In this document: in pieces, positions 1-64,000 of the stretch
How the letters are laid out: each line of letters begins with the position of its first letter
How positions within the stretch are numbered: position 1 is the first letter of the stretch
Source of the DNA: Thermoproteota archaeon
Lineage (GTDB): Archaea; Thermoproteota; Nitrososphaeria_A; Caldarchaeales; Calditenuaceae
Length of the DNA: 64,000 nucleotides
Reading direction: 5' to 3'
Assembly (NCBI GenBank): GCA_030550235.1
Contig: JAUQPU010000001.1
Location: forward strand, 381,068 to 445,067
Position numbers and translations under genes: made by a program
Notes under the pieces: generated by a model
The model's database searches: none
The model's input: only the letters and a program-made list of their open reading frames with translations
What the model was told of the DNA's origin: nothing

Positions 1-130
1 GAGAGCATCTCCCTAGAAAACTATCTGAGAGGCATCCTCCACATAGCCCTTCTCACAATAAACTTCGTACCATTTCTGAGGGGCGGTGATACGCCATATC
101 TATAAATCTGGGGCTAGTTCGAGTGAAAAC

Positions 131-142
131 AAATATATATTA
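131..142 (+). promoter_or_regulatory. Putative archaeal TATA box (aaatatatatta) upstream of rpl7ae
   Basis: AT-rich TATA-like element about 35-45 nt upstream of the ATG at 177; typical archaeal promoter spacing. Confidence 0.4.
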
Positions 143-176
143 TGCGCTCGACTGATTCGTTCATCGGTGCTTAGCA

Positions 177-560
177 ATGACGCCCGAGCTAAGCTTCTAT
201 GTCAAGTTTAAGACGCCACCAGAGCTAGCTAACGCCACGCTCGAGATAGTGAAGATGGCTAGGGAGACTGGAAAGATAAGGAAGGGCGTGAACGAGGTGA
301 TCAAATCAATTGAGAGGGGGCAAGCTAAACTGGTGGTTATCGCCGAGAATGTAGACCCCCCGGAGATCGTGGCCTTCCTGCCCTCTCTATGCGACGAGAA
401 GAAGATACCCTACATCTATGTTCCGAGGAAGGAGGACTTGGGAAGGGCGGCTGGCCTGGAGGTTTCATCAAGCAGCGTATCGGTTATAGACGTTGGAGAG
501 GCCAAGACGTATTTTGAGGAGATTCTGAAACAGCTTGAGAGGATTAGGCGGTCGGGTTAG
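177..560 (+). CDS. rpl7ae: 50S ribosomal protein L7Ae (kink-turn binding, also C/D and H/ACA sRNP component)
   Basis: 127 aa; strong resemblance to the L7Ae/L30e family (KGVNEV...KLVVIAENVDP...YVP motif); conserved position before S28e-L24e-ndk. Confidence 0.9.
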   Translation: MTPELSFYVKFKTPPELANATLEIVKMARETGKIRKGVNEVIKSIERGQAKLVVIAENVDPPEIVAFLPSLCDEKKIPYIYVPRKEDLGRAAGLEVSSSSVSVIDVGEAKTYFEEILKQLERIRRSG

Positions 561-605
561 CGTTAAATAGTTTCTGCCCACTTTTGTAAGGATGGCTCGG
601 GGCGT

Positions 606-809
606 ATGAGTAGCTCAGGTGTTCCCGCTGTTGTGGAGCAGGTTGTTGGGAGGACAGGGGTTAGGGGTGACGTTACCCAGGTAAGGGTAAGAATACTCGA
701 GGGAGCTGATGCTGGAAGGGTTATCACGAGGAATGTTAAGGGGCCGGTCAGGGTCGGCGATATCCTAATTTTGATGGATACTGAGAGAGAAGCTGAGAAG
801 ATTAGGTGA
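606..809 (+). CDS. rps28e: 30S ribosomal protein S28e
   Basis: 67 aa; PAEV(I/V)...GRTG..G.VTQV.V..L...GR...RNVKGP.R.GDIL.L.E.EREA motif characteristic of S28e. Confidence 0.9.
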
Positions 810-1012
810 GGAGAGCGGGTGTGCCAACAATGCATACATGTAGTTTCTGTGGTAGGAGTTTTGTCCACGGTACTGGAATGTTGCTAGTTAAGAGAGATGG
901 CGCGCTAAACTGGTTTTGTAGTAAGAGATGCTTCGTCTACATGGTGGAGCATAAGAAGGATCCGAGAAAAATAAAGTGGACTAGCTACTATGGCAAGGAG
1001 AGGCGCGCCTAG
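806..1012 (+). CDS. rpl24e: 50S ribosomal protein L24e
   Basis: 68 aa; C-x2-C...C-x-K-R-C zinc-ribbon L24e signature (CSFCG...FCSKRC); 4-nt overlap with S28e stop. Confidence 0.9.
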
Positions 1013-1432
1013 TTAGTCCAGAATTTCATCCTTTGAGAAGAATATCTTATGCTCGTATTCATATGATTCTTGGCTATCGGATGCATGTATTATATTGCTC
1101 GTGATGTCGAGGCCATAGTCGCCCCTGATGGTGCCAGGACTAGCCTTGACAGGGTCTGTGGCCCCTACCATTAGCCTCACGACCTCGACTGCGCTTCTTC
1201 CTTCAAGAATAGCAACAACAACCTCCTTGCCAGTTATCGAGTCTATGAGGGATTGGTAGAATGGCTTCCCCACATGAATTGCGTAGAGTCTCTCGGCCAT
1301 CTCCCTCTTCACCCTCACTAGCTTTAGAGCTGCTATCCTAAACCCCTTAGATTCGAATCGTGAAATAATGCTGCCGACAAGCCCCCGAGACACTGCTATC
1401 GGCTTAAGCATGATAAAAGTTCTTTCAGCCAT
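1013..1432 (-). CDS. ndk: Nucleoside diphosphate kinase
   Basis: 139 aa; ERTF.M.KP motif and NxxHASD active-site histidine region; conserved archaeal neighbour of the L7Ae-S28e-L24e cluster. Confidence 0.9.
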   Translation of the reverse strand: MAERTFIMLKPIAVSRGLVGSIISRFESKGFRIAALKLVRVKREMAERLYAIHVGKPFYQSLIDSITGKEVVVAILEGRSAVEVVRLMVGATDPVKASPGTIRGDYGLDITSNIIHASDSQESYEYEHKIFFSKDEILD

Positions 1433-1468
1433 AGCAATATTTATGGGAAATGCGCCTATTGATATATA

Positions 1469-4400
1469 CTATCCCTGGATCCCCGTCTCTCTCTTGCGCT
1501 CCATGAGTAGGGGGGCTATTCTCTGACGGTTAATCCCCCAGAGCTCGCCCATCTCCATGACACTCATGTCGAGGACCCCTTCTGACAGTCTCTTAAAGGC
1601 TATGGATAGTTCCTGAGCGAGTTCTGTGTTGAGGACGAGCGGGATGTTATGGTCTGCCGCAGCCCTTCTTATCTCGTAGTCGATCTGTGGAATGTAGCCT
1701 GTGCTGGCCAGCATGCCTATCCTCCTCATCTTGATGGCTTTGACTGCTGCCTCGCTTCGAATCTCTGGTACCCCGGGTATAGGCATCTCCTCCAGCGTCA
1801 GGACCTCGTAGCCAGCCGCCTGCAGCACTTCAACCACCGTCTCAAACTTTGCTACAGTCCGAGTAGAGTCCGGGTATACCAAAATAGGGGCTTCCTTCGG
1901 TGGGATGGTGTTTGGTGTGGCCGAGAGCCAGCTCTTAAGCAAGGCCTCGTGAAAATCTAAGCCCAATGCAGCCACCTCACCGGTGCTCCTCATCTCCGGG
2001 CCGAGGAATGGATAGGAACCCCGAATCTGGGCCCATGAAAACTGGGGAGACTTCACACCCCACACAAGCTGCAGGGGGGCGAAGACCCCCTCGGATACCT
2101 CAGCCAATCTATCATCCTTCAGCTCGAGGCGCTCACCCAGTATACATCTGGTCCCATAACCCATCAGGTCGACGTTATAGATCTTGCTGCTGAAGGGCAT
2201 GGAGCGGCTACACCTCAAGTTGCATTCAATCACATAGACATCGCCTCCCTTGACTAGGTATTGTATGTTGAAGGGCCCCTTCACCTTTAGAGCTCTGGCA
2301 ATTAGTCCGGTGTATTCGGCTATCTTGGTGATTGTCTTTTCCTCTGTTCTATAGGGCGGGATTGAGATCGTTGCATCGCCACTATGCACGCCCGCATATT
2401 CTACATGGTCCATCGGAAGCATAAGGATGTTTGAGCCATCCGAGACACAGTCGACCTCAGCCTCTACGGCGTCCTCCACAAAATTGCTGATAACAACAGG
2501 CTTGTCAACATGTTTCGAGAGTTTCCCCACGAGTTCTTTGAGCTCATCCTCGTCATAGGCTATGAATACTGATGTTCCACTTAGGATATAGCTTGGCCGT
2601 AAGATGACAGGGTATCCAACTTCCTCAGCGATACGGGGGAGCCTGGCCAAGTTTGTAACAGTGGCCCACCTAGGTTGCTTTATCCCCAGCTCCTCTAGAA
2701 GTTTGCTAAATTTTGAGCGGTTCTCTGCAAACCCTACCGACGAGGGGTGTGTACCAAGTATCGGGACGCCACGCCTATCTAGCTCTTCTGCAACATTATT
2801 CCCTATCTGACCAGCAGAAGAGATAATGACTCCATCACAGTTCTGAATAGAGGCTATTCTTTCAATCGCCTCGGGCGTAAGCTCAGAGTTAATTAGAAAA
2901 TCGACTACATCCCAATCCGTCGAAACCGTCTCTGGATTATAGTTGATTATCGCAGCATTCTTCTCCATCTCTTTCAAGTTCTTATAGATGTTTACTGTCC
3001 CCCAGTCGAACTCTACAGAGACACCTATCCTGAAGCAACCAGCTCCCAGGACCAGGATTAACCCGTCAGAGTTCTGGCTTACTACATCATGCTCCATCCC
3101 TGAATATGTTGTGTATGAGTAGTTTGTCACTGCGGGTTTTTCTCCGGCCAGCGTGTCTATATTCTTCAGCCAGGGCTTCACCCCGTTTGCCAGGCATATC
3201 TCCACGCTCCTTTTCCCCGCTATAGCGGCTATCTGCTCCACAGTGAACCCGGCTTTAAGCGCCTCCCTAACAAGGGTCTCCCTTGTCTCAGGGCCTAGCG
3301 AGTCAAGCCGCCGGATAAGCGAGGCGATATTGACTATTTTCTCAACAGGCCTGAGGAAGAATGGGTCTACCCCCGTTATTCTGGAGATCTCGTCCACGGA
3401 TGAGCCTAGGTATAGGGCCTTTGCAACATCTATGAGCCAGTAGGGCCTGAACTGTTTTAGGCGCTCCATGATTTCTGAAAGGTCTTCCGAGTTGTTGAAT
3501 AGGTCTGGGCCGACTAGACCCATGAGGCCTGTGTCAAGCATCCTCGAGGACTTTTGATAGACCTCCTCCATGTTCCTACCTATCGCCATCACTTCGCCGA
3601 TGCTCATCATCTCCGACCCCAGAACCTCCTCCCTAGGCCAGAACTTGTCTAGGTCCCAGCGCGGAGCCTTCAACACTACATAGTCGAGGCTAGGCTCGAA
3701 GAATGCGGTCGTGCTCCGAGTTATCATGTTGAGAAGCTCGTCCAGCAGGTAGCCTAGGCAGAGTTTAGCTGCTATGTATGCGAGGGGATAGCCAGTCGCC
3801 TTGCTTGCAAGCGCGCTGCTCCGCGACATCCTCGGATTTGTCTCTATCACGTAGTATTCTCCACTCTTTTGCTCTAGTGCAAGTTGGACGTTACACTCGC
3901 CTACAAGCTTTATCGCCGATGCAACACCGAAAGATGCCTTTCTTAGGGTCTGGTATTCATTGTTAGTAAGTGTCTGGCTTGGCGCTACGACTAATGACTC
4001 TCCTGTATGAATGCCCATAGGTTCGATATTCTCAAGACACGCGACAGCAACCATGTTCCCCGTCCTATCCCTCATCACCTCATACTCAATCTCCTTCCAC
4101 TTCTCCAGATACTTCTCTACAAGGACGTTACCAACTATGCTGTGGGAGAAAGCCCTTGTTAGCTTCGCCTCCAGCTCCTCCCTCCTATATGCTATGAAAG
4201 AACCTCTGCCCCCTAGGTTAAAGCTGACGCGGACTATTACCGGGTAGCCAACCTCCTCAGCCGCCCTAACAGCCTCGCGGATATTGTTTGCTGGCTGTGA
4301 CGGAGGGACTGGAAGGCCAGCCTTAATCATTGTTTCGCGGAATATCGAGCGTGTAAGTGCCGCCTCAATCCCTTCGATGGGTGTACCCAGAACCTTCACG

Positions 4401-4726
4401 CCATACCTATCCAGGACCCCCTGGCGGTATAATTGGACCCCGACGCTCAGGGCGCTCTGTCCTCCGAAACCCACCATTATCCCGTCGGGCTGCTCCCTCT
4501 CGATTATCTTCTCCAAATACTCGACGGTGATTGGGGCTAGGTATACCCTGTCCGCCAGTAGGTGGGTTGTTTGGATAGTAGCGATGTTGGGATTCACAAG
4601 GACGGTTGAGACTCTCTCATCCTTAAGCGCCTTCAAAGCCTGACTCCCGCTATAGTCGAACTCTGCAGCCTCCGCCACCTTTATCCCGCCTGAACCTATC
4701 AAGAGAACCTTACTAACCGTCTCCAT
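1469..4726 (-). CDS. carB: Carbamoyl-phosphate synthase large subunit (ORF open to 4771; likely start METVSKVLLIGSGG at 4726, overlapping carA stop)
   Basis: about 1085-1100 aa; duplicated ATP-grasp halves, KVLLIGSG...IGQA.EFDYSG N-terminus and MGS-like C-terminus typical of CarB. Confidence 0.9.
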   Translation of the reverse strand: METVSKVLLIGSGGIKVAEAAEFDYSGSQALKALKDERVSTVLVNPNIATIQTTHLLADRVYLAPITVEYLEKIIEREQPDGIMVGFGGQSALSVGVQLYRQGVLDRYGVKVLGTPIEGIEAALTRSIFRETMIKAGLPVPPSQPANNIREAVRAAEEVGYPVIVRVSFNLGGRGSFIAYRREELEAKLTRAFSHSIVGNVLVEKYLEKWKEIEYEVMRDRTGNMVAVACLENIEPMGIHTGESLVVAPSQTLTNNEYQTLRKASFGVASAIKLVGECNVQLALEQKSGEYYVIETNPRMSRSSALASKATGYPLAYIAAKLCLGYLLDELLNMITRSTTAFFEPSLDYVVLKAPRWDLDKFWPREEVLGSEMMSIGEVMAIGRNMEEVYQKSSRMLDTGLMGLVGPDLFNNSEDLSEIMERLKQFRPYWLIDVAKALYLGSSVDEISRITGVDPFFLRPVEKIVNIASLIRRLDSLGPETRETLVREALKAGFTVEQIAAIAGKRSVEICLANGVKPWLKNIDTLAGEKPAVTNYSYTTYSGMEHDVVSQNSDGLILVLGAGCFRIGVSVEFDWGTVNIYKNLKEMEKNAAIINYNPETVSTDWDVVDFLINSELTPEAIERIASIQNCDGVIISSAGQIGNNVAEELDRRGVPILGTHPSSVGFAENRSKFSKLLEELGIKQPRWATVTNLARLPRIAEEVGYPVILRPSYILSGTSVFIAYDEDELKELVGKLSKHVDKPVVISNFVEDAVEAEVDCVSDGSNILMLPMDHVEYAGVHSGDATISIPPYRTEEKTITKIAEYTGLIARALKVKGPFNIQYLVKGGDVYVIECNLRCSRSMPFSSKIYNVDLMGYGTRCILGERLELKDDRLAEVSEGVFAPLQLVWGVKSPQFSWAQIRGSYPFLGPEMRSTGEVAALGLDFHEALLKSWLSATPNTIPPKEAPILVYPDSTRTVAKFETVVEVLQAAGYEVLTLEEMPIPGVPEIRSEAAVKAIKMRRIGMLASTGYIPQIDYEIRRAAADHNIPLVLNTELAQELSIAFKRLSEGVLDMSVMEMGELWGINRQRIAPLLMERKRETGIQG

Positions 4727-5846
4727 TCTCCAACACCAGTTTCTCAAACATTTCGAAGACGTAGAGAGCATCCCGCGGGCCAGGCCTCCCCTCTGGGTGA
4801 AACTGAACCGAGATCACAGGATAGGACTCGTGGACCAGACCTTCTATTGTCCCGTCATCGCAGTCTACAAACCAGGGCTTAAACCCAGCCCCCTCCAGTC
4901 TCTCCTCAGAGACAGCGTAGCCGTGATTCTGAAGCGTTATTACACGCCTACCTGTGACCAAGTCTCTGCAGGCCTTGTTGATTCCTCTATGCCCATATTT
5001 CAGCTTATATGTCTCGGCTCCAAGGGCCAGCGCGAGGAGCTGGTGTCCAAGGCAGACACCGAGCGTCGGTGTCCCGCTCTCTACAATCTCCTTCACAAGC
5101 TTTATTGCCATGGACATCTTTGCAGGGTTTCCAGGCCCGTTACTAATTACTATTCCTCTTGGTCCATATGAGAAGACCGCGTCAGAGCCAAGCCGCCCAG
5201 GAACCACGACAACACGGTACCCCATCTCTACAAGCCTGTGTATTATTCCATACTTTACTCCAAAGTCTACCACGACTATCGTGGAGCGTCCTCTATCATT
5301 GAAGATCGTTGGCTCTCTGTATGAGGAGTATTCGAAGATACGTGAGTCGTAGTCGACCTCTCGAGCCATCCTTAATAGCTCTTCCCTGTTGATCTCAGCG
5401 GGTGAGTCGGCGACCTGTACCGCCCCACCCATGACACCCTCCTCTCTTATCTTCTTCACCAACATCCTTGTGTCAACGTCCATCACGCCAGGAACGGAGT
5501 TCTCCAGGAGCCAGTCGCTGAGCGATTTCTTTGAGCATGGGTGGCTTGGCTCAGTAGCCTGTCCAACAATTAACGCCTCAATCTTTATGCCGTCTGACTC
5601 GAAGTCTGGCGGTACACCATAGTTTCCTATCAATGGGTATGTGAGTATGAGTATTTGACCGACGTATGAGGGGTCTGTCAGTGATTCTGTGTAGCCGTTC
5701 ATCGCTGTGCTAAACACGACTTCGCCGCTTCTCTTCCCCTCAGCTCCGAAGCCTTTACCGATAATGAAGGAGCCATCCTCGAGGGCGAGGGCAGCTGCCA
5801 TGCCCCCAACAATGCGCTTCACGAGCCCCTCCAAGGAATTATCCAT
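4713..5846 (-). CDS. carA: Carbamoyl-phosphate synthase small subunit (glutamine amidotransferase); alternative start at 5801 (MAAALALEDGS)
   Basis: 377 aa; CarA N-domain plus class-I GATase with catalytic GVCLGHQ cysteine motif; immediately upstream of and overlapping carB. Confidence 0.9.
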   Translation of the reverse strand: MDNSLEGLVKRIVGGMAAALALEDGSFIIGKGFGAEGKRSGEVVFSTAMNGYTESLTDPSYVGQILILTYPLIGNYGVPPDFESDGIKIEALIVGQATEPSHPCSKKSLSDWLLENSVPGVMDVDTRMLVKKIREEGVMGGAVQVADSPAEINREELLRMAREVDYDSRIFEYSSYREPTIFNDRGRSTIVVVDFGVKYGIIHRLVEMGYRVVVVPGRLGSDAVFSYGPRGIVISNGPGNPAKMSMAIKLVKEIVESGTPTLGVCLGHQLLALALGAETYKLKYGHRGINKACRDLVTGRRVITLQNHGYAVSEERLEGAGFKPWFVDCDDGTIEGLVHESYPVISVQFHPEGRPGPRDALYVFEMFEKLVLENGDG

Positions 5847-5909
5847 TCAGTCTCTATGATAATAGACATGTGTTGCTTCAAGGTATATACTTATTGACCG
5901 GTTTCGGTC

Positions 5910-6599
5910 ATGTGGATACTGGGCTTGTATCGAGATTGGTCTGTGAGTAAGGCGGTCCGCTACCTAATCGGTCTGGAGAAAGGATATAAGTCGGCGCTAG
6001 ACGGTGGATACGCCAATCTATCCGCCCTCGCCAAGCTCTTAAAACCGACCGTTGACGCCCTCATTGGGCGGGATGTCAAATACTCCACCATCGTAACGTC
6101 GTTGAAGAGGCTTCGAGCCCGTGTCCCTGTTAGGAGATTGGCCATAGCACAGGTCATTGCGAGAAGCAAGCTAGAGGCCAAGACTGGTCTGGCCAAGCTT
6201 ACACTGAAGCGGAATAGAGCCTCGCTTGGCATCGCGAGGGACCTGGCGGTGAGGGCGAGGGGGTTCTTCCAACTACTCGATGGAATAACGTCAATAACAC
6301 TGATCTGTAGCCGCGAGAGACTAGAGGAGGTTAAAAAAGAATTACCACGCCAACTAATTGTAGGTGAGTCGGAGAGTATTGCCGCACTCATAATTGTAAG
6401 CCCAGCCACAATAGAGAAAACCCACGGCGTGATCTCACATATCCTAGAGTGGTTGGCGTATAGGGAAATAAATGTCGAGGAGGTTATAAGCTGCTACAAA
6501 GACACCATAATTCTCGTGGCCACAGAGGATGGTGGGAAGGCATTCGATGCACTCAACGAGCTTATCTCGAGCTGTAAGCGAGTAGTTTCGAAGACCTGA
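5910..6599 (+). CDS. ACT-domain-containing protein, possible amino-acid-responsive regulator
   Basis: 229 aa; C-terminal half has an ACT-like bab-abb pattern (ITLICSRERLEEVKKEL...ILVATEDGGKAFDALNELI); divergent from carAB. Confidence 0.45.
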   Translation: MWILGLYRDWSVSKAVRYLIGLEKGYKSALDGGYANLSALAKLLKPTVDALIGRDVKYSTIVTSLKRLRARVPVRRLAIAQVIARSKLEAKTGLAKLTLKRNRASLGIARDLAVRARGFFQLLDGITSITLICSRERLEEVKKELPRQLIVGESESIAALIIVSPATIEKTHGVISHILEWLAYREINVEEVISCYKDTIILVATEDGGKAFDALNELISSCKRVVSKT

Positions 6600-6614
6600 G
6601 AATATTCAATGGAA

Positions 6615-8978
6615 TTATTTCTTCGCCTTCTTCACAGCTTCCAGAATTGTTTGAGGGGTTATTGGAAGCTGTGTAATCCTTAAGTCGATAGCCCTTGAGA
6701 CAGCGTTTGCAATTGCAGCAGCTACCCCTATTATCGGCGGCTCACCAAGACCCTTTGCCCCCAAGGTGTTAGCACGCGTGTCTAGTGGCTCGACGAATAC
6801 TGGCATTATCTCGGGTGCTTCGAAGCTTGTCGGTAAGAGATAGTCAAATAGGTTGGGATTGATTATCGAGCCGGATGCTGGGTCTACAGCCCTCTGCTCG
6901 AGGAGGGCGAATCCCAGCCCCTGCACTACGCCGCCTATCACCTGCCCCTCAGCTGTTAGCTTGTTAATTATTCTCCCCGAATCGTGGGCCGACGTAACCC
7001 TCAAAACCCTAACAGCGCCAGTCTCAACGTCCACCTCAACCTCGGCAAATTGAGCTGCGAAGGTCTCAACAGCATATCCGTCGGGATTTGGCCCCCTCGC
7101 ACCCCTACCAACAATAGCAAAGTCCCTAAGCTGCCTGAGGAGATCTTCGAGCCTGATCGACTTCTCACCTTCCTTTGTCTCTATCCTTCCATCCCTGAGC
7201 TCAAGTATCTCCGGTGGGGCGTCGAGAAACTGTGAGGCTATGTCTAAGAGCTGGTTGCGGGCGTCTATCGCTGCTGCCCTTACAGCGGGGCCCATTGAAG
7301 CCAGTGTTCCGCTTCCACCGCTCCCCGGCGAGAAAAGCTCCAGTGATGTATCTCCTATGACTACTCTAACGCGCTCGATGGGGACTGACAATTCCTCGGC
7401 TACTATCTGAGCTAAGACGGTTCTAGTCCCAGTTCCTATGTCTTGAGTTGATGTGAGTACCTGAATTGTGCCATCCATATTCAGCTTAACCTCAGCGTAG
7501 GCCGGCGGCCCTCCACCTCCCCACCAGACAACGCTGGCTAACCCTGCGGCCCGAACCTTGCCGTTCTCCTTCCTCACACTGCGAGCCTGCTCCCATCCAA
7601 ACTCTCTAGCACCTATCAGGTAGGCATCCCTCAGAGCCTTCGACGTATATCTCACACCACTCTCAGGCTCAACCTCTGCATAGTTTCTGAGCCTTATCTC
7701 AAGCGGGTCTATTCCAAGCTCCTCAGCAGCCATATCCATTATAGACTCTAGGCCGAAGGTACCCTCTGTGAACCCTGGAGCCCTCATCGCAGTGTGCGGG
7801 GTAGTGTTTGTGAATACCCCCCACTCAACTGTCTCTAGATTAGGTATCTGATAGAGCATTCTGTATGGCCCACCGACGAGCGGAACCCACTCGGCATAGG
7901 CACCCAGATTAATTATAGCCTCCAGCCTCATTGCCGTTATCCTTCCATCCCTCTTGAACCCTGCCTTGACCCTCTGTATCGACTGGGCCCTGCAGCCCGC
8001 GGCCAAATTCTCCTCGGTCCTAGACAAATATACCTTTACAGGCCTCCCAGTCATTCGGGAGGCGAGGGCCGCAAGAATCGTATGTCTCCCAGGGTCGAAC
8101 TTTGCCCCGAAGCCACCTCCCATATACTCGCACACAACCCTTACCATGGAGAGGGGGATTGAGAATATCTGGCTAAGCCTCTGCCTAATGTTGTTTATTG
8201 CTTGTGTAGACTCCCAGACCGTGAGCCCTATCGAAGTCCAGTGCGCCACTGCTGAATGTGTTTCTAGCGAGTTATGTAGGACGGCGCTTGTCCTGAAAGT
8301 CTCCTCTAAGACTACGTCGGCCTCCCCAAACCCTTGCTCTATGCTTCCCCTAGAAATCTTAGAGGGCCCACCGGCGAAGATGTTTCCGTCTGGGTGAACT
8401 TTAGGAGCGTCTTCCCTCATAGCCTCGACTGGATCGACGACGAAGGGAAGCCTCTCGTATTCGACAGTTATGGCCTCGACTGCGTCCTCAGCTACACCCT
8501 CATCCTCTGCCACGACGAAGGCAACCTCCTCGCCCTGAAACCTCAAAACATCTGATAGAATGTTTGTTAGACCGCCATACCACGGAATCTTAGGCACGTT
8601 TAGAAATGTAAATACTCCCCGAACACCTTTCATCCTTTCAGCGTCTGAGGTGTCAATGCGCAGGATGCGCGCGTGTGGGTAGGGGCATCTGAGGAATTTA
8701 CCCACCAGCATGCCTTTAAGCGATACGTCGACGGTGTAGGTTGCTGAGCCTGTGACTTTCGCGACACCATCTACAGTCTTCACTCTTCCACCGATATATC
8801 TAAAACTCGCCTCCGCAGGCCATGGCGAGATCTTCTCCTCCTCCTCAACTACGAACTCCTCCCTCCACCGTCCCTCAATCTCGGCTCTAGTCTTCCTAAC
8901 CCTAACCATCGGTATTCCTACTTCTTCGTTGCTAAATAAATGTTCAAAAGTCAAAGCATAGGCTTGTATATCATCCAT
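6615..8978 (-). CDS. Xanthine dehydrogenase/CO dehydrogenase family molybdopterin-binding large subunit (CoxL/aldehyde oxidoreductase-like)
   Basis: 787 aa; a/b-hammerhead and molybdopterin-binding domain motifs of the XDH/CoxL family; no CoxM/CoxS-like subunit genes adjacent. Confidence 0.8.
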   Translation of the reverse strand: MDDIQAYALTFEHLFSNEEVGIPMVRVRKTRAEIEGRWREEFVVEEEEKISPWPAEASFRYIGGRVKTVDGVAKVTGSATYTVDVSLKGMLVGKFLRCPYPHARILRIDTSDAERMKGVRGVFTFLNVPKIPWYGGLTNILSDVLRFQGEEVAFVVAEDEGVAEDAVEAITVEYERLPFVVDPVEAMREDAPKVHPDGNIFAGGPSKISRGSIEQGFGEADVVLEETFRTSAVLHNSLETHSAVAHWTSIGLTVWESTQAINNIRQRLSQIFSIPLSMVRVVCEYMGGGFGAKFDPGRHTILAALASRMTGRPVKVYLSRTEENLAAGCRAQSIQRVKAGFKRDGRITAMRLEAIINLGAYAEWVPLVGGPYRMLYQIPNLETVEWGVFTNTTPHTAMRAPGFTEGTFGLESIMDMAAEELGIDPLEIRLRNYAEVEPESGVRYTSKALRDAYLIGAREFGWEQARSVRKENGKVRAAGLASVVWWGGGGPPAYAEVKLNMDGTIQVLTSTQDIGTGTRTVLAQIVAEELSVPIERVRVVIGDTSLELFSPGSGGSGTLASMGPAVRAAAIDARNQLLDIASQFLDAPPEILELRDGRIETKEGEKSIRLEDLLRQLRDFAIVGRGARGPNPDGYAVETFAAQFAEVEVDVETGAVRVLRVTSAHDSGRIINKLTAEGQVIGGVVQGLGFALLEQRAVDPASGSIINPNLFDYLLPTSFEAPEIMPVFVEPLDTRANTLGAKGLGEPPIIGVAAAIANAVSRAIDLRITQLPITPQTILEAVKKAKK

Positions 8979-8989
8979 GAGGATTATGT

Positions 8990-9898
8990 GTGGGGTTGGG
9001 AGATAGGCAGGGGCGTCACTGTGTGGGGGCCGGCTTCGCTTTCCAGGTTCCTCTGCATCTGACGGGCTTCTTCTTCCCTGTATATGGCGAGAGGGAGGAG
9101 TTGACGGGCTCCCTCGGAGCTGGCCTCGTTATCGAGCCGGGCTTGAGGTGTATTGTGGAGAGGGGCGAGGGGATATGGTTTGAGGGCAGGCCCATAATCG
9201 GTGGACCGGCCCACAGCATCTATGAGGACCTGGGAGGGGGCTTCTCAATCACTCTCAGCGGACAATGCACCCCCGGAGCGGGCTACGCCTTCAGCGCAGC
9301 CTCAAGTCTAGCTGTTGCAGCCTGCTTCGCGTTATCGGGGAGGCTAGACGTTCTTGATGCCGCGCAGATGGCCCATACATACGAGGTTAGGCACAGGACA
9401 GGCTTAGGAGATGTCTTGGCGATATGGGATGGTTATGGCCTAGTCATGAGGAGGAAGCCAGGCTCGCCTGGAATAGGTGAGGTGGAGAGCATCAAGCTAG
9501 CCGACAAGATAGCAATAATAACCTCGGAGCTTGGAAGACTTCCTACAGAGAACCTCCTCTCAGCCTACCACAACAAGATAGTAGAGACTGGAGTGAGGAT
9601 GTATCAAGAGTTCCTCAGAGAGCCGACTCTCGATAACTTCCTCAGACTCTCAAACAGGTTCTCACGGGAGCTGGGGCTTGTGGATGAGAAGGTTGATAGG
9701 GTCATCAGGCCTCTAGAGCACCATATAATAGGCTGGTACGTGAAGAAGAGGGTGCTAGTGATTGTTGCAGAGGAGGCTGAAGTGGGGGAGGTTTCAGTAA
9801 ATATAGCCGCCTCACTCCCTATTGTTAGGGTCTTCAAGCCGGGTGAGGTTGAGTGGAGGAGATACCTCAAGACCATCCTCGATACGTCTCGCTCATGA
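8990..9898 (+). CDS. Pantoate kinase (archaeal CoA pathway, GHMP-kinase family)
   Basis: 302 aa; GHMP-kinase glycine-rich motif (P.GAGLSSSAA-like: TPGAGYAFSAASSLA); first gene of PoK-PPS-panB-panE cluster. Confidence 0.65.
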   Translation: MGLGDRQGRHCVGAGFAFQVPLHLTGFFFPVYGEREELTGSLGAGLVIEPGLRCIVERGEGIWFEGRPIIGGPAHSIYEDLGGGFSITLSGQCTPGAGYAFSAASSLAVAACFALSGRLDVLDAAQMAHTYEVRHRTGLGDVLAIWDGYGLVMRRKPGSPGIGEVESIKLADKIAIITSELGRLPTENLLSAYHNKIVETGVRMYQEFLREPTLDNFLRLSNRFSRELGLVDEKVDRVIRPLEHHIIGWYVKKRVLVIVAEEAEVGEVSVNIAASLPIVRVFKPGEVEWRRYLKTILDTSRS

Positions 9899-10620
9899 TC
9901 AGGAGGAAGATTGTGGAGGGCTTTGAAGCTGGAATTGTTGTGCCGCAGGGCCTCCTTGCCCATGGGAGGGGCGAGGCGATAGACTATATCTTGGGCGAGA
10001 CTACACACCCCCCAGCGCTCGAGGCCACTAGAGCAGCTGCAGCACTACTCCTCCTATCCAAACATCCTGTAATATCCGTAAACGGGAACACATCCTCTCT
10101 CGTCCCTCACGAGATAATCAGGCTTTCAAAGCTGCTTAAAGCAAGAATCGAGGTCAACCTCTTCCACCGCACCCCAGAACGAGTCAAGAGGATTAAGGAG
10201 TTCCTTGAAAAGATGGGGGCGGAGGATATCCTCGGAGACTCTGACCTAGTGGAGATCCCGGGCCTCAGCAGTCAGAGGAGGTTTGTCGCGAGGGAGGGCA
10301 TCTACTCGGCTGACACCGTCCTAGTGCCACTAGAGGATGGGGATCGAGCCGAAAAGCTTGTAGCCATGAAGAAGAATGTTGTGGCAATCGACCTAAACCC
10401 ACTCTCACGGACGTCTAAGGCGGCGACAATATCTATTGTGGATAATGTGGTGAGGGCGATGCCTAACCTCTGTAGAGCCGTGGAGGAGCTGAAGGTGAAA
10501 CCAACCAGCGAGCTGGAGAGAATTTACCATTTATTCAACAACGAGGAGAATCTTAGACGGATGATAGAACTCATATTTAGGCGCCTATCCCGACTAGCCG
10601 GGTTGGAGGAGCAGATATGA
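9853..10620 (+). CDS. Phosphopantothenate synthetase (archaeal CoA pathway)
   Basis: 255 aa; IP..HPRY...GL.AHGRGEA.DY..GE...PA...AAA.LLL...PVISVNGN motifs of archaeal PPS (DUF137/COG1701 family). Confidence 0.7.
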   Translation: MEEIPQDHPRYVSLMIRRKIVEGFEAGIVVPQGLLAHGRGEAIDYILGETTHPPALEATRAAAALLLLSKHPVISVNGNTSSLVPHEIIRLSKLLKARIEVNLFHRTPERVKRIKEFLEKMGAEDILGDSDLVEIPGLSSQRRFVAREGIYSADTVLVPLEDGDRAEKLVAMKKNVVAIDLNPLSRTSKAATISIVDNVVRAMPNLCRAVEELKVKPTSELERIYHLFNNEENLRRMIELIFRRLSRLAGLEEQI

Positions 10621-11468
10621 GCGAGAAGCTAACCGCTAGGGACATTATGCGATTCAAGAAGGAGGGGAGAAAGATAGTCATGATAACCGCCTATGACTAC
10701 GCATTCGCCCAGATAGTAGACCAGGCTGGCGTAGACATCATACTCGTAGGCGACTCAGCCTCTATGGTTATGATGGGCTATAGAGATACACGCTTCGTGA
10801 CGCTCTCGGATATGATAACCTTCTGTAAGTCGGTATCCCGCGGTGTTGAGAGGGCGTTCGTTGTCGGTGACATGCCTTTTATGTCATATCAGATCTCGAG
10901 AGAGCAGGCTGTTAGGAATGCAGGGCGGATGGTCAAGGAGGGAATGGTTGATGCCGTGAAGCTTGAGGGGGGTAAGGAGTATGTTGGGACTGTTAGGACG
11001 ATTGTTGATGCAGGCATCCCAGTAATGGGGCACATTGGCTTAACCCCACAGAGCGCTGCGACGAGCACAGGGTATAGACTGACGGGGAAAGACGCTGACG
11101 ACGCAGTCAAGCTCTTTGAGGATGCCATAGCTCTAGAGGAGGCCGGTGCATTCGCTATAGTCTTGGAGTTCGTGACGGCAGAGGTCGCAGAATATATCTC
11201 CCACCACCTCAAGATACCTGTCATAGGTATAGGCTCGGGCCCAGGATGCGATGGCCAAGTCCTAGTACTCCACGACAGCCTGGGGCTCTACGGCAAGTCT
11301 CCACCATTCTCGAAGAAGTATGTCGACCTAGCCTCCATAGCGAGGGAGGCAGTCTCTAGGTATAGATCTGAGGTCTTGGAGGGGCTATTCCCCGCTGAGG
11401 AACATACAAAACATATGAAGAGGGAGGAGTTTGAAGAATTCCTCAAAAGAGTAAGGACGCTCAGATGA
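10617..11468 (+). CDS. panB: 3-methyl-2-oxobutanoate hydroxymethyltransferase (ketopantoate hydroxymethyltransferase)
   Basis: 283 aa; ITAYDY...VGDS..MV.GY..T..V....M..H...V.RG.....VV.DMPF signature of PanB; ATGA overlap with upstream gene. Confidence 0.9.
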   Translation: MSEKLTARDIMRFKKEGRKIVMITAYDYAFAQIVDQAGVDIILVGDSASMVMMGYRDTRFVTLSDMITFCKSVSRGVERAFVVGDMPFMSYQISREQAVRNAGRMVKEGMVDAVKLEGGKEYVGTVRTIVDAGIPVMGHIGLTPQSAATSTGYRLTGKDADDAVKLFEDAIALEEAGAFAIVLEFVTAEVAEYISHHLKIPVIGIGSGPGCDGQVLVLHDSLGLYGKSPPFSKKYVDLASIAREAVSRYRSEVLEGLFPAEEHTKHMKREEFEEFLKRVRTLR

Positions 11469-12406
11469 GGATACTGGTCGTTGGTGCAGGCGCTCTTGGA
11501 ATTCTATTCGCGGGGATAATTAGCCGTCATGGCGGAGATGTTGCAGTATTGACGCGGAGGAGGGAGGCGGCTGAGGCCATCAGACAGGATGGTGTCATTG
11601 TTGAGGATGGGGTTTCAGCATGGAGGGCAAGGCCTGAGTGCTCGACAGACCCGAGGATAGCATCGGACGCTGAGGCCTGCTTGATTTGCGTCAAGTCCTA
11701 CGATACAGAGTTCGTTGGGAGAATGATCTCGCCCCATGTAAGGAATGACTGCCTGTTTGTCACGGTGCAGAATGGGCTAAACAATGTGGAGAGGCTCACA
11801 GGAATCTTTGGCAGAGAGAGGGTGATCGGGGGCTACACTATGCAGGCCTCCACACTCACTGGGCTTAACAGGGTCTTCCATGCGTATGATGGTGAGACAG
11901 TGCTGGGTGGGCATCCATCCACTTCTACAGGGATTTACAGGATAAGGGCTGTGGCCGAGGAATTGTCTAGGCTGGGGCTGAAGACAACGGCTATAGAAGA
12001 CATATATCCTGAGGTCGTGACCAAGCTGATTATCAACTCCGTGATCAATCCTTTAACTGCGCTTCTGGGTGTGAGGAATGGGGAGCTTTTAGAGATTGAG
12101 GTGATTGCCGAGGTGATTGATGGGCTTGTAAGGGAAGGGGTGGAGGCCGGCTCACTCCTGGGGGTCAAGCTATCTCTGGAGGAGACCAGGAGGAGGGTAC
12201 ACGAAGCGATAGTGGCCACAGCCAATAATAAGTCCTCAATGCTCCAGGATGTTGAGAGAGGTAGGAGGACAGAGATAGAATTCATCAACGGGTCTCTGGC
12301 GCGAGTCCTTAAAGACGCAGGTAGGCCGGCGCCCCTCAATACTTTATTGACACGGCTGATTCTCGCAGTTGAGTGGAGAGGTGCAAAGCATGGAAGAGGA
12401 GGCTAG
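11465..12406 (+). CDS. panE: 2-dehydropantoate 2-reductase (ketopantoate reductase)
   Basis: 313 aa; N-terminal Rossmann (ILVVGAGALG) and ApbA/PanE C-terminal domain; ATGA overlap with panB. Confidence 0.8.
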   Translation: MRILVVGAGALGILFAGIISRHGGDVAVLTRRREAAEAIRQDGVIVEDGVSAWRARPECSTDPRIASDAEACLICVKSYDTEFVGRMISPHVRNDCLFVTVQNGLNNVERLTGIFGRERVIGGYTMQASTLTGLNRVFHAYDGETVLGGHPSTSTGIYRIRAVAEELSRLGLKTTAIEDIYPEVVTKLIINSVINPLTALLGVRNGELLEIEVIAEVIDGLVREGVEAGSLLGVKLSLEETRRRVHEAIVATANNKSSMLQDVERGRRTEIEFINGSLARVLKDAGRPAPLNTLLTRLILAVEWRGAKHGRGG

Positions 12407-13382
12407 AGATAGAAGTCTAGTGGAGCTGGGGGAGGATTGGATTCTATCCAAGATTCTGAAATCCCTTAAGCCAATCAGCGAAGGGCGGCTCCAAGTCGGG
12501 GACGATGCTGTTGAGATACCGTCCAGCGGCCTGCTAGTTGTCTCGGGTGATATGTTCTTCGCTTCGACCGATGCTCCTCCTGGAATGAAGCCGCGCCAGA
12601 TGGGCTCCAAGGCGATTGTTAGCGTTGTAAGCGACTTTGCCGCAAAGGCCGCACAGCCACTCTACTTCATCGTGGAGCTGGGTCTTCCAGGGAAGATGAG
12701 GGGGGATGAGTTCCTTGAGCTTTGGTCAGGGATACTCGAGGCTGGACGAGACTACGGCGGTGAGGTGGTTGCGGGCGACACAAATCAGGCTCTTGAGATC
12801 TCGATAGGCGTGGTTGGGATAGGAGTCTCAGAGAAACCCATCCCCCGAGGTGGAGCGCGACCAGGCGACATACTCGCGGTTACGGGGATGTTTGGCAAGA
12901 CATACACAGGCCTACACGCAGCCTTCCACTCAAATCTCGAGGAGAGATGGAGGCCACTCTTAGACGCGATTTATAACCCGAGGCCCAGGATTAGGGAGGG
13001 CCTGGCGATAGGCAGGGCTAGGCTCGCCACAGCCTCGATAGACTCAAGCGATGGCTTGGAGGCCTGTCTCTTCGAGCTCTCAAGATGGAGCGGGGTTGGC
13101 TTCGAGGTAACAGACCCTCCAATAGATCCGCTAGCCCGAGAGTATGTATCCGCCTACAACCTCGATGTAGTTGAGGCTGTTTTTCGCGGTGGGGAAGAAT
13201 ATGAGCTAGTATTGACTATCCCGCGGGAGTCTTTCGACGAGGCTGCTTCCATCTTGAAGGGTCTGGGCTCTAGGCTCATACCAATAGGCGAGGCAAAACC
13301 TGATAGGTCCATCGTCGCATGGATTGACGGCAAAACCTATCATCTAAGCGGGAGGGGGTGGCGGCACTTCAGCCATCCCTGA
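12369..13382 (+). CDS. thiL: Thiamine-monophosphate kinase (AIR synthase-related/PurM-like); possible later start at 12390
   Basis: 337 aa; LGEDW...GDDAA.......LLV..D..V...HF motif and PurM-like fold signature. Confidence 0.7.
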   Translation: MSGEVQSMEEEARDRSLVELGEDWILSKILKSLKPISEGRLQVGDDAVEIPSSGLLVVSGDMFFASTDAPPGMKPRQMGSKAIVSVVSDFAAKAAQPLYFIVELGLPGKMRGDEFLELWSGILEAGRDYGGEVVAGDTNQALEISIGVVGIGVSEKPIPRGGARPGDILAVTGMFGKTYTGLHAAFHSNLEERWRPLLDAIYNPRPRIREGLAIGRARLATASIDSSDGLEACLFELSRWSGVGFEVTDPPIDPLAREYVSAYNLDVVEAVFRGGEEYELVLTIPRESFDEAASILKGLGSRLIPIGEAKPDRSIVAWIDGKTYHLSGRGWRHFSHP

Positions 13383-13438
13383 GCCTGAACCTCTACTGAG
13401 ACACAACTAAGATATATGAACACCATCAGACAGCATCT

Positions 13439-16345
13439 ATGAGGATGCCTGCCCGGTCAGCCATCCCGTACGAGGAGAAATGGGCTAAGAAGTTACTGGA
13501 GGAAAGTATCTTCGAGTCAGACCCAGACCCCAGACGCCAAAAAGTCTTCGTCACGTTCCCTTACTCCTATCAGAATGGGCCGCTGCATGTCGGCCACGGA
13601 TTCACGGCGACACGCGTCGACATGTATGCCCGGTATATGAGGATGAAGGGCTACAATGTTCTATTCCCATGGGCCTGGCATTGGACCGGGGAGGCAGTCG
13701 CGGGGACGGCTGAGAGGCTTAGGCGTGGAGACACTACTGTCCTGAAGATGCTCAAAGAGATCGACAAGGTCCCTGAGGAGCTCCTTCCAAACTTCACAGA
13801 CCCCGCTTTCATCAGTAGATACTACACTAATGATAATAGGGAGGTTGTCAAGCTGATGGGTTTCTCTATAGACTGGAGGAGGGAGTTCCACACATCAGAC
13901 CTACACCCCTACTATAGCCGTTTCATAGAGTGGCAGTATAGGACGCTTTATGAGCTTGGAAGGTTGAGGAAGGGCTCCCACCCTGTTGTCTGGTGCCCTC
14001 GATGCGAGAGCCCCACAGGAGACCACGACAGGCTTGTGGGGGAGGGCGTCTCGCCTGTCGAGTTCACACTTGTGTTCTTTAAGCTTGAATACGGAGAAGC
14101 TTATCTCGCTGCATCCACACTGAGGCCGGAGACGATCTATGGGGCGACTAACGTCTGGGTTAGACCAGACGCAAGCTACGTGGAGATAGAGCTCGATGGT
14201 GTGAGGATTATTGTAAGCCGTGAAGCGTTCACCAAGCTCAGGGAGCAGCACAAGAACCTGGTTGATACAGGCAAGACCGTGGATGGGGGAAGCCTGATCG
14301 GGAGATACTGTACAACTCCCATAACGGGTAGGAGGCTGATAATTCTTCCCGCGGAGTTTGTCGACCCAAATCTAGGCACTGGCGTCGTTTACAGCGTGCC
14401 GAGCCACGCGCCTTATGACTACGCCGGACTGAAGGAGTTGAAGTTAAGGCCTGAAGTTCTGAAGCAGTACAACATAGACCAGGCTGTCTTGGAGATGCTT
14501 GCGCCAGTTAACATAATCTCGACACCTGGCATGCCACCCCACCCAGCCATAGAAGTGGTCGAGAGAGCGGGAATAACGGTCTCGACAGACCCCAGACTAG
14601 AGGACCTAACACAAGAAATATACTCCAGAGAATTCTACGAAGGGGTACTCAACGAGCTCTGTGGCGAATATAGCGGTAAGACTGTCAAGGAGGCTCGTGA
14701 CCTAGTCAAGGCGCGGCTCCTCAAGGAAAGACTGGGCTCCATCATGTATGACCTCCCCCAGCCCGTGATCTGTAGGAGTGGAGACCGCTGTCTGGTCAAG
14801 ATAGTGGAGGACCAGTGGTTCGTTACATATGGCGATGAGGATTGGAAGCAGCTAGTGAGGATGCACATCACAGAGAACATGAGGATCTATCCTGAGGGTG
14901 CTAGGCAGTGGTTTCTGAACGTTGTCGACTGGCTTAGGGACTGGCCCTGCACGCGTAAGACAGGCCTCGGAACAAGGTTCCCATTCGATAGAAGCTGGAT
15001 CGTAGAGACACTGAGCGACTCTACAATATACCAAGCACTATACACTGTCAGCAAGTATCTGAATAACGGCCTTGTTAGGCCTGAGCAGCTTAGGCATGAG
15101 GTCTTCGAGTATATTTTCAGGGGGCAGGGGGAGAGGGACGAGGTCTCGAGACAGACGGGGATACACCCTGAGCTCCTCGACGCCATGAAGATGGAGTTTG
15201 AATACTGGTATCCTGTTGACCTCAGGGTCTCCGCTAAGGAGCTCCTCCCAAACCACCTCACATTCTACATCTTCCAGCATGTAGCCATTTTTCCGCCTGA
15301 CAAGTGGCCCAGAACTGTCGGCATAAACGGGATGGTCAGAATCGAGGGCCAGGAGATGCATAAGAGTAGGGGCGTATTCGTATCTTTGAAGGAGGCTATA
15401 GCTCGCGTCGGGGCAGACGCCACTAGACTCGCCATTATACTCTCCGCCGAAGACATGGATGACCCCGACTGGAAATGGAAGAATGCAGAGGATGTAAGGA
15501 GGTTCTTGGACAGCTTTCTAAAGATCGTCGAGGAATACGTAGCCTCAAGCATCGATGCTGAGTGGAAGGAGGCTGATGTATGGGCTATCTCAAGGCTTAG
15601 ACAAGTCGTGGAGGAGGTTGAGCAGAGCTTGAACATCTTGAAGACCCGTACAGCTGCATCCAAGATTCTCTACGAGATGCATAACCTTTGGAGGAAGTAT
15701 CTGAGGAGGAGGGCAGATAGCTTGGGACCGGCTGCTAAAACCCTAGTAGAGGCCTGGATCAAGATGCTATCTATAGTAGCACCATTCACAGCAGAGGAGG
15801 CTTGGAGCCGTCTCGGGAATGAAGGCTACGTCGCAGAGTCCAGATGGCCTGTCATAGAGAGGCCCATTAACAATGAGGTCCTACTCAGAGACGAGGTCCT
15901 AGACAGCGTCATAGAAGACATAAGGAGCATAACACAGTCGACAAAGAAGAAACCGTCAAAAATCTACATATACGTCTCCAGAAAATCAATGATCCCCATC
16001 ATTAAAAGAATAGCTGAGAAATGGGATGTAATCGCCCAGAGAGGATACAACAGCATAATAGGTGAAATGGTAAAGATTGAGGACATAGAGAAGAGCAAGC
16101 TACCCATAATTGCTAAGAGATTATTTGAGATGATGCATGGCTATATTCAGCGATACAGCGCTGAGACCATCATGAGTGTTGTGGAACGAGAGTTTGACCT
16201 ATACCTTGCAAATCGCGAATATCTCGAAAGCGAGTGTGGTGGAAGCATACAGGTTCTTAGGTCTGAGGAGGTGGAGTATGACCCGATGGGGAAGGTGACG
16301 ACTGCCGTTCCTCTGCGCCCCGGGATATACTCGGAGCTCGTCTAA
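13439..16345 (+). CDS. leuS: Leucyl-tRNA synthetase (archaeal type)
   Basis: 968 aa; class-I HVGH (HIGH) motif near N-terminus, KMSKS-like KSRG motif, CP1 editing domain. Confidence 0.95.
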   Translation: MRMPARSAIPYEEKWAKKLLEESIFESDPDPRRQKVFVTFPYSYQNGPLHVGHGFTATRVDMYARYMRMKGYNVLFPWAWHWTGEAVAGTAERLRRGDTTVLKMLKEIDKVPEELLPNFTDPAFISRYYTNDNREVVKLMGFSIDWRREFHTSDLHPYYSRFIEWQYRTLYELGRLRKGSHPVVWCPRCESPTGDHDRLVGEGVSPVEFTLVFFKLEYGEAYLAASTLRPETIYGATNVWVRPDASYVEIELDGVRIIVSREAFTKLREQHKNLVDTGKTVDGGSLIGRYCTTPITGRRLIILPAEFVDPNLGTGVVYSVPSHAPYDYAGLKELKLRPEVLKQYNIDQAVLEMLAPVNIISTPGMPPHPAIEVVERAGITVSTDPRLEDLTQEIYSREFYEGVLNELCGEYSGKTVKEARDLVKARLLKERLGSIMYDLPQPVICRSGDRCLVKIVEDQWFVTYGDEDWKQLVRMHITENMRIYPEGARQWFLNVVDWLRDWPCTRKTGLGTRFPFDRSWIVETLSDSTIYQALYTVSKYLNNGLVRPEQLRHEVFEYIFRGQGERDEVSRQTGIHPELLDAMKMEFEYWYPVDLRVSAKELLPNHLTFYIFQHVAIFPPDKWPRTVGINGMVRIEGQEMHKSRGVFVSLKEAIARVGADATRLAIILSAEDMDDPDWKWKNAEDVRRFLDSFLKIVEEYVASSIDAEWKEADVWAISRLRQVVEEVEQSLNILKTRTAASKILYEMHNLWRKYLRRRADSLGPAAKTLVEAWIKMLSIVAPFTAEEAWSRLGNEGYVAESRWPVIERPINNEVLLRDEVLDSVIEDIRSITQSTKKKPSKIYIYVSRKSMIPIIKRIAEKWDVIAQRGYNSIIGEMVKIEDIEKSKLPIIAKRLFEMMHGYIQRYSAETIMSVVEREFDLYLANREYLESECGGSIQVLRSEEVEYDPMGKVTTAVPLRPGIYSELV

Positions 16346-16362
16346 ACGCGCGTCGCCTATGG

Positions 16363-16377
16363 AAAATTATAAATTTA
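16363..16377 (+). promoter_or_regulatory. Putative TATA box (aaaattataaattta) for the ArsB/NhaD-family transporter gene
   Basis: AT-rich box about 25-30 nt upstream of the GTG start at 16397, consistent with a leaderless archaeal transcript. Confidence 0.35.
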
Positions 16378-16396
16378 GAGATGTAGTATTCCCCCT

Positions 16397-17785
16397 GTGA
16401 TCCGTGGCAAAATACTCGCATGGGCCTTAGGCCTGTTGCTCATTTACACTTTATTTAGCCTTACAGGCCTATTCTCTGGCAATCAGGTCATATCTTTAGC
16501 GGTATTCTTCGGCATTATTCTAAGCATTCTCTTCTTCTGGAGATTGAGAGTGGCATTTGCATTTATCGGGATTTTTGTATTATTCATTACTGGGCTCATA
16601 GATATCCCCCACTTGGTCGAGTTTGCGGGACTCGACATTGTGGTATTCCTGATCGGCATGATGATTGTAGTCGGATTTCTGGAGGAGAGGCATTTCTTCG
16701 AATACATTCTCAACAGATTAATGAAGGTTGCGCGGACGCCTATGGGCGTGATGGTTATGTTGATGGGTATGTCAGCGCTTTCAGCCGCTCTTGTAGATGA
16801 AGTAACATCAATTTTATTTATGACGGCTTTGGTCTTGCGACTTGCAAGCCGGCTGGCGATTCCATTCCAGCCGTTGTTGATATCTGTAGTATTCGCCACC
16901 AATATTGGGAGTAGCGCCACAGTGGTAGGTAACCCTGTCGGAGTAATGATAGCACTTAGGGCTGGATTAAGCTTTGCAGAATTTCTCAGATGGGCCACGC
17001 CAATCTCGATAACCACTCTCATAGTAACAATGTTTATCTGCTATGTTTACTATAGGAAATACTTACGAGTTATGGGTGAGAGGCTCAGTGTATACCAGCT
17101 TGCCTCGGCGGGTCTACAGCCGGATAATGGGGTGGTAGATAAACTGGATAAGAAGGCGCTACTCCTCTTCGCATCCACGATCTCTCTACTTGTCCTGCAC
17201 ACCCGGATAGAAAATGCCTTGTCGCTAGAGAAGAATACAGTTCTAGTTGCCGCACCCCTATTAGGGGCAGCTATCGCGCTCTTTCTCCAGAAAGAACATG
17301 CAAGGGAGCTTTTCGAGAAACGAGTTGACTGGTGGACCCTGACTTTCTTCTTAATGTTCTTCGCCACGGTAGGCACTCTGAAGTATGTTGGTGTCACTGG
17401 CATATTTGCATCAGTATTCACCTCAGCTGCTGGTGGGGACTTAAAGCTGGCCATACCACTTTTAGGATACATCTCTGGCTTTATGTCAGCGTTTATGGAT
17501 AACATCTTGGCTGTGGCTGTCTGGATTCCGATAATTCAAGAGCTAGGGGAAGCTGGCCTGTATACTTATCCCCTCTGGTGGACTCTACTTTTTGCAGGCA
17601 CGTTGATGGGAAATCTTACACTAATTGGCAGCACAGCAAACATAGTGGCTATAGGCATGATTGAGAGGCGGAAGATTGGACACATATCTCTTAGGGATTG
17701 GATTAAGATCGGCGCACTGGTGAGTATACCAACCTTCTCACTTGCGCTCCTTTTACTCTATCTCCAGCTTCCATTGATGGCCTAG
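16397..17785 (+). CDS. ArsB/NhaD-superfamily ion transporter (arsenite/citrate/Na+:H+ antiporter-like permease)
   Basis: 462 aa, about 12 TM; duplicated halves with GS.AN..A motifs typical of the ArsB/NhaD permease family; GTG start. Confidence 0.7.
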   Translation: MIRGKILAWALGLLLIYTLFSLTGLFSGNQVISLAVFFGIILSILFFWRLRVAFAFIGIFVLFITGLIDIPHLVEFAGLDIVVFLIGMMIVVGFLEERHFFEYILNRLMKVARTPMGVMVMLMGMSALSAALVDEVTSILFMTALVLRLASRLAIPFQPLLISVVFATNIGSSATVVGNPVGVMIALRAGLSFAEFLRWATPISITTLIVTMFICYVYYRKYLRVMGERLSVYQLASAGLQPDNGVVDKLDKKALLLFASTISLLVLHTRIENALSLEKNTVLVAAPLLGAAIALFLQKEHARELFEKRVDWWTLTFFLMFFATVGTLKYVGVTGIFASVFTSAAGGDLKLAIPLLGYISGFMSAFMDNILAVAVWIPIIQELGEAGLYTYPLWWTLLFAGTLMGNLTLIGSTANIVAIGMIERRKIGHISLRDWIKIGALVSIPTFSLALLLLYLQLPLMA

Positions 17786-18027
17786 TCTGCGATGGGCTTA
17801 GAAACTATGTACATGTCTTTCCCCCGCCGCTCAACCCATATCTCGTGGTTTATGCTTAGTAGAAGAGAGCATATCTTGCTCCATGGTAGCTTGTCCCCCT
17901 CTAAAATCTTAATCGCATACCCTCCATACTCTTCTGTTACTTCTCCCCAGCCATCCACAATCTCCACCAACTCATCCAAAATATCAGCAGCCTCCCCCAG
18001 CGCTATTTCACCCGTGATATTTATCAC
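17782..18027 (-). CDS. Small acidic hypothetical protein, last gene of the Rieske/cytochrome b operon
   Basis: 81 aa ORF directly downstream of cytochrome b on the same strand with a 45-nt gap; no recognisable family. Confidence 0.4.
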   Translation of the reverse strand: MINITGEIALGEAADILDELVEIVDGWGEVTEEYGGYAIKILEGDKLPWSKICSLLLSINHEIWVERRGKDMYIVSKPIAD

Positions 18028-18072
18028 GGGACTGCCTGCAATAAAAACTTTAAACTCTAAAGAACATATAAA

Positions 18073-19446
18073 TCACTGCGCTATTGTCTCGGCCCTTTGC
18101 TCCCTTTGGGCCCTTAGCCTCTCCCCAGTATATAGCGCGTGACGGTAGACGTGGAGTAGTAGTCCGAACAGGAAAAAGGAGATTCCCAAGTAAAACATAG
18201 AGTGGTTAGGGAGGTTTACTGAGTAGGTGTAGAAGGTTGCCGCCGCTGCGAGAGCTATTAGGACTAGAAGTACCAGTATGATGTTGGCTGATGCCCTAGG
18301 CGAGAGTATGACAGGCTTGGTTGGTGTAGGCCGTGTTGGCCTACGCATTCTTGACATGTAGAGGTATGTAGCATAGAAGCTGGCCAGAGTCACGAGGCCT
18401 ATCGTACCGTAAAAGACCGTGGGCTCTATATAGAGCTGGTCAAAGGCCGTCTCCTTTGTGAAGTCAACGTAGAATCCCCAGACCGTGGTTATGGCTATAA
18501 GCGCGATGCTAGCTATGCCGAGTCCTGTGAAGAATGGCCTGTCTCTCCATGATAGTTTCCTTGACTTGTCGACGAAGGGCACTATCAGGAAAAGTATCAC
18601 GAAGAGCAATGGAAGTAAAGCTCCCGCCGTGAACCTCTCAGTACCTGATCTCAGGAAGGCGTAGATGGCTGTAAGATACCATTCAGGAACCTCCACGATT
18701 CCTCTTGTCAGGTCAAATTTTATACCGAGCTCGGCAGGGAAGAGACCCGCTGAGATGAATATCACACCCACCACCGCAGAGATGATAGGGAAGTCTATGA
18801 CAAGAGCTCGCGGGAAATGGACTGCAGCCAGGAGGAGCATGATCAGTGGGAGTATAAACACGTGGAGGGCGTAGAACCTGATTACAAGGTCGAAGAGGCC
18901 TCCGCCCAGTAGAATGGGGGCTACCGATGGGCCTAGGAGGGGGGCAGAATACGTGAGCCCCATTCCGATGTTCACCGCTAAGAGGGCCCTCTGATTCATT
19001 ATCAGGTTATAGCCAGTATAAGCCTCCAGGACTGTTAAGACGCCTAGAACTATACCAGTGACCCAGAGAACCTCGTTTTTTATCTTATAGCGTCCCGAGA
19101 AATACTGGTAATAAAGGTGTAGGATTGCCAAGAAGACCATAAAATTCGAGGCGTGATAGTGTATATTTCTCATTATGAAGCCGAAGGGGACTTTTTCCTG
19201 GATCTCTTGGACGCTTAGGTATGCGAGCTCGACGTCTGGCCTGTAGTAGAACATTAGGAAGGCTCCTGAGACTCCTAGGATTGCGAAGACAATCGCCGTC
19301 AATGTTCCAAGGAAACCGAACGGGCTCACATACTGCTTCGGCACGGTGAACTTGTACACCACTATGGTTGTTCTCTCAAGCCTATCAACGGTCCACTTCC
19401 ATAGATTACTTATGAGTTCCCGCATAGTTTTAGAGCCGTACGACAT
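18073..19446 (-). CDS. Cytochrome b subunit of a bc-type quinol-oxidising complex (SoxN/cytochrome b6-like)
   Basis: 457 aa polytopic; R.IH...AS..F........H......Y and W..G......AF.GY.L heme-ligand motifs of cytochrome b. Confidence 0.85.
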   Translation of the reverse strand: MSYGSKTMRELISNLWKWTVDRLERTTIVVYKFTVPKQYVSPFGFLGTLTAIVFAILGVSGAFLMFYYRPDVELAYLSVQEIQEKVPFGFIMRNIHYHASNFMVFLAILHLYYQYFSGRYKIKNEVLWVTGIVLGVLTVLEAYTGYNLIMNQRALLAVNIGMGLTYSAPLLGPSVAPILLGGGLFDLVIRFYALHVFILPLIMLLLAAVHFPRALVIDFPIISAVVGVIFISAGLFPAELGIKFDLTRGIVEVPEWYLTAIYAFLRSGTERFTAGALLPLLFVILFLIVPFVDKSRKLSWRDRPFFTGLGIASIALIAITTVWGFYVDFTKETAFDQLYIEPTVFYGTIGLVTLASFYATYLYMSRMRRPTRPTPTKPVILSPRASANIILVLLVLIALAAAATFYTYSVNLPNHSMFYLGISFFLFGLLLHVYRHALYTGERLRAQREQRAETIAQ

Positions 19447-19452
19447 GCCGTC

Positions 19453-19992
19453 TTACACCTTCTTGACTAGGTCCTCTGGCTTGAGAGCATGCCACTCTCT
19501 TCCATAGCCTATCCTACCCTCAATCCCTACCATCCAGATGTCACCATTCTCGTCTACCTCTATTCTCCCCATAGGCAGGGCGTTTGTGGGATATGACTGA
19601 TAGGCGGCGGGGCCGTCCACCGCCACACCATCCTCCTCTCTATAGATCGAGCCGTGACATGGGCAGATCATCTGACCCCTCGTGGGGATATAGGCTGGAA
19701 GACACCAGAGGTGGACACACACCCTACTATAGACTCTTAGCTGACCATCACGCGTCATTATTAGTACATACTGCCTGAACGGGTCATTGTCAACTTTAGA
19801 GTCTCCAGTCGCGGGGTATGAGAAATAGATGTAGCTTCCAGGTGATAGCTCCTTCAAATTGGCTATCTTCTGTCTTCTCACGCTTGTCTCCTCCTTCCGA
19901 TAAAAATAGCCAATCAGGTTGATGAAGGGGGATAACACGGCCACGGCAGCCGCTGTTAAAAAGCCTTGTAAAATCCTTCTCCGTGCCGTCAA
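19453..19992 (-). CDS. Rieske [2Fe-2S] iron-sulfur protein
   Basis: 179 aa; N-terminal TM anchor; CVHLWC (box I) and CPCHGS (box II) Rieske cluster-binding motifs. Confidence 0.85.
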   Translation of the reverse strand: MTARRRILQGFLTAAAVAVLSPFINLIGYFYRKEETSVRRQKIANLKELSPGSYIYFSYPATGDSKVDNDPFRQYVLIMTRDGQLRVYSRVCVHLWCLPAYIPTRGQMICPCHGSIYREEDGVAVDGPAAYQSYPTNALPMGRIEVDENGDIWMVGIEGRIGYGREWHALKPEDLVKKV

Positions 19993-20105
19993 GCCGACTC
20001 TCTCTTCAATAGGCAGGTGCTTGTTCTTAAAGCTAATTGTGGGTCACGAGTTTTTGCCTCACGCTGCATGTTTAAATCTCGATATAGCGTTGAGGTAAAA
20101 GAAGA

Positions 20106-20651
20106 TTGCCCATAAATGCGAGGCTGGCTGTCCTAGTTCTCTCACTTATAATCGCCACATCCACAGCTACACTAGTCTACATAAACATCGTCGCATATCC
20201 TGAGGGCCCTAGTAGGTCGGTATGCACCCCTACCCGGCTAGGTAATTATCTCTTTGAGGCGTATATTTTCCCAGCATCCCCCAAAGTTGGAGAGGAGTTC
20301 CAAATAACCGCGACTATCCAAGGAGCGGAAACAAGTCCAACACCCTTAAACATCACAATGATGTTGCTTAGGCCGGGTAGTCTCTCTGTTATTTTAGGCC
20401 CTGATCCGGCTCCTCTCGGCATAAAGACATGGAATTATAAGATACCCGAGGCTGGTCTTTACGATGTGTACTTTATAGTCACTGACCCGGGGGGCTCTCG
20501 TCAGATAAGGGGCAGGATACAGATATTGTCAGAGAATGAAGCCTCACTCTACTCTATCATAAGGATTTTATCATACGCCTCCCTATGGATAGGTGTACCC
20601 CTTCTCCTAGCTGTAATTGTTTTCTCCAAGATGGGACAGGGGCATGAATAG
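20106..20651 (+). CDS. Hypothetical membrane-anchored extracytoplasmic protein
   Basis: 181 aa; N-terminal signal/TM helix, beta-rich middle, C-terminal TM helix; divergent from bc-complex operon; no metal-ligand motifs recognised. Confidence 0.45.
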   Translation: MPINARLAVLVLSLIIATSTATLVYINIVAYPEGPSRSVCTPTRLGNYLFEAYIFPASPKVGEEFQITATIQGAETSPTPLNITMMLLRPGSLSVILGPDPAPLGIKTWNYKIPEAGLYDVYFIVTDPGGSRQIRGRIQILSENEASLYSIIRILSYASLWIGVPLLLAVIVFSKMGQGHE

Positions 20652-20695
20652 CCCGCGAATGATATATCGCATACCACCTCCTCTTTCAGTCTGTA

Positions 20696-21325
20696 ATGCC
20701 GGAGCAGATTATGTCGGTCATAATGTGTGGAGGGAGGGGGAGGAGGATGGGGGGCCGTGAGAAGCCGCTAGTCGAGGTTTTGGGAAAGCCTCTCATCAAA
20801 TACGCTATCGAGGCAGTGGAAGGTTGTCAGGAAATAACCGGCCTCGACTTCGTTACGAGCATAAACACTCCCCTAACAACGAGATTCCTGAGACAGATGG
20901 GTTATGAGCCATTCATAGGCTCCGGCGGGGGTTTTCTAAATGACCTCTCTGAGTACCTAGCGAAAAAAGGTGAGGGCTCATATCTCGTAGTTTCCTGTGA
21001 TGTTCCTACGATGACTACATACCACATACAGGAGGCCCTGAGGATTTCTCAGAGACATGGGGAGGAATATCTGATGTATGTACTACCTCTTGAGAGTGTT
21101 AGGGGGTTATCGAAAAATCCCACAATCATCGAGCGAGGAGGTGTCCACTTCCAACCAGCCGGGCTCAGGCTAATCAGAAAAAAGTCGGTAGGGCCTCAGA
21201 ACCACTCCAACCCAAAGCTGGTGGTTCTACACTTCAGAGAGCTTGGAATGAACGTAAACACGCTCGACGACATCAAGGCCGCAGAGTCTTATCTAAAGGC
21301 GTTGAGAGATTTGGCGAAGAGTTAA
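20696..21325 (+). CDS. MobA-like NTP transferase, CobY-like (adenosylcobinamide-phosphate guanylyltransferase type); likely start at 20711
   Basis: 209 aa; IMCGGRGRRMGG.EKPL motif of CobY/MobA nucleotidyltransferases. Confidence 0.6.
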   Translation: MPEQIMSVIMCGGRGRRMGGREKPLVEVLGKPLIKYAIEAVEGCQEITGLDFVTSINTPLTTRFLRQMGYEPFIGSGGGFLNDLSEYLAKKGEGSYLVVSCDVPTMTTYHIQEALRISQRHGEEYLMYVLPLESVRGLSKNPTIIERGGVHFQPAGLRLIRKKSVGPQNHSNPKLVVLHFRELGMNVNTLDDIKAAESYLKALRDLAKS

Positions 21326-21347
21326 ATCATCAACCAGAGAGAAAAAA

Positions 21348-21986
21348 GTGGATATGGGCTGCGATGCCGAGCAATTTATGCAGATAATTGAGAGTAGGAG
21401 CTCTTCAAAGCTGTTAACGCCCGGACCTGTAGATTTTTCCAAAATATTGCGGGCGCTTATGGTCGCCATATCTTCCCCCAGCGCACACAACTCACAGCCC
21501 TGGCGGCTCGTAATCATAGATGATAGAGAGATTATGGAGAGGCTTCTTGGAGAGATGGCCTCAGAGTGGAGGCGCGACCTAATGGCTGATGGGCTACCTG
21601 ACTGGAAAGTGGATGTGATAATAGAGGAGTCTAAGAAGAGAACTTTGAGGGCATCGATATGGATTCTCGTGTGCTTAACCATGGAGGATATGGACAGGTA
21701 TCCAGACGAGAGGAGGATGAAGTATGAATATGTGATGGCCGTCCAATCCATAGGAGCCTTCATAGAGAACCTACTACTAGCGCTACACGCGCAGGGCTTG
21801 GGGGCCTGCTGGCGCTGCGGCCCACTCTTCGCACCAGATGCTGTTCGTAAAGTCCTAGGAATCCCAAGGCATGTGGAGCCCCAAGCCCTGGTCGAGATCG
21901 CCCACCCCGGCGGGATACGCTCAAAGACTCGAAAAACACTCAAAGAAATTGCTTGGAAGAACAGGTGGGGTGAACCCCTATCATAA
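21348..21986 (+). CDS. Nitroreductase-family flavoprotein (FbiB C-terminal domain/BluB-like)
   Basis: 212 aa; nitroreductase fold motifs (SAHNSQPW...) ; sits between NTP transferase and CofD. Confidence 0.7.
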   Translation: MDMGCDAEQFMQIIESRSSSKLLTPGPVDFSKILRALMVAISSPSAHNSQPWRLVIIDDREIMERLLGEMASEWRRDLMADGLPDWKVDVIIEESKKRTLRASIWILVCLTMEDMDRYPDERRMKYEYVMAVQSIGAFIENLLLALHAQGLGACWRCGPLFAPDAVRKVLGIPRHVEPQALVEIAHPGGIRSKTRKTLKEIAWKNRWGEPLS

Positions 21987-22912
21987 CCATACTCTCAGGA
22001 GGAGTAGGTGGTGCCAGATTTGCAGCGGGAGTCCTTCACGAGTCACATGAGGATGAGGAGATCATAGTCATTGTTAACACTGCTGACGACGACGTCTTCT
22101 ACGGACTCCACGTCTCACCCGACATTGACACAGTACTCTACACCCTCTCGGGCATTGGTGACTGGGCCCGCGGATGGGGCGTGAAGGACGACACATTCAA
22201 CTGTAACGAGATGCTAGGCAGGCTGGGAGTCGAGAACTGGTTCAAGATTGGGGACAAGGACTTAGCGCTGAACCTGCTCAGGACAAGCCTCCTTGCCCAG
22301 GGGTCTAAGCTATCACAGGCAGTCGAGAAACTCAGAAAAGCCTTGGGAGTGAGGGCTAGGATACTGCCCATGACAGATGACCCGGTAAGAACTATAATCG
22401 AGACTGACAAGGGCACGTTACGATTCCAAGAATATTTCGTCAAACATGGATACCAGCTCGAGATAAGGGGAATAAGGTTTGCTGGTATAGATGATTCTGA
22501 ACCACTCCCAGAAGCACTCCAGGCGATTCAGGAGTCAGACGTAGTTGCCATAGCTCCCAGTAACCCCATAGTCAGCATAGGGCCGATACTGGCTCTGAGA
22601 GGAGTGAGAGATGCTATGCGCAGAAGCCGTGCTACGAGACTAGCGGTAAGCCCCATAGTCGGCGGCAGGACAATAAAAGGGCCGGCAGATAAGATGCTTC
22701 AGGCACTTGGGATAGAGCCCACAGCCTATGGAGTCTACAAAATGTACAGGGATATAATCGATGTGATGGTTATCGATAAAGCAGACGAGAAGGAAGCTGA
22801 GAGAATAGAAGCAGAGGGTAAACAATGTTTCGTCCTTAACACCATCATGAATACACTCCAAGATGCACGAACGCTTGCCTCACAGATACTCTCGAAAATT
22901 AGAAGAGAGTGA
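21983..22912 (+). CDS. cofD: 2-phospho-L-lactate transferase CofD (F420 biosynthesis); start codon uncertain (no ATG/GTG/TTG before the conserved LSGGVGGARF motif)
   Basis: Frame +2 translation from 21983 gives ITILSGGVGGARFAAGVL..., the N-terminal glycine-rich signature of CofD/UPF0052; rest of ORF (22181-22912) matches CofD. Confidence 0.7.
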   Translation: MTILSGGVGGARFAAGVLHESHEDEEIIVIVNTADDDVFYGLHVSPDIDTVLYTLSGIGDWARGWGVKDDTFNCNEMLGRLGVENWFKIGDKDLALNLLRTSLLAQGSKLSQAVEKLRKALGVRARILPMTDDPVRTIIETDKGTLRFQEYFVKHGYQLEIRGIRFAGIDDSEPLPEALQAIQESDVVAIAPSNPIVSIGPILALRGVRDAMRRSRATRLAVSPIVGGRTIKGPADKMLQALGIEPTAYGVYKMYRDIIDVMVIDKADEKEAERIEAEGKQCFVLNTIMNTLQDARTLASQILSKIRRE

Positions 22913-23007
22913 AGGCTGGGCGTTATAAGCAGATATGCGTCATCACGAAGCATATACACGCATTTTCATGACAATGTTTATACACCGGTGCGTGAAAGAA
23001 GCGGGGG

Positions 23008-24090
23008 ATGGATAAGTCTGAGATAGATACACCTGCCCTGATAGTTGATTTAGATGTCATGATGAGGAACATTAGGGAGATGGCTAAGCTTGCGAGGGAG
23101 AGAGATGTGAAACTGAGGCCCCACGTAAAGACCCACAAGGTTCCCGAGATAGCGAAGATACAGGTTGAGGAGGGCGGGAGAGGCATCTGCGTACAGAAGC
23201 TTGGCGAGGCAGAGGTAATGGCGGCAAACGGCCTAAACGATATCTTCATAACGAACGAGGTTGTCGGCCAAGTTAAACTGTCTAGACTTGCGAGGCTAAG
23301 AGAGCAGGTAGACGTGTATGTCGCCGTCGACCATCCTGACAACGTTTCAGACCTGTCTAGAACTATGAGAGAGCAGGGGCTTGAGCTTGGAGTTTACGTG
23401 GATGTGGACTCTGGAATGCATAGGACTGGAGTTCCGCCTGAGAAGGCTCCAGAACTAGCCGAAGCAGTCTCCAAAAGTGAGGGGTTATACCTGGTCGGCA
23501 TAATGGCTTATGAGGGACATGCAGGCGGCCCCATAAATAGGGAAGAGCGGATATCGCTTATAAACAAGGCTATGGAGCAGACACTCCTAGCCGTAAGGCT
23601 CATCCGTCAAAGAGGCATCGAGGTAGGTGAGGTGAGCGTCGGGTCCTCCGCTACAGTCAGATATAGCAGCACATTTGAAGGGATAACCGAAATACAGCCA
23701 GGCATGTATGTTTTTAACGACTATTATCTAGTCGAGAGGGAAGCGGCGACAATCGACACCTGTGCATTACATGTGCTCGCAACTGTAATGAGCAGGCCCT
23801 CTCCGGAGAGAGGAGTTGTAGACGCAGGCTCTAAGACATTCCACTTCGACATGAACAGGTATCCTATAGCCGTAGGAATAGAGGGTGTGGAGATTGTCAA
23901 ATTCTCAGAGGAGCACGGCTGGCTAATACTTAGGGGCCAAGCCCAAGAGAAGATCAAGTTAGGCGACAGACTCGAGTTCATCCCATATCACGTATGCCCC
24001 TGCGTAAACCAATTCGACATACTTTATGGGCTCAGAAGAGACAAAGTAGAGAAAAGTTGGACAATCGCGGCCAGAGGCAAAGTCACCTAA
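23008..24090 (+). CDS. PLP-dependent alanine racemase-fold enzyme, DSD1/D-threonine aldolase family
   Basis: 360 aa; N-terminal alanine-racemase TIM barrel with PLP-lysine motif (HVKTHK) and C-terminal DSD1 domain. Confidence 0.7.
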   Translation: MDKSEIDTPALIVDLDVMMRNIREMAKLARERDVKLRPHVKTHKVPEIAKIQVEEGGRGICVQKLGEAEVMAANGLNDIFITNEVVGQVKLSRLARLREQVDVYVAVDHPDNVSDLSRTMREQGLELGVYVDVDSGMHRTGVPPEKAPELAEAVSKSEGLYLVGIMAYEGHAGGPINREERISLINKAMEQTLLAVRLIRQRGIEVGEVSVGSSATVRYSSTFEGITEIQPGMYVFNDYYLVEREAATIDTCALHVLATVMSRPSPERGVVDAGSKTFHFDMNRYPIAVGIEGVEIVKFSEEHGWLILRGQAQEKIKLGDRLEFIPYHVCPCVNQFDILYGLRRDKVEKSWTIAARGKVT

Positions 24091-24114
24091 AGGCGAAAGC
24101 CAAAGATAGGCGAT

Positions 24115-25110
24115 TCAAATCTCTCTAAAATAGGGAATTATTTCCTTGCTGAAAGCCAATATTGTTCTTTCAGGAGAAGCACTAAAGTCAGTAAAAATAA
24201 GATGTGTAGTTCCAATTTTCCGGTATCTATCAATGACATCAATAAGCCCGTCAGCCTTTCTCGATATGTAATAATTCTGTAGTATCTGTTCATCGGTAAT
24301 CTGCTTGGCTGAATCCTCAATCTTCATGGGATCAGGTTCATTGAAGTTTTCCGCAATCAATGTTCCTGCATGATATTTTCTTATTTTCTTGATAGCGGCT
24401 TTTGCGTCACCTAACGCGCCCTCTATTAGCACAACCTTTTCCATTCTCCTAACATCTTTGTTAGACTCTCTAGCGGCTTGCTCGAAGGCGGGGAAGATAA
24501 AGTCTCTACATCTCTCCACAGTGCCATATGTCATTAGGTGGTCTCCATACATTCCAGCATAAGTAGCAGCCTTGGGGCCCCCTGCCGAGAAAAAGATGGG
24601 AACATGGCCCTTAGGCTTCACGTAAAGAAAAGCCTTAGACATTTTGAAGTATTTTCCATTAAAGTCGAAGGGTATCTGCTCTTTGAATAGACGCCTTATA
24701 AACGAGACAGCTTCTGCCAGCCTCTCGATCCTCTCTTTCCAGGATGGCCAGTAGCCCAGAAATCTCTCCTCGTTGATCGCTTCCCCCGAGCCCACTCCCA
24801 AATAGATACGGCCGGGATACATGGATGATAGCGTCCCCACCGCCTGTGCCACTATTGCTGGATGATAGCGTCCCCCTATTGGTACTGTCACATCAACGCC
24901 AAGCGGTATTCTCCTCGTCCTCTCAGCCGCTGCTGCCAGAACGGACCAGACGAAGAAACTATGCTTGAAAGAGTGATGCCATGGATAGATGTGGTCGCCA
25001 AACCACAATGAATCGAACCCAGCTTTTTCGCATGCTCGTAGAAAAGGCATAGAGTATTTATCATCCATCCAGAATGAGACGTCTAGCCCTAACTTGAACC
25101 TACTAACCAT
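24115..25110 (-). CDS. LLM-class (luciferase-like) flavin/F420-dependent oxidoreductase
   Basis: 331 aa; bacterial-luciferase TIM-barrel family motifs (GLDV......GFDSLWFGDH). Confidence 0.8.
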   Translation of the reverse strand: MVSRFKLGLDVSFWMDDKYSMPFLRACEKAGFDSLWFGDHIYPWHHSFKHSFFVWSVLAAAAERTRRIPLGVDVTVPIGGRYHPAIVAQAVGTLSSMYPGRIYLGVGSGEAINEERFLGYWPSWKERIERLAEAVSFIRRLFKEQIPFDFNGKYFKMSKAFLYVKPKGHVPIFFSAGGPKAATYAGMYGDHLMTYGTVERCRDFIFPAFEQAARESNKDVRRMEKVVLIEGALGDAKAAIKKIRKYHAGTLIAENFNEPDPMKIEDSAKQITDEQILQNYYISRKADGLIDVIDRYRKIGTTHLIFTDFSASPERTILAFSKEIIPYFREI

Positions 25111-25336
25111 AATACGCCTTAAAATCTGCAGCGTCGCTGAGTTAAAAAGTTAACCCTGCAGAGATTTTACTGAACCAGGTCAGATCCATCTAAGGGCAGG
25201 ACTCCGAGATTGATCGGGAAAAAATCTTCTGTGAAAAGCATCATTATCCGCATTCTGTTTGAAGGGATATGGACTATCTTTCAAAATGATGAGGATGGTG
25301 GGACCGCGTATGTCACGTGGATTAAACATTTAAGAT

Positions 25337-26422
25337 ATGGTGTGTTTCTTGGATAAGCGTGAATTGGTCTTGAGTTTTAATCCTCCCCTGATAGATCTGC
25401 ACCAGGATATCTCCCTTTATTATGTGCTTGGAGGCTATGGGTTGAAGTTTAAGCCGGAGAGTTTTGAAGTCGACCTACAGGGCAGGCATGGCGATATTCC
25501 GAAATTCAAGCGGGCTAATGTTAGGGTAGTCTTCTCCTCGATAGCCCATATCATCCCCACACAGAATCAATTCAGGCTCAGACAACAGGTTTCTGGATAT
25601 GGCGTGAAAGTAGGGGCTATGAGGATACGTTCACCCACGATGATAACATTGGAGCACATCAAAACATACTATAACTTACTAACTACCCACAGGGATGATT
25701 TAGCACTCTTAGGAGACCCGTCAGACCTTCAACAAGTGGAGAGAAAAGGGAAGACATGGTTTCTGATAGCCATCGAGGGGGCGGAGCCACTTGAGGATAT
25801 CGAGGACCTTGACCTATTCTACATGCTGGGTGTAAGGTCTTTACAGATAACATGGAACTTTGATAACAAGTATGCCGCGACATGCATGTCGAAGAGAGAC
25901 TATGGCTTGACAGGGGATGGCGAGGAGCTTATTGAGAGATGTAATGAGCTTGGCGTAATCATTGACCTAGCACATGCAAGCAAAAAAAGCACAATCGAGG
26001 CATTGGAGTTATCGAGGTTGCCAGCTATTGTGAGTCACGCCAATGCATCCTCTGTCCACCGGCATGTTAGGAATCTTGATGATGATGAGTTGGACGCTTT
26101 GAGAAAGAATGGGGGGGTGGTGGGTGTCACGATGATAGAGCCGACTCTAGGAGGTGCTGCAGATGTGAAGCGAGTGGCTGATCACATTATGTACATTTTT
26201 GAGAATTTTGGCAAGAATTTAGTCGCAATAGGAACAGACTTTTTCGGGATTATGCATGTAGACGAGCCTAAAGGTTTGGAGGATGTTACAAAGTTTGGCA
26301 ACCTATGGTCTGAGCTCCTCTCCCGCGGGCTGACAAGAGAGGATATCGAATTGATCGCGTATAGGAATGCTTTAAGAGTTATTATGGCGAACAGTGCAAG
26401 GTGGAAGCCTAGGATCTTTTAA
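25337..26422 (+). CDS. Membrane dipeptidase, peptidase family M19
   Basis: 361 aa; IDLHQD (IDGHNDLP-like) and DLAHAS motifs of renal dipeptidase family. Confidence 0.7.
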   Translation: MVCFLDKRELVLSFNPPLIDLHQDISLYYVLGGYGLKFKPESFEVDLQGRHGDIPKFKRANVRVVFSSIAHIIPTQNQFRLRQQVSGYGVKVGAMRIRSPTMITLEHIKTYYNLLTTHRDDLALLGDPSDLQQVERKGKTWFLIAIEGAEPLEDIEDLDLFYMLGVRSLQITWNFDNKYAATCMSKRDYGLTGDGEELIERCNELGVIIDLAHASKKSTIEALELSRLPAIVSHANASSVHRHVRNLDDDELDALRKNGGVVGVTMIEPTLGGAADVKRVADHIMYIFENFGKNLVAIGTDFFGIMHVDEPKGLEDVTKFGNLWSELLSRGLTREDIELIAYRNALRVIMANSARWKPRIF

Positions 26423-26559
26423 ACACCTTCTGCTACGCCCAGACATTTATAACAATGCACCTACCATATCATATTGTCAGTATTTTCTGGGTCATGGTTA
26501 ATGGAGGCTCCTAATGCTTTTCCATCTCGAACACCCAGATATGTGGTATTCACAATGTC

Positions 26560-26633
26560 TGGGCCCGGTGGGATTCGAACCCACGACCTACCGGTTATGA
26601 GCCGGCCGCTCCACCTGGCTGAGCTACGGGCCC
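26560..26633 (-). tRNA. tRNA-Met (anticodon CAU), elongator type
   Basis: Reverse complement folds as cloverleaf: acceptor GGGCCCG/CGGGCCC, D arm GCUC-AGCCAGGU-GAGC, anticodon arm GCCGG-CUCAUAA-CCGGU, T arm GUGGG-UUCGAAU-CCCAC; TATA-like box about 30 nt upstream on minus strand. Confidence 0.85.
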
Positions 26634-26746
26634 GACCTAATCGCCCCTTTTCAGCTATATTTTCTATCTGGGGGAAATTTAAGGTATCTCGTATGGTGGC
26701 GAGATAAAGCTTTAGTTGTGGACACATCTTTTGCAGGGGGGCGATT

Positions 26747-28480
26747 ATGAGTCGGGAGGAGAAGAGGGTTGAGGTAGCCTCCATTTTAAAGGCTGTCTCA
26801 TCTCCTATAAGGCTCTCAATAATTGAGGCATTGAATACGTCGCAGATGAACTTCTCCGAACTGATAAAATATACCGGGTTAAGCGAGCAGAGCGAGGTTG
26901 GGAAATTTACATACCATCTTAAGACGCTGTTGAGAGCCGGACTAGTCGAGTATTCTAGCAGATCACGGGTATACTCTTTGACGCCCCTCGGCAGTGTCAT
27001 GGTTGAGATTATACATGGTCTTCACCGAAGAACCACATCAAATGGCCTGATCGCTCTGGGCTGGGACTATTATCCTGAGCAGTTCAACAGGAATATAATA
27101 GCTGAGTACGCTGTAGAGGCGGTTCGCATCCCCATAGACTTGGCCCGGCGGGTCAGTATTCTCATCGAGAAAAGGCTTGAAGAGCTTCAGGCAAATATCA
27201 TCCCTAGGTGGCTTTTAGAGGACTTCTTAAGAGTAGAGCTACTTTTCAGCAACGTAGGTTTGGAGAAGCTTTCAAACATCACACCAGCAGGTCCAACCAT
27301 CCAGGAGCTCTACAAAGTCTTTCGTAGCTCCGTTGAAAAGGGGAGTCGGGAGTTGTTGAATCGCTACATACATGAGACAATGATGAGAAGACTGGTTGTT
27401 GAGAGGTTCTTCCCGGAGATGCTTAGACAACAATATTACCTTGGCGAGATTGATCTACACCCACTAGCGCTAAGCCTAACACATGTCCTCAGCATATCGC
27501 TCGCCAAATATGATGAATCTACTGTAGGCGCGGCCATGAAAATGACGCTCAACGACCTCACCTTCAGGGTAGACACTGAATCAAAACCCAATCTTTCTCC
27601 AGACCCTTGGTTCGGCTTGCCAGAGAATGTATATTTTTTGGTCGAAGACTCGATCCCCGAGATAATAAGTAAATACTATGCAAAAGGGGTGGATGATTCT
27701 GGGCTGGAGGCGGTGCTTAAGAGGGGTTCATGGTCTGACAGGATTAAAATAGGGCTGCCCGCTCGGAAATCCGCCCCCCTCGTCTACTCCTACTATCAAG
27801 GCGCGGAGACCCTCTTTACCCAATATATGATTAGAACATCTGCTGCGAGTGGCTTCGGAATATACTCGATAATTGGTATAAATGCGCTGAGACTGTTAAG
27901 GAGTTGCGGGTTTGAAAAATCTGCGATGCTTCAGGAGATGAATATCATGATTGGGAGACTTAGTAAATATCTGAAGAAATGCGTCCAATATCTTCATACA
28001 TTCCACGAATACTCCTCCAAGATACAGATGTTCTATCTTCTAGCTCCTATAGGATTAGTTGAGGCTCTAAAATCTATCCCAGATGGTCTGGAAGGGGAGA
28101 ATAAATATAACCTATTGTTCCAGGTCGTGGAGTCTCTTGTGGAAGCGGCGAATAGTATTCCAACTCTACGGGGAAGGGTCATTGTGGCCTCATACTGGCC
28201 AAGCAGGCTATCGGCCAGGCTCTACTCCATCGACAGAGTGATGCTCGTCGGTGGACCCTCAACATCCTCAGAAGCTTTAACACCACTATCCCCCTACTGT
28301 AACAGCCTCTCAGAGCTCTTCTCCTCACTTAATTTAGACCAGATATACAGTCTTGCTCGTCTATTGGGTGGGATAGTAATGAAGGATCAATTCTTGGATA
28401 GGCTGGTTGAGAGGCATGGCAAGGAGCATGTACAGGACCTGCTACAATCACTCCCCATACTCCTAGTCGCATCATTTTAA
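26747..28480 (+). CDS. Large protein with N-terminal ArsR-type winged-HTH fused to an about 480-aa alpha-helical domain of unknown function
   Basis: 577 aa; residues 1-90 match the ArsR/SmtB-like wHTH pattern (SSPIRLSIIEAL...FSEL......S....FTYHLK.L...GLVE); remainder has no recognised motifs. Confidence 0.55.
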   Translation: MSREEKRVEVASILKAVSSPIRLSIIEALNTSQMNFSELIKYTGLSEQSEVGKFTYHLKTLLRAGLVEYSSRSRVYSLTPLGSVMVEIIHGLHRRTTSNGLIALGWDYYPEQFNRNIIAEYAVEAVRIPIDLARRVSILIEKRLEELQANIIPRWLLEDFLRVELLFSNVGLEKLSNITPAGPTIQELYKVFRSSVEKGSRELLNRYIHETMMRRLVVERFFPEMLRQQYYLGEIDLHPLALSLTHVLSISLAKYDESTVGAAMKMTLNDLTFRVDTESKPNLSPDPWFGLPENVYFLVEDSIPEIISKYYAKGVDDSGLEAVLKRGSWSDRIKIGLPARKSAPLVYSYYQGAETLFTQYMIRTSAASGFGIYSIIGINALRLLRSCGFEKSAMLQEMNIMIGRLSKYLKKCVQYLHTFHEYSSKIQMFYLLAPIGLVEALKSIPDGLEGENKYNLLFQVVESLVEAANSIPTLRGRVIVASYWPSRLSARLYSIDRVMLVGGPSTSSEALTPLSPYCNSLSELFSSLNLDQIYSLARLLGGIVMKDQFLDRLVERHGKEHVQDLLQSLPILLVASF

Positions 28481-28486
28481 AGCAGC

Positions 28487-28882
28487 CTAGGATCTCTGAG
28501 CTCTGAGATTCATAATTGCGCGGGCCAGGTCACCCCCACTCTCTATGAGGGCTTTTCTGGCCTCCTCCGCCTCAACACCAGCCTGGGCTGCAACAAGGGC
28601 TACATCCTCGGGGCTCGGCTCATATTTAGGCAATTCAGCCTCTTTTTGCTCCAGACTCTCAACCTCCTCGCCACCAACGATCTGATAGATTTTACCTGCT
28701 TGCGAGTTTATGGCCACGACAGTAGGCCTATTTATCTTGATTGTCCTGTCTTCGAGCTCTATCGTTACCTCCTTTGCCGAGCCCAGCTCCTCCATCGAGA
28801 CCCCCAGACTACCCAGCATTCTCTCCTGCATCCTCCTTAACTCACGTGGACTAAGCCTTCTCACTTCTACTGCGACATACAT
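28487..28882 (-). CDS. nac: Nascent polypeptide-associated complex protein (NAC alpha homolog)
   Basis: 131 aa; NAC domain plus C-terminal UBA-like region (EEDVALVAAQAGVEAEEARKALIESGGDLARAIMNL). Confidence 0.85.
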   Translation of the reverse strand: MYVAVEVRRLSPRELRRMQERMLGSLGVSMEELGSAKEVTIELEDRTIKINRPTVVAINSQAGKIYQIVGGEEVESLEQKEAELPKYEPSPEDVALVAAQAGVEAEEARKALIESGGDLARAIMNLRAQRS

Positions 28883-28962
28883 TTTTCATGGCCATGATTT
28901 ATGGTTTTTAGCTCGGGAGAAGGAAACTTTTATCAACCTTGTAGTGATAATAAGCTAGTGGG

Positions 28963-30228
28963 TTGGTTCAAGTCTCTGACCTTTATGCATTTATCCCAGT
29001 AGGGGGCATGGCTAAGAGGCTCCAACCCCTGACGTTAGAGGTGTCTAAAGCCCTTATTAGGTTTCTGGGAAGACCCCTAATCGAGTACACCATAATCCAT
29101 CTGGCACAGCAGGGGGTTAGGAACTTCATCTTCGGTGTGAAGGGATATATAAATTATCGCTCCCTCTTCGACTATTTCCAAGAGGGGCATGGAATCTCCC
29201 TGAAATATGGAATAACCCCGCGAATATCCATAAAATATCAACCGAATGTCGATGACGTCGGGAATGCAGACAGCTTCCTGATAAATTTGGAATACTATAA
29301 TGTAAGCTCGCCTGCAATCGTGGCTCAAGGTGATAATGTCTTTAACCTAGACCTGAGGGCTTTGCTAGACTTTCACGAGGAGAACTCCGCCTTCGTCACT
29401 GTGGGCGTGAAGCGCGTATCTGATCCGTCGGCCTACGGCGTGGTTGAGGTTGATGGAAAGGGTAGGGTGAATAGCTTTGTGGAGAAGCCTCCTAGAGACG
29501 CGGCCCCATCAAACCTAGCCAGCACAGGAATCTATCTATTCTCATCAGACGCTAGGAGAATCTGTCTCGACCCTGAGATAAGGGCGAGGAAGGCCACTCT
29601 CAGGCGGCTCGACTTCGGCCTAGACCTAATCCCCTACCTAATTAAGAAGGGGTTCCGAGTATACGCATACGAGATAAAGGGAGAATGGTATGATGTTGGA
29701 ACACCGGAGCTCTATCTCGAGTCAATGATGAGGATTATGGATAGCGGATTGATGAATGTCTTTTTCGGGGAGACTATTTACGAGTCGGACAACTCGAGGC
29801 TCTGGATACTCGGACAGAGCCAGGCATCCATGCAAAGGAAGGAGGAGATTCTCAGAAAGGTCAGGGAGGGTAGAATCAAGATAAACGGGAACGTCCTCAT
29901 TGGTAGACACTGCCAGATCGGTGATGACGTCATCATTGGAGACTCGTATATTGATAACTACTGCTTTATAGGCGATGGTGTGACAATTGAGAGATCGGCC
30001 CTCCACGACCGCGTTTACGTCGGGGAAGGAGCCTATATTCAAGACGCAATAATAGCGCGCCACGCGAAGATACTTTCCTCCCGGACCGAGCCTACAGTTG
30101 TTTTAGGCGTTAGCATCGTGGGTGATAACGCGGTGATTGAAAAAGGCTCCTTCCTGACCAACGCAAGGATAGAGCCCCACTCCTATATTTCGCGAGAGGC
30201 TGTTCTCGCGAAAAAGGAGTCAACATAG
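28963..30228 (+). CDS. Sugar-phosphate nucleotidyltransferase with C-terminal left-handed beta-helix (GlmU/RmlA/mannose-1-P guanylyltransferase-like)
   Basis: 421 aa; N-terminal IPVGG..KRL.PLT nucleotidyltransferase motif; C-terminal hexapeptide-repeat region. Confidence 0.8.
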   Translation: MVQVSDLYAFIPVGGMAKRLQPLTLEVSKALIRFLGRPLIEYTIIHLAQQGVRNFIFGVKGYINYRSLFDYFQEGHGISLKYGITPRISIKYQPNVDDVGNADSFLINLEYYNVSSPAIVAQGDNVFNLDLRALLDFHEENSAFVTVGVKRVSDPSAYGVVEVDGKGRVNSFVEKPPRDAAPSNLASTGIYLFSSDARRICLDPEIRARKATLRRLDFGLDLIPYLIKKGFRVYAYEIKGEWYDVGTPELYLESMMRIMDSGLMNVFFGETIYESDNSRLWILGQSQASMQRKEEILRKVREGRIKINGNVLIGRHCQIGDDVIIGDSYIDNYCFIGDGVTIERSALHDRVYVGEGAYIQDAIIARHAKILSSRTEPTVVLGVSIVGDNAVIEKGSFLTNARIEPHSYISREAVLAKKEST

Positions 30229-30253
30229 GGATGCCACAATCCTAACTACTAGC

Positions 30254-30472
30254 TTATCTAGGGCCCTGCTTTTTCTGTTCTTCAATGTAGATGGCTGTTA
30301 TCATGTGGGCTATCCCACCACAGTTCGGACACTTCTCCTCGATATTGCTGAATATGTAGTCGCCCTCTTTGTGTGGTCTTGTGTGTATAGAGCCGCAGTT
30401 CAGGCATTTAAGCTGTGTTAGGACGTTGAAGGGTATTGCTCTCGCCTTGGTGAGAGCACCTCCCTGCCCCAC
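30254..30472 (-). CDS. Small zinc-ribbon protein
   Basis: 72 aa; two CxxC pairs (CLNCG...CPNCG) forming a zinc ribbon; downstream of and co-directional with the DUF1512-like gene. Confidence 0.45.
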   Translation of the reverse strand: MGQGGALTKARAIPFNVLTQLKCLNCGSIHTRPHKEGDYIFSNIEEKCPNCGGIAHMITAIYIEEQKKQGPR

Positions 30473-30507
30473 TCCTTCTACCGTATCGTCCAGTCAGAGC
30501 CCACCTC

Positions 30508-31668
30508 CTAGAGCCCCACACCTATCGTGTTTCCTATACCAGCTATAATAGCTGTACCGTTGGTGGGGACCTTGTCTCTTATCAGCTCTTTAAGTCTATT
30601 CACCACCGTATCTGCTGATTTTACAATACTCTCTCTCATAGGAGTTATCGCCTCAAGTATGGACTGGTATATTACGATGGCGTAGAGTGGAACATTCTTC
30701 TCCTTTGCAAGTGTCTCTATCTTGAACTTGTCAATGCCGGGGCCGCCTATAGCCACGCCTACCCCCTCAGCTATCTTTCCAGTCTCCTCGCCCTCCAGCT
30801 TCAGGGCAGCATCAATAGTGATTATCAGGTCTGGCTTAGTATCCATATCGTAGACGAGCTTCTTCACGGCCTCACCCGGCCGCCCCACAGTCCCTCCAGG
30901 CCCGATAGGCCTAACCACATACACCTTCCTACCCTCAAATTCGACGACATCAAGCCAAGTATCTTTAGCAATCTCTGTCTCAGATATCTTCTTACTCTCC
31001 CTGACAAACTTGGCAGCCGATAATACACCTATCCCATCTCCTATAGGTAGCCCCTTAATGAAAGCATATGAGGCCTGCCTATACGACTCCGCCAGCTCCA
31101 TAATCATAGGAAGCTGTATCTGTATCTGTAGAGCTAGGAAATAATTCGATGTCCTCTTACCCTGGAGATAATAGTGCCTGACAATTCTGTAAATTAGATT
31201 GAGCGCCCTTGCAACCTCCACAAGGTTAGAGAGGCTCTTAACCCGGTGGATATCCGCCTTTGATGCCAGCCTAGCCACACTCTCCTCAAACCTAGCATCA
31301 CCAATCTCAAGTATATGCTCCAGCTTGTAGACTATCCCATTAGGGTCCATAGACTCTGGCGAGATATAGAAGAACTCCAGTAAACCGTCTAGCTCCTTCT
31401 CTATCGCTGGCGAGTCCTTATTGCCGTCAACATACATCTTAATACTGTTTATTGCCTGCTCCCTTACCTCATCCTTAATCTGCTTAAGGATAGCAAGTCT
31501 CTTCTCTATGTATCTGAGGACAAAGGCTAGTTGGGTCCTCTGACCAAAGTAGGGGTAGATGAAGAAGAATGACAGCAAAAAAAGGAACCATACTACCTGT
31601 AATAAGAAAGATAGGGAATCGCCTGTAGTGGGTGTGAGTGTTGCCACGGCTCCTCTTTTAAATATCAC
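30508..31668 (-). CDS. Membrane-anchored hypothetical protein (archaeal DUF1512-like, tentative)
   Basis: 386 aa; single N-terminal TM helix followed by a soluble domain; family assignment from memory only. Confidence 0.45.
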   Translation of the reverse strand: MIFKRGAVATLTPTTGDSLSFLLQVVWFLFLLSFFFIYPYFGQRTQLAFVLRYIEKRLAILKQIKDEVREQAINSIKMYVDGNKDSPAIEKELDGLLEFFYISPESMDPNGIVYKLEHILEIGDARFEESVARLASKADIHRVKSLSNLVEVARALNLIYRIVRHYYLQGKRTSNYFLALQIQIQLPMIMELAESYRQASYAFIKGLPIGDGIGVLSAAKFVRESKKISETEIAKDTWLDVVEFEGRKVYVVRPIGPGGTVGRPGEAVKKLVYDMDTKPDLIITIDAALKLEGEETGKIAEGVGVAIGGPGIDKFKIETLAKEKNVPLYAIVIYQSILEAITPMRESIVKSADTVVNRLKELIRDKVPTNGTAIIAGIGNTIGVGL

Positions 31669-31798
31669 GTGATGCTCATAAATGTATCGCCGACTGTGTC
31701 TAACGGTGTGTCGGGGGTTTAGAGACCCTCCCTCTATCGCCTTGGAGGGAAAGTTTAAGGCTGAGTATTGGATGTTAAGACAAGGTTAAGAGTATAGG

Positions 31799-32638
31799 AT
31801 GCGTTGCAGTAGATGCGGCGCAGAGGAGGTATTGCCTTTCAAGTGCGCCTACTGTGGCGACTACTTCTGCTCTAAGCACAGGCTTCCCGAGACCCATGAG
31901 TGTAAAGCCCTATACCTCGCACGAAACATAGTCGAGATTGAGAGGAGGGAGTCAAGGCCTTCTGGCAGTTCTTCCCGGCATGCCACAATGCTGGCGGTAA
32001 AGACAGAGATGATCTTCTCGAGGCTTACAGCCATGGAGAGGGGGTCTGAGGTGCTCCACCTTGCCGCTGGTTCCTGTATCGTAGCGGGTGTTGCCTTCTC
32101 GATGATCTATTCTTTAGCCGCATGGATGGGGGCTTCCTTAATAGCCATCGTCGTAGCTTCAGTAGTTGCTTCATTCCTAGCACACGAGCTCGCCCATAAG
32201 ATCGAGGCAATGAGACAGGGTCACTGGGCCAGGTTCAGACTAAATCTGTTCGGCTCAATTATAAGCCTCTTATCAATCCTTCTCCCAATCAAATTTTTAG
32301 CGCCGGGTGCGGTAGTTATCTTCGGCCAAGTAACCCAGCGCGGAGTCGCAAGGGTAGCGGCCGCTGGCCCTATTGTCAACCTGGTGGTTGCAGCCATCCT
32401 CCTCCCGTTCATCTACATATCCTACGCACTCCTTGGTTTGTTAGACGCTACTTTCTCAAATGCCCTGCTTCTGATTGGGCATCTGAATATACTCATGGGC
32501 CTGATAAATCTCATACCTCTAGGCCCCCTAGACGGTTTAAAGATAATTACGACCTCTTTTAGGGCTTGGGCGTCATATATGTCCGTGGCCATTATTCTTT
32601 ACATCGTCTATCATTTCCGCCTACCTATACTCGTTTAG
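31799..32638 (+). CDS. AN1-type zinc finger fused to a site-2-protease-like (M50 family) intramembrane zinc metalloprotease
   Basis: 279 aa; N-terminal C-x2-C...C-x2-C...C-x4-H-x-C AN1 finger; TM helices carrying HELAH (HExxH) and NLIPLGPLDG (LDG) motifs characteristic of S2P/M50. Confidence 0.6.
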   Translation: MRCSRCGAEEVLPFKCAYCGDYFCSKHRLPETHECKALYLARNIVEIERRESRPSGSSSRHATMLAVKTEMIFSRLTAMERGSEVLHLAAGSCIVAGVAFSMIYSLAAWMGASLIAIVVASVVASFLAHELAHKIEAMRQGHWARFRLNLFGSIISLLSILLPIKFLAPGAVVIFGQVTQRGVARVAAAGPIVNLVVAAILLPFIYISYALLGLLDATFSNALLLIGHLNILMGLINLIPLGPLDGLKIITTSFRAWASYMSVAIILYIVYHFRLPILV

Positions 32639-32649
32639 GGGTCGCGGGG

Positions 32650-33756
32650 CTACTTTTTCTTACTGGTGATTCTCTCCTCCTTCCACTCCTTTAGGGGACC
32701 GGTTAAGATGTATCGTGCATTCCGGAACTCGTTGATGTTTGAGGCGCCACAGAGCGCGACTGCGACCCTTAGCTCTTCTTCTAGGCGCTCTATCAGACTC
32801 TTAACCTCCTCCACCCCCTGTACCGCAGCCTTCAGGAATGGCATGGCAACTCCACCCATAACGGCTCCTAGGATGATTATCTTGGCGACTTCAAGTCCAT
32901 TCCTTATCCCGCCCGAGCCTACAACCTCGAGACCTTTAACCTGAGAGACCTCTAGGATGGAGGCAGCTGTGGGTATCCCCCATTCCTGAAAAACCTCTGC
33001 CAGACGGGCCCTGTCTTGTCTCCCGGCCTCAATAGCCCTCATTCTTTCAATCTCAACCCAGCTAGTCCCGCCTCTACCTGCAACATCAACAGCCGATACA
33101 CCTATATCTCGGAGGACAACAGCGTCCTCGTAGGAGATTCCGCATCCCACCTCCTTAACTATAACCGGGACACCAATCTCCCTACAGAGACGGCGGGTCT
33201 GCGTTAGAAAGCCCCTGAATCTTCTATCCCCTTCAGGCTGTATAATCTCTTGGAGAGTGTTAACATGTACAGCTATGGCGTCGGCGTCAATCATCTTCAC
33301 AGCCTCCCATGCAAGCTCGACACCATGCTGTACCAGCTGGGCTGCTCCAATATTGGCTATCAAGAAGACATTGGGGCCTGCCTCTCTTGCAACTCTAAAG
33401 GTCTGTCTGAGCTCGGGGTTAGCGATCGCGGCCCTCTGGCTCCCCACACCCATGGGGATTCCAGCTTTCTCAGCAGCCTCCGCCAGCCTAGCATTTATCT
33501 TCGCAGCTTCCTCAGTCCCACCAGTCATACCCTCAATCAGGAGAGGTGCCGAGAATTTCCTACCTAGGAAGGATACTGTGATGTCAACTTCATCGATGTT
33601 AATGTCAGGGACAGCCCTTGGGATGAGGTGCACATATTCAAGCCAGTTGCTCCCCCTTTGTACAGAGGCATTTTCGAGCACTATCCTTATGTGGTCCCTC
33701 TTTCTCTCCGCAACGCCCATTATGTTTTCTGGAGCCTCCTTCGAGAATCGAGTCAC
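32650..33756 (-). CDS. fni: Isopentenyl-diphosphate delta-isomerase, type 2 (FMN-dependent)
   Basis: 368 aa; KRDHI...P..IEGMTGG...NVFLIANIGAAQL...GGIRNGLEVAK motifs of IDI-2. Confidence 0.9.
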   Translation of the reverse strand: MTRFSKEAPENIMGVAERKRDHIRIVLENASVQRGSNWLEYVHLIPRAVPDINIDEVDITVSFLGRKFSAPLLIEGMTGGTEEAAKINARLAEAAEKAGIPMGVGSQRAAIANPELRQTFRVAREAGPNVFLIANIGAAQLVQHGVELAWEAVKMIDADAIAVHVNTLQEIIQPEGDRRFRGFLTQTRRLCREIGVPVIVKEVGCGISYEDAVVLRDIGVSAVDVAGRGGTSWVEIERMRAIEAGRQDRARLAEVFQEWGIPTAASILEVSQVKGLEVVGSGGIRNGLEVAKIIILGAVMGGVAMPFLKAAVQGVEEVKSLIERLEEELRVAVALCGASNINEFRNARYILTGPLKEWKEERITSKKK

Positions 33757-33765
33757 GGCTAAATA

Positions 33766-34008
33766 TTAAGCGTTAACCTCTTCAACAGGCTCCTCCGCCT
33801 TCTTTTCCTCGCTCTCCTTTAGCCGTCTCTTGACCAGAGCGGTTAGATAACCTGCCACGTTGTTTATGAGCCGCTGCGACACGGTTCCCGCCAACACTTC
33901 CTTCGCTAGCAGCTTGTTTGATTGGAAATCTGGCTTGACCTTGTCCGGGTAGTTCTCAAGTATCTCAGCGGCTAATACCTTAACCTTCCTAGTGCGTATC
34001 TTACCCAA
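33766..34008 (-). CDS. rps17e: 30S ribosomal protein S17e
   Basis: 80 aa; MGKIRTRKVK...NKLLA..V.G..S..LIN.VAGYLT signature of S17e. Confidence 0.9.
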   Translation of the reverse strand: MGKIRTRKVKVLAAEILENYPDKVKPDFQSNKLLAKEVLAGTVSQRLINNVAGYLTALVKRRLKESEEKKAEEPVEEVNA

Positions 34009-34076
34009 TCCCTAATCCGACCCCATGGCGGCATGTTATTAATGTTGACCCCACCCATGCGCGTGTCTGGAATTTG

Positions 34077-35159
34077 CTAGGATGCTGGCTTGAGCCTGTT
34101 TTTAAGCCTGTCAAGCTCTCTCGGCTTAAGTGTTTGCGTCTTTGACTCGGGTATAACCCCGCTCGGCCTGAAAAACATCACTATTAGGAGTGTAGTGCTT
34201 AGGAGGAGTGGTGTGAGCCAGACAACGTCGAAGGGGAGGTAGAGCTGTAGCTCTCTCTTGAAGACGTCTATGAGGCGTGAGGAGGCCATAAATATTAGGA
34301 CGCCGAGAGCCGTGCCCCAGTTGTTTGCGGCACCGCCGACCAGCACCATAACCCAGGGTATGAAGGTATGGTTGGTCCTACTATAGTTCTTCGCATTCAC
34401 AGCTCCTGTAGTCAATGCGAGCATCGCGCCAGCCAGGCCCGCCAATGCACCGGCAAGTATAATCGTCTTCCTCTTAACACTCACAACGTCTCGCCCAAGC
34501 GCTTGAGCCAGCACCTCATCATCCCTAATCGACTTGAGAAGCCTACCATAAGGCGACTTAGTCAACAACTCCACGAAAATAAAAACTAGGAAAGCAAGAC
34601 CCACTAGTAAAGCAGTCAGGACGTAGTTCCTAGTGGGGACTGGTATCCACCCGAGAAAACTAGGCACAAAGACCCCTAAAGTCCCTCCGATAAGATTCTT
34701 ATAGTTATCGCCAATGAGTATGAGTATCTCTCCCATCGCCAGCAGTGTCATGGCTAGGTACTCCTCCTTCAGCCTAACGGCGGGGATGCTTGAGACGAGC
34801 CCGAGACCTGCACCCGCAAGCATGGCGGCAATCAGTGAAAAGATTAGAATAAGGGTTGAAAATAGAGGTTCTCTTGCGAGAATATCATTTATCCTTGGCA
34901 TAATCTGTGCATGGTTGTCGAAATAGTTCAGCCCCTCCCCCAGGTTATAGAGTGCAGCTATGAGCTGTCCTGGGAGCGCGCCGACCAGAAATGCTCCACC
35001 CGACACGCAGAGCACCTTACCGAAGTTGGGGATTCCTCCAAACCCATACTCGAGGTTGAGGCTGAGAGATATTACGAGGTAGGCGGCTATCCATGGAGCA
35101 AGATCTAGAAGAAATCTAATGAGTTGGTCGGGGGAAATCATCTCGCGGCCCGCACCCAC
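34077..35159 (-). CDS. livM: Branched-chain amino acid ABC transporter permease (LivM type)
   Basis: 360 aa polytopic; LivM-family permease; overlaps livH by 22 nt. Confidence 0.8.
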   Translation of the reverse strand: MGAGREMISPDQLIRFLLDLAPWIAAYLVISLSLNLEYGFGGIPNFGKVLCVSGGAFLVGALPGQLIAALYNLGEGLNYFDNHAQIMPRINDILAREPLFSTLILIFSLIAAMLAGAGLGLVSSIPAVRLKEEYLAMTLLAMGEILILIGDNYKNLIGGTLGVFVPSFLGWIPVPTRNYVLTALLVGLAFLVFIFVELLTKSPYGRLLKSIRDDEVLAQALGRDVVSVKRKTIILAGALAGLAGAMLALTTGAVNAKNYSRTNHTFIPWVMVLVGGAANNWGTALGVLIFMASSRLIDVFKRELQLYLPFDVVWLTPLLLSTTLLIVMFFRPSGVIPESKTQTLKPRELDRLKNRLKPAS

Positions 35160-36052
35160 CTGAGGGTAATAGACGTTATTCCCTGAGGTATTGTGAGTAG
35201 GACGATCGACATTATTAGCAGCGGTATGATCGGCCGGTATTGTATTATTTCTGTGAAGCCTAACGCCGCTATCATCTGTGGTATAAGAGAGTTGGCTGCT
35301 CCCACCATAACCCCGCCGGCAAGCGACCCGAATATGCTAGATAGCCCTCCTAGGATGCTGGATGCGAATATCGTGGGTAGGAAGTCGTCACCTGCCGTAG
35401 TTGTGACGGGAAGCCACATGGCATATATTAAGCCAGAGAACCCTCCCAGCAACCCTGCAATAAACCATGCCAGCATGTACATTCTCTCGATATTGATGCC
35501 TAACACTTGAGCTAAATCTGGATTTTCTATTGAGGCCCTTAGAGCTACCCCTGTCCGTGTCTTGTTGAGAAAGATATAGAGAAGAATTGTGGATAAGATG
35601 ACCGAGGCCAGTGATAATAGCATAACTAGAGGAATGGACTCTATTTCGAGATCGAATGATCTAAGGGCTATGTAGTTGGTCCTAACCTTATATGTCTTGC
35701 CGAAATAGTCTGCTAGAATGCTCATGACCCCAAAGATGAAGAAAGCCACAGTCAATGTCGCAATCATCTGGTAAGTTGGTGAAGCCCCTCTCTTCCGGAG
35801 TGGATTCAAAACTATCCTGTATTGCGCCACGGAGACCAGACCGCCGAGAAGAGCGGAGGCCCAGAGAACCTCATAGGGACTCCTATGCAGGATTTGGGCC
35901 CAGTACACCGCCATGTATGCACCAGTCGTGAGGAATGATCCGTGGGCAAAGTTTGGGACGCGGGTGGTCAGATAAGTGAGGGTCAGGCCAACACTCGACA
36001 TGGCCGCGATACCAGAGAAGACAAGTGTGTTTACTATCGCCGGGTCGATCAA
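35138..36052 (-). CDS. livH: Branched-chain amino acid ABC transporter permease (LivH type)
   Basis: 304 aa polytopic; LivH-family permease. Confidence 0.8.
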   Translation of the reverse strand: MIDPAIVNTLVFSGIAAMSSVGLTLTYLTTRVPNFAHGSFLTTGAYMAVYWAQILHRSPYEVLWASALLGGLVSVAQYRIVLNPLRKRGASPTYQMIATLTVAFFIFGVMSILADYFGKTYKVRTNYIALRSFDLEIESIPLVMLLSLASVILSTILLYIFLNKTRTGVALRASIENPDLAQVLGINIERMYMLAWFIAGLLGGFSGLIYAMWLPVTTTAGDDFLPTIFASSILGGLSSIFGSLAGGVMVGAANSLIPQMIAALGFTEIIQYRPIIPLLIMSIVLLTIPQGITSITLRWVRAAR

Positions 36053-36110
36053 GGAGCTAATCTATTGAATAATAAGGGTCTAAATTTAAAGTTTATATAC
36101 TGTAAGCCTC

Positions 36111-37592
36111 TTGGCATTACTTACAATGACCAACTCCAGTCTACGCGCGATTTCAACAGCCGCCGCGATAGGGTTGCTGATAGTCGGGCTGATCGTGGGT
36201 GGTGTCTTAGGAATCTTTTTGGCGCCATCCTTTAGCCCTCCAACCACGCTGACAACTACTGTTGTTCAGCAGCGGACTATTGTTCAGGAGAGAACACTAA
36301 CCACTACCGTGGGTCAGCAGCCTCAGGCGGTTAGTCCATTGCCACCGATTCTGGCACAGTCGGTAGTCAAGCTAGGAGACGGGCTTCCCTACATTCCCGC
36401 CTCTCTATTGGAAAAGGGAGTGACGTTAAGTGGTGAGATACGGATTGGAGCACTGCTCAGCTTGTCTGGTGACTTGAGGACATTCGGTGAAAATCATCGG
36501 ACCTCTCTAGAACTTGCTAGAGACGACATTAATGCTTGGCTTTCCAAGCGCGGTATTAACCTCAGGGTTGTTTTAGAGATTGAGGACACAGCTACGCAGC
36601 CCGAGCAGGCCCTCGCAAAGCTTCAGGCACTCGCCGCCCGTGGAGTGAAGATAGTTGCAGGCCCATTAAGCAGCCGTGAGGTTAGAAACCTTAAGACCTA
36701 CGCCGACGAGAACAATATACTCGTCGTCAGCCAATCCTCAACAGCCGTCGACTTGGCCGTACCAAGCGACAACATATTCAGGTTCATACCCGACGATAGA
36801 AAGCAGGGCCCAGCACTGGCCCGTTTAATGTGGGATGCAGGGATCCGGTACTATGTACCCATCTGGAGAGGAGACACGTATGGTGACGGTCTCAAGAGTG
36901 CTACTGAGAGCGCCTTCAAGAGGCTAGGCGGCACAGTAGACTCTGGGATAAGGTACAACCCAGACGCCAAGGAGTTTGCCACCGAGATCGCGACGCTTGA
37001 GAGTAAAGTGAGGGATGCGATATCAAGGTATGGGCAAGGTGCCGTGGCTGTTCACCTGATCTCCTTTGAAGAGGCTGTATTAATTCTACAGGAGGCGGCG
37101 AAGCGTGACGTCTTGCGGTCCGTTAGATGGTTTGGAAGTGACGGTACAGCCGGCTCAGGCGACATACAGAACGATGCGACATCCGCACAGTTCAACATTG
37201 ACACAAAATTCCTTCACACAATTTATGCAGCAACCACAAGCGACATATTCGAACGGGTCAGAGACAGAGTTAAACAGGTGTATGGAAGGGAGCCTGACAC
37301 CTATACATACACGATGTATGACATCCTCTGGGTCTTAGCACTCTCGATACTTACTGTTGATAAGTACGATACGACGGCGGTTAAGGGCGTCCTCCCAATC
37401 GTAAGCAGCCAATACTTCGGAGCATCAGGATGGACAGTCCTAAACGAGAGCGGTGATAGGGTCGGCGGAGACTATGACGTCTGGGCGATTGAAAAAGTTG
37501 GCGAGAAGTACGAATGGAAGATCGTCGGGAAATACCTGGCATCCACAGACACTGTAGCCTGGGCGCGTGGATACGAAGGGAAATACACTTAA
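36111..37592 (+). CDS. ABC transporter substrate-binding protein (Leu/Ile/Val-binding type I PBP family), membrane-anchored with Thr-rich linker
   Basis: 493 aa; N-terminal TM helix, low-complexity T/V/Q linker (PTTLTTTVVQQRTIVQERTLTTTVGQQPQ), then type-I periplasmic-binding fold. Confidence 0.8.
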   Translation: MALLTMTNSSLRAISTAAAIGLLIVGLIVGGVLGIFLAPSFSPPTTLTTTVVQQRTIVQERTLTTTVGQQPQAVSPLPPILAQSVVKLGDGLPYIPASLLEKGVTLSGEIRIGALLSLSGDLRTFGENHRTSLELARDDINAWLSKRGINLRVVLEIEDTATQPEQALAKLQALAARGVKIVAGPLSSREVRNLKTYADENNILVVSQSSTAVDLAVPSDNIFRFIPDDRKQGPALARLMWDAGIRYYVPIWRGDTYGDGLKSATESAFKRLGGTVDSGIRYNPDAKEFATEIATLESKVRDAISRYGQGAVAVHLISFEEAVLILQEAAKRDVLRSVRWFGSDGTAGSGDIQNDATSAQFNIDTKFLHTIYAATTSDIFERVRDRVKQVYGREPDTYTYTMYDILWVLALSILTVDKYDTTAVKGVLPIVSSQYFGASGWTVLNESGDRVGGDYDVWAIEKVGEKYEWKIVGKYLASTDTVAWARGYEGKYT

Positions 37593-37625
37593 ATCTCTGA
37601 GTATTTTTTAAGATTTTTAAAGGAA

Positions 37626-38396
37626 TTGGACGACGGTCTAGTGAAATGTTTAGAGCTGGTAAAGAGCTTCGGTGGTGTTAGGGCAGTCGAGGGAGTAAAC
37701 CTCTCGCTACATGCAGGGGTCTTCTCCCTTCTGATAGGCCCCAACGGCAGCGGGAAGAGCACACTAATCAACCTGATCGCTGGCTACTATTACCCTGACA
37801 GTGGGAAAATATTGATGCATGGGAAGGATATTACGCGCCTCAAGCCTCATGAGCGTTTTAGCATTGGGCTGGTTAGGACTTTCCAGACTGCAAGACTCTT
37901 CACGAGCCTAACAGTGCTTGATAACCTCTTGCTGGCTGCTGGGACCACTGAGGGGGAGAATATCCGGATTGCACCATTTAGGCGTAAATGGCTTGTTAGG
38001 GAGATGGAGATGGTCGAGAAGGCCTATCAAATCTTGGAGCTGGTGGGGCTGGAGAAGCTTAGAGACCAGCCTGCAGGGAAGCTTAGCGGAGGCCAGATGA
38101 AGCTCCTCGAGCTTGGCCGCGTAGTCATGAGCGGAGCCAGAGTAATCTTGATGGATGAGCCGACAGCGGGGCTTAACCCCGTGATAGCCGAGTCAGTCCT
38201 ATCCCATATACGCCGCCTTGTAACCGAGCTAGGCCTAGCCACCCTCCTAGTAGAGCATAGACTGGACCTGGCCATGAAGTATGCCGACAAGGTCTTCGCA
38301 ATGTTTAATGGACGGTTGATCGGGGAGGGGTCGCCGGAGGAGGTTCTCACAATCCCCGACGTTGTCGAGAGTTATCTTGGTGAAAGGCTGGCATGA
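37626..38396 (+). CDS. livG: ABC transporter ATP-binding protein (LivG type)
   Basis: 256 aa; Walker A GPNGSGKST, ABC signature LSGGQ, Walker B ILMDEP. Confidence 0.85.
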   Translation: MDDGLVKCLELVKSFGGVRAVEGVNLSLHAGVFSLLIGPNGSGKSTLINLIAGYYYPDSGKILMHGKDITRLKPHERFSIGLVRTFQTARLFTSLTVLDNLLLAAGTTEGENIRIAPFRRKWLVREMEMVEKAYQILELVGLEKLRDQPAGKLSGGQMKLLELGRVVMSGARVILMDEPTAGLNPVIAESVLSHIRRLVTELGLATLLVEHRLDLAMKYADKVFAMFNGRLIGEGSPEEVLTIPDVVESYLGERLA

Positions 38397-39106
38397 TAAC
38401 TGTTGAGGGTCTAGATGCAGGTTACGGCCGTCTCCAGATACTCTTTAATGTCTCTCTGAAGGCGCCGAGGGGTGAGATTACTGCCATACTAGGCCCCAAT
38501 GGCAGTGGAAAGAGCACCCTGCTTAAGAGCATATTTGGTCAGACCAGCATCTTTAAAGGCTCCATCAACCTGGATGGAGTTGAGCTGGCTGGGCGTCCCC
38601 CTCATAAGATTGCACGCCTAGGTGTAGCCTATCTACCCCAGCTCAACAACCTTTTCACGGGTCTCACTGTAAAGGAGAACCTGTTGATGAGTGGCTATAT
38701 GCTCTCAGAGGAAGAGAGAAGGGAGAGGTCGGAGGAAGTTCTGAGGTTCTTCCCCTTCCTCAGAGGCATGTTCAACAGGAAGGCCGCGACGCTAAGTGGT
38801 GGGGAGCGGCAGATGCTCTCGATAGGTATGGCATTGATGAGACGCCCACAAGTAATTATGCTGGATGAGCCTACAGCTAGTCTATCTCCGAAGATGGTCA
38901 ATATGGTGCTTGACGTTATAAAGAAGCTGAAGGACGACTATGGATTCACCATCCTCCTCGCTGAGCAGAGCGTTATTAAAGCCCTCAAGCTCTCAGACCA
39001 TGCAGCCCTGCTTGTTGGTGGAAGGGTCTTATTTGAGGGCGATCCATCCGAGCTACTAAATAATAGGGAGCTCGGCCGTATGTACTTGGGGCTGAGTGGC
39101 GCGTAA
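38393..39106 (+). CDS. livF: ABC transporter ATP-binding protein (LivF type)
   Basis: 237 aa; Walker A GPNGSGKST, signature LSGGE, Walker B IMLDEP; 4-nt overlap with livG. Confidence 0.85.
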   Translation: MITVEGLDAGYGRLQILFNVSLKAPRGEITAILGPNGSGKSTLLKSIFGQTSIFKGSINLDGVELAGRPPHKIARLGVAYLPQLNNLFTGLTVKENLLMSGYMLSEEERRERSEEVLRFFPFLRGMFNRKAATLSGGERQMLSIGMALMRRPQVIMLDEPTASLSPKMVNMVLDVIKKLKDDYGFTILLAEQSVIKALKLSDHAALLVGGRVLFEGDPSELLNNRELGRMYLGLSGA

Positions 39107-40116
39107 TGCCAATCCAGTATAGGCAGTTGGGGAGGAGCGGGCTAAAGATTTCCTGTCTAGTCATGGGGACGTGGTATCTTCCAACACTTCCAGAGGTGAA
39201 CTCCTATGGTGTCAGGAAGGTGAACGAAGAGGCGACGCTCAAGCTCTGGAGGATGGCAGTCGATATGGGAATAAACACTATAGACACGGCGAACCGTTAT
39301 CATGGAGCCATCGCCCCAGTGCCGGTGACGCACGTAGGCTATGCTGAAAGGCTTCTCGGCAGATTCCTCCAGACAGTTGATAGAGAGTCTCTAGTCATCG
39401 CTACTAAGGTTAGGTTCCCAATGGGGACTGGCCCAAACGACGAGGGCCTCTCGAGGAAGCATATAATGAGGGCGGTCCGAGATAGCCTCTCAAGGCTCCA
39501 GACAGGCTATATCGACCTCTACCAGGCGCATGGCTTCGACCCAACCACGCCGCTTGAAGAGACTATGAAGGCTTTTAACCAGCTTGTCGAGTCTGGGCTG
39601 GTCCACTATATTGGCTGCTCAAACTTCCAAGCTTGGCAGATATCAGAGGCCCTTGCCATCTCAGAGAGGCTTGGTCTAGCGAAGTTTGTGAGCGTCCAGC
39701 CGCTCTACAATCTACTCCAGCGCGACGCTGAGAGGGAGCTCTTCCCACTGGTTAGGCATGCGGGCCTCGGCGTAATATGCTACTCGCCCCTCGCCCAAGG
39801 TCTACTGGCTGGGCGCTATCTCAGAGGAGTTGGTCCAGACGTGAGAGCCTCCTATAGCCCCACAGTCAATCCCCTCCTTACCGAGAGAAACCTCAAGATA
39901 GTTAATGAGCTAGCGTTGATGGCTAAGGAGAAGGGCGTGACGCTGGCCCAGGTCAGCCTAGCTTGGCTCCTTCACCAGCCTGAGGTCACCGCTCCGATAA
40001 TCGGCTGCACTAGACCGGAGCAGCTTGAAGAGAATCTTCAGGCTGTGGATGTGAAGCTCTCCTCGGACGATATTAAAAGAATCGACGAGATTACTAGGCC
40101 GCAGGCTCCTGGATAA
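39106..40116 (+). CDS. Aldo/keto reductase
   Basis: 336 aa; AKR TIM-barrel motifs (GINTIDTANRY...; catalytic Y/K/H tetrad context). Confidence 0.85.
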   Translation: MPIQYRQLGRSGLKISCLVMGTWYLPTLPEVNSYGVRKVNEEATLKLWRMAVDMGINTIDTANRYHGAIAPVPVTHVGYAERLLGRFLQTVDRESLVIATKVRFPMGTGPNDEGLSRKHIMRAVRDSLSRLQTGYIDLYQAHGFDPTTPLEETMKAFNQLVESGLVHYIGCSNFQAWQISEALAISERLGLAKFVSVQPLYNLLQRDAERELFPLVRHAGLGVICYSPLAQGLLAGRYLRGVGPDVRASYSPTVNPLLTERNLKIVNELALMAKEKGVTLAQVSLAWLLHQPEVTAPIIGCTRPEQLEENLQAVDVKLSSDDIKRIDEITRPQAPG

Positions 40117-40128
40117 AAGCTGGAGAGG

Positions 40129-40884
40129 GTGACGTGTCTCTTGCGCGGCTCTCTATTCCACCCCGGCAAATCCTACGGTGTCCTTGAGAGGCTCTTCAAG
40201 GCTGGAGATTTCTCCCTATACTATTTCAGGGCTAAGAAGGGGGATGGGTTCACAGTAGACGCGGATGAGAATGAAAGGCTTGTCTTCTCAACTGATGGGG
40301 AAGTTGTAGTGAACGGCGAGACCCTCGGCGTAAAGGATATGATCTATGCTCCAAGGGGGGCTGGGCTGAGAGTTGTATCGATAAGCGAGTCGAGCATCTA
40401 TCTCGCCGAGGCTCGAGGATTTACAGAGCGGAGGCAGTTTGTGAAGAGGTTTAACGAGTCCGTCAAGGTCGAGTCTGGCCAAGACTGCTATGCACGGGTC
40501 ATCTTTCTGATGGTTAGTGAGAGTGACCATGTCGACCGATTTTTAGCTGGGTATACCGAGGGGGTGGGTGGGTCCTGGACTAGCTACCCTCCTCACAGGC
40601 ACGATGGGAAACCTGAAGCCTATATCTTCTACGGGATGGCTCCTGGCTTTGGTGTGCAGCTCCTAATGGATGATGAGGGTGAGGATGCCTATATAGTCAG
40701 GGATGGGGATGTAGTGCTGATCGAGAGAGGCTACCACCCCAATGTTGGCACATCCTTAAGCGGCATAAAATATGCATGGGTCATCGCGGCTCCACCCGGG
40801 AAGAGAGACCTATCGGTAGAGATTCACCCGCTCTTCAGCTCGGTCCCGCTAAGGACAACACATCTGAAAGTTAAAGAAGGATAG
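40129..40884 (+). CDS. KduI/IolB-family cupin (5-deoxy-glucuronate isomerase-like)
   Basis: 251 aa; bicupin with IolB-like motifs (SYPPHRHD...EAYIFYG). Confidence 0.65.
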   Translation: MTCLLRGSLFHPGKSYGVLERLFKAGDFSLYYFRAKKGDGFTVDADENERLVFSTDGEVVVNGETLGVKDMIYAPRGAGLRVVSISESSIYLAEARGFTERRQFVKRFNESVKVESGQDCYARVIFLMVSESDHVDRFLAGYTEGVGGSWTSYPPHRHDGKPEAYIFYGMAPGFGVQLLMDDEGEDAYIVRDGDVVLIERGYHPNVGTSLSGIKYAWVIAAPPGKRDLSVEIHPLFSSVPLRTTHLKVKEG

Positions 40885-40919
40885 ATTGTGCCGAGGCTCC
40901 TCCTAGGAGTGCAGCGCAG

Positions 40920-41081
40920 CTACCTCTTTAGCTCCCGCTTCTTCCACCTCAGGTTCCTGCTTCTACACTTCCTGCATTTCTCAGCGTTTGGAGGGTTCCT
41001 CGCCCCACAATTTCTACAGATCTTATAATGTAGCCTCCTTCTCTGAGCCAGCTGAATCAGGAAAGTATCCGTGATGACCAA
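40920..41081 (-). CDS. rpl40e: 50S ribosomal protein L40e (missed by the 60-aa ORF cutoff); TTG start inferred
   Basis: Minus-strand translation ...LIQLAQRRRLHYKICRNCGARNPPNAEKCRKCRSRNLRWKKRELKR* matches the L40e C4 zinc-ribbon consensus (KKICMRCNARN...CRKCG...LR.KK). Confidence 0.6.
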   Translation of the reverse strand: MVITDTFLIQLAQRRRLHYKICRNCGARNPPNAEKCRKCRSRNLRWKKRELKR

Positions 41082-41136
41082 CTCTGCAGACTATGATGTC
41101 CATTGCCAGCTATTAAATCTCACAGCTGTGTATAGA

Positions 41137-42525
41137 CTATTTTAGGTAGGGGAGGCTTTTGACCCATGGGTACTCTGATAATAGGCGCTCTATAGACCTC
41201 TTCACAGCCTCCTCGGGGTATTCCCAGGGCTGAAGCTTCCCCTCAAAGAACTCCTGATAGGCCTGGAGATCAAAGTGCCCGTGGCCGCAGAGGTTGAATA
41301 ATATAACCTTCTCCTCCCCTGTCCTTTTACACCTTAAGGCCTCATCAATCACATATTTTATGGTGTGGCTAGGCTCGGGTGCGGGGATTATGCCCTCGGT
41401 TCTTGCAAAGATTGTTGCCGCTTCAAAAACCTCCACCTGGTTATACGCCCTAGGCTCTATGTATCCCTCCTTCAAGAGTAGACAGAGTGTTGGTGCGTCT
41501 CCGTGGTATCGGAGTCCGCCTGCGTGGATGGGTGGTGGTATGAAGTCTGAGCCTAAAGTGTACATGGGTAGCATCGGCGTTAACCTCGCAGTGTCTCCAA
41601 AATCATAGGTGTAGATACCCTTCGTCATCGTGGGGCAGGCCGTAGGTTCCGTGCCGACGAATTTCACATTCTTCGGCGCCTTCTTTGTTACAAGATCATA
41701 ATAGAAGGGCCAGAAAAGTCCAGAGAAGCTGCTGCCACCTCCAACGCATCCAGCCACAATGTCTGGATACTCGCCAATGCTTTCAAGCTGTTTCTTAGCT
41801 TCGAGCCCCTGGATTGTCTGATGCATTAAGACATGATTCGCAACACTTCCTATGCTGTACTTCACATTTTCGTGGCTTAGCGCATCCTCTATCGCCTCGC
41901 TAATCGCTATCCCGAGGCTTCCGGGATTGTTGGGGTCTGACTTCAATACTCGCCTGCCGAACTCTGTCCTCTCGCTCGGGCTGGCCAGTACCTCCGCCCC
42001 CCACGCATGCATTAATATCCTCCGGTAAGGCTTCTGGTCATAGCTGGCCCTGACCATATAGACCGTGGTCTTAAGCCCGAAGAGCATGCAGGCGAATGCC
42101 AGTGCACTTCCCCACTGTCCCGCGCCTGTCTCCGTAGTCACTCTCTCAACCCCCTCCTTCATGTAGTAGTATGCCTGAGCGACGGCTGTGTTGGGCTTGT
42201 GGGAGCCGGGCGGTGAGACGCCCTCGTATTTGTAGTAGATTCTTGACGGGGTCTTTAGAGCCTTCTCAAGCCTTACCGCCCGTATGAGCGGTGTAGGCCT
42301 CCAGAGCCTATAAGCCTCCCTAACATCCTCAGGAATCTTTATCCATCTCTCGTTACTCATCTCCTGATTAAGCTGCTCTTTCGTGAACAGTCTCGGGAGC
42401 ACGCCAGGTCCCGGAGACCTTGTGGCAGGATCAATTGGAGGCGGAAGAGGCTTCGGAAGATCGGGCAAGATGTTATACCACTCGGTGGGAAGATCGTCAT
42501 CACTGAGAACTATTTTTCGCGACAT
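41137..42525 (-). CDS. trpB2: Tryptophan synthase beta-chain paralog TrpB2 (PLP-dependent)
   Basis: 462 aa; TrpB2-type N-terminal extension and PLP-lysine region typical of TrpB2 (COG1350). Confidence 0.85.
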
Positions 42526-42624
42526 GAGTGAGAATCCAAAACAGAGGCTGCTACTTAAAACTTTTCCTGCGGGCCCAACAAGTTTTAAAAACCTTCAATA
42601 CCCAAGTTCGGGGGTGTAGTTAGG

Positions 42625-43038
42625 TTGAAACTGTTCAGGAGGCGTAGGCCTCTGGGACCGACCATAAGCCTCGAAGAAGCGCTAAAGATGATTCCTGCTA
42701 GAAACCCAAACACCGAATCCTCCACCACCCCCTCAGGAGAGTTGAGTGTCAGGCTTAAAATGCCTCAGCCCCGCGGCCTCCTCCAGCGGCTTCTCCCCAT
42801 CCCCGAGTACCGTACTTTCATACTCGATAAGGTCGGAGGGGTTGTATGGGAGAACATAGATGGTGAGAGAAGTGTCAGAGATATTGTAGATCTGTTGGTT
42901 AAGAGTTTCAAGATGACGCGGGAGGAAGCGGAGATAAGCCTCGTCAACTATCTTCAGATGCTCTACAGCCGAGGCCTCATCTACGTGAAGGTGAGGAAGG
43001 ATAAGGAGGCGGGCCAACGCTTAAATCAATCTGGGTAG
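42625..43038 (+). CDS. PqqD-family protein (RiPP recognition element-type peptide chaperone fold)
   Basis: 137 aa; C-terminal region ILDKVGGVVWENIDGERSVRDIVDLLVKSFKMTREEAEISLVNYLQMLYSRGLI matches the PqqD consensus (LNeta..IWeLiDGkrtv.eIv.eL.eeydv..eea..Dv..Fl..L...gli). Confidence 0.65.
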   Translation: MKLFRRRRPLGPTISLEEALKMIPARNPNTESSTTPSGELSVRLKMPQPRGLLQRLLPIPEYRTFILDKVGGVVWENIDGERSVRDIVDLLVKSFKMTREEAEISLVNYLQMLYSRGLIYVKVRKDKEAGQRLNQSG

Positions 43039-43047
43039 ATGCGTTAA

Positions 43048-43650
43048 ATGATGAGTAGTGGAGAGAGAAAATACGGTCGTGTCTCTTTCCCCCTCAGCGA
43101 GTTATTTAGGCTTGTCACACTCAACATTAGAAAGAGGTTGGGTCGCTCACTTCTGACGACACTTTCCGTCCTTCTAGCGATCGCCTTTATGACGGTAATC
43201 TTCACGCTCAGCTCAGTAAATCGTGCAGCTACGGGGGCTGAATTCGCAGCATATCAATTCTGGCTAATCTTCGTCGCACTTCTTGTGGCTGGCCTTGGGA
43301 TATTCAACTCCCTGTTAATTTCGGTCGCTGAGCGTTACAGGGAGATAGCGACAATCAAGACGCTGGGGGCGGCAGACAGACACATACTACTCCTATACCT
43401 CATAGAGTCTCTTGTGATAGGAATCATTGGCGGCGCCCTCGGTGTAGTAATAGGCCTCGGAGTCAGCATAGGACTTCTAGCAGCCTACGGCAGGGCTGCG
43501 GATATCGGGCTAGTCCCCATCGTGGAGTACCTCTACATAATGGGTCAGGGACTACTATACGCAGCCATACTCTCGCTGGTCGCCACATCCTATCCCTCCT
43601 ACCACGCCTCAAAGATGAGCCCCGCGGAGGCATTCCGCGTCGAGATATGA
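43048..43650 (+). CDS. Minimal FtsX-like ABC permease (4 TM, no extracytoplasmic domain)
   Basis: 200 aa; TM1 followed after only about 20 residues by a canonical FtsX/MacB C-terminal 3-TM domain (RYREIATIKTLGA...); 10-nt gap to PqqD-like gene, ATGA overlap with downstream gene. Confidence 0.6.
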   Translation: MMSSGERKYGRVSFPLSELFRLVTLNIRKRLGRSLLTTLSVLLAIAFMTVIFTLSSVNRAATGAEFAAYQFWLIFVALLVAGLGIFNSLLISVAERYREIATIKTLGAADRHILLLYLIESLVIGIIGGALGVVIGLGVSIGLLAAYGRAADIGLVPIVEYLYIMGQGLLYAAILSLVATSYPSYHASKMSPAEAFRVEI

Positions 43651-44480
43651 GAATCTCCCTAGAGCGGCTAATATTCATGCGAAGGCCTGTAGGAGAGTTC
43701 CTCGAACACGCTTGGAGGGCAGGTGTTGATGGTGTAGAGTTTGCTGAGTTCGAGCTTCAGAGGCTGATACAAGAGGGGAGATACGACCATTCAAGCCTCT
43801 ACAAGGATGTGAAAAATAAGGGTCTAACAATATCGGGAATCTACTGGTCGGCCGAGTTTCACAAGAGCGAGGAACGTTCCAAGATACTATCCCAAGCGGC
43901 GGGGTTGGCGGAGGTTTATGGGAAGATTGAGTGCAGGAATGTTGTGATAGGGCCTCCGCGTGGGGGGCTGGGTGCAGGGCTCCCTCCTAGCCAGGTATAT
44001 AGGCTTCTCGACCAGCTCGTAGAGACTTTGAGGGAAGCCTTAAAAATATTCGTAGACAACGGCATAACTCCCTCGCTCCACAACCACTACGACACACTGA
44101 TCGAGACGGAGGCTGAGCTTGAGTACGTCTTATCTAGGATCGAGCCTGAGCTGCTGAAGTTTTGCCCCGACACGGCCCACCTGGCACTGGCCGGGATGGA
44201 CCCTGTGCAAATGATTAGAAGGCATCTAGACAGGATAGTCTATGCTCACCTTAAGGACCTCAAAAGCTTCCAAGCCGAAGGTAAGCGTGTAGAGAGGTGG
44301 TATGAGCTTACGACGGAGCTAGGCAGTGGCGTGATAGACTTCCCCATGATAGTTAGACTGCTGAGATCTACGGGTAGGGTGGAGTGGCTGGTCGTGGAGC
44401 AGGACTTCACAGAGAAAACCCCTGAGGAGAGTGTGAGGATGAGCCTCAACTACCTAGCCCCTCTGGTTCGGGGAGACTGA
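43647..44480 (+). CDS. Xylose isomerase-like TIM-barrel protein (sugar phosphate isomerase/epimerase, IolE/IolI-like)
   Basis: 277 aa; AP-endonuclease-2/xylose-isomerase TIM barrel pattern with conserved E/D/H metal ligands (HLKD, VVEQD). Confidence 0.7.
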   Translation: MRISLERLIFMRRPVGEFLEHAWRAGVDGVEFAEFELQRLIQEGRYDHSSLYKDVKNKGLTISGIYWSAEFHKSEERSKILSQAAGLAEVYGKIECRNVVIGPPRGGLGAGLPPSQVYRLLDQLVETLREALKIFVDNGITPSLHNHYDTLIETEAELEYVLSRIEPELLKFCPDTAHLALAGMDPVQMIRRHLDRIVYAHLKDLKSFQAEGKRVERWYELTTELGSGVIDFPMIVRLLRSTGRVEWLVVEQDFTEKTPEESVRMSLNYLAPLVRGD

Positions 44481-44520
44481 CGCCTAGAGTCTTTTTATTC
44501 CACTCTGCTGATTTTAGACT

Positions 44521-45495
44521 GTGCCACGAGCTGGTGTAAGATTCGGAATCTCCTTCCCCAACTTCTCGCTAGAATCTGCCGCCAAGATAGCGCGCGATGC
44601 TGAGAAGGCGGGGCTTGATAGCGTGTGGGTCAATGACGACATAGTTGGGGTCTTCCAGAAGGAGACCTTCGACGCCATTCTCTGTATGGCGGAGATGGCT
44701 AGGGCCACTCGTAGGATTAAGATCGGGAGTGCCGTCCTGGCAACATATAGGAGACACCCAGTCAATACTTCGATGTCGCTTGTATCCTTGGACCACATCT
44801 CCGGAGGAAGACTGATAGCTGGTCTAGGAAGCTGCTGCCCTAGCCCAGAGTGGGGATTTCCCCTATCAGGTGACGTGGCTGATAGATTCTTGGAATTCCT
44901 CAACGTCCTGAAGAGACTCCTAACCGGAGGAGCGGTGGAGTTTCAGGGCAGATTCTTCAGCCTAAAGAGCTCGGGCCTAACCGTTAGGCCTAGGCAGAGG
45001 CCCCACCCACCGATATGGGCCGCGGCAAATATAGATAGGACAATAAGGAAAATCGCACAAATAGCTGACGGATGGCTACCGATATGTGTCCCACCACAAA
45101 TCTACACCACGGAGCTTCAGACCCTGCGTGATTCTGCCAAAAGCACAGGGAGAAGGCCGAGGGAGATAGAAGCGGGCCTGATGGCCTTCATTCTGGTGGA
45201 GAAGACGAGGAGTATGGCTCTCAAGAGGGCGATGCCCCTACTTGCTCAAACTGCACTATGGTTTAACGCAGCTAGGATAAGAAAGATGGGCTTCGGGGCA
45301 GTGGGCTCTGTGAGCGATGTAACTCCAGAGATGGTTCAAGCTCTCAACATAGTAGGAACTGTCGAGGAGGCTGCTCAGAGGATAGGGGAGTATATCGATG
45401 CAGGGGCTAGGCACTTAGTCCTACAGCCCCTACCGGTTAAGGAGGCTCGGGAGGCTATTCCACGAATAGTAGATTCGATAAGACAGGCTGTATAG
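44521..45495 (+). CDS. LLM-class (luciferase-like) flavin/F420-dependent oxidoreductase
   Basis: 324 aa; GISFPNF...AGLDSVWVNDD luciferase-like monooxygenase family N-terminus. Confidence 0.8.
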   Translation: MPRAGVRFGISFPNFSLESAAKIARDAEKAGLDSVWVNDDIVGVFQKETFDAILCMAEMARATRRIKIGSAVLATYRRHPVNTSMSLVSLDHISGGRLIAGLGSCCPSPEWGFPLSGDVADRFLEFLNVLKRLLTGGAVEFQGRFFSLKSSGLTVRPRQRPHPPIWAAANIDRTIRKIAQIADGWLPICVPPQIYTTELQTLRDSAKSTGRRPREIEAGLMAFILVEKTRSMALKRAMPLLAQTALWFNAARIRKMGFGAVGSVSDVTPEMVQALNIVGTVEEAAQRIGEYIDAGARHLVLQPLPVKEAREAIPRIVDSIRQAV

Positions 45496-45496
45496 T

Positions 45497-48400
45497 TTAG
45501 CGGAGCTGCTCCCACAGGCTAGTTGGCGTCGTCTCTAAAACTTCAGAATCCCTAATAATACATATTCTCTTGCTGAGTCGCTGGGCAGCGAGTAAGGCGA
45601 TGGAGGAAAGGTAACCATCGTCAGATGAGATGCAGATTAGGTCGCAGTCCTTTGCCGCCTCTATCACAGCCTTGGCATCCGAGACCATCGATCCAGAGCT
45701 AGGTATCCTCACCACGACCACCCTGACCAGGTTCGCCTCCAGCATCTCAACCTCTCTCTTCAAGTCATCCTCTGAGGCCCCTCGCCAAACAACCCTGACC
45801 TCGCTCGGATTATAGACAGTGAGGAGCGGCTGGATATGAGCCAGGTCTCGGGAGAAGGGGACGAGTATCCTGATGGTTAAGGATGTGTACTCTATTATGA
45901 ATTGGCGGATGAGCTGAACGATCTCTCTGACATACTGGTCGATGAACCTAGCATCCTGCGCCTCAATCTTCGACCGGAGTTTGACAAAACCCCATCCGTC
46001 CTGCTCATATACATCAAGTATGCATGAGGCCCTGAATGCTCTCTGCTCGGTAGATGAGTAGGTAAACCTGAGTCTATGCAGACCTGCCTCGGTATTTTCT
46101 TCAACACCATGAACCATAATATTCACGGTGGTGGTATAGCTATATTCGCTGAGCCTCGAGTTCATGTAGGTTATAAAGTGTTTAATCTTCGATACCTTAA
46201 GCTTGGCGGGTAGCTCGACTGTCCAATACCCCTCCTCATCTAAGGCCTTTGTCAGAACCCACTTCCATGTCTGCGCCGGCGTGGAGAGAATGATATTCCT
46301 TCGAACCGATAGTATGTGTGACGAAATGAAAATAACAGATGAGAGGGCGAAAACGCCCATGACGCTCTCCTGAGTTAGTTTGAAGTCAATTGGTATGGGG
46401 ATGATTTTAGGGACTATGCTGAAGACCCCAAGAGTCACCAGGACTCCAAGGTATGAGGAGATTACTCCTAGGAATATAGCTTCCGCGACGCTTAGCAGTA
46501 AGATATGGGCTGGATTAAGACCCAGCGTCGACATTGTCAAAAACTCTCCCCTCCTCTCATAGTAATTCGCCAGTGACGCCACCAAAAGATTTAGAAAGGC
46601 GATGCCTGCAACCACCATAACCTCTCCACCCGATATACTGGCAAGACTAACAAGATTGAAGACGTAAACCTCCCCTCCAGGCCTGATTAGTCTCACCTTC
46701 AGATTGGTGTGAAGACTCATCGTCTCGGCAATCCTATCGATTTCTTCCACACCTCCCCCCGAGGCGTATATCTTGGTTGGCAGCGCACCTAGCTTCAGAG
46801 CCCCGTCAAATCCAGTAATTATGACATTCGACCATCCTGCCGGTGCAACTGGAGACATGGGAGGCATGACTAGCGTCGATAGGAAGTAGCCATCAATATC
46901 CTTAAGATAGGTAGGACAGTCTGTACTTAGTATTCCGTCTATCTGCAGGATCACGCCGTTTACTCTTATCCAAGACCCCACTGTTAAGCCGAGGTTTGCC
47001 GCCAAGTCACTCGAGACGATGGATGCTGAAGGATCTTGTCCAATCCGATTTATCTCCCCCTCGATGATGCATTGTGAGAGCTGCTTCGGTAGGAGGGTGC
47101 TACCCGATACACCAATAACACCCCTCAAGTTATAACTCTTATCGTTGATTATGTATTCGCGGCCCGATGGTGGAAAGATAGGAGTCTCAGCTCGGAGGCC
47201 CAAATCCAGGCCCAAACTTCTGAAGAACTCTACATAGCGGGTATCCACAGGCGCGAGGTTATCGAATCTGTATCCCCTATCATATACTATGATGTATGGT
47301 GTCTCTACTGGGTTAACCTTCTCCGTAGGGTTGGAGATGAATACCTCGCTCTCGACGCCTATGTTGACCAGCAGTAGGGTAGCTGAGACGGTGATCGTGG
47401 CCATGGCAACCATCATCCAGGTTCTGAGGGGCCTAGTTTTTAGAAACCTCTTCGCAACACTGAACGCGAGGGAGGAGGCTGCGAGGAGTGCGACTCCGCG
47501 CTGTGTCTTGACCTCGAGGCCTAGGGCTGGGATGCTCCAGACAAGGCCAACTATTACGAGTATGCTGTAGAGGAGGGCGGACCATCCCCACGCATCGCTA
47601 GGCAGGATTGAAGGATGAGAAGCAGCAATAAGGCTGAAAGTAAAGATACTTAGCAAGGACAGGCCAGCAGCTATACTAGACTTCTTCTCACCTAAGACTA
47701 GGTGGCTCAGGGAGAGCGCCCCCAAAACTAGGAACAATGGAAGTAGAATCCCACCACCCCATCTCACACTATAATCGTTTAATGCAGAGTTGATTCCTAC
47801 AAGGTCGATGTAGGTTTTTCGGAGCAGTTGATACGCCTCACCCATGTTTCCCAGGAGATAATGCTCCCTCGAGGCTGCGAGACGCTCCTCAGCCTTTTTA
47901 AGCCTATCAAGCTGATAGCCAAGATAGATGCCAGACTGTGAAAGCCCTTGAAGCCTATAGCCGGTCACCTCGGTGAAATTCTGAACGGCGCCAAATGCTC
48001 TAGGGTAAATAGTGTGCAGCAGAGAGACGATTCGATTCTCGCCTATAAGGCCTGTAAGGTCTTCCATCCATCTAAGCCCTTCACCACCTACTACCGCAAA
48101 CTCTCCATAAAGCCTATAGTCAATAGACTGTGGGACCAGAATTTCGCCATCTCCAAGACCTATCAACCTCTTCAGCACATCAATACTATGGCTCCAGTGG
48201 ATCTCACTGGGATACCAAAGCCCTGCCCCCCACAGCTCAAGCCTATACCGGGCTGAGACGGGGCTGCCATCAATCCAGGGATACAGTCCAATAAACCTGA
48301 CAATGGATGCCCTTTGAAGAACTATCGCCGGCTCTGAATCTAAATAGGGAAGGAGTTTGAGGATAGATATATCGACCGGAAGATATGTCCTTCCATCCTC

Positions 48401-48670
48401 AACTAACGGGCCCACAAGGCGAGAGCCCAGAACTACCGATGCTTCTAAACGCCCATCCCTAGTTTCTAAAAGTACCCGCTCGCCTGAAGGCTCCAACAAA
48501 ATAAACTTCAGCCCGTCCTCCACCGGCATATAATCGTTATCTAATACAGTTATGACTATGGTGGTCGAGTTATCCCTAGCTGTATCCGTGTTTGCTGTAG
48601 CACATACTGTAAACAGCATAAAGATAACAGTCAGCGAGACAGGCGTCAAAGCTGCTAAACGGTAATCCAA
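45497..48670 (-). CDS. Giant FtsX-family permease with large extracytoplasmic domains and a C-terminal cytoplasmic USP-like (universal stress protein-type a/b) domain
   Basis: 1057 aa; signal/TM N-terminus, about 10 predicted TM helices, FtsX domain near residues 650-790, C-terminal about 250 aa soluble domain ending ...DLICISSDDGYLSSIALLAAQRLSKRICIIRD resembling the USP G-x2-G...S nucleotide-binding tail. Confidence 0.55.
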   Translation of the reverse strand: MDYRLAALTPVSLTVIFMLFTVCATANTDTARDNSTTIVITVLDNDYMPVEDGLKFILLEPSGERVLLETRDGRLEASVVLGSRLVGPLVEDGRTYLPVDISILKLLPYLDSEPAIVLQRASIVRFIGLYPWIDGSPVSARYRLELWGAGLWYPSEIHWSHSIDVLKRLIGLGDGEILVPQSIDYRLYGEFAVVGGEGLRWMEDLTGLIGENRIVSLLHTIYPRAFGAVQNFTEVTGYRLQGLSQSGIYLGYQLDRLKKAEERLAASREHYLLGNMGEAYQLLRKTYIDLVGINSALNDYSVRWGGGILLPLFLVLGALSLSHLVLGEKKSSIAAGLSLLSIFTFSLIAASHPSILPSDAWGWSALLYSILVIVGLVWSIPALGLEVKTQRGVALLAASSLAFSVAKRFLKTRPLRTWMMVAMATITVSATLLLVNIGVESEVFISNPTEKVNPVETPYIIVYDRGYRFDNLAPVDTRYVEFFRSLGLDLGLRAETPIFPPSGREYIINDKSYNLRGVIGVSGSTLLPKQLSQCIIEGEINRIGQDPSASIVSSDLAANLGLTVGSWIRVNGVILQIDGILSTDCPTYLKDIDGYFLSTLVMPPMSPVAPAGWSNVIITGFDGALKLGALPTKIYASGGGVEEIDRIAETMSLHTNLKVRLIRPGGEVYVFNLVSLASISGGEVMVVAGIAFLNLLVASLANYYERRGEFLTMSTLGLNPAHILLLSVAEAIFLGVISSYLGVLVTLGVFSIVPKIIPIPIDFKLTQESVMGVFALSSVIFISSHILSVRRNIILSTPAQTWKWVLTKALDEEGYWTVELPAKLKVSKIKHFITYMNSRLSEYSYTTTVNIMVHGVEENTEAGLHRLRFTYSSTEQRAFRASCILDVYEQDGWGFVKLRSKIEAQDARFIDQYVREIVQLIRQFIIEYTSLTIRILVPFSRDLAHIQPLLTVYNPSEVRVVWRGASEDDLKREVEMLEANLVRVVVVRIPSSGSMVSDAKAVIEAAKDCDLICISSDDGYLSSIALLAAQRLSKRICIIRDSEVLETTPTSLWEQLR

Positions 48671-48764
48671 TCTACTCCTTGACTAGCTAGTGTGGTGTAT
48701 AAATTTTATCCAATCCTCATCTATTAATTCTACGAAGCTTAATGACTAGGCCGGTTAATCGGAG

Positions 48765-50309
48765 ATGAAGCTTGATGCAATTAACATTTTATACATTCTT
48801 ACTTTGAGTGGTTTAATTTTAGCTGGTGCCACACTGCGCCTCTATAATTTGGATGCAGAGAGCGGATGGCACGATTATGATGAAGGAGTACACCTATCGG
48901 CGGCCTTGCTTCTATCCAGAGGCTACACACCGTATGTCGACTTCTTTTTCGCCCATCCTCCACTCTCCCTCCACATCCTAACATACACTGTGGGAGATGG
49001 TGGGAGTGAGGCGTATGCACGGTCAAGGTCTGTATCAGCGGTTCTAGGATCTTTAACTTTGATAGTTTTAGCGGCTGCTGCTCATCTCTCGGTTGGAAAG
49101 ATAACTGCGCTCGCGGGAACAGCTTTTCTAGCCCTTGATGGCTTCGTTTCATACAATTCGAGGATGGTCATGCTAGAGCCCTATACCGACTTCTTCCTCT
49201 CACTATCTGTCATATGCTACGTCTTGCTTAAAAGATGTAGAAATTCTAGGCAGGAGATTCTATCCTCGACTGGCTCTGGAGTTGCTTTAGGCCTGTCTGT
49301 CTCCTCGAAAATGACCGGGCTATTCGGAGCCGCTGCAATTATACTCCACGCACTGGTGTTCAAGAGGACTCGCGCTTCTTTATTCATAATTGCCTCAGCT
49401 GCCCTGACTTATCTCTTGATAAGCGCGAAATACATCTTTGCAGACCCTGACGCATATCTTAAACAGACAGTCCTCTTCCATATCGTCAGGCCGCAAGATG
49501 GTATACCTCAGTCTGAGAGGCTTCACTGGTTACTAACATCTATCTTGGATTTAGGGGTGATGTGGGCTGGTTTTCCAGCCCTTGCCGCCGCCCTACTCAT
49601 GGCTCCACATCTCTCCCGCTCAAAAGTAATCTCTCATGAATCCTACATATGGATAATGTGGAGTCTTTCATACTTGATAGCGTTCTCCATGACAAAAACC
49701 TTCTTTGGGCATTACGTCCAACATATTATAACCCCCCTCTCCTTCGTCCCTGGCATGGCATTGGAGTTCGGGTCAAAGTTTAGGCTTCCACCTTGGAGAG
49801 GATCTATAGTCCATGTATTCTCTACCAGAATCTTACCGGTCTGGATAATATTCATGGCTCTGACACAGGCCGGCATAATATCTGCGGTTAATCCACCCGC
49901 CACGAGAGATGACACGCCTGTAATGGTGTCCATGCGGCTCATAGATCTTGGAGCAGCCAGTTTCTCCATAATCGCTTTTGAGCCCATCTACACCTTTTTA
50001 TCAAAAACAACTCCCTCAAACAGAGTCATAGATTCCTATGGGTACATGATGTATGAGGGCATGGGGTTAGGGCGCTTCGGATTCCTAGAAGCGCTCATGA
50101 AATATTTCTCTGGTGAGCTCTATAGCTCTTGGCCAATATATGAGGAGAGAATACAGGAAAAAATGGTGAGGGATATTCTCGTCAGCGACTACGTCATAAT
50201 TGACTGGCGCGCGAGATGGCAGCTTACAAGACCCTCGCTCTATACAGTCTATCAACACATGACCTGCCTCAATAGAGTAAGGGATATTGAGATCTGTGGG
50301 GTCTCATAA
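48765..50309 (+). CDS. GT-C fold membrane glycosyltransferase (PMT/ArnT, GT39/GT83-like)
   Basis: 514 aa polytopic; first extracytoplasmic loop carries the DE motif (HDYDEGVH...YTPYVDFFFAHPPL) diagnostic of PMT/ArnT-family GT-C enzymes. Confidence 0.7.
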   Translation: MKLDAINILYILTLSGLILAGATLRLYNLDAESGWHDYDEGVHLSAALLLSRGYTPYVDFFFAHPPLSLHILTYTVGDGGSEAYARSRSVSAVLGSLTLIVLAAAAHLSVGKITALAGTAFLALDGFVSYNSRMVMLEPYTDFFLSLSVICYVLLKRCRNSRQEILSSTGSGVALGLSVSSKMTGLFGAAAIILHALVFKRTRASLFIIASAALTYLLISAKYIFADPDAYLKQTVLFHIVRPQDGIPQSERLHWLLTSILDLGVMWAGFPALAAALLMAPHLSRSKVISHESYIWIMWSLSYLIAFSMTKTFFGHYVQHIITPLSFVPGMALEFGSKFRLPPWRGSIVHVFSTRILPVWIIFMALTQAGIISAVNPPATRDDTPVMVSMRLIDLGAASFSIIAFEPIYTFLSKTTPSNRVIDSYGYMMYEGMGLGRFGFLEALMKYFSGELYSSWPIYEERIQEKMVRDILVSDYVIIDWRARWQLTRPSLYTVYQHMTCLNRVRDIEICGVS

Positions 50310-50939
50310 GTTAAGAGCCCTGGACTCGAGTTCTCGGGTAAATTCTATAAGTTCCCCGGCGAGAAAGTCAAGAAGCTCATATATCCTTTTAACGATTGGC
50401 CCAAACCTCCATTCAGAGCCAGGTCCCTTAATGGCTGTTATGAGCCATCCAATCATCTTAGGAGACTCGTAGTGTTTTCTGAGAGCATCGTCGGGCGAGC
50501 TCGCGCCGGTTAGGTCAAAGTAAGTGTTTACGTGCAGCTCATCGACGACGGAGCGCTTAAGCAGTCTTAAGAGTTGATTGTTTCTGTTTAGCCTTATCAT
50601 TAAATCATCTACGGGAGCCACATCTGGGAACACTTTGGATAAGAGCTCTGACGTTACCCACTCGTAAGAATACCTAAATATCCCCCGCCTCCTTATCTGG
50701 ACCTCTCTACGCTTCATCTCCCTATATAGCTGCCCTCCACTATCATCCACCACTTCGCGGATAATTAGAGGTGTTACAAAATGCCACTCCCAGTCGAAAG
50801 ATATCCCCACCAATCTTCGAGAAATCTTCAAGCTACGCAGCCTCGAGTCTTTGAGTAGAATCACCCATCCATCAAGGTCCCAAGAGGCACTATCCACATT
50901 TTTCCCGAGTGCTAGCTTGATAACCTCTAATTCGCTCAA
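50304..50939 (-). CDS. Hypothetical soluble protein co-transcribed downstream of polytopic membrane protein A
   Basis: 211 aa ORF, 45-nt gap after upstream gene on same strand; no recognisable family. Confidence 0.45.
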   Translation of the reverse strand: MSELEVIKLALGKNVDSASWDLDGWVILLKDSRLRSLKISRRLVGISFDWEWHFVTPLIIREVVDDSGGQLYREMKRREVQIRRRGIFRYSYEWVTSELLSKVFPDVAPVDDLMIRLNRNNQLLRLLKRSVVDELHVNTYFDLTGASSPDDALRKHYESPKMIGWLITAIKGPGSEWRFGPIVKRIYELLDFLAGELIEFTRELESRALNL

Positions 50940-50983
50940 TTTTTACCCAAGATATTTAGAGGAAATAGGGGTGAAAAAAAGAT

Positions 50984-53074
50984 TTAGGGTACGAACTGGG
51001 CCGAGAATCTCGGCAGCACTACTGCGAAGAACTCTATAAGCCCCGCCAGCAGTATTGGCGCGCCAAATCCTAGGGATATTCCGGCTGCGACAGGTATAAC
51101 ATACGACTCAAACCTCCTAATGCCTATGGTCCTAATCATTATCACCTTAATTATTAGTGCAACAAGCCCTGAAAGCCAGGTCCATATCAGGCCCACCGCC
51201 ATACTCATGGTCAGCGAGGTTGGATCTATGAAGAACCATGCAAACCTCGATCTCAGGAACCAGACTACGGCAACGATTATGATTCCAATCAAGCCGTAGG
51301 TGAGCCCTGGAGCCCAGTCAACCGCGCCGACTGGTACATACGAGGTGCCTCCAATGAAGTTGCTGAACTTCATGCCCGCAGTCCAAGACCATGCATTAGA
51401 GTTTGCAAGCCCACCTGCATGGTTCAGAAGCCAAATCCTCCAGATGTATCCGAAGACAACGCCAATCGCGATAATCGTGGCTGCTGATACAAGTGCGTCA
51501 CGGACGTTTGTGCCTGTATCTCTAGCGATCTTGTAGTAGGATACTGCTGCTCCAGGCCCGAAGCCATTAACCCTCAGCGTCCACGTGTTGTTGAAGGGAA
51601 TAGTTAGTATTCCTGTCGCGAAGAGCCCTGAGTTTGTTGTGCCCGTTGTCGGTACTGTACCTGGCCAGTAACCAAGGGCAACACCTAGCGGGAAGATATA
51701 TGTTCCAACCCCTCCATTGTTTGCGAAGTCGTCGACGTGCCACCACATGGTCGCAGTTACTCTGGCAAGCGCGCTCCAGTAGATATATGCGAAGACGACC
51801 ATTGCTAGGGAGATGATAAACGGCACACCAGAGGCAGTGAAGAGCGCTAGAATGGCTATCGTGACAATAAGTCCAAACCAAGCTATGGATCTCGTAGATA
51901 GTCCATATTCGTCTTCAGACTTTCCTGTCAGGGCCCTAGCAAGGTCAACAAATCTTGACCTCAGAGTTATCAGGGTAATTATACCCAGTCCCACCATCAT
52001 TCCTAGTATTCCAACGGTTCTGTAGGGGAATGGGAACCAGTTGGCGGGTATGTCCTCCCAATTCCATAGAAACTCCATTCCTGGGTTGTAGGGGAGTGAC
52101 CCAGTTATGACGCCGATCCACTGATAGAGTAGGCCGAAGACAACATACGCTAGTACGGCTGTTATGAGCAGATTGTTTGGGAGGAGTAGCCACAGGGCCA
52201 CTTGGTCGACTTGGAAGACACCCTTTGCCATTGCTCCTGGCATTATGGATGGAAGCCCAAAGATCAATATCGGCTGTTCTCCCCAAGCAAATGCCCCGAA
52301 TACTGCTAGTGGTGGCACGATCTCGCCGAAAACAGGAATAAGCGACGCTATCAGCCCGATGAAGAATGCGACCCAGAAGACCCTAAGGGTTGGCTCCTGT
52401 ATTCGGAACCATCGAGACTTGTTGGTGGTCGGGTCAATGTCGGAGGCATTTCTAACCATGTATACCATAGGGATTGAAAGAGGGAAGATTAGGCGCTCAA
52501 CATCTACCCATCTTCTCCCCCAAACGCCGAAGCCCAGGAAGAGAGCCAAGTAGTACATGAGGATGGTATAGAGTGACCAGTAGATTATTGGCGGTAGGAA
52601 CTCTCCCCAAAGGATTTGTTGCCCCGGTGTTAGCCCAGTCTGCCAGGCCGCAATCATTGTGGGGTCTTTCGGGAACATCCACGGCGGCGTCATCGCCCTC
52701 CAATAAGTCCCCGTAGTGGGGTCATTCATCCCCGCCCCAACCGATACAATCGTCTTCTCGATATAGCCAGAGAGAGCCTCACCACCGCTCAAGGCACCTT
52801 TAGGATAGTACTTTATACTATTCACAAGCGCAAGTGCCGGAAAGATACAAACAAGCTCCTGTGCGGTGAGCCTCAGCCTAGGGTTTGACCGGCCTATAAG
52901 CTCGTTCAGCAGCACGATGTAGATAAACGGAACCCAGAATGCATTGATAGTACCGGTCTTTGATGTGTATAGCCAAGTCATGTCGCCGATTGCTTGGGCG
53001 ACGATAACCAAGATTGCGCCGATCAATATTGACCTTGTGGTCAATCCCCTTATAGAGGCTATTTGTGTGCTCAT
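50984..53074 (-). CDS. Large polytopic membrane protein A (paralog of 53190-55097; possibly OPT-type transporter-like)
   Basis: 696 aa, about 16 predicted TM helices; N-terminal MST...(R/K)(L/K)TAQEL/PLRKQEL block and overall hydropathy shared with paralog B. Confidence 0.55.
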   Translation of the reverse strand: MSTQIASIRGLTTRSILIGAILVIVAQAIGDMTWLYTSKTGTINAFWVPFIYIVLLNELIGRSNPRLRLTAQELVCIFPALALVNSIKYYPKGALSGGEALSGYIEKTIVSVGAGMNDPTTGTYWRAMTPPWMFPKDPTMIAAWQTGLTPGQQILWGEFLPPIIYWSLYTILMYYLALFLGFGVWGRRWVDVERLIFPLSIPMVYMVRNASDIDPTTNKSRWFRIQEPTLRVFWVAFFIGLIASLIPVFGEIVPPLAVFGAFAWGEQPILIFGLPSIMPGAMAKGVFQVDQVALWLLLPNNLLITAVLAYVVFGLLYQWIGVITGSLPYNPGMEFLWNWEDIPANWFPFPYRTVGILGMMVGLGIITLITLRSRFVDLARALTGKSEDEYGLSTRSIAWFGLIVTIAILALFTASGVPFIISLAMVVFAYIYWSALARVTATMWWHVDDFANNGGVGTYIFPLGVALGYWPGTVPTTGTTNSGLFATGILTIPFNNTWTLRVNGFGPGAAVSYYKIARDTGTNVRDALVSAATIIAIGVVFGYIWRIWLLNHAGGLANSNAWSWTAGMKFSNFIGGTSYVPVGAVDWAPGLTYGLIGIIIVAVVWFLRSRFAWFFIDPTSLTMSMAVGLIWTWLSGLVALIIKVIMIRTIGIRRFESYVIPVAAGISLGFGAPILLAGLIEFFAVVLPRFSAQFVP

Positions 53075-53100
53075 TCTCAGCTAAGCGTAAATTATGCCAG

Positions 53101-53115
53101 TATATAAATTTTTTA
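53101..53115. promoter_or_regulatory. AT-rich TATA-like element (tatataaatttttta) in the divergent promoter region, positioned for the minus-strand membrane protein A gene
   Basis: About 27-40 nt upstream of the start at 53074 on the minus strand. Confidence 0.3.
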
Positions 53116-53145
53116 ACACGACTCCTCGCACTTTAACTTCAAGCG

Positions 53146-53159
53146 TATAAACCTATAAA
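53146..53159 (+). promoter_or_regulatory. TATA-like element (tataaacctataaa) for membrane protein B gene
   Basis: About 31-44 nt upstream of ATG at 53190. Confidence 0.3.
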
Positions 53160-53189
53160 GCAGTCCGAATTAGTTGGGTTGCAACCGGT

Positions 53190-55097
53190 ATGTCCACGGA
53201 GCTTGAGAAAACTTCACCGGTTGAATTACTTGAATATGGCATCTCGTGGAGGGTAATCCTAGCTATCTTGACTGCCGCTGTCCTTTTCATCCCCGTCTCA
53301 CTATACCTCAACCTCATATCAGGGGCCCTCTCGCCCGCGATAGCTGTCACGATAATCGCTATACTCTTCGCAGAGCTGACCAGGTTCTTCGGAGCTCCAC
53401 TAAGGAAACAGGAGCTGTTTGTAATATACAGTAGCGTTGCAGTTATGTCATCTACTCTACCACCCTATTACTGGCTAGTTTATAGAACATTTTATGTTAC
53501 GACGCCGATTACCCAATACTTCTTAATTGATGGAACGCCCATCAATCAACTAGTCCCTACGTGGTTGGCACCACCTGCCTTTTCACCAGTCTATCAGCTG
53601 AGAACGCTTCTCCACCCCGACTGGACTTACGCATTAATCGTGACCGGATTATCATTCGCACTGCTAGCTATGGCGGAGATAGGCTTAGCCATCATGTTCA
53701 CATACATATTTGTAAAAGAGGAGAAGCTGAATTATCCACTAGCGCATGTAGAAGCCTCCCTGATAAGCGTCCTTATAGAGAGGGAGGAACAGCACATGTC
53801 CATATACATTCTGGGCATAGTGACAGGTGTTGTCTACGCCTTCATGACTTATGCAGGCTTCCTACTCGGTGTGCCTCTTCTCCCGATACCCTGGTTCGAT
53901 TTTGTCTGGATCACCGAGAAATATATTCCAGGAGCCCTGGTTGGTGTGGCGACAGACCCATTCACACTTGGGCTCGGAATGGTTCTCCCAGTCAAGGTCG
54001 CAGTATCAACACTGATAGGATCTATAGCAATATGGATCATCGCTAACACTATCTTCACCTCATCCCCCAACTTCTTCCCCCTCTGGTTCTCAGAATACTA
54101 TAAAGGAATGACTATAGGCTCGATATATCAGCGGTCCTTCCAGAGAATCTGGATTAGTCCACAGTTCGGCTTCATAATCGGAATAGCAGTCGCCTTGATA
54201 CTAGCGTTTCGAAAGACAATTCTACGGAGTTTTAGACTATTTGCATCGGCAATCGTTAGGCCAAGGGAGACAGAGCTCCCATTAAGGTTCGCACTAACTC
54301 TATTCCTAGTTGCATCGATTGGTTCTGTAATTCTCTTCCTGATATTGGTACCTGGGTTTCCCGCTTGGATTGCACTGGTTACTTCTCTTGTTTTGAGCTT
54401 CTTCATAGCGATGGTCGCTGCAAGATCTCTCGGAGAAGTAGGATACTTTCCAGCAATTCCATGGCCCTGGCAAGTTATTGTCTATTTCACTCCATATAAT
54501 GGCTACGCTGGATGGGTTTATTCCCCCTACATAAACCTAGGATATACTGGCTACCTCTCACAACTTGGTAAGGTCAGCTACCTCACCTCAACGCGCCCAA
54601 CCCACTATTTCATAGGAGTCGCAGGTGCATTCGCATTAATCGGCATAATTGGATTAATATCAATGGACTTCTTCTGGAGGCTATCACCTATACCCTCAAA
54701 TGTCTACCCAATCACGATGATTTACTGGCCCATCTATGCGACTAACGATAGTCTATTCGCTACGCGCCAGATTGCCGTTATACCTGAACACATCGGCATA
54801 GGGGCTCTCTCGACTCTTGGAATAGTATCCTTGGAGGTCTTGTTCCGAAGGATTGGTCTGGCGTTCCCCACATTCCCAATAGTGCTGGGATTCTTCATAC
54901 TTCCTCCATACGCTATAACTATACTAATAGGTTCACTGCTGGCGAATATTATCATTTCCAAGACGTTCGGGAAGGAAAGGTGGGAGGCCATAAAAAACTT
55001 CTTCATAGCTGGCTTCTTCTCCGGTCTAGGTATCACGGTTGGTGTCGGAATATCGTTTACGCTGCTTTCAAAGGCGTCCTGGATCTGGCCTTGGTGA
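53190..55097 (+). CDS. Large polytopic membrane protein B (paralog of 50984-53074; FAELTRFF resembles the ELTxR N-terminal motif of OPT-family transporters, tentative)
   Basis: 635 aa, about 16 predicted TM helices; paralogy to protein A visible by eye. Confidence 0.55.
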   Translation: MSTELEKTSPVELLEYGISWRVILAILTAAVLFIPVSLYLNLISGALSPAIAVTIIAILFAELTRFFGAPLRKQELFVIYSSVAVMSSTLPPYYWLVYRTFYVTTPITQYFLIDGTPINQLVPTWLAPPAFSPVYQLRTLLHPDWTYALIVTGLSFALLAMAEIGLAIMFTYIFVKEEKLNYPLAHVEASLISVLIEREEQHMSIYILGIVTGVVYAFMTYAGFLLGVPLLPIPWFDFVWITEKYIPGALVGVATDPFTLGLGMVLPVKVAVSTLIGSIAIWIIANTIFTSSPNFFPLWFSEYYKGMTIGSIYQRSFQRIWISPQFGFIIGIAVALILAFRKTILRSFRLFASAIVRPRETELPLRFALTLFLVASIGSVILFLILVPGFPAWIALVTSLVLSFFIAMVAARSLGEVGYFPAIPWPWQVIVYFTPYNGYAGWVYSPYINLGYTGYLSQLGKVSYLTSTRPTHYFIGVAGAFALIGIIGLISMDFFWRLSPIPSNVYPITMIYWPIYATNDSLFATRQIAVIPEHIGIGALSTLGIVSLEVLFRRIGLAFPTFPIVLGFFILPPYAITILIGSLLANIIISKTFGKERWEAIKNFFIAGFFSGLGITVGVGISFTLLSKASWIWPW

Positions 55098-55135
55098 CTC
55101 AAACAATTATATTCCCGTCTCAAAGGTGAATAGGC

Positions 55136-55933
55136 GTGAAGCTCTCATGCCAGGATAATCTTGTACCGGGCAGCACCTTGACTGAGAAGCTTGAGAACTT
55201 GGAGAAGCTGGGATTCAGCGGAATAGAGCTTTGGGGTAGGCCTCACCTGGGCGAGAATCTTAGAGAGGTGAAGGATACGCTGGCATCTTTTAAAGTGAGC
55301 CCATCGGTCATCTGCGCAGGGTACAGTGGAGACCTCCTCAGTCCTGAGCCTAAGGCAAGAGCTGAAGCAGTTCAGGGGATAGTTCAGAGGCTTGAATGGG
55401 CCAGCGAGATTGGGGCCGTAGGCGTCATATTCGTCCCAACATTTGGTGGAGCCAAACTTCCTGATCTATCACCGCTCTATCAAAACGTCATCGAACTTGA
55501 AAAAAGATTGCTGGTAGCTGAGTGTAAGACTCTGGCTAAGAAGGGGGAGGAGCTGGGTGTATGCGCCATATTAGAGCCGCTCAACAGATACGAGACACAT
55601 CTGATAAATACTCTCAAACAAGGATTAGAGATTATAAGGGAAGTAAACTATGAAGGTTTAAGGCTGATGGCCGATTTCTTTCACATGAACATAGAGGAGA
55701 GTAACATCGATGACGCTTTGTCAGAAGCGTCAGACTACTTGGTGCATGTGCACCTAGCCGACAGCAACAGATGCCTCCCAGGCTACGGGCACACTGATTT
55801 CACACCCATAAAGATACTTCTATCAAGAGGGTACAGCAAGTATTTCTCGCTGGAGTGCAGAATAATTGGCGACCCACTGGAGGAGCTGAGAAAATTTGTA
55901 AAATTTATTTCTAAATATGGTGATGTGAGATGA
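55136..55933 (+). CDS. Xylose isomerase-like TIM-barrel protein (sugar phosphate isomerase/epimerase, IolI/IolE-like)
   Basis: 265 aa; TIM-barrel AP-endo2 family motifs (ILEPLNRYE, HLAD, E/H metal ligands). Confidence 0.75.
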   Translation: MKLSCQDNLVPGSTLTEKLENLEKLGFSGIELWGRPHLGENLREVKDTLASFKVSPSVICAGYSGDLLSPEPKARAEAVQGIVQRLEWASEIGAVGVIFVPTFGGAKLPDLSPLYQNVIELEKRLLVAECKTLAKKGEELGVCAILEPLNRYETHLINTLKQGLEIIREVNYEGLRLMADFFHMNIEESNIDDALSEASDYLVHVHLADSNRCLPGYGHTDFTPIKILLSRGYSKYFSLECRIIGDPLEELRKFVKFISKYGDVR

Positions 55934-56910
55934 ATCCGATAGGTATAGTTTTAATTGGCTGTGGCGGCATAATGAATGTCCATGCAAAGAGTCTAATGAC
56001 GTTAAGGGATGGTGTCCGCGTTGTAGCTTGTGCTGACATTGTGAAGGAGAGGGCAGAAGAGTTTGCAAATAGGTTTGGATGCGCGGCCTATACGGATCCT
56101 GTGGAAGCTGTGTCCGAGACGCATCCTGACGTCGCAATAATAGCTGTCCCGCCAAATGCACATGGATTTGAGGAAGAGATAATCGAGCATGGAGTTCACC
56201 TCTTGATAGAAAAGCCTGTGGCAATAAATCTAGAAGTAGCCTCACGCATACTGCGTAAGATTGAGAAGGCCGGAGTTATCAATAGTGTAGGCTACATGTG
56301 GAGATATCTTGATGTTGTCCAGATAGCGAAGAAAGAGATCTCCAACCCCGCTGATATCGGGATGATTTATGGACAGTATGTTTGGGCAGCGAACTTTCCG
56401 CCTGGGCACTGGTGGTTGAGAAAATCCCAGAGCGGCGGGCAGATAGTCGAGCAAGTCACACATATGGTCGACCTAATAAGATACTTCGCGGGGGAGGCTT
56501 CTTCAGTCTATGCAAGGCTTGAAAAAAGGCTCTCGAAGGATGAGGCAATAGACGTTGAGGATTCCTCCGTAATCACTATCAGGCATAAAAGCGGCGTCAC
56601 ATCCACGATAGTGGCCACCTGGAAGAGTACAAACACAATGCAGGATACGTTCATACGGATATTTGCCAGAGACCTAGTGGCAGATATTGTTGGGCATCAG
56701 AGGAAAGCAACATTCTATAGGACCAATAAGGTTGAGGAACTGAGGAGTGCTGTTGACCCATATCTTGAGGAGCTACGGACATTTGTTGAGGCTGTACGAA
56801 CCGGAGATCAGTCTAGAATACTTTCACCCTATTCGGACGCATACAAGACCCTCGAGTTGACCATCAAGGCGAATGAATCTCACAAGTTGGCCAGGATAAT
56901 CGAGGTTTGA
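55930..56910 (+). CDS. Gfo/Idh/MocA-family NAD(P)-dependent oxidoreductase (IolG-like)
   Basis: 326 aa; N-terminal Rossmann GxGxxG (IGCGGIMN) and EKP motif (LLIEKPVA) diagnostic of the family; ATGA overlap with upstream TIM-barrel gene. Confidence 0.8.
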   Translation: MNPIGIVLIGCGGIMNVHAKSLMTLRDGVRVVACADIVKERAEEFANRFGCAAYTDPVEAVSETHPDVAIIAVPPNAHGFEEEIIEHGVHLLIEKPVAINLEVASRILRKIEKAGVINSVGYMWRYLDVVQIAKKEISNPADIGMIYGQYVWAANFPPGHWWLRKSQSGGQIVEQVTHMVDLIRYFAGEASSVYARLEKRLSKDEAIDVEDSSVITIRHKSGVTSTIVATWKSTNTMQDTFIRIFARDLVADIVGHQRKATFYRTNKVEELRSAVDPYLEELRTFVEAVRTGDQSRILSPYSDAYKTLELTIKANESHKLARIIEV

Positions 56911-58571
56911 GTGGTCAGCAGCTAAACAAAAGGTACGCAGTCGCCCTTTGCGTGACCCTCCTCTCTTACTGGCTATTTAGCAGTGGGGTATTCTCATATC
57001 AATATGTGCCATTGACTTCCATGCCGGCGTACAAGCCCTATTTTCAGGATGTCACGAGTGATTCAGGTCTCTTAGTAAGAGTAGTCGATGACCGAGAGAT
57101 GGTATGGATCCCGGGCGGTGGGAGCTGTTGGGGAGATTACGATAGGGATGGCGACCTAGACGTTTATGTCGTGGGCTGGAATGCAACTGGAAGGTTATTC
57201 AGGAATGATGGCGGCCTGTTTACGGATGTGACGCGTGAGTCTGGACTTCTTATCGAGGGTATTGTTGCCGGGAAGGGAATGGGCTGCTCTTGGGCCGACT
57301 ATGATAACAGTGGATTTCCATCTCTGCTTGTAACCTTCTACGATTCTCCCTATGGCAATGTTCACCTGTTTAAAAACCTGGGCGATGGCTCGTTTAGGCT
57401 TGTAACAGATGAGGTGGGCCTCTCTCTTAATCATGGAAGATATGCCTCTGGGGTCGCCTGGGGAGATGTAAATAGGGACGGATGTCTTGACCTCTATATA
57501 GGCTACTACATCAACCTCCGACAGGTCAAAGAGGGCGCAATATTCAGCCAAGGCTCTGGAAATCAGCTCTTCATCAACAACTGTGACGGCTCCTTCAGAG
57601 AATCCGCTGAAATCTACGGTGTCGTTGACTATGGCTATACATTCCAACCCATTTTCATAGACTACGACCTAGACTTTTTCCCTGACCTTTTCCTGGCCAA
57701 TGACTTCGGATACACGAGGCTGTATAGGAACGAGGAGGGTAGGCGTTTCATCCTATCCGCATCGTCTATAGGTGCTGAGAGAGTAGGACAGTGGATGGGG
57801 GTAGCGTATGGGGACTTAGACATGGATGGATACTGGGATATAATTGTGACAAATTACGACGACAACCTCCTCCTAAAATATACAGGTGCGTATTTTAACG
57901 ATATCACGGCAAGGCTCAGGCTAACAGATCCCTACCAGGTCGGCTGGGGAGTATGCATCATCGACATAGACAATAATGGCCTTCTCGACATAATAGTGGC
58001 TAATGGTAAGATAGGCGTTAGGACTGACAAGCCAAGCAATCAAGTTAACAGGGTCTTCTATAATGCTGGGCCATTCTTCTATGATGCCACGTGGCATGCG
58101 GGGCTCATAAGACATGTCAACACACGTGGATTGTCATGCGTGGACATGGACAAAGACGGAGGCGTTGACCTACTATTCTATGACTTACTAGGGTATCCTA
58201 TACTGTATAGAAACCTGATATCGAATTATACAGGCAATCGGTGGGTTCAGGTGAGGCTCGAGGGGGCTACCTGGCTCTGCGGCGCCTGCACCTACAGGAC
58301 TAGCAGGGAGGCTGTAGGCGCTGTAGTGGAGGTGGAGTCTTTAGGTAAGATTTACCGTCAGACAGTTACAAAGGGTACTTCATTCATGTCAGATAATGGC
58401 CCCTGGCTGTACTTTGGCTTAGGGCGGGCCTCTCGTATTGAGAGATTGACAGTCTATTGGCCTAGTGGAATAGTAGAGAATTATAGAGACCTCCCGGTAA
58501 ATAGTGTAATCTTGATCGTGGAGCAAGGGGGTTGCAGTGTGATCGGTGGATTGTCGGGGCATGAAGAGTGA
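56907..58571 (+). CDS. Secreted FG-GAP/VCBS-repeat protein with ASPIC/UnbV-like C-terminal domain (CRTAC1-like)
   Basis: 554 aa; signal peptide/TM; at least 7 repeats of the WxDYDxDGDxDxxV FG-GAP calcium-binding motif; C-terminal ASPIC-like region. Confidence 0.7.
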   Translation: MSGQQLNKRYAVALCVTLLSYWLFSSGVFSYQYVPLTSMPAYKPYFQDVTSDSGLLVRVVDDREMVWIPGGGSCWGDYDRDGDLDVYVVGWNATGRLFRNDGGLFTDVTRESGLLIEGIVAGKGMGCSWADYDNSGFPSLLVTFYDSPYGNVHLFKNLGDGSFRLVTDEVGLSLNHGRYASGVAWGDVNRDGCLDLYIGYYINLRQVKEGAIFSQGSGNQLFINNCDGSFRESAEIYGVVDYGYTFQPIFIDYDLDFFPDLFLANDFGYTRLYRNEEGRRFILSASSIGAERVGQWMGVAYGDLDMDGYWDIIVTNYDDNLLLKYTGAYFNDITARLRLTDPYQVGWGVCIIDIDNNGLLDIIVANGKIGVRTDKPSNQVNRVFYNAGPFFYDATWHAGLIRHVNTRGLSCVDMDKDGGVDLLFYDLLGYPILYRNLISNYTGNRWVQVRLEGATWLCGACTYRTSREAVGAVVEVESLGKIYRQTVTKGTSFMSDNGPWLYFGLGRASRIERLTVYWPSGIVENYRDLPVNSVILIVEQGGCSVIGGLSGHEE

Positions 58572-59904
58572 GCCTACGCAGCCTGTTAGCGTGTCAAGCA
58601 GATTTCTCCTATTATTGAGCCGAGACAGTCTTCTAAACACTATTGTGCTAACAGCTTTTATTACGCAGACACTCCATATGATAGAGCATAGCGCCCAGAT
58701 GTATCAGCACGTTGTCCTTGGCCTGCCAGCTAAGCTTTCTAACGGGCTCCTATTCTTCCTAGACCTAGAGTGGAATCACTTCCTCTTCAACACGCTCTAT
58801 TTAACATTTCTAATCATAATATTTGCAAGGCTGAAACCCTGGTTAACCACTGGCCTAAGTGAGAAGGAGATGCTCCCAATACTCTTCACCACTGGGCTAT
58901 TTATACAATCCTACCATGTTCTGGAACATACATACAGAATGTACGAGTTTCTAACAATAGGATGCACACCATGCTCAGGGATATTGGGAAGATTCTTTGA
59001 CATGGTTCACTTTCACTTTTTCTTAAACCTAGCTGCCTACCCGTTAATTGCTGCCTTGTTTGTTAAAGCCGGGGGTTTAAGACAGCTGCTCAATCCATCA
59101 CCGACAGACGAGACGCATGAGGCTCCTTGGCATAAGCTCGTCAAATCTCCTGCACCAGTATTGGGCATAGTTCTAGTTTATGGCCTTTATACTGGCTATT
59201 CTGTTGAAGCCTACCTGCTCGGCACAACAGTCTTTACAGCCATTGGTGTGGCACTATTTCTCTCCATTTTTGAAGGAGACCTGATACGAAACATTATGGA
59301 CGCTATTGTTGTTGCGTTTTTGGCAGTTATGTGCATCACGTCGTATTTTAGTGCATTGGCTATAGTCTTGGTCAGCCTCTTCTCTGCTAGGGTTTTGCAA
59401 AGATCAAGGGCTCCGGCGCTGAATTATATAGCATTCTCATTCGCAGCGATTCTTACTCTTTCTATGCCTTCGCTTGTTGCCTCACGGTGGGGCAACTACA
59501 ATCTCTACACCTTCTTCACATTGCTCCTTTTTCTCGGCCTCTCAATAAACGCCCTCTCTAAAACAACGGACATTGTTCTAGCTTATATCACTACATGGAT
59601 AACACTATTTATCCCTTTTGAGTTGGCACGGCTAGCCGTTGCTCCCGGCGAGGCGCTTCTCCTACTCCCATCCCACGCCCTAAAAGTGTTTACCAATCCT
59701 ATTTTGATCCTTATAGCCTTCTTCATCGTCCCGCTCCAGAATACTTTTCCACCAAAAAGGTGGCGTATAGTGTATCCAATAGGCTGTGTAACAATTTCTT
59801 TCTTACTATCCTACATCATTCCTATTGATGTAGCGGCCTTCTCTGGCATAGCACTAGCCAACATAGCATATATCGTTGTTGACTGGGCTCTCCACAGAGG
59901 ATAA
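58546..59904 (+). CDS. Hypothetical polytopic membrane protein with duplicated H-x-x-E-H-x4-MY motif and a CxxC (possible membrane metalloenzyme)
   Basis: 452 aa (start possibly at 58561); HMIEHSAQMY and HVLEHTYRMY internal repeat in the first two helices, CTPCSG; overlaps FG-GAP gene by 26 nt. Confidence 0.5.
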   Translation: MDCRGMKSEPTQPVSVSSRFLLLLSRDSLLNTIVLTAFITQTLHMIEHSAQMYQHVVLGLPAKLSNGLLFFLDLEWNHFLFNTLYLTFLIIIFARLKPWLTTGLSEKEMLPILFTTGLFIQSYHVLEHTYRMYEFLTIGCTPCSGILGRFFDMVHFHFFLNLAAYPLIAALFVKAGGLRQLLNPSPTDETHEAPWHKLVKSPAPVLGIVLVYGLYTGYSVEAYLLGTTVFTAIGVALFLSIFEGDLIRNIMDAIVVAFLAVMCITSYFSALAIVLVSLFSARVLQRSRAPALNYIAFSFAAILTLSMPSLVASRWGNYNLYTFFTLLLFLGLSINALSKTTDIVLAYITTWITLFIPFELARLAVAPGEALLLLPSHALKVFTNPILILIAFFIVPLQNTFPPKRWRIVYPIGCVTISFLLSYIIPIDVAAFSGIALANIAYIVVDWALHRG

Positions 59905-59924
59905 GAAGTGGCCTCTATCTACTG

Positions 59925-60677
59925 CTACGCCTGTTTTTCTCGGCTTTCCTCAACCTCTATCTCGCCGACCCTCACCTTCACCGCGACCCTCTCCTCCTCC
60001 CTCTCTATTTTTCCATCACGTATCCATAGAATCCTGTCAGATACATCTATCATCTTCAAGTCGTGGGTCGCTGCTATGACTGTAACTTTCCTATCCAAGT
60101 TAAGCTGTTTTAGCAGGTCTATAATTTGCCTGCCAGTCTTCAGGTCAAGGTTTCCGGTTGGCTCATCTGCCAGTATTATGCTTGGGTCATTGGCTAATGC
60201 CCTAGCTATCGCGACCCTCTGCTGCTGACCTCCGGAGAGTTCCATAGGTCTGTGATGGAGCCTGTCGCCAAGCCCAACTGTCTGGAGGAGTTCAGTAGCC
60301 TTTCTAAACCTATCCTCCCTGCTGACGCCTGCGAAAATCATGGGAAGCATCACATTCTCTAATGCCGTCAATGTTGGGATGAGATTAAAAGTTTGGAAGA
60401 TGTACCCAATCTTTCTATTTCTGAGCCAAGCCAGCTCGTATGAGTCTAGCTTCGAGATATCGACGCCATCGACATAGACTGTACCCTCCGTGGGCTTGTC
60501 TAGTCCACCGATCATGTTGAATAGAGTAGTCTTGCCTGAGCCTGAGGGGCCCATAATAGAGATATACTCGCCGCGATAGATCTTGAGATCAACGCCGTCT
60601 AGGGCTACAACATCAACTTTTCCCAGCTTATAGATCTTTTTTAAACCCTCGGTCGCGACTACGACCTCTCTTGCCAA
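59925..60677 (-). CDS. ABC transporter ATP-binding protein, MacB/LolD/FtsE type (partner class for FtsX permeases)
   Basis: 250 aa; Walker A GPSGSGKTT, Q-loop, signature LSGGQQQR, Walker B ILADEPTGNLD, H-loop ATHD. Confidence 0.85.
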   Translation of the reverse strand: MAREVVVATEGLKKIYKLGKVDVVALDGVDLKIYRGEYISIMGPSGSGKTTLFNMIGGLDKPTEGTVYVDGVDISKLDSYELAWLRNRKIGYIFQTFNLIPTLTALENVMLPMIFAGVSREDRFRKATELLQTVGLGDRLHHRPMELSGGQQQRVAIARALANDPSIILADEPTGNLDLKTGRQIIDLLKQLNLDRKVTVIAATHDLKMIDVSDRILWIRDGKIEREEERVAVKVRVGEIEVEESREKQA

Positions 60678-60712
60678 CTCACTCGGAATATGTTGTTCGC
60701 TAAATAAAAATC

Positions 60713-61813
60713 TTATGGAGAGCTTTCATATTCACGCTCGGTTAATTCTGAGAACTTTCTTGGGTTATAGGTTGATGGGCCTGAAGCGGGTGGGGCTGTA
60801 TTGAGTAGGAGCCCCCTCTCTAATACTTCCTCCCAGCTCAGTGTGTTAGTGGCGACTAATACCTCGATGGGTAGGAGCATTGGTTTTGGGAACCGTGCTT
60901 GGTCCTCAATGCTCAGCCGCGGGCAGGCAGTGTTGACGTAGGCATCGTAGGTGAAGTCAGCTAGGTTATTTACATCTATCTCGTCTGACATGATTATGCT
61001 TGCCTCTCGCCCGCTATCTATAATTATTTTTTTGAGCCTTTGTGCTAGCCCCATCATGTATTGGCCCGGCTTTCTGCTCACGAGTATCGCGACTCTCCGC
61101 GCCTCTCTGAATTTTTGAATCATGTAATACCTGGTGGCCAGTATTCTTTTGGCCCTCTCGCTCATCCATTCGACCCGTTGGGCGTGGGGGTCAACCATGA
61201 GCGTCGGTTTCTGGGATGTGAGGGCGATACCAAGAGCATGGAAGACTGAGCCCACGACAAGGAAGCTGTCAACCATCGATTCTATACTCTTCAACGATGT
61301 GTAGTCACATCCTAGGACCTGCCCCCTGTGAGCTAGGTGACCGCCGGGTTCACCTACCAAGACGGTGTATCCCATGGCTCTAAGATCGTTCGTGAACTGG
61401 GTTAGGTGGTTGAGCCACTGGACGCTAAGCCCCACGCCTACCTTCCTATACCCGTTTTTCTCCAACTCCGTCGATATTGACGAGATAAGGTCCCTTAGTG
61501 GCTTGTAGTCTCTGTAGCGCGCCTCGACGTAGAGTACTGGGAGCTCGGTGTGAGAGAGAAATGGCGCGTGTCCCACGTGTATGATGGCATCGGCCCCCAC
61601 CCTCCTAGCCTCTTCAATAGCTATGTCGCATCCGCCCCACGTCGGGCTTGATGAGATGATGGCCTCAACTCCAGTCTGGCGTACCATCCTATCCAGCTGC
61701 TCAGCCATGCCTCTAAGGCCTAGAGGGGATTGAATAAGTACCCGGCGGGGAGACACCATCCTCAACCATTCGAAGATCTCCGCACTGTCGAGCTCTACAG
61801 ACAGATTAACCAC
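60713..61813 (-). CDS. dph2: 2-(3-amino-3-carboxypropyl)histidine synthase (diphthamide biosynthesis, radical-SAM-like Dph2)
   Basis: 366 aa; three-domain Dph2 architecture with conserved cysteines (GGCDIA..., LGCDY, TACPRL). Confidence 0.75.
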   Translation of the reverse strand: MVNLSVELDSAEIFEWLRMVSPRRVLIQSPLGLRGMAEQLDRMVRQTGVEAIISSSPTWGGCDIAIEEARRVGADAIIHVGHAPFLSHTELPVLYVEARYRDYKPLRDLISSISTELEKNGYRKVGVGLSVQWLNHLTQFTNDLRAMGYTVLVGEPGGHLAHRGQVLGCDYTSLKSIESMVDSFLVVGSVFHALGIALTSQKPTLMVDPHAQRVEWMSERAKRILATRYYMIQKFREARRVAILVSRKPGQYMMGLAQRLKKIIIDSGREASIIMSDEIDVNNLADFTYDAYVNTACPRLSIEDQARFPKPMLLPIEVLVATNTLSWEEVLERGLLLNTAPPASGPSTYNPRKFSELTEREYESSP

Positions 61814-61825
61814 CCCTGTTAAACC

Positions 61826-61884
61826 ATAGCTCAGACCACTTCGAGGCTCTTCACAATCTCCGCACTCGGCAAATTCATCATCGC
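61826..61884 (-). ncRNA. Candidate C/D box sRNA (2'-O-methylation guide)
   Basis: Minus-strand transcript GGCG-AUGAUGA(C)-12 nt-CGGA(D' variant)-GAUU-GUGAAGA(C' variant)-12 nt-UCUGA(D): canonical C/D-spacing in a 59-nt intergenic element; L7Ae encoded in this window. Confidence 0.3.
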
Positions 61885-61946
61885 CAAGATAAAATAGTAT
61901 GGGGCAGCTATTATGTATTGCTTACGAGTAAAAATTGACCCCGTGT

Positions 61947-62573
61947 TTATTTGACTTGGCGTCTAATTACTGGCTGCTTGGCTGGGATGTTAGGGAGTGT
62001 AGCCACTATTCTGCTGTATATTGCGTAGGCTGGGAGTACACTTAGGAAGACGTGTAGGATGTTGAAGATGGATGTGAAAGCCACCATCACTGTTGCGAGG
62101 GTTAAGTCTGACTCCACTGAGATACCTATGCCTCCTAGCACCTTCCTCGAGAAGGGAAGATAGACGCTCGGGAATAGATAATAATATAGGATAAAGGTGG
62201 CTGCTGCCATGATAACAGTCCTCAGGAGAAGAGACAGGGAGACGCCGTTCAGCGCCGTCGAGCCTCCCTTAATGCGAGACGCTATCTCCAATCCAGCGAT
62301 GGTGGTTAGAACAGCTAGGAGCTTCATGGTTGGCCCAACCAGCTGATGAAATGGTGTCCCGAAGTTTAGGGCAATCCAGTGGGCAATGGCCGCGACTAGT
62401 CCTCCGGAGAGGCCAAACAAGAGGTAGGCGAGAATGTCCGGTATCTCGGAGAAGTCGAACGACAGGAATGGCAGGAGAGGGAAGCGGATATGTAGCCTCA
62501 TCAGCGAGAGGGCGTAGGCCAGGGCTGCCAAAGTCGCCACGCCTGCAACCCATTTTGTATTAACTCGCACCAT
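61947..62573 (-). CDS. Small polytopic membrane protein (ECF-transporter S-component-like, tentative); paralog of 63011-63724
   Basis: 208 aa, about 6 TM; shared block LPFLSFDFSEIPDILAYLLFG...HWIALNFG with paralog. Confidence 0.55.
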   Translation of the reverse strand: MVRVNTKWVAGVATLAALAYALSLMRLHIRFPLLPFLSFDFSEIPDILAYLLFGLSGGLVAAIAHWIALNFGTPFHQLVGPTMKLLAVLTTIAGLEIASRIKGGSTALNGVSLSLLLRTVIMAAATFILYYYLFPSVYLPFSRKVLGGIGISVESDLTLATVMVAFTSIFNILHVFLSVLPAYAIYSRIVATLPNIPAKQPVIRRQVK

Positions 62574-62665
62574 AGCGTACTGATTAAAGAGAATAGAGTC
62601 TAATAAGTATGCAATTCATTGTCATATTCTTTGAGCATTAAATCACCAATAAATGAATCTCTATA

Positions 62666-62968
62666 TCACTCACTTGTGATAATTCCCATCGAAGCTAAGG
62701 AATTATACAATGACTCTATGTTCAGCCCCTTCTTGACCGATACAACCCTGCTCCGTCCCACCTCGTAGATGTTTACCAGTCCAGCCTTGCGAAGGATAGC
62801 TATGTGCCTATAGACCGCCGAATACCTCTTCTTCAACAATCGCGCGTATGCTTTAATGTGGAGTGGCCTTTCGTTCTCAGCAGCTATGAGGAGTATTTTG
62901 AGCCTGGTCGTGTTTCCGAGGGCATTAAATATTCCACCCAATTCAGCCAACTTCTGCTCCGACAACAT
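62666..62968 (-). CDS. ArsR/SmtB-family winged-HTH transcriptional regulator
   Basis: 100 aa; LGNTTRLKILLIAAENERPLHIKAYARLLKKRYSAVYRHIAILRKAGLV wHTH pattern. Confidence 0.75.
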   Translation of the reverse strand: MLSEQKLAELGGIFNALGNTTRLKILLIAAENERPLHIKAYARLLKKRYSAVYRHIAILRKAGLVNIYEVGRSRVVSVKKGLNIESLYNSLASMGIITSE

Positions 62969-63010
62969 GTCAATTATATCTTAGATTAGTGTTTATAATA
63001 ATTATTATTT

Positions 63011-63724
63011 TTGATACTCAGCCATGTGTTGCTACTCATGCTTTATAAGATGAGCCGGTATGGGGCACATAGAGGGGCGTTGCTTAAGAGTAGAGACTTT
63101 ATGATAGGAGCTGTTTTTGGTGGTCTAGCCTTCACGATGGGGTTTCTGCCCCTCAGCTTCATGTTCCCTCCTCTTCCCTACCTAAAGTTCGACTTCGCAG
63201 AGATCCCTTCCTTTATAGCGATGCTGATGTTCGGTCCAGCTATAGGATTCATATCCGCCACAAGCCACTTTATCGCGCTGCTCATGTTCGGGGAATGGAG
63301 CCCCGTTGGCCCCATAATGAAATATCTAGCGGTCTCATCTAGCCTTTTAGGTTTCTGGATGGCTGCTCGCCTGACAGATGGGAGGGGAATTAGGGTCTGC
63401 TCTCTCTCGCTGGCCCTATTCGGGGCCGCCGTAAGAGTGGTACTCTTGGGCCTAGCTAACTATGTTCTACTGACCGTCCTCTTCCCCTTTTTCCTGGACT
63501 TCGGGGCCCAGTCTCTAGCAAGCGTTATGGGGCTTACAATACCCACGTTCGAGGAAAAGCTCTTCTTCGTGCTATTATTCACAGGCTTCTACAACGCGCT
63601 ACATATTCCCCTCTCGATGATTCCAGCCCTACTCATCACGCGCTCCCTCGCGCCTGTCTCTCCCCTACTGGGCTCCTCATCACCTTGGATAACTACCGTT
63701 GCCCAGGCTAAGAGAAACAAGTAG
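63011..63724 (+). CDS. Small polytopic membrane protein (ECF-transporter S-component-like, tentative); paralog of 61947-62573
   Basis: 237 aa, about 6 TM; LPYLKFDFAEIPSFIAMLMFG...HFIALLMFG block shared with paralog. Confidence 0.55.
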   Translation: MILSHVLLLMLYKMSRYGAHRGALLKSRDFMIGAVFGGLAFTMGFLPLSFMFPPLPYLKFDFAEIPSFIAMLMFGPAIGFISATSHFIALLMFGEWSPVGPIMKYLAVSSSLLGFWMAARLTDGRGIRVCSLSLALFGAAVRVVLLGLANYVLLTVLFPFFLDFGAQSLASVMGLTIPTFEEKLFFVLLFTGFYNALHIPLSMIPALLITRSLAPVSPLLGSSSPWITTVAQAKRNK

Positions 63725-63738
63725 AAGGCTGTAATGAG

Positions 63739-64000
63739 CTACATGACCCCTGGGGCGCGTCCCCGCTTATATAATCTCTCCAAAGCCCTCGCGGCTTTAA
63801 TCTGCTCTATCTCTTCGTCAAGCCTCCTATAGTCGAGCGTGATGCCGAGTATCTTTGATAATACCTCTAACACAGCCTTAGCGGCGGCAGGCTGTCTAAC
63901 ATGTGGGTCGCCGATTTCACCAAGCAGGCATGCGCCTGTCAGCCCCCGCTCGCGTGCAATCCCTAGTAATAGACCGTTAAATCCTGTAATGTATCCTTCA
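63739..64000 (-). CDS. C-terminal fragment of a PAC2-family (proteasome assembly chaperone-like, COG1938) protein; 5' end beyond window
   Basis: Minus-strand translation ...EGYITGFNGLLLGIARERGLTGACLLGEIGDPHVRQPAAAKAVLEVLSKILGITLDYRRLDEEIEQIKAARALERLYKRGRAPGVM* resembles the C-terminal region of archaeal PAC2-like proteins. Confidence 0.35.
   Translation of the reverse strand, partial: EGYITGFNGLLLGIARERGLTGACLLGEIGDPHVRQPAAAKAVLEVLSKILGITLDYRRLDEEIEQIKAARALERLYKRGRAPGVM

Follow-up and report, generated by a model that had tools for sequence, protein, structure and literature searches.

The 1057-aa permease gene of the window (the whole 64,000-nucleotide stretch of Thermoproteota archaeon DNA that was analysed) raises two questions: what drives a large FtsX-type protein whose candidate ATPase is encoded 11 kb away, and what its long cytoplasmic tail senses. 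The open reading frame is real, and by sequence its product is a predicted MacB/LolE-type ABC permease. The family to which it belongs is catalogued but uncharacterised, and it is probably part of a dispersed multi-gene ABC system (Table 1).

Table 1. Features of the permease and its partner genes, in window coordinates
Feature	Residues	Coordinates	Strand	Basis or remark
Large FtsX/LolE-type permease with CARF tail, 'CARF_m8 CARF_LolE_TM' family	1-1057	45497..48670	-	ORF, TTG start, 1057 aa
TM1, N-terminal signal anchor	5-26	48593..48658	-	Hydropathy; AF2 helix 5-26
ECD1, beta-sandwich, then three long helices	27-305	47756..48592	-	AF2 pLDDT 75-93
TM2-TM4, extra three-helix bundle, not FtsX-like	306-383	47522..47755	-	Hydropathy
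Cytoplasmic loop with canonical basic amphipathic pre-TM helix (FSVAKRFLKTRPLRTW), and TM5 (module TM1)	384-437	47360..47521	-	Hydropathy
ECD2, MacB/LolE-type periplasmic core domain	438-680	46631..47359	-	Foldseek
TM6-TM8, Pfam FtsX domain	681-796	46283..46630	-	PF02687
Coupling-helix motif N-Y-Y-E-R-R-G-E-F-L-T-M-S-T-L-G-L-N-P-A-H-I	702-723	46502..46567	-	Conservation
CTD1, cytoplasmic alpha+beta domain (beta-alpha-beta4-alpha)	797-930	45881..46282	-	AF2 pLDDT about 90
CTD2, predicted CARF domain (Rossmann-like, beta5-beta6 hairpin)	931-1057	45500..45880	-	PADLOC, Foldseek
S-S-D-D-G loop after CARF beta4	1015-1019	45614..45628	-	Invariant columns S1015-G1019 in clade
PqqD-like protein, 137 aa, directly upstream of mini-FtsX		42625..43038	+	Pfam PqqD, E 9.8e-11
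Mini-FtsX, 200 aa, 4 TM, no extracytoplasmic domain		43048..43650	+	Pfam FtsX, E 1.1e-17
PMT-family GT-C glycosyltransferase, divergent neighbour of permease		48765..50309	+	Pfam PMT and PMT_2
DUF6785/DUF6784 polytopic membrane protein, 696 aa		50984..53074	-	Pfam
OPT-like polytopic membrane protein, 635 aa		53190..55097	+	Pfam OPT, E 5e-7
MacB/LolD-type ABC ATPase		59925..60677	-	NCBIfam LolD 2.1e-75, MacB 2.6e-70, FtsE 2.8e-62

The family was identified with PADLOC model PDLC01991 ('CARF_m8--CARF_LolE_TM'), which matched residues 239-1057 of the permease over model positions 10-810 of 810 (E 2.6e-209), an end-to-end match of architecture. Full-length homologues (n=11) were 45-66% identical, with alignments beginning at residue 1, and a profile search with the permease collected 1017 cluster representatives (E<=1e-3). 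The closest database relatives carried source names of the family Calditenuaceae. A second catalogued model, PDLC01990 ('CARF_m8--CARF_Beta-galactosidase_LolE_TM'), corresponds to the GH2-fused variants of the large FtsX protein (P0015 and P0017). The PADLOC catalogue gives a name only. The names, which reportedly adhere to the classification of CARF proteins by Makarova et al., Nucleic Acids Res 2020;48:8828, omit the majority of members, which have no CARF, and the gene set of ATPase, mini-FtsX, OPT-like, DUF6785 and PqqD proteins.

The first-pass annotation had described an FtsX permease with a signal anchor, two large extracytoplasmic domains and about 10 TM helices. The FtsX identity was upheld by Pfam FtsX (PF02687) at residues 686-790 (E 1.7e-8, 35 bits against a cut-off of 25.5), by Foldseek matches to LolE and LolC, and by a conserved ER..E..G coupling helix. 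Hydropathy and AF2 also recovered the signal anchor and both extracytoplasmic domains, but they gave eight TM helices, with one further, amphipathic helix in the cytoplasm. In the full-length AF2 model, the TM region was unreliable (pLDDT <50, pTM 0.35). The permease is built from one FtsX module with a LolE-like extracytoplasmic domain and a cytoplasmic tail of 263 aa (residues 795-1057), near the 250 aa estimated before. In the module, the basic pre-TM helix is followed by one TM, the LolE-like domain, and three TMs that hold the coupling helix. Additional parts stand ahead of the module, namely the signal anchor, ECD1 and a set of three TMs, and the module is followed by CTD1 and then CTD2.

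Foldseek matched ECD2 to the LolE periplasmic domain 5udf (E 1.8e-5, TM 0.48) and to LolCDE 9rld_C (E 1.2e-5). Pfam MacB_PCD was found in five homologues (P0003, P0005, P0014, P0017 and L042) but not in the window permease itself at E<=10; of the three Pfam domains that the first-pass annotation had named for a check (FtsX, MacB_PCD and Usp), only FtsX was recovered in this protein. ECD1 had no Pfam match. The family varies in this part, where relatives have a GH2, peptidase M28 or transglutaminase-like domain in place of ECD1 or added to it. A second FtsX module in the N-terminal half (TM1-4 with ECD1) was considered and rejected, the HHalign probability against the FtsX half being 0.1%.

Across the distant family, in bacteria and archaea, the coupling helix was the best conserved stretch of the large FtsX protein. 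It is cytoplasmic and links TM2 to TM3 of the module, and N702-I723 are invariant in the clade. Its residues E705, R706, E709, S714 and G717 are near-invariant in the distant family, and so are R413, R416 and L419 of the pre-TM region. The coupling helix was 44% identical to that of the mini-FtsX over 63 columns. It is predicted to be the site where the ABC ATPase would be expected to dock.

The cytoplasmic tail splits into two domains, of which CTD1, and not the Rossmann-like CTD2, is the family-wide part, present in class A, class B, archaeal and bacterial members. No relatives of CTD1 were detected in Pfam or among PDB sequences, and Foldseek returned weak Bet v1/START-like matches only. 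The two-domain tail, CTD1 as its family-wide part, and the link to a larger conserved gene set, which includes OPT-like, DUF6785 and PqqD-like proteins, had been missed by the earlier reading.

CTD2 is, as judged from profile matches and its structural model, a CARF-type ligand-sensor domain and not a USP domain. The last 130 residues alone matched PDLC01991 positions 679-810 (E 4.4e-32). Among 30 family members, 13 matched CARF1--CARF_HEPN (best 3.3e-9), and other CARF models matched were Csx1/Csm6 (8e-7), Csx1 (6.9e-8), CARF4_PDDEXK and Csa3; the family also cross-matched CARF1-4 models. Pfam HFX_2341_N, which is a Csa3-like protein (PMC11434293), was present in two of the 30 (best E 6.7e-4). 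The AF2 model of CTD2 (pLDDT 87) has four beta-alpha units and then a beta-beta hairpin. Foldseek ranked Cam1, Csa3, Csx1 and Can2 at the top, and the best low-rmsd neighbours were the CARF domains of Cam1, Csa3, Csx1, VC1899, Can2, Csm6 and a CRISPR-associated deaminase. PDB profile searches with CTD2 gave a weak signal to Crn1 and DUF1887.

The end of the tail had previously been read as a USP-like, adenine-nucleotide-binding domain that would add a stress input to the transporter. CTD2 and the USP family (PF00582) are both Rossmann-like alpha/beta domains of about 130 residues, and the hydrophobic beta4, small-residue loop and helix of CTD2 have the superficial look of a USP tail. However, Pfam Usp did not match the window protein at E<=10 or the 30 family members at E<=1, and no USP chain appeared in PDB profile searches (E<=10) or in the Foldseek top 50. 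Universal stress proteins have the ATP-binding motif G-x2-G-x9-G-[ST]; it is missing from CTD2, where the sequence after beta4 reads S-S-D-D-G-Y-L-S-S-I-A-L-L-A-A-Q. The CARF models gave specific and strong matches instead. A USP identity was refuted at the level of Pfam, PDB profiles, Foldseek and motif, and we regard it as extremely improbable. What survives of the proposed nucleotide or stress input is the idea of a cytoplasmic small-molecule or nucleotide sensor, with a CARF domain (a cyclic-oligoadenylate-sensor context) in the place of USP.

The best conserved spots of CTD2 included the loop after beta1 (P-x-[GS]-x-[SD]) and, above all, the SSDDG loop, whose counterpart in the aligned block of distant members is [STN]-G-G-[STPA] and which falls where CARF domains have the 'TGGTK' ligand loop. 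According to Makarova et al. 2014, CARF ligand loops reportedly show two patterns: beta1 is followed by a polar S/T, and beta4 by [DN]x[ST]xxx[RK]. Because the beta4 loop of CTD2 is acidic and without the conserved Lys/Arg of the latter pattern, binding of an anionic cyclic oligoadenylate is doubtful. The CARF domain is restricted to a subset of archaeal members, and most of the family, including all bacterial members seen, is without it. This majority keeps the same partner genes; therefore, the core function would not depend on CARF.

These properties bear on a possible role of the permease as an ancillary membrane effector of type III CRISPR (or another cyclic-oligonucleotide system) like Cam1, a CRISPR-linked pore former. 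There, cOA on a CARF dimer would cause the permease to damage or close the envelope and arrest the infected cell. The family is listed under a CARF name in a defence-system HMM library, and the closest solved structure to CTD2 is the CARF domain of Cam1 (PDB 8t64, 8t65 and 8t66; target-normalised TM 0.59-0.67, rmsd 2.6-4.0, identity about 10%), itself a CARF joined to a membrane protein. The Cam1 PDB chains are about 130-155 residues long, with no FtsX, MacB-type or ABC component. Against an effector role, no CRISPR-like repeats were found in the 64-kb window, its genes scanned against Pfam were all housekeeping or metabolic with no cas gene, and none of its long ORFs had a GGDD/GGDE motif. 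The synteny around the permease was stable and chromosomal across the clade. With the CARF-less majority and the ligand loop without a basic residue also counting against it, this role appears quite improbable.

As for the motor, the ATPase at 59925-60677 had been named as the sole candidate and proposed to serve two FtsX partners, the large permease and the mini-FtsX; the latter assignment was confirmed by Pfam. The window contains two further ABC ATPases of the LivG/LivF type (37626-38396 and 38393-39106), beside a Peripla_BP_6 binding protein. Therefore, the candidate is the only MacB-type ATPase there, not the only ABC ATPase. Its best NCBIfam matches were LolD, MacB, YbbA, DevA and FtsE, and its Walker A, signature, Walker B and H-loop are all intact. 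The genes of the system all lie within 18 kb of the window, on different strands and with sugar-metabolism genes interleaved, an arrangement that counts against reading them as one co-regulated system.

Gene linkage was compared at the best-scoring 80 of 566 ATPase loci, on contigs that were often incomplete; the ATPase was at least 59% identical to 59925-60677 in 53 loci and below this value in 27. The close loci contained the mini-FtsX in 35 cases, a large FtsX of the family in 22, an OPT-like gene in 22 and a PqqD-like gene in 17. The corresponding counts in the 27 other loci were 1, 3, 2 and 2, and 19 of these loci had ordinary permeases of about 400 aa. Neither FtsX gene was within 10 kb in 15 of the 53 close loci. 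The mini-FtsX gene typically adjoined the ATPase gene directly upstream in bacteria and archaea, and the order PqqD > mini-FtsX > ATPase was seen in 17/53. In many bacteria and archaea, the ATPase, mini-FtsX, large FtsX and OPT-like genes were clustered, often as tight operons, with a PqqD-like or DUF6785 gene often added. The Desulfobacula locus L048 has the tight operon mini-FtsX > ATPase > large FtsX > DUF6785/6784 > OPT-like, in which the ORFs of the ATPase and large FtsX overlap. The DUF6785/DUF6784 gene also adjoins family members in L007-L012 and further loci, and the OPT-like protein of the window is 29% identical (E 2e-47) to the product of the gene after large FtsX in a Gram-negative bacterium. 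Several loci have two ATPase paralogues alongside two permeases.

In bacterial and archaeal relatives, one operon encodes both proteins; from this, we infer that the ATPase 11 kb away is the motor of the large permease. The orthologues clustered with both permeases likewise support the earlier proposal of one ATPase for two FtsX partners. The large protein might instead need no ATPase and passively anchor or scaffold extracytoplasmic domains at the membrane, with 59925-60677 serving the mini-FtsX only. The mini-FtsX is beside the ATPase most consistently (35/53 loci versus 22/53 for the large protein), and in L001-L010 the 10-kb surroundings of the large gene hold no ABC ATPase except LivG/LivF-type pairs. 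One relative, P0068 (two assemblies), has an ABC domain fused after CTD1, which speaks for the ATPase partnership; its Walker A, signature and Walker B are degenerate, which favours the passive scaffold, and the fusion shows proximity, not activity. However, that the coupling helix is conserved more than any other stretch of the large protein in bacteria and archaea is not easily explained if no partner docks from the cytoplasm. The 22 loci with the large gene and ATPase in one cluster, the ORF overlap in L048 and the paired ATPase paralogues also argue against a passive protein, which we consider unlikely.

MacB, LolCDE and FtsEX are type VII ABC transporters, and a mechanotransmission model exists for MacB (review PMC8277102). 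The permease shares with them a Porter/Sabre-type extracytoplasmic domain between the first and second TM of one FtsX module, the ER..E..G coupling helix, and, as its probable motor, a LolD/MacB/FtsE-like ATPase. The two FtsX proteins differ from each other, and if they form a heterodimer it would resemble LolC/LolE; the hydrolase domains on the outer face of relatives recall the control of cell-wall hydrolases by FtsEX. Unlike these systems, the permease has four extra N-terminal TMs, a second large extracytoplasmic domain, and two cytoplasmic C-terminal domains (CTD1 and CARF). Other differences are a partner permease without any extracytoplasmic domain, the constant association with OPT-like, DUF6785 and PqqD-like proteins, and the unlinked genes of this genome.

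The permease is probably the large subunit of a type VII (MacB/LolCDE/FtsEX-like) ABC 'mechanotransmission' system, with six genes dispersed over 18 kb. Two ATPase copies would bind the permeases at their coupling helices. The large and mini proteins may pair with each other as LolC and LolE do, or each may form a homodimer, with one ATPase serving both complexes. Known CARF domains bind ligand as dimers; a large/mini heterodimer would have only one CARF per complex, which counts against that arrangement. ATP hydrolysis would move the extracytoplasmic domains, whose target may be a (glyco)protein or peptide of the cell surface; this substrate is proposed because relatives carry GH2, M28 peptidase and transglutaminase-like domains at ECD1. 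The substrate or product might then be handled by the OPT-like and DUF6785 proteins. In the subset of archaeal members that have it, the CARF domain would be a lineage-specific cytoplasmic ligand sensor modulating the machine. A more far-reaching reading, which we hold as speculative and rather doubtful, is that the six genes encode an undescribed ABC-driven envelope machine of bacteria and archaea. It would process surface or external (glyco)peptides via cis-fused hydrolases and pass the products to OPT-like permeases, and in some archaea CARF would let a cytoplasmic cyclic nucleotide, possibly derived from type III CRISPR, gate the mechanotransmission.

The mechanical work of MacB, LolCDE and FtsEX takes place outside the membrane. 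To our knowledge, the well-studied type VII ABC systems are all bacterial and none has a cytoplasmic sensor domain. The permease would be a natural example of a mechanotransmission protein controlled by a CARF sensor without a visible CRISPR context. The 'orphan' FtsX pair and 'orphan' ATPase of this archaeon would be explained as one dispersed system, which bears on annotation and transporter counts in archaeal genomes. The linkage also connects the DUF6785/DUF6784 and OPT-like families with an ABC motor as well as with GH2, M28 and transglutaminase-like domains on the extracytoplasmic side, and their function thereby becomes testable in cultivable bacteria with a compact operon.

The adjacency of the PMT gene and the permease was kept across the clade. 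A distant relative (P0032) is a fusion of large FtsX and PMT, and the gene just upstream of it encodes GT2 and GtrA_DPMS_TM domains, a pair read as Dol-P-Man-synthase-like. A functional link between the PMT glycosyltransferase and the large FtsX protein is possible.

The large FtsX gene is a genuine ORF, as the first-pass annotation had it. Its start is preceded by a TTTATA box at about 30 nt and by a GGAG at a few nucleotides, and 11 full-length homologues (45-66% identity) were alignable from residue 1. The homologues with a source name were from Calditenuaceae or Nitrososphaerota archaea. The FtsX assignment also held, with one Pfam FtsX domain above the gathering score. The earlier count of about 10 TM helices was lowered to eight from hydropathy and AF2 helices, the TM part of the full-length AF2 model being unreliable. 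ECD2 was of the LolE/MacB type, with Foldseek matches to the LolE periplasmic domain (E 1.8e-5) and LolCDE (E 1.2e-5), and Pfam MacB_PCD matches were present in homologues. The coupling-helix motif NYYERRGEFLTMSTLGLNPAHI was located in the TM6-TM7 loop; it showed no variation within the clade of close full-length homologues and the highest conservation of any stretch in the distant family. In the features tested, the large FtsX protein conforms to a MacB/LolE-type permease, and it probably works like one.

A degenerate second FtsX unit formed by TM1-4 and ECD1, which would make the chain a pseudo-dimer, was considered and rejected. HHalign gave it a probability of 0.1%, and TM2 and TM3 are separated by just five residues, with no coupling helix.

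Coordinates of the large FtsX protein, its neighbours and related loci (TM, ECD, loop and tail rows from hydropathy and AF2 helices; aa, residues of large FtsX; other positions in nucleotides, of the window unless a locus is named)
Feature	Position	Strand	Description
Large FtsX	45497-48670	-	1057 aa, TTG start
TM1	aa 5-26
ECD1	aa 27-305
TM2-4	aa 306-383
Cytoplasmic loop	between TM4 and TM5		basic amphipathic helix
TM5	aa 419-437
ECD2	aa 438-680
TM6-8	aa 681-796
FtsX domain (Pfam)	aa 686-790
Cytoplasmic tail			263 aa
CTD1	aa 797-930
CTD2	aa 931-1057
Six-gene set	42625-60677
PqqD-like	42625-43038
Mini-FtsX	43048-43650
DUF6785/DUF6784	50984-53074
OPT-like	53190-55097
ATPase	59925-60677
PMT-type gene	48765-50309
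ORF of 211 aa	50304-50939	-
FG-GAP/ASPIC (UnbV) repeat protein	56907-58571	+	554 aa
Polytopic membrane protein	58546-59904	+	452 aa
Sugar or inositol-type metabolism genes	39106-40884, 43647-45495, 55136-56910
Paralogue pair, archaeal locus L009	L009:1566-5522, 10001-13162
Paralogue pair, archaeal locus L010	L010:3065-7645, 10001-16210
P0032	L013:2167-6771		relative of large FtsX
P0068	L011:580-4158, L012:345-3923		relative of large FtsX

Searching the clade profile of large FtsX across 1.84 billion cluster representatives gave 1017 relatives (E<=1e-3), which belong to Bathyarchaeota, Thermoprotei and bacteria. A protein homologue search with the CTD profile returned two proteins only; when the query was the full-length distant alignment, most matches fell in the same clade and the bacterial M28 fusions were added. 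The tail is composed of two domains, because relatives keep CTD1 throughout and CTD2 in a subset: CTD1 was found family-wide, and CTD2 was restricted to a subset of the archaeal members. The AF2 tail model, built from 30 diverse sequences, was confident (pLDDT 87), with CTD1 folded as a beta-alpha-beta4-alpha sandwich and CTD2 as a run of four beta-alpha units that ends in a beta hairpin. For CTD1, a PDB search by sequence gave zero relatives and Foldseek gave just weak, high-rmsd Bet v1/START/PsbP-like matches; CTD1 is assigned to no fold family.

The C-terminal domain had been described as USP-like, and this reading failed in every search made for it. Pfam Usp gave zero matches at E<=10 in large FtsX and none at E<=1 across 30 members, and USP was absent from the Foldseek top 50 of the tail against the PDB. 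In PDB sequence profile searches of the tail (E<=10), several CARF proteins gave weak matches and USP gave none. In the Foldseek comparison of CTD2 with the PDB, CARF domains led the low-rmsd matches (Cam1, Csa3, Csx1, VC1899, Can2, Csm6 and a CRISPR-associated deaminase). Pfam and NCBIfam searches of C-terminal pieces yielded nothing useful, and the domain was recognised by PADLOC alone. The whole large FtsX protein spanned positions 10-810 of the 810 in the PADLOC-DB model 'CARF_m8--CARF_LolE_TM' (E 2.6e-209), and the last 130 residues alone matched model positions 679-810 (E 4.4e-32). All 30 family tails matched both this model and 'CARF_m8--CARF_Beta-galactosidase_LolE_TM'; CARF1--CARF_HEPN was matched by 13/30, and Csx1/Csm6, Csx1, Csa3 or CARF4 by 2-6 each. 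A CARF-less relative of 953 aa (locus L042) ends at position 681 of the 'CARF_m8--CARF_LolE_TM' model. These PADLOC-DB matches were decisive; therefore, CTD2 is a CARF domain of a minor family already catalogued, in agreement with its fold, and the USP reading is unsupported.

The most conserved loop of CTD2, S1015-S-D-D-G1019, follows beta4, where CARF domains have their ligand loop, and distant members carry [STN]-G-G-[STPA] at this position. The basic residue that CARF ligand loops usually carry is missing from it. Neither a CRISPR array nor Cas10 was found in the 64-kb window, the stretch that the search for a cyclic-oligonucleotide source covered.

The family has named HMMs in PADLOC, and the large FtsX protein is thus a member of a catalogued but uncharacterised family. 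The CARF_m8 model names follow Makarova et al. 2020. No open paper was found on a CARF-FtsX or CARF-LolE protein, on DUF6785 or DUF6784, or on a PqqD-FtsX link. Neither the system of several genes nor its spread across domains may have been described.

In the ATPase, the Walker A, signature, Walker B and H-loop motifs are all intact, and its top scores were to LolD, MacB, YbbA, DevA and FtsE. The first-pass annotation had called it the only candidate ATPase, which stands for the MacB type; the window encodes two other ABC ATPases, of the LivG/LivF type, adjoining a binding protein. No MacB-type ATPase was adjacent to the large FtsX gene in the clade or in the distant relatives examined; therefore, genomes were scanned for relatives of the ATPase itself, with one genome per species, and the 80 returned loci were annotated with profiles of the window proteins. 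The ATPase was unusually conserved across domains, with identities of 93% in a Calditenuaceae MAG, 76% in Bathyarchaeia and 62-71% in Latescibacterota, Armatimonadota, Planctomycetota, Verrucomicrobiota and Desulfobacterales. An identity of 62-76% between archaea and distant bacterial phyla (window versus loci L015-L067) is unusually high for an ABC ATPase; strong constraint, or horizontal transfer of the system, may explain it.

In this top-scoring sample of 80 loci, many on incomplete contigs, the 53 loci with an ATPase of >=59% identity contained mini-FtsX in 35, large FtsX in 22, the OPT-like gene in 22, the PqqD-like gene in 17 and an ordinary MacB permease of ~400 aa in 2; the corresponding counts for the 27 loci below 59% were 1, 3, 2, 2 and 19. 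The order large FtsX, OPT-like, PqqD, mini-FtsX, ATPase was found in many bacteria, and the order mini-FtsX, ATPase, large FtsX, DUF6785/6784, OPT-like in Desulfobacterales, where the ORFs of locus L048 overlap in a tight operon. In Bathyarchaeota, mini-FtsX is followed by the ATPase and large FtsX is convergent. The proposal of a single ATPase shared by both FtsX proteins is supported by relatives, which link the ATPase, mini-FtsX and large FtsX genes. A second ATPase paralogue was present in 11 of the annotated loci. The two permeases may form either one LolCDE-like heterodimeric complex or two homodimeric complexes.

The window contains all six gene types (large FtsX, mini-FtsX, ATPase, PqqD-like, OPT-like and DUF6785/6784) within 18 kb on both strands. 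The set recurs, frequently packed into a compact operon, in archaea as well as bacteria (loci L007-L012, L019, L022, L048 and others). The OPT-like protein showed 29% full-length identity (E 2e-47) to the product of the gene after large FtsX in a Gram-negative bacterium, and OPT-like and DUF6785 proteins have the motif E-[ER]-L-x-[FY]-P-L in common. In each of the archaeal loci L009 and L010, the OPT-like and DUF6785 genes are flanked by two dissimilar large FtsX paralogues, one of the M28-peptidase type and the other bearing CARF or GH2-CARF. These two paralogues might pair with one another instead of with mini-FtsX.

Within the large FtsX family, it is the extracytoplasmic N-terminus that varies. 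In relatives, this position carried a GH2 glycosidase (beta-mannosidase by one source name, with a Mannosidase_ig match in relative P0017), an M28 peptidase, a transglutaminase-like core or a CarboxypepD_reg beta-sandwich. In P0032, a PMT-type GT-C glycosyltransferase was fused C-terminally, and the gene just upstream encodes GT2 and GtrA_DPMS_TM domains, a pair read as Dol-P-Man-synthase-like. A PMT-type gene is also the divergent neighbour of large FtsX in the window, an adjacency kept in the clade. Together with the GH2 'beta-mannosidase' fusions, the PMT fusion and neighbour may indicate a mannose or glycoprotein theme. In P0068, recovered from two independent assemblies and encoded beside a DUF6785 gene, an ABC domain with degenerate motifs (Walker A GEGRRA, signature LKRGD, Walker B LLLEDP) is fused after CTD1, which places ABC domains next to CTD1. 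From the N-terminal variants, the PMT fusion, the P0068 ABC domain and the motif common to OPT-like and DUF6785 proteins, taken together, we infer an ATP-driven machine that would act on glyco- or peptide substrates at the cell surface or outside it.

The window is archaeal chromosomal DNA; among its genes are those for diphthamide synthase, a class I (Leu-type) tRNA synthetase, the carbamoyl-phosphate synthase large chain and cytochrome b. The polytopic membrane protein, encoded convergently with the ATPase and kept in the clade, was considered as its hidden permease partner and rejected, having no FtsX or other family match in Pfam or NCBIfam. The 211-aa ORF between the DUF6785 and PMT genes kept its position throughout the clade; its product had no Pfam or NCBIfam match, and relatives were undetected in other loci. 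Interleaved with the system genes are genes of sugar or inositol-type metabolism, an arrangement kept across the clade; they encode an aldo/keto reductase, KduI/IolB, two TIM barrels of the AP_endonuc_2 family, a GFO_IDH_MocA oxidoreductase and a luciferase-like monooxygenase. The conserved neighbourhood also includes the FG-GAP/ASPIC (UnbV) repeat protein, which is possibly extracellular.

Follow-up and report, generated by a model that had tools for sequence, protein, structure and literature searches.

Two anciently diverged OPT-fold membrane proteins belong to an FtsX/ABC gene module conserved in Thermoproteota and Asgard archaea

The window, which is the whole 64,000-nucleotide stretch of archaeal DNA analysed here, contains two large genes that face away from each other. 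Gene A (50984..53074, minus strand) and gene B (53190..55097, plus strand) both start with ATG and encode proteins of 696 and 635 aa, respectively, exactly as the initial annotation had placed and sized them. Both genes are real: homologues of protein A are found at E values from 0 down to 1e-130, and homologues 100% identical to protein B occur in NCBI MAGs labelled Nitrososphaerota archaeon, the name 'OPT/YSL family transporter' appearing among B's NCBI homologues. Both proteins are polytopic, as first described, with Kyte-Doolittle estimates of ~18 (A) and ~16 (B) transmembrane (TM) equivalents in place of the ~16 proposed for each, and their AlphaFold models are all-helical.

B is the first gene of a co-directional string of five (53190..59904, plus strand; ORF coordinates), in which a 38-nt gap after B is followed by overlaps of 4, 4 and 26 nt. 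According to Pfam matches and the ORF list, the string continues with a xylose-isomerase-like TIM barrel (55136-55933; IolO-like NCBIfam match, below cutoff), a Gfo/Idh/MocA oxidoreductase (55930-56910; IolG-like NCBIfam match, below cutoff), an FG-GAP/ASPIC protein with one TM segment (56907-58571) and a 452-aa protein, p452, with ~10-12 TM segments and no family (58546-59904). These downstream genes are syntenic in the Caldarchaeales loci examined and absent from the modules of other lineages. Beyond them lies a 250-aa ABC ATPase (59925..60677, minus strand; Pfam ABC_tran) of the LolD/MacB/FtsE type, these three being its best NCBIfam matches, all under the equivalog cutoffs. On the other side, 44 nt downstream of A and co-directional with it, is f211 (50304..50939, minus strand), a 211-aa soluble protein with no TM segment. 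It was initially taken for an orphan and is one, having no Pfam, NCBIfam, PADLOC or PDB match. A PMT-type (GT-C) glycosyltransferase gene (48765..50309, plus strand; Pfam PMT 1.1e-14) then separates f211 from a giant FtsX/MacB-type membrane protein of 1057 aa (45497..48670, minus strand; Pfam FtsX 1.7e-8). Further away, a 137-aa PqqD-family protein (42625..43038, plus strand; Pfam PqqD 9.8e-11, above cutoff) is encoded directly upstream of a 200-aa FtsX-only membrane protein (43048..43650, plus strand; Pfam FtsX 1.1e-17).

The estimated topology of the giant consists of an N-terminal TM segment, an ectodomain, four TM segments, a MacB-PCD-like ectodomain, the FtsX TM segments and a C-terminal soluble domain of 263 aa. 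It is a homologue of the giants found beside A and B in other lineages. In most lineages their ectodomains are protease-associated (PA) and M28 peptidase-like, while one (locus L005) has a GH2, MacB_PCD and FtsX fusion. The giants match the M28 profile only in its N-terminal half, so their ectodomain may bind rather than cleave. PADLOC matches the window's giant over its full length to 'CARF_m8--CARF_LolE_TM' (E 2.6e-209), with the C-terminal domain falling on positions 551-810 of the model, and matches the L005 fusion to 'CARF_Beta-galactosidase_LolE_TM' at E 0; the giant family has thus already been catalogued, presumably in the CARF census of Makarova et al. 2020, as the CARF_m8 model names suggest. 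A profile search of the C-terminal domain against the PDB gave only weak matches (E at least 0.026), and in the loci examined the giant never adjoins cas genes. The PADLOC models cover the giant alone, with no match for A, B, f211, the PqqD-like protein or p452.

The 115-bp spacer between A and B (53075..53189) holds two separate core promoters, of which only the TATA boxes are conserved. Its GC content of 38%, compared with 50% for the window, is ordinary, as the window's divergent spacers span 14% to 54%. TATA-like boxes had been reported in this short AT-rich spacer, and they are indeed present, one set per gene. The box of gene A, TTTATATA (53101..53108, minus strand), lies 26 nt before the ATG and is preceded by an A-rich BRE-like run; its TATATA core is invariant, and equally far from the ATG, in all eight Caldarchaeales loci aligned. 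By analogy with general archaeal promoter geometry, the gene A transcript would be near-leaderless. Gene B has two TATAAA hexamers in overlapping register (53146-53151 and 53154-53159, plus strand), with 30 nt between the second hexamer and the ATG; close relatives have TTTATAG(A/G)TTTAT, read on the opposite strand, and the boxes are weaker in distant relatives. Across eight related loci the spacer measures 115-295 bp, with a variable middle between the TATA boxes, and a search of the spacer for inverted repeats and palindromes found none. The single bidirectional promoter originally suggested is not seen: A and B have separate TATA boxes, and conservation does not extend to the stretch between these. 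Nor does 53075-53189 hold a conserved operator or palindrome.

Pairwise BLASTP finds no significant similarity between A and B (E 0.046). When the two families are compared as profiles, hhalign aligns them end to end along 581 co-linear columns, with 99.2% probability, E 1.3e-19 and 18% identity; two unrelated polytopic proteins used as negative controls stayed below 0.4% probability. The two proteins are thus homologous over their whole length, and the paralogy proposed for them stands in this sense. They are not recent duplicates: the non-significant BLASTP and the 18% identity mark A and B as ancient paralogues with a very old split, and the bacterial DUF6785 proteins are closer to A than B is. 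The common N-terminal block noted earlier is real at the profile level, with consensus RGLTxRS and LNELIGR...QELV in A corresponding to GLTWR and FSELAR...KQE in B. The statement that A lacks an ELTxR-like motif was mistaken, because in the profile alignment its NELIGR aligns with FAELTRF of B, and N57, E58, G61 and R62 of this motif are invariant across the A family. The divergent genes and their short AT-rich spacer with TATA boxes had suggested a recent transporter duplication co-regulated from one common promoter. We give this reading almost no credence, since BLASTP, the hhalign identity, the bacterial affinity of A and the pattern of promoter conservation all contradict it, no conserved operator or palindrome was found, and in Thermoprotei and Asgard archaea A and B are either separated by a 4.5-kb gene or co-directional.

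Both proteins belong to the OPT/Yellow-Stripe transporter superfamily, within which they diverged anciently, and both have a YS1-type fold. Protein A matches Pfam DUF6785 (1e-18) and DUF6784 (4.9e-7), both above threshold, and fails outright against PF03169. Protein B, a divergent archaeal OPT-family transporter, passes PF03169, though only narrowly (5.1e-7; 29.2 bits against a cutoff of 25.8), which upholds the OPT membership that had been left unsettled. In Foldseek searches the AlphaFold models (pTM 0.88 for A and 0.87 for B) match barley Yellow Stripe 1 (HvYS1, 7wst/7wsr) alone, with probability 1.00 for both proteins; A matches at E 5.6e-9 and TM 0.59-0.67, and B at E 2.7e-12 (7wst) and TM 0.67-0.71. 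The predicted structure of A thereby ties the DUF6785 and DUF6784 architecture to the OPT fold. HvYS1 belongs to the YSL branch of OPT (TC 2.A.67, PF03169) and resembles A and B in its all-helical polytopic architecture and its size, but structure-based identity is just 12-15%, its Fe(III)-phytosiderophore substrate is implausible for A and B, and sequence-profile searches of A and B against the PDB returned no match. Prokaryotic OPT clusters 4 and 5, which span archaea and bacteria, have a similar size (~620-700 aa) and ~16 predicted TMS, and their function was predicted from gene context only, ranging from peptides to xylo-oligosaccharides; that survey contains neither DUF6785-type proteins nor the pairing of A with B nor an FtsX/MacB-type association (Gomolplitinant and Saier, 2011).

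A and B are not a free-standing pair, and the first description missed their context: they are constant components of a larger gene module that Thermoproteota and Asgard archaea have conserved. The trio of A, B and the giant is found in 30/33 archaeal loci from hot-spring Caldarchaeales, Thermoprotei, Bathyarchaeia and Asgard archaea, the three exceptions being truncated by contig ends, and in 0/58 bacterial DUF6785 loci. Gene order within the trio is shuffled between these four groups, and in other lineages the giant gene lies between A and B. Homologues of B at 47%, 30% and 25% identity all adjoin a giant M28/MacB_PCD/FtsX gene and a DUF6785 gene. The usual companions are the small FtsX protein (in all Caldarchaeales loci, with Asgard orthologues at E 2e-36), the LolD/MacB-type ATPase (67% identical to that of a Heimdallarchaeota module), the PqqD-like protein (Asgard counterparts at E 1e-12 to 1e-17) and f211, which the module keeps in Caldarchaeales, Thermoprotei (32% identity, E 1e-28) and Asgard archaea (E 5e-11). 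On one contig (P0054), the giant, B, PqqD, FtsX and ABC ATPase genes are contiguous. This module is previously undescribed, and our literature search found no publication on it.

A and B could instead be independent secondary transporters for different substrates, gathered in one nutrient-scavenging gene island and functionally uncoupled from the FtsX/ABC proteins. Each gene indeed has its own promoter and no common operator, B is co-transcribed with enzymes whereas A pairs with f211, and the neighbouring catabolic genes differ widely between lineages. Furthermore, the DUF6785 family, with ~1,276 representatives at 50% clustering, includes bacterial proteins encoded singly or as tandem arrays, so an A-type protein can function outside the module. 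However, the trio survives repeated shuffling across class- and phylum-level lineages, and all B homologues examined, even the one at 25% identity, retain their A-type and giant partners, which together form a classic signature of functional linkage, not of a loose island, and we regard independence as rather unlikely.

The two proteins might also form an obligate A:B heterodimer, the counterpart of the HvYS1 homodimer, which is held together through scaffold domains and a C-terminal strand (PMC9691689), and such a dimer may be a translocation unit gated or energised by the MacB-type ABC proteins. In archaea the two genes occur together, usually in single copy, and the extreme C-termini of both families are strongly conserved (PRFxAFYVP in A, WxWPW in B). 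Some loci (L022, L091), however, have two A genes per B gene, bacteria have A-type proteins without any B, and no A or B protein among 150 representatives is fused to an FtsX domain. We therefore consider an obligate heterodimer distinctly unlikely.

The module shares FtsX-domain permeases, a MacB-PCD-like ectodomain and a LolD/MacB/FtsE-like ATPase with the type VII ABC systems MacB, LolCDE and FtsEX, and, as in FtsEX-hydrolase pairs, its hydrolase-like domains lie outside, here fused to the permease (M28/PA, GH2). It differs from MacB-type systems in its archaeal distribution and in its giants, which are 1,050-2,070 aa long and carry additional TM bundles and further domains at both the N- and the C-terminus, and to our knowledge no MacB-type system has two OPT-fold proteins as constant partners. 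Systems of the MacB/LolCDE/FtsEX type export substrates or serve as extracytoplasmic actuators. On this precedent the module could serve export or envelope biogenesis, handling a glycoconjugate, lipid-linked precursor or modified peptide with the OPT-fold proteins as exporters or flippases; the PMT-type gene inside the Caldarchaeales block and the PqqD-like peptide-chaperone domain, typical of RiPP pathways, would fit. We judge this highly unlikely, as every OPT member that has been characterised is an importer (PMC3061005), the PMT gene, syntenic in Caldarchaeales only, is lineage-specific, the loci hold no RiPP-modifying enzyme or precursor gene, and the neighbours are mostly catabolic hydrolases.

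The best explanation of the whole, which we hold with about equal belief and doubt, is that A and B act as importers inside the FtsX/ABC module. By analogy with HvYS1, a proton symporter that works as an elevator (PMC9691689), each would probably be an elevator-type carrier that imports a small oligomer with proton coupling. The ATPase and FtsX proteins would form a MacB/FtsEX-like mechanotransmission machine, its ectodomains driven by ATP hydrolysis in the cytoplasm. These ectodomains, which resemble M28/PA peptidases in most lineages and include a GH2 fusion in one, would act on a polymer or oligomer that is extracellular or bound to the envelope, and the released products would be taken up by A and B, which may be coupled to this machine functionally or physically. 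In the present lineage, the sugar-type enzymes co-transcribed with B, an IolO-like TIM barrel and an IolG-like dehydrogenase, would process the imported compound.

Several observations count against this import model. We know of no experiment on any prokaryotic member of the A or B family. In the window, the ATPase and small FtsX genes lie 5-10 kb from A and B in other transcription units, and the Thermoprotei loci have no ATPase within 8 kb. The substrate signals conflict, being of peptide type (M28-like ectodomain, PqqD, neighbouring M16, M20, S49 and TldD genes) as well as glycan type (GH2, GH3, GH31, GH42, GH97, GalT, IolG-like and IolO-like genes). The barely sufficient PF03169 score of B and the bacterial A-type proteins that lack the module also weigh against it.

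Prokaryotic OPTs were uncharacterised as of 2011 (PMC3061005). DUF6785 and DUF6784 are annotated in Pfam as of unknown function, and the literature searched does not mention either. Protein A, which matches both, now links these families to the OPT fold, as modelled, and to a conserved archaeal module.

The two large open reading frames A (50984..53074, − strand, 696 aa) and B (53190..55097, + strand, 635 aa) diverge across 115 bp, and the 211-aa ORF f211 (50304..50939, − strand) lies 44 nt downstream of A, all at the positions first described. Proteins with 100% identity to B occur in NCBI MAGs labelled Nitrososphaerota archaeon, and among named lineages the closest relatives are Caldarchaeales/Calditenuaceae. 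Each protein is polytopic and has some 16–18 hydrophobic helices by hydropathy and AlphaFold model; the hydropathy estimate, in which some segments are merged, gives ~18 TM segments in A and ~16 in B. The pair had been called paralogs, and A and B are indeed homologous end to end by profile and fold, but BLASTP of A against B gives no significant similarity (best E 0.046), so that the relationship is detectable only with profiles and structures. In hhalign, the A family (alignment of 15 sequences) matches the B family (34 sequences) with 99.2% probability (E 1.3e-19, 18% identity), co-linear over 581 columns, whereas controls against two unrelated polytopic proteins of the window stay below 0.4% probability. 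Furthermore, the A-family HMM detects bacterial DUF6785 proteins at 30–100 bits but not B at E up to 1e-3, and the split between A and B is therefore ancient; a recent tandem or inverted duplication was rejected on this result and on the BLASTP comparison.

A and B fall into different Pfam families, DUF6785/DUF6784 and OPT (PF03169), respectively. B passes the PF03169 threshold by a small margin (E 5.1e-7, 29.2 bits versus a cutoff of 25.8), with its residues 146–616 aligned to positions 102–615 of the 623 in the profile, and many B homologues carry a precomputed PF03169 match. A has no PF03169 match at E up to 1 and falls to DUF6785 (residues 12–442, 1e-18, 67.7 bits, cutoff 25) followed, in N-to-C order, by DUF6784 (residues 594–683, 4.9e-7, 30.3 bits, cutoff 26.4); a weak precomputed OPT match occurs in one distant A-type relative. 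The AlphaFold models are confident (pTM 0.88 for A, 0.87 for B), and both match a Yellow Stripe 1-type fold in Foldseek. The B model aligns to 7wst_A with E 2.7e-12, probability 1.00 and TM 0.67/0.71 (next match E 7.6e-3, TM 0.11), and the A model to 7wst with E 5.6e-9, probability 1.00 and TM 0.59/0.67. This structure, barley Yellow Stripe 1 (HvYS1; 7wst/7wsr), is the sole significant solved-structure match for A and for B, all others having TM <0.2, and is to our knowledge the only OPT-family structure. On the basis of the hhalign alignment, its negative controls and the Foldseek matches to HvYS1, homology between A and B extends over the full length of the proteins, both of which have the OPT/YS1 fold, and A, through its homology to the B family and its modelled fold, belongs to the OPT superfamily in the broad sense. 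The initial annotation held that A lacks the ELTxR-like motif of B; however, NELIGR in A (N57, E58, G61 and R62 invariant) aligns with FAELTRF in B, and downstream QE and E(R/K)LxFP motifs are common to both families. PDB profile searches with A, B, f211 and the C-terminal domain of the giant FtsX/MacB-type protein described below gave no matches or noise. No NCBIfam model covers A, B, f211 or p452 (a 452-aa membrane protein), PADLOC has no match for these four or for the PqqD-like protein of the window, and Pfam has none for f211 or p452. With no PADLOC match to A or B, a known defence system was rejected for the pair.

The spacer had been read as a shared bidirectional promoter, possibly with a palindromic operator. 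It is 115 bp long and has a GC content of 38% (whole window, 50%), a value ordinary for divergent spacers of the window. On the A side, TTTATATA lies on the strand of A at 53101–53108, 26 nt upstream of the ATG, and on the B side two TATAAA hexamers lie at 53146–53151 and 53154–53159, the second 30 nt upstream of the ATG. In an alignment of the spacers of eight Caldarchaeales loci (115–295 bp), neither the A-side TATATA nor its distance to the ATG varies, the B-side TATA is kept in close relatives, and the sequence between the TATA regions is not conserved. A search of the spacer for repeats and palindromes found no inverted or direct repeats and no operator. With only the TATA regions conserved and no repeats, the spacer consists of two back-to-back archaeal core promoters and shows no sign of a common operator. 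The standard TATA-to-start spacing indicates that the transcripts are probably near-leaderless. A scan for sigma-70 promoters and intrinsic terminators, irrelevant to an archaeon, gave matches at chance level.

A one-genome-per-species scan yielded 78 distinct loci with A-type genes, and the ORFs of these loci were searched with HMMs from our own family alignments. Of the 33 archaeal loci, 30 contain all of A, B and a giant FtsX protein, and the remaining three are cut by contig ends; some of the 33 are near-duplicates from one population, which leaves fewer than 33 independent lineages. The trio is found in Caldarchaeales, Thermoprotei/Thermofilaceae, Bathyarchaeia and Asgard archaea (Hod-, Hermod-, Heimdall- and Promethearchaeota), in four gene orders. 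The whole window block is syntenic in Caldarchaeales, where it runs PqqD-like, small FtsX, TIM barrel, luciferase-like / giant FtsX (1,055 aa) / PMT / f211, A <> B, TIM barrel, Gfo/Idh/MocA, FG-GAP/ASPIC, 452-aa membrane protein / ABC ATPase. In Thermoprotei/Thermofilaceae, B (−) diverges from a giant ~1,530-aa FtsX-domain protein (+), which is followed by A (+) and a 212-aa ORF (+). The Asgard order is small ORF, 200-aa FtsX protein, ABC ATPase, ABC ATPase < 812-aa protein, A, giant (PA + M28 + FtsX), B < f211-like ORF. In the reverse test, homologues of B with 47%, 30% and 25% identity all adjoin a giant M28/MacB_PCD/FtsX gene and a DUF6785 gene, and one contig with a B homologue (P0054) carries the run DUF6785 / M16, M16, giant, B, 335-aa ORF, PqqD, FtsX, ABC ATPase. 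Neither B nor the giant was found beside bacterial A-type genes (0 of 58 loci), whose hosts are Latescibacterota, Gemmatimonadota, Poribacteria, Brocadiaceae and Armatimonadota and which often stand in tandem arrays of 2–5 copies. Loci of the anammox Brocadiaceae (L049:5490–15579, also L050, L041 and L036) hold three to five tandem DUF6785 paralogues of ~640–660 aa with no B-type or FtsX partner.

The giant of the window (45497–48670, − strand, 1,057 aa), which we name type 2, has an N-terminal TM segment, a ~270-aa ectodomain, four TM segments, a MacB-PCD-like ectodomain, FtsX TM segments and a 263-aa C-terminal soluble domain. Its closest relatives are the second giant of a Bathyarchaeia locus and a fusion (L005:10192–16410) that directly follows a DUF6785 gene and joins, in a single 2,072-aa polypeptide, a GH2 glycosidase (N-terminal and sugar-binding domains, a TIM barrel and a mannosidase Ig domain) with MacB_PCD, FtsX and the C-terminal domain that the window giant also has. 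From its domain content, this fusion is a predicted membrane-anchored hydrolase on an FtsX scaffold. Type-1 giants (~1,500 aa) instead carry PA and M28-like ectodomains, which may represent a non-catalytic, nicastrin-like binding domain. Two of them (L024:9994–14421 and L022:3981–8534) match only the N-terminal half of the M28 profile (1–102 or 1–107 of 193), and also show weak PA and Nicastrin-large-lobe matches.

In PADLOC-DB, the window giant has a full-length match (E 2.6e-209) to the model 'CARF_m8--CARF_LolE_TM', and a second model, 'CARF_Beta-galactosidase_LolE_TM', is likewise a full-length model of the type-2 protein; the giant family has thus been catalogued before, as bearing a putative CARF domain. 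CARF domains are Rossmann-like, bind cyclic oligoadenylate and are typically linked to type III CRISPR-Cas. By elimination of the other domains, the C-terminal cytosolic domain (model positions 551–810, window 45500–46288) is the only candidate for the putative CARF part, a label taken from the PADLOC model name. A PDB profile search with this domain returned weak matches only, and no cas genes were annotated in the loci viewed.

Three further proteins of the window have Asgard orthologues: a PqqD-like protein (RiPP-recognition-element-like; 42625–43038, + strand), the small FtsX protein encoded directly downstream (43048–43650, + strand), and an ABC ATPase (59925–60677, − strand) of LolD/MacB/FtsE type, below equivalog cutoffs. 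The surroundings of the PqqD-like gene showed neither a RiPP-modifying enzyme nor a precursor peptide. FtsX domains are present in the window module, and MacB_PCD was matched in its relatives. The ATPase is 67% identical to that of a Heimdallarchaeote (L043:5487–6209), whereas A is only ~24% identical between the same lineages, a contrast that could be due either to highly unequal constraint or to some of the module having been transferred laterally. The soluble f211 (no TM segment), proposed for a neighbourhood check, accompanies the module in lineages from Caldarchaeales to Asgard archaea and is 32% identical (E 1e-28) to the Thermoprotei/Thermofilaceae 212-aa ORF. The gene for p452 (58546–59904, + strand, ~10–12 TM segments) is the last of the B-led string, convergent with the ABC ATPase gene, and is conserved only in Caldarchaeales. 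FtsX and ATPase genes are adjacent in the Asgard loci and on P0054 but 11–17 kb apart in the window.

We know of no prokaryotic OPT-family transporter of this kind with a known substrate, and the gene context of A and B gives mixed indications, which would suit both peptide and glycan. The M28-like ectodomain, PqqD, and M16, M20, S49 and TldD neighbours are signals of the peptide type; those of the glycan type comprise the GH2 fusion, neighbours of the GH3/31/42/97 and GalT kinds, and an IolO-like TIM barrel and IolG-like dehydrogenase co-directional with B. In the neighbour-family scan (118 ORFs), bacterial DUF6785 neighbourhoods contained PhyH, HEAT-repeat, sulfatase and BNR genes and showed no enrichment of any peptidase family. 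Gfo/Idh/MocA genes occur in 13 bacterial DUF6785 loci and xylose-isomerase-like TIM barrels in eight, and FG-GAP/ASPIC proteins like that at window 56907–58571 (E down to 9e-53) lie <10 kb from bacterial DUF6785 genes in four loci (L027, L045, L048 and L064); as raw counts with no genomic background rate, these recurrences are not taken as evidence for a sugar substrate. The 34–42 kb flank was considered as an inositol/sugar island and rejected as such. It encodes a complete LIV-type (branched-chain amino acid) ABC importer at 34077–39106, with two BPD_transp_2 permeases, a Peripla_BP_6/ANF_receptor binding protein and two ATPases, followed at 39106–40884 by an aldo-keto reductase and a KduI/IolB-family gene, and this content leaves the substrate unsettled.

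Characterised OPTs are importers of oligopeptides, glutathione or metal chelates, and a 2011 survey found prokaryotic OPTs uncharacterised, their gene context having suggested substrates as different as peptides and xylo-oligosaccharides (PMC3061005). HvYS1 works as a homodimer with proton-coupled, elevator-type transport (PMC9691689); Asp446, Asp490 and Asp494 are its proposed proton sites. With moderate confidence, we propose a MacB/FtsEX-like unit working with A and B as OPT-fold importers: the ATPase and FtsX proteins would form a mechanotransmission unit of this type, its ectodomains would act on an extracellular oligomer or polymer, whose products A and B would take up by proton-coupled elevator transport. 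Rival readings would make A and B independent carriers in a shared island or a heterodimer integrated into the ABC machine, or give the module a role in export or envelope biogenesis. Going beyond the proposed import model, we suggest tentatively, as a possibility we consider rather improbable, that A, B and f211 form one previously undescribed archaeal envelope machine together with the giant (its ectodomains and cytosolic CARF-like domain included), the PqqD-like protein, the small FtsX protein and the LolD-type ATPase. Its ATP-driven, MacB-type mechanotransmission unit would be physically coupled to the secondary OPT-type carriers, possibly an A:B heterodimer, and the machine as a whole would capture, process and import an extracellular oligomer; it would be older than the Thermoproteota/Asgard split or have spread between the two.

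Taken singly, A and B are new members of known families (OPT; DUF6785/6784). The literature searched contained neither the link of DUF6785/6784 to the OPT fold nor, for Thermoproteota and Asgard archaea, a conserved module of two OPT-fold proteins with a MacB-type ABC system, and searches on DUF6785, CARF_m8, PqqD+FtsX+OPT and FtsX+M28+Asgard returned nothing relevant. DUF6785 and DUF6784 are annotated as of unknown function, and their placement in the OPT fold would provide a structural and mechanistic frame for ~1,300 protein clusters. Across Caldarchaeales, Thermoprotei, Bathyarchaeia and Asgard archaea, two OPT-fold proteins are constantly tied to a giant FtsX/MacB-type protein and its ABC ATPase. 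This tie defines a conserved but uncharacterised module, which is directly testable now that its components are listed. Archaea lack a periplasm, and the module may represent a new archaeal way to couple extracellular substrate processing with uptake.

Follow-up and report, generated by a model that had tools for sequence, protein, structure and literature searches.

The operon analysed here, on the plus strand of a 64-kb window (the whole stretch of DNA that was examined), appears to consist of two modules in a hot-spring archaeon of the Caldarchaeales. We consider it somewhat probable that its genes 3 and 4 constitute one outward-facing envelope unit, an archaeal counterpart of the UnbV–UnbU (E4–E5) pair. 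Module A, comprising genes 1 and 2, would be cytoplasmic: the dehydrogenase would oxidise a hydroxyl of a sugar or glycoside to a keto group, and the epimerase/isomerase would then rearrange the resulting keto-sugar. Module B, comprising genes 3 and 4, would combine an anchored, calcium-binding propeller outside the cell with a polytopic partner, and would correspond to UnbV–UnbU without the polyketide genes. The first domain of that partner, a four-TM HxxEH bundle, is likely to bind one or two metal ions, and the second would adopt an RnfD/UnbU fold lacking the flavin site. We infer that propeller, HxxEH bundle and RnfD-like domain may form a single outward-facing membrane complex, which would act on a cell-surface substrate in a metal-dependent and probably redox reaction; its product might feed Module A, for example as a glycoside imported by the permease.

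Operon layout and the sugar enzymes

The operon and its flanking signals are as follows.

53075..53189, no strand assigned: divergent intergenic region carrying TATA-like boxes, seen in the sequence itself
53190..55097, plus strand: OPT-like polytopic permease, 635 aa (Pfam OPT, 29.2 bits; cutoff 25.8)
55136..55933, plus strand: gene 1, xylose-isomerase-like TIM barrel, 265 aa, cytoplasmic (Pfam AP_endonuc_2, 110 bits)
55930..56910, plus strand: gene 2, Gfo/Idh/MocA NAD(P)-dependent sugar dehydrogenase, 326 aa, cytoplasmic (GFO_IDH_MocA, 87.6 bits)
56907..58571, plus strand: gene 3, N-anchored FG-GAP beta-propeller with C-terminal UnbV/ASPIC, 554 aa
58561..59904, plus strand: gene 4, two-domain polytopic membrane protein, 447 aa from the ATG at position M6 of the ORF (alignment A1)
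59934..59938, plus strand: T5 run 30 nt past the gene 4 stop, read directly from the sequence

The four open reading frames of the original prediction were recovered at exactly 55136–55933, 55930–56910, 56907–58571 and 58546–59904, all on the plus strand. Its two 4-nt overlaps were likewise read directly from the sequence, ATGA at 55930–55933 between genes 1 and 2 and TTGA at 56907–56910 between genes 2 and 3, and SD-like GGTGATG and GAGG sequences lie close upstream of the overlapping starts of genes 2 and 3. Genes 3 and 4 also overlap, but by 11 nt instead of the predicted 26 nt, because the likely start of gene 4 is the ATG at 58561, whereas 26 nt would require the GTG at 58546. The 11 homologs in the alignment all begin at this M6 position, and orthologous gene calls have the identical 11-nt overlap; the NCBI call for gene 4 starts 23 codons further in, giving 429 aa. 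The tight spacing of the genes is consistent with the translational coupling that had been proposed.

The OPT-like permease gene probably opens the operon, for five genes in all. It is separated from gene 1 by 38 nt, a gap that measures 5–38 nt in most orthologous loci and up to 65 nt in the Logan contigs L003 and L004, and its product is 79–90% identical across the Caldarchaeales lineage. On general knowledge of archaeal promoters, the divergent intergenic region contains candidate promoters: TATAAA at 53146–53151 and 53154–53159 for the plus-strand operon, and tatataaa at 53102–53109, read on the minus strand, for the DUF6785/6784 gene, with the boxes approximately 28–44 nt from the two start codons. 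The T5 run downstream of gene 4 is a possible archaeal terminator.

The families originally assigned to genes 1 to 3 were all recovered by Pfam. Gene 1 contains no TM segments in the hydropathy scan, and its nearest PDB entries are 3kws, 6wn6 (3-keto-D-glucoside 4-epimerase, E 5.7e-32) and TM_0416. Its motifs at residues 145, 178, 204 and 237 hold Glu, Asp, His and Glu, a set that we take to be typical of the xylose-isomerase-like TIM-barrel family, and its sequence identifies it as a protein of the keto-sugar epimerase/isomerase type. Gene 2 also matches Gfo/Idh/MocA C-terminal domains, carries the motifs GCGGI (residue 10) and IEKP (residue 93), and has 3ezy, DgpA1 (E 3.8e-19) and DgpA (E 3.1e-16) as its nearest PDB relatives; its NCBIfam matches include the archaeal UDP-GlcNAc 3-dehydrogenase (95 bits, against a cutoff of 450). 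A Gfo/Idh/MocA dehydrogenase and a xylose-isomerase-like TIM barrel are paired in 3-keto-glycoside pathways, examples of which are E. coli YcjS/YcjR, DgpA with C-deglycosidases, ThuB/ThuA and the levoglucosan enzymes LgdA/LgdB. In sequence, the overlapping genes 1 and 2 resemble the epimerases and dehydrogenases of such pathways, although they remain under the equivalog thresholds and those pathways lack a propeller–membrane pair.

The propeller and its two-domain membrane partner

Within genes 3 and 4, the following elements were located.

56937..56993, plus strand: gene 3 hydrophobic signal or anchor, residues 11–29 (hydropathy scan)
58278..58289, plus strand: gene 3 CGAC (Cys458/Cys461), in a 9-residue, Caldarchaeales-specific insertion of the ASPIC region
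58311..58508, plus strand: gene 3 UnbV_ASPIC domain, residues 469–534 (PF07593, 56.3 bits)
58627..59067, plus strand: gene 4 N-domain, duplicated four-TM HxxEH bundle, residues 28–174
58675..58689, plus strand: HxxEH motif 1, H44-M-I-E47-H48, helix 1 (H 96%, E 99%, H 98% of 155 domain relatives)
58762..58791, plus strand: helix 2 motif D73-L-E75-W-N-H78-F-L-F-N82 (E75 and H78 99%, N82 91%)
58915..58929, plus strand: HxxEH motif 2, H124-V-L-E127-H128, helix 3 (H 100%, E 100%, H 98%)
58963..58974, plus strand: CTPC, residues 140–143, in the loop that joins helices 3 and 4 and faces outward
59008..59028, plus strand: helix 4 motif H155-F-H157-F-F-L-N161 (H157 100%, N161 95%; H155 not conserved)
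59113..59901, plus strand: gene 4 C-domain, RnfD/NqrB/UnbU-like and polytopic, residues ~190–452
59692..59751, plus strand: gene 4 residues 383–402, TNPILILIAFFIVPLQNTFP, aligning with the RnfD/UnbU motif (F)FM(I/A)TDPxT(S)P

Gene 3 matched FG-GAP_3 with 121.9 bits in five stretches and has a single N-terminal hydrophobic segment. Six strict Dx[DN]xDG-type motifs and one degenerate motif (ADYDNSG, near residue 130) were read in its sequence, making the predicted minimum of seven FG-GAP repeats reasonable. It matches the solved CRTAC1 structure 9etn directly (E 6.8e-13) and has the FG-GAP propeller and C-terminal ASPIC/UnbV common to the CRTAC1/ASPIC family; by sequence it is a member of the CRTAC1/UnbV(E4) family and is putatively calcium-binding. 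What distinguishes it within that family is a dedicated membrane partner and nine lineage-specific Cys, those of the CxxC insertion among them, which are conserved without exception in the archaeal lineage but missing from bacterial homologs (eight orthologs and five bacterial sequences aligned).

Gene 4, originally described as a 452-aa polytopic protein, is indeed a membrane protein, but likely one of 447 aa that fuses two domains. It is the fastest-evolving gene of the region (42–62% identity) and gave no Pfam or NCBIfam match; among 1.84 billion cluster representatives only two corresponded to the full-length protein, and 315 clusters match only the N-domain (profile positions ~25–170). 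The latter is thus a separate, widespread and previously undescribed domain, which has no Pfam model and is distant from DUF6008 (PF19471). Its internal repeat (hhalign probability 98.9%, E 1.4e-17) identifies it, at the sequence level, as a 2-TM hairpin duplicated in tandem; the duplicated motif noticed earlier is genuine but occupies helices 1 and 3, not the first two helices. Neither copy, HMIEH 44–48 or HVLEH 124–128, varies among 12 full-length homologs with identities as low as 41%, and across the 155 domain relatives the HxxEH positions are at least 96% conserved and the signature residues as a whole 88–100%. The CTPC motif, also noticed originally, is invariant in the full-length family (alignments A1 and A6) but occurs in only about 37% of the broad HxxEH family and, judging from this distribution, marks a subfamily.

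The K+R counts of the loops (2.54 for loop 2–3; 0.64 and 0.51 for the other two, the CTPC loop having 0.51), together with the placement of extra TM segments in fusion proteins, indicate an N-in/C-in bundle whose site would face outward. The AF2 model of this domain alone is confident (pLDDT 91.2, pTM 0.85) and gave no significant fold match in the PDB. Six His and three Glu, together with a ladder of Gln/Asn, would line the outer-leaflet half of the bundle, and a His/Glu metal site is plausible. DUF6008, an uncharacterised membrane family that no paper in our literature search mentions, has the same pattern of two HxxEH motifs and HxxxN. A true DUF6008 member (402 bits on its own model) reaches 35.8 bits against the HMM of the HxxEH family, and 8 of 46 HxxEH family members give sub-threshold DUF6008 matches; DUF6008 proteins are, however, longer (~235 aa), and gene 4 and its close relatives lack a PF19471 match even at E ≤ 10.

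The C-domain is predicted to adopt an RnfD/NqrB-like fold, in a match that rests on a full-length model of pLDDT 72 built from 12 sequences. Against this model, Foldseek aligned residues ~160–452 with RnfD/NqrB (PF03116; membrane subunits of Rnf and Na+-NQR), with 8rbq_D first (E 2.7e-4, probability 1.0, target TM-score 0.61), then other RnfD chains (9eri_D, 8ahx_D) and after them NqrB. The sequence signals are collinear and weak: hhalign gave a probability of 57% against RnfD/NqrB and 50.5% over 170 columns against the E5 family, searches of small ORF databases with the E5-family HMM recovered gene 4 orthologs at E 1.8e-7 to 4e-4, and HMM scores reached only 17–22 bits with high compositional bias, making RnfD homology borderline at this level. 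The C-terminal pattern AFFxxxxPxT...PxD..AF..LxN is common to gene 4 and RnfD/NqrB, and N384, P385, A391, F392, T400 and P402 of gene 4 are invariant in alignment A1. Unlike RsxD/RnfD, gene 4 has no counterpart of the flavin-attachment loop DGxSxATPL, it gave no PF03116 match by Pfam/HMMER, and other Rnf/Nqr subunits are absent from its vicinity.

Fusions and stand-alone adjacency in other genomes make the link between gene 3 and gene 4 independent of collinearity. Chloroflexota contain a family of HxxEH–propeller fusions that comprises at least 20 clusters; at loci L042 and L048 a stand-alone HxxEH gene lies directly upstream of a propeller gene, the pair at L048 being isolated amid housekeeping genes; and in P0240 a PF03116 domain (65.9 bits) is fused to a propeller. 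Near many bacterial propeller genes, on the other hand, neither of the two membrane partners is encoded. The fusion partners of HxxEH domains include NosD-like beta-helices (22 of 49), FG-GAP/ASPIC (3 of 49), BNR, RHS/LamG and DUF2330, every one of them extracytoplasmic.

Alternative readings of the operon

In the original prediction, inositol-type enzymes (IolI/IolE plus IolG), the propeller outside the cell and a membrane protein with a di-metal site could act in one pathway that modifies a glycan or cyclitol outside the cell. The genes are closely packed, more than 15 loci share their order, and bacterial CRTAC1-family genes often occur in carbohydrate-utilisation-like loci with GH27, GH31, GH88, CE15, ThuA, AP_endonuc_2, LacI or a sugar ABC transporter. 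Genes 1 and 2 belong to the same two superfamilies as IolI/IolE/IolO and IolG of myo-inositol catabolism, and IolO and IolG are their top NCBIfam names, but with scores that fall short of half the curated equivalog cutoffs (143 against 300 bits for IolO-like in gene 1; 110 against 355 for IolG in gene 2). Other iol genes are absent, and the nearest solved relatives indicate 3-keto-glycoside chemistry; the inositol assignment is not supported. The conserved four-gene order was confirmed only in Caldarchaeales, in loci collinear over ~20 kb that include housekeeping genes; since unrelated neighbours (Dph2, PAC2, Vps4-like) are equally collinear, synteny does not tie the TIM and GFO genes to genes 3 and 4 functionally. 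In the loci examined outside Caldarchaeales, no TIM, GFO or OPT gene adjoins a propeller/HxxEH pair, and a Chloroflexota locus has GFO and TIM genes 7–9 kb away, both families being very common. We consider a single pathway of this kind unlikely.

We would also assign a low probability to genes 3 and 4 being a metal-handling or transport unit instead of an enzyme, in which the bundle lined by His, Glu and Gln and a channel-like RnfD/Amt-fold domain would pass a metal ion or small solute through the membrane, or load a metal such as Cu, Zn or Fe into the propeller or into other secreted proteins. The polar ladder Q41-H44-H48-Q51-Q54 of helix 1 and its helix 3 equivalent span about five turns in a conduit-like manner, Rh and Mep2 ammonium channels also appear, more weakly, in the Foldseek list, and a Chloroflexota HxxEH–propeller fusion follows an ABC-2 transporter pair. 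Such a role would also suit the frequent NosD-like fusions, the CxxC found in the outward loop of some HxxEH members and the redoxin genes near HxxEH and RnfD-like genes; yet the NosD label denotes a general beta-helix fold, the Cys occur in only about 37% of the family, and Pfam, NCBIfam and PDB searches revealed no similarity to characterised metal transporters. HxxEH is the inverted zincin motif of M16 peptidases, and an intramembrane metallopeptidase that processes or releases the anchored gene 3 propeller, or further beta-rich partners outside the cell, would accord with its strict conservation alongside further Glu and Asn residues and with partners that are always secreted or anchored through an adjacent TM or signal segment (P0065 and P0091 carry Tat-like SRRxF segments). 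A duplicated, pseudo-symmetric motif with six His is nevertheless unfit for a mononuclear zincin site, similarity to M16, M48, M50 or CPBP was not found in Pfam or the PDB, and a processing protease would rarely be fused covalently and stably to its presumed substrate, making this role very improbable. Vertebrate CRTAC1 is an extracellular matrix protein, and this, with the PDB match of gene 3, the possible disulfide stabilisation of an exposed protein by its nine Cys and the rapid evolution of gene 4, could suit a structural or adhesive gene 3, a non-catalytic anchor or assembly factor in gene 4 and an operon reflecting genome compaction. A passive anchor, however, would need no conservation of at least 96% at nine His/Glu of a TM bundle across distant phyla, and E4 and E5 are reported to be conserved components of the enediyne biosynthesis cassette (PMC5181780, PMC9992847), which is not an adhesion role; we hold such a passive arrangement to be highly doubtful.

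Comparison with the enediyne E4/E5 pair

Reading genes 3 and 4 as an UnbV–UnbU counterpart also qualifies the earlier remark that the four-gene combination had not been seen described: the enediyne cassette has, in its E4/E5 pair, a propeller together with an RnfD-like protein, and genes 3 and 4 resemble this pair. Enediyne E4 (UnbV, SgcE4) has the N-terminal anchor, FG-GAP and UnbV_ASPIC architecture of gene 3, which matches SgcE4 by BLASTP (E 1.4e-15), and SgcE4 in turn matches the window by tblastn (E 6.5e-14). In Streptomyces enediyne loci the CRTAC1-family E4 gene is followed, 2 nt apart or with a 4-nt overlap, by RnfD-like E5 (UnbU, SgcE5), so that, as in genes 3 and 4, a propeller gene directly precedes a tightly coupled RnfD-like partner without the flavin loop. 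C-1027-type clusters additionally encode a stand-alone HxxEH protein (60–62 bits); the enediyne cassette at L053 has none within 20 kb, and another enediyne locus has only a DUF6008 relative, 7.5 kb away.

The present pair differs in its archaeal host, in the fusion of the HxxEH domain to the RnfD-like domain within gene 4, in a C-domain far more divergent than E5 and without a PF03116 signal, and in its neighbouring sugar enzymes and permease; PKSE, thioesterase and DUF1702 (E2/E3) genes were not found in the 64-kb window.

Organisation and conservation of the gene cluster

The four open reading frames proposed as an operon were found exactly at the coordinates originally predicted, within the following setting:

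48765-50309 (+), PMT/GT39-like GT-C glycosyltransferase
50984-53074 (-), DUF6785/DUF6784 polytopic protein, divergent from the operon
53190-55097 (+), OPT-like permease
55136-55933 (+), gene 1, TIM-barrel protein
55930-56910 (+), gene 2, Gfo/Idh/MocA (GFO) dehydrogenase
56907-58571 (+), gene 3, FG-GAP/ASPIC propeller protein
58546-59904 (+), gene 4, two-domain membrane protein (full open reading frame)
61947-62573 (-), 62666-62968 (-) and 63011-63724 (+), two polytopic genes, one of them ECF_trnsprt-like, around a small HTH regulator

Both of the proposed 4-nt overlaps can be read in the sequence (ATGA at 55930-55933 and TTGA at 56907-56910), with a Shine-Dalgarno-like element in front of each. 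An overlap also exists between genes 3 and 4, but it measures 11 nt rather than the 26 nt proposed, which presupposed a GTG start at 58546. Since all 11 aligned homologs start at the residue equivalent to M6, the likely start of gene 4 is ATG 58561, and the same 11-nt overlap appears in the gene calls of three orthologous loci. The OPT-like permease gene lies 38 nt 5' of gene 1, a gap that measures 5-38 nt in most orthologous loci and at most 65 nt in two Logan contigs. The divergent intergenic region in front of the permease gene (115 nt) carries TATA-like boxes at a distance of about 28-44 nt from the start codons on either side, and these boxes are predicted to be archaeal promoter elements. 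As read from the sequence, the transcription unit probably comprises five genes, beginning with the OPT-like permease gene, and an additional internal start before gene 1 (TTATAT element plus AGGTGA) is possible. A gene for an archaeal-type diphthamide synthase (Dph2) adjoins the operon.

Comparison with Calditenuaceae/Caldarchaeales MAGs and hot-spring metagenomes revealed more than 15 related loci that keep the four-gene order within a longer series (PMT-like glycosyltransferase, 211-aa gene, DUF6785/6784, OPT-like, TIM, GFO, propeller, gene 4), but these loci are collinear as a whole: they also retain the following 10 kb of unrelated genes (ABC ATPase, Dph2, PAC2, JAB and Vps4-like ATPase). 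As the collinearity extends over about 20 kb in all loci that preserve the order and takes in Dph2, PAC2 and the Vps4-like gene, synteny was rejected as proof of a four-gene pathway and does not by itself tie the sugar enzymes to genes 3 and 4.

Identity to the window across the lineage
DUF6785/6784: 89-95%
ABC ATPase: 89-93%
OPT-like: 79-90%
TIM (gene 1): 69-83%
GFO (gene 2): 66-82%
Propeller (gene 3): 62-75%
Dph2: 61-72%
PMT-like: 48-71%
Gene 4: 42-62%

The conservation of the DUF6785/DUF6784 protein is unusually strong for a protein of unknown function; a paralogous relation between it and the OPT-like permease was rejected, as neither hhalign nor BLAST gave a signal. The regulator encoded between the polytopic genes 3' of Dph2 is HTH_5/HVO_A0114-like, and this arrangement is kept in all related loci. 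In one MAG (locus L009, 7363-8347, GCA_038740925.1) the GFO ortholog is broken into calls of 174 and 150 aa, reflecting either a frameshift or pseudogene in that MAG or an assembly error; it is intact in the closely related locus L021. On a JGI metagenome contig (L035, Ga0105160_1000242) the gene 4 N-terminal domain is encoded with 100% identity, which assigns this contig to the population of the window, and an identical copy of gene 4 is annotated in a Nitrososphaerota MAG. A genome scan with the single gene 4 protein gave matches only in Caldarchaeales and in two Dehalococcoidia loci, whose context of MFS and ABC exporters is uninformative. The Calditenuaceae papers searched make no mention of this gene cluster.

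The two domains of the gene 4 membrane protein

An exhaustive profile search of 1.84 billion representatives returned 315 proteins matching gene 4, only two of them over the full length. Since the remaining matches listed cover only profile positions ~25-170, the N-terminal 145 residues of gene 4 constitute a separate domain, which mostly stands alone in proteins of 160-250 aa. This bundle of ~140 aa, defined here as the HxxEH family and lacking a public model, has the signature Q-x-x-H-x-x-E-H-x-x-Q in helices 1 and 3, E-W-x-H-x-x-x-N in helix 2 and H-F-x-x-N in helix 4. Gene 4 bears every signature residue and scores 269 bits with the N-domain HMM. The conservation expected of the motifs was borne out among 155 aligned members, in which Q41, H44, E47, H48, Q51, Q54, G67, E75, H78, N82, Q121, H124, E127, H128, G145, G148, H157 and N161 are 88-100% conserved, the His and Glu residues of the motifs included. 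The CTPC cysteines (residues 140-143) occur in only ~37% of the broad family, and H55 and H155 are not conserved. The half formed by helices 1-2 is homologous to that formed by helices 3-4 (hhalign probability 98.9%, E 1.4e-17); therefore, the internal repeat of the original prediction is a true tandem duplication of a two-TM hairpin, although its motifs lie on helices 1 and 3 and not on the first two helices. Some family members, such as P0014 (450 aa) and P0015 (339 aa), contain tandem HxxEH domains, that is, eight TM helices in four hairpin repeats.

Gene 4 gave no sequence match in Pfam, NCBIfam or the PDB, and a PDB search with the family profile returned chance hits only. The AlphaFold model of the domain alone (pLDDT 91.2, pTM 0.85) consists of four long helices and matched no solved structure significantly. 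Among weak signals for the family, only DUF6008 (PF19471) recurred, and no paper on DUF6008 was found in the literature. Gene 4 itself does not match it and its relatives do so only below threshold (best E 6e-5). Nevertheless, a true DUF6008 member displays the same pattern of two HxxEH motifs and HxxxN and reaches 35.8 bits on the HxxEH family HMM, which makes the two families relatives at clan level. The HxxEH domain is a family new to public description, with about 140 residues, nine near-invariant His/Glu residues, and no model, solved structure or literature.

The mean number of Lys plus Arg residues is 2.54 in loop 2-3, 0.64 in loop 1-2 and 0.51 in loop 3-4, so that by the positive-inside rule the domain is oriented N-in/C-in. 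Fusion proteins agree with this orientation: those with propellers have a fifth TM segment after the domain, and those with NosD-type modules an extra one before it. Relative to the predicted helix limits, the conserved polar residues sit in the outer half of each helix; therefore, the predicted His/Glu cluster and the CTPC loop face outside. The conserved set consists of six His, three Glu and one Asp, arranged HxxEH, ExxH, HxxEH and H, and the core is a pseudo-symmetric four-helix bundle with two HxxxH pairs, two more His, three Glu and a Gln/Asn ladder. Di-iron carboxylate proteins of the AOX/ferritin-like type are also four-helix bundles, with ligands in the pattern E...ExxH...E...ExxH. 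Such a canonical site was rejected for the HxxEH domain, whose ligand pattern does not fit and lacks the pair of ExxH motifs. The predicted core presumably resembles His-rich binuclear metal sites such as those of hemerythrin or type-3 copper proteins, and by this analogy a His-rich binuclear site is possible in the bundle.

The C-terminal domain of gene 4 points to the RnfD superfamily, mainly through its predicted fold. Although the full-length model has a pLDDT of only 72, its best Foldseek match was 8rbq_D (E 2.7e-4, probability 1.0, target TM-score 0.61, 293 columns), and seven of the best ten matches, including all of the best seven, were RnfD/NqrB chains, with RnfD of A. vinelandii and A. 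woodii ahead of NqrB. At the sequence level, neither gene 4 nor five orthologs matched PF03116 in Pfam even at E <=10. Alignments by hhalign were weak, both against a six-sequence RnfD/NqrB template (probability 56.6%, E 1.1e-4, 65 columns over the last two helices) and against a template of the E5/UnbU type, UnbU being the E5 protein of enediyne clusters (probability 50.5%, 170 collinear columns). An E5-type HMM run unfiltered against 3,439 ORFs matched only family members, E. coli RsxD and gene 4 orthologs, the latter with E-values of 2e-5 and 3.8e-4, later 1.8e-7 and 6.4e-6 (17-22 bits). The aligned stretches coincide with conserved motifs of the family (R..LN versus RhvlNPsnfG; AFFIVPxPxTFP versus FFMITDPKTSP). 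The superfamily signal in the sequence would thus be weak but consistent.

In RnfD and NqrB, the Thr of an [S/T]xA[T/S] loop is the site of covalent FMN attachment. Whereas RsxD and RnfD contain this flavin loop (DGxSxATPL), it has no counterpart in gene 4, in P0240N, from the propeller fusion protein P0240, or in SgcE5. Taken together, the C-terminal domain is probably homologous to the RnfD superfamily, its sequence would not place it in PF03116 proper, and gene 4 may be regarded as E5-like on weak sequence signals together with the modelled fold.

Partners of the HxxEH domain and enediyne clusters

The assignment of gene 3 to FG-GAP/ASPIC proteins held firmly in Pfam (FG-GAP_3, 121.9 bits; UnbV_ASPIC, 56.3 bits). 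Its sequence contains six strict Dx[DN]xDG-type calcium-binding motifs and one degenerate motif, and it matches 9etn (E 6.8e-13) and SgcE4 (E 1.4e-15), the E4 (UnbV) protein of the C-1027 enediyne cluster. These features place gene 3 in the CRTAC1/UnbV (E4) family, of which 9etn is a solved CRTAC1 structure. A single N-terminal hydrophobic segment (residues 11-29), laid out equally in SgcE4 and a second E4 protein, is predicted to be a signal or anchor that would put the propeller outside the cell. Gene 3 also has a CxxC motif; it belongs to an insertion specific to the lineage, and its cysteines are among nine that are invariant. Both gene 3 and gene 4 of this lineage encode a CxxC, which is predicted to face outward.

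Fusion partners of the HxxEH domain were catalogued in 49 long members. NosD-like beta-helices were present in 22 of the 49 and FG-GAP repeats in three (two with UnbV_ASPIC), with single members joined to a BNR/sortilin propeller, to RHS/LamG/TIG modules and to DUF2330; all of these partners are, by their domain assignments, extracytoplasmic beta-rich modules. HxxEH-propeller fusions form a well-founded Chloroflexota family of ~20 clusters, some on Mb-scale contigs. In two more lineages (L042 and L048) an FG-GAP/ASPIC gene is immediately preceded by a stand-alone HxxEH gene, and in L048 the two genes are 3 nt apart and isolated among housekeeping genes. In a further HxxEH subfamily the partners are a conserved, anchored ~200-aa protein and large NHL-like propellers. 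The ~200-aa protein (L011 6409-7014, L013 6354-6989, L015 5137-5712, also L041 and L044-L046) is N-terminally anchored, has no Pfam match, is 47-77% identical between copies and always lies directly upstream of a CTPC-type stand-alone HxxEH gene; it is often accompanied by an NHL-like propeller of 650-730 aa with 'VDxxNNEI' repeats. No TIM, GFO or OPT homologs were found in these HxxEH-partner loci, and at the Chloroflexota locus GFO and TIM genes are non-adjacent, 7-9 kb off. Inspection of CRTAC1 loci from acidobacteria and of two long metagenome contigs turned up no HxxEH or RnfD-like partner.

In two propeller fusions the fifth TM contains a Tat-like SRRxF segment and resembles a twin-arginine signal (P0065, residues ~205-237, SRRSFMIG...; P0091, ~230-256, SRRALLVG...), which suggests that the fusion arose from an HxxEH gene and a gene for a Tat-exported propeller precursor. 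At the Chloroflexota locus (L027 5588-8981) the fusion gene follows genes for an ABC ATPase, an ABC-2 permease and a 446-aa protein without a Pfam match, a layout that recalls NosF/NosY with accessory proteins. The 446-aa protein, considered as a possible counterpart, is neither gene-4-like nor RnfD-like and looks secreted with a C-terminal anchor. On the Bacillota plasmid pB218 of Metabacillus (L034 5420-6807) a redoxin gene overlaps by 4 nt an RnfD-like gene that lacks the flavin loop (PF03116, 63 bits), and a redoxin fragment occurs near a stand-alone HxxEH gene in L011 (4562-4810); the occurrence of redoxins near both gene types may point to a thiol-redox link outside the cytoplasm.

P0240 supplied the connection to enediyne clusters: in this protein a propeller is fused to a domain that scores above the PF03116 threshold (65.9 bits). 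In tblastn, this domain matched genes on 15 Streptomyces plasmids annotated 'enediyne biosynthesis protein' or 'RnfD'. Plasmid SGLP1 of the C-1027 producer S. globisporus encodes, in succession, two DUF1702 proteins, a CRTAC1-family protein (642 aa), an 'RnfD' protein (374 aa), a type I PKS, SgcE6 and a P450, which is the order E2-E3-E4-E5-E. SgcE4 comprises FG-GAP_3 and UnbV_ASPIC, and SgcE5 matches PF03116 over its whole length at 26.9 bits, just below the cutoff. The E4-E5 coupling recurs in three other loci, so that the enediyne loci (L032, L033, L054 and L055) resemble genes 3 and 4 in having a propeller gene followed by an RnfD-like membrane gene. Unlike the minimal enediyne cassette (E3/E4/E5/E/E10), the window lacks the PKSE, the thioesterase and DUF1702 (E3): in tblastn searches of the window with SgcE2, E3, E4, E, E5 and the thioesterase, only SgcE4 matched.

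An HxxEH protein is likewise encoded 0.8 kb from sgcE2: WP_010056327.1, a 187-aa 'hypothetical protein', belongs to the family with 63 bits and carries the motifs HWAEH, SEWMH, HHMEH and HLFYN. An ortholog lies elsewhere in a second C-1027-type cluster (60 bits). In a third enediyne locus the sole counterpart is a DUF6008 relative at a distance of 7.5 kb, and a fourth lacks any such gene within 20 kb, so the association recurs without being universal. In both C-1027-type clusters, a hypothetical protein of ~140 aa without a Pfam match is encoded beside the HxxEH gene (L032 2937-3365, (-); L055 31608-32030, (+)), though the pair is shifted relative to the cassette. The PMT/GT39-like gene of the window lies 6.6 kb upstream of gene 3, and a 'glycosyltransferase family 39 protein' is encoded 2.5 kb from the E4/E5 pair of a Streptomyces enediyne locus (L033 1983-3515, (-)), which may be a coincidence.

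Predicted function of the locus

Genes 1 and 2 are, as originally predicted, a xylose isomerase-like TIM barrel (PF01261, AP_endonuc_2, 110.3 bits against a threshold of 31.1) and a Gfo/Idh/MocA oxidoreductase (PF01408, 87.6 bits against 24, plus C-terminal domains), the latter with the Rossmann GxGxxG-like motif GCGGI at residue 10 and IEKP at residue 93. The original prediction further read the pair as inositol-type enzymes (IolI/IolE plus IolG). The top NCBIfam names do point that way, being IolO-like for gene 1 (NF041099) and inositol 2-dehydrogenase IolG for gene 2 (TIGR04380), but both scores stay under half of the curated equivalog cutoffs (142.8 against 300 and 110.4 against 355), leaving the inositol reading without specific support. 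The nearest solved relatives are a putative sugar isomerase, the 3-keto-D-glucoside 4-epimerase 6wn6 and ketose 3-epimerases for gene 1, and a Thermotoga dehydrogenase and DgpA-type enzymes for gene 2. Neither protein has TM segments, and by sequence the two look like a cytoplasmic pair of a dehydrogenase and a keto-sugar epimerase/isomerase.

For genes 3 and 4, the strongest evidence that they form one functional unit is that the three modules are fused pairwise in all three ways (propeller with HxxEH in Chloroflexota, propeller with the RnfD-like domain in P0240, HxxEH with the RnfD-like domain in gene 4) and are neighbours as separate genes in several lineages. Most simply, genes 3 and 4 would encode a membrane complex with the propeller outside. 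The His/Glu composition of the core and the CxxC in both partners favour a metal-dependent, probably redox, function, which would be exerted at the cell surface. Bacterial CRTAC1-family genes are often found in carbohydrate-utilisation-like loci, making it plausible that the surface substrate is a glycan or glycoside that then feeds genes 1 and 2, although the coupling of the two gene pairs finds no support outside the collinear lineage. Thus, the observations of the original prediction stand with small corrections, while its interpretation is only partly supported.

E3, E4 and E5 are conserved accessory genes of the enediyne cassette with unknown function (PMC5181780; PMC9992847; PMC10760148), and the published work on enediyne clusters that was searched gives no function for E4 or E5. 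We consider it unlikely, yet worth stating, that the HxxEH bundle, the flavin-less RnfD/UnbU-like domain and the UnbV-like propeller make up an ancient outward-facing membrane metallo-redox machine of archaea, Chloroflexota and actinomycetes, in which E4/E5 and an overlooked HxxEH protein would turn the PKSE polyene towards the enediyne core in enediyne producers, and whose archaeal version would perform the same chemistry on another surface substrate.

In summary, the locus is an archaeal E4/E5-like envelope pair without polyketide genes, joined to a publicly undescribed domain family. It also draws the attention of archaeal biology to an envelope and permease locus that is strongly conserved in Calditenuaceae. 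The HxxEH domain emerges as a third module recurring with the E4/E5-like pair, found in several phyla as a fusion partner or neighbour of propellers, and its gene in C-1027-type clusters has gone unannotated as a 'hypothetical protein'. The locus bears on enediyne biosynthesis too: the presence of an E4/E5-like pair in an archaeon, far outside polyketide clusters, speaks for a function at the membrane surface that is general and not specific to enediynes.
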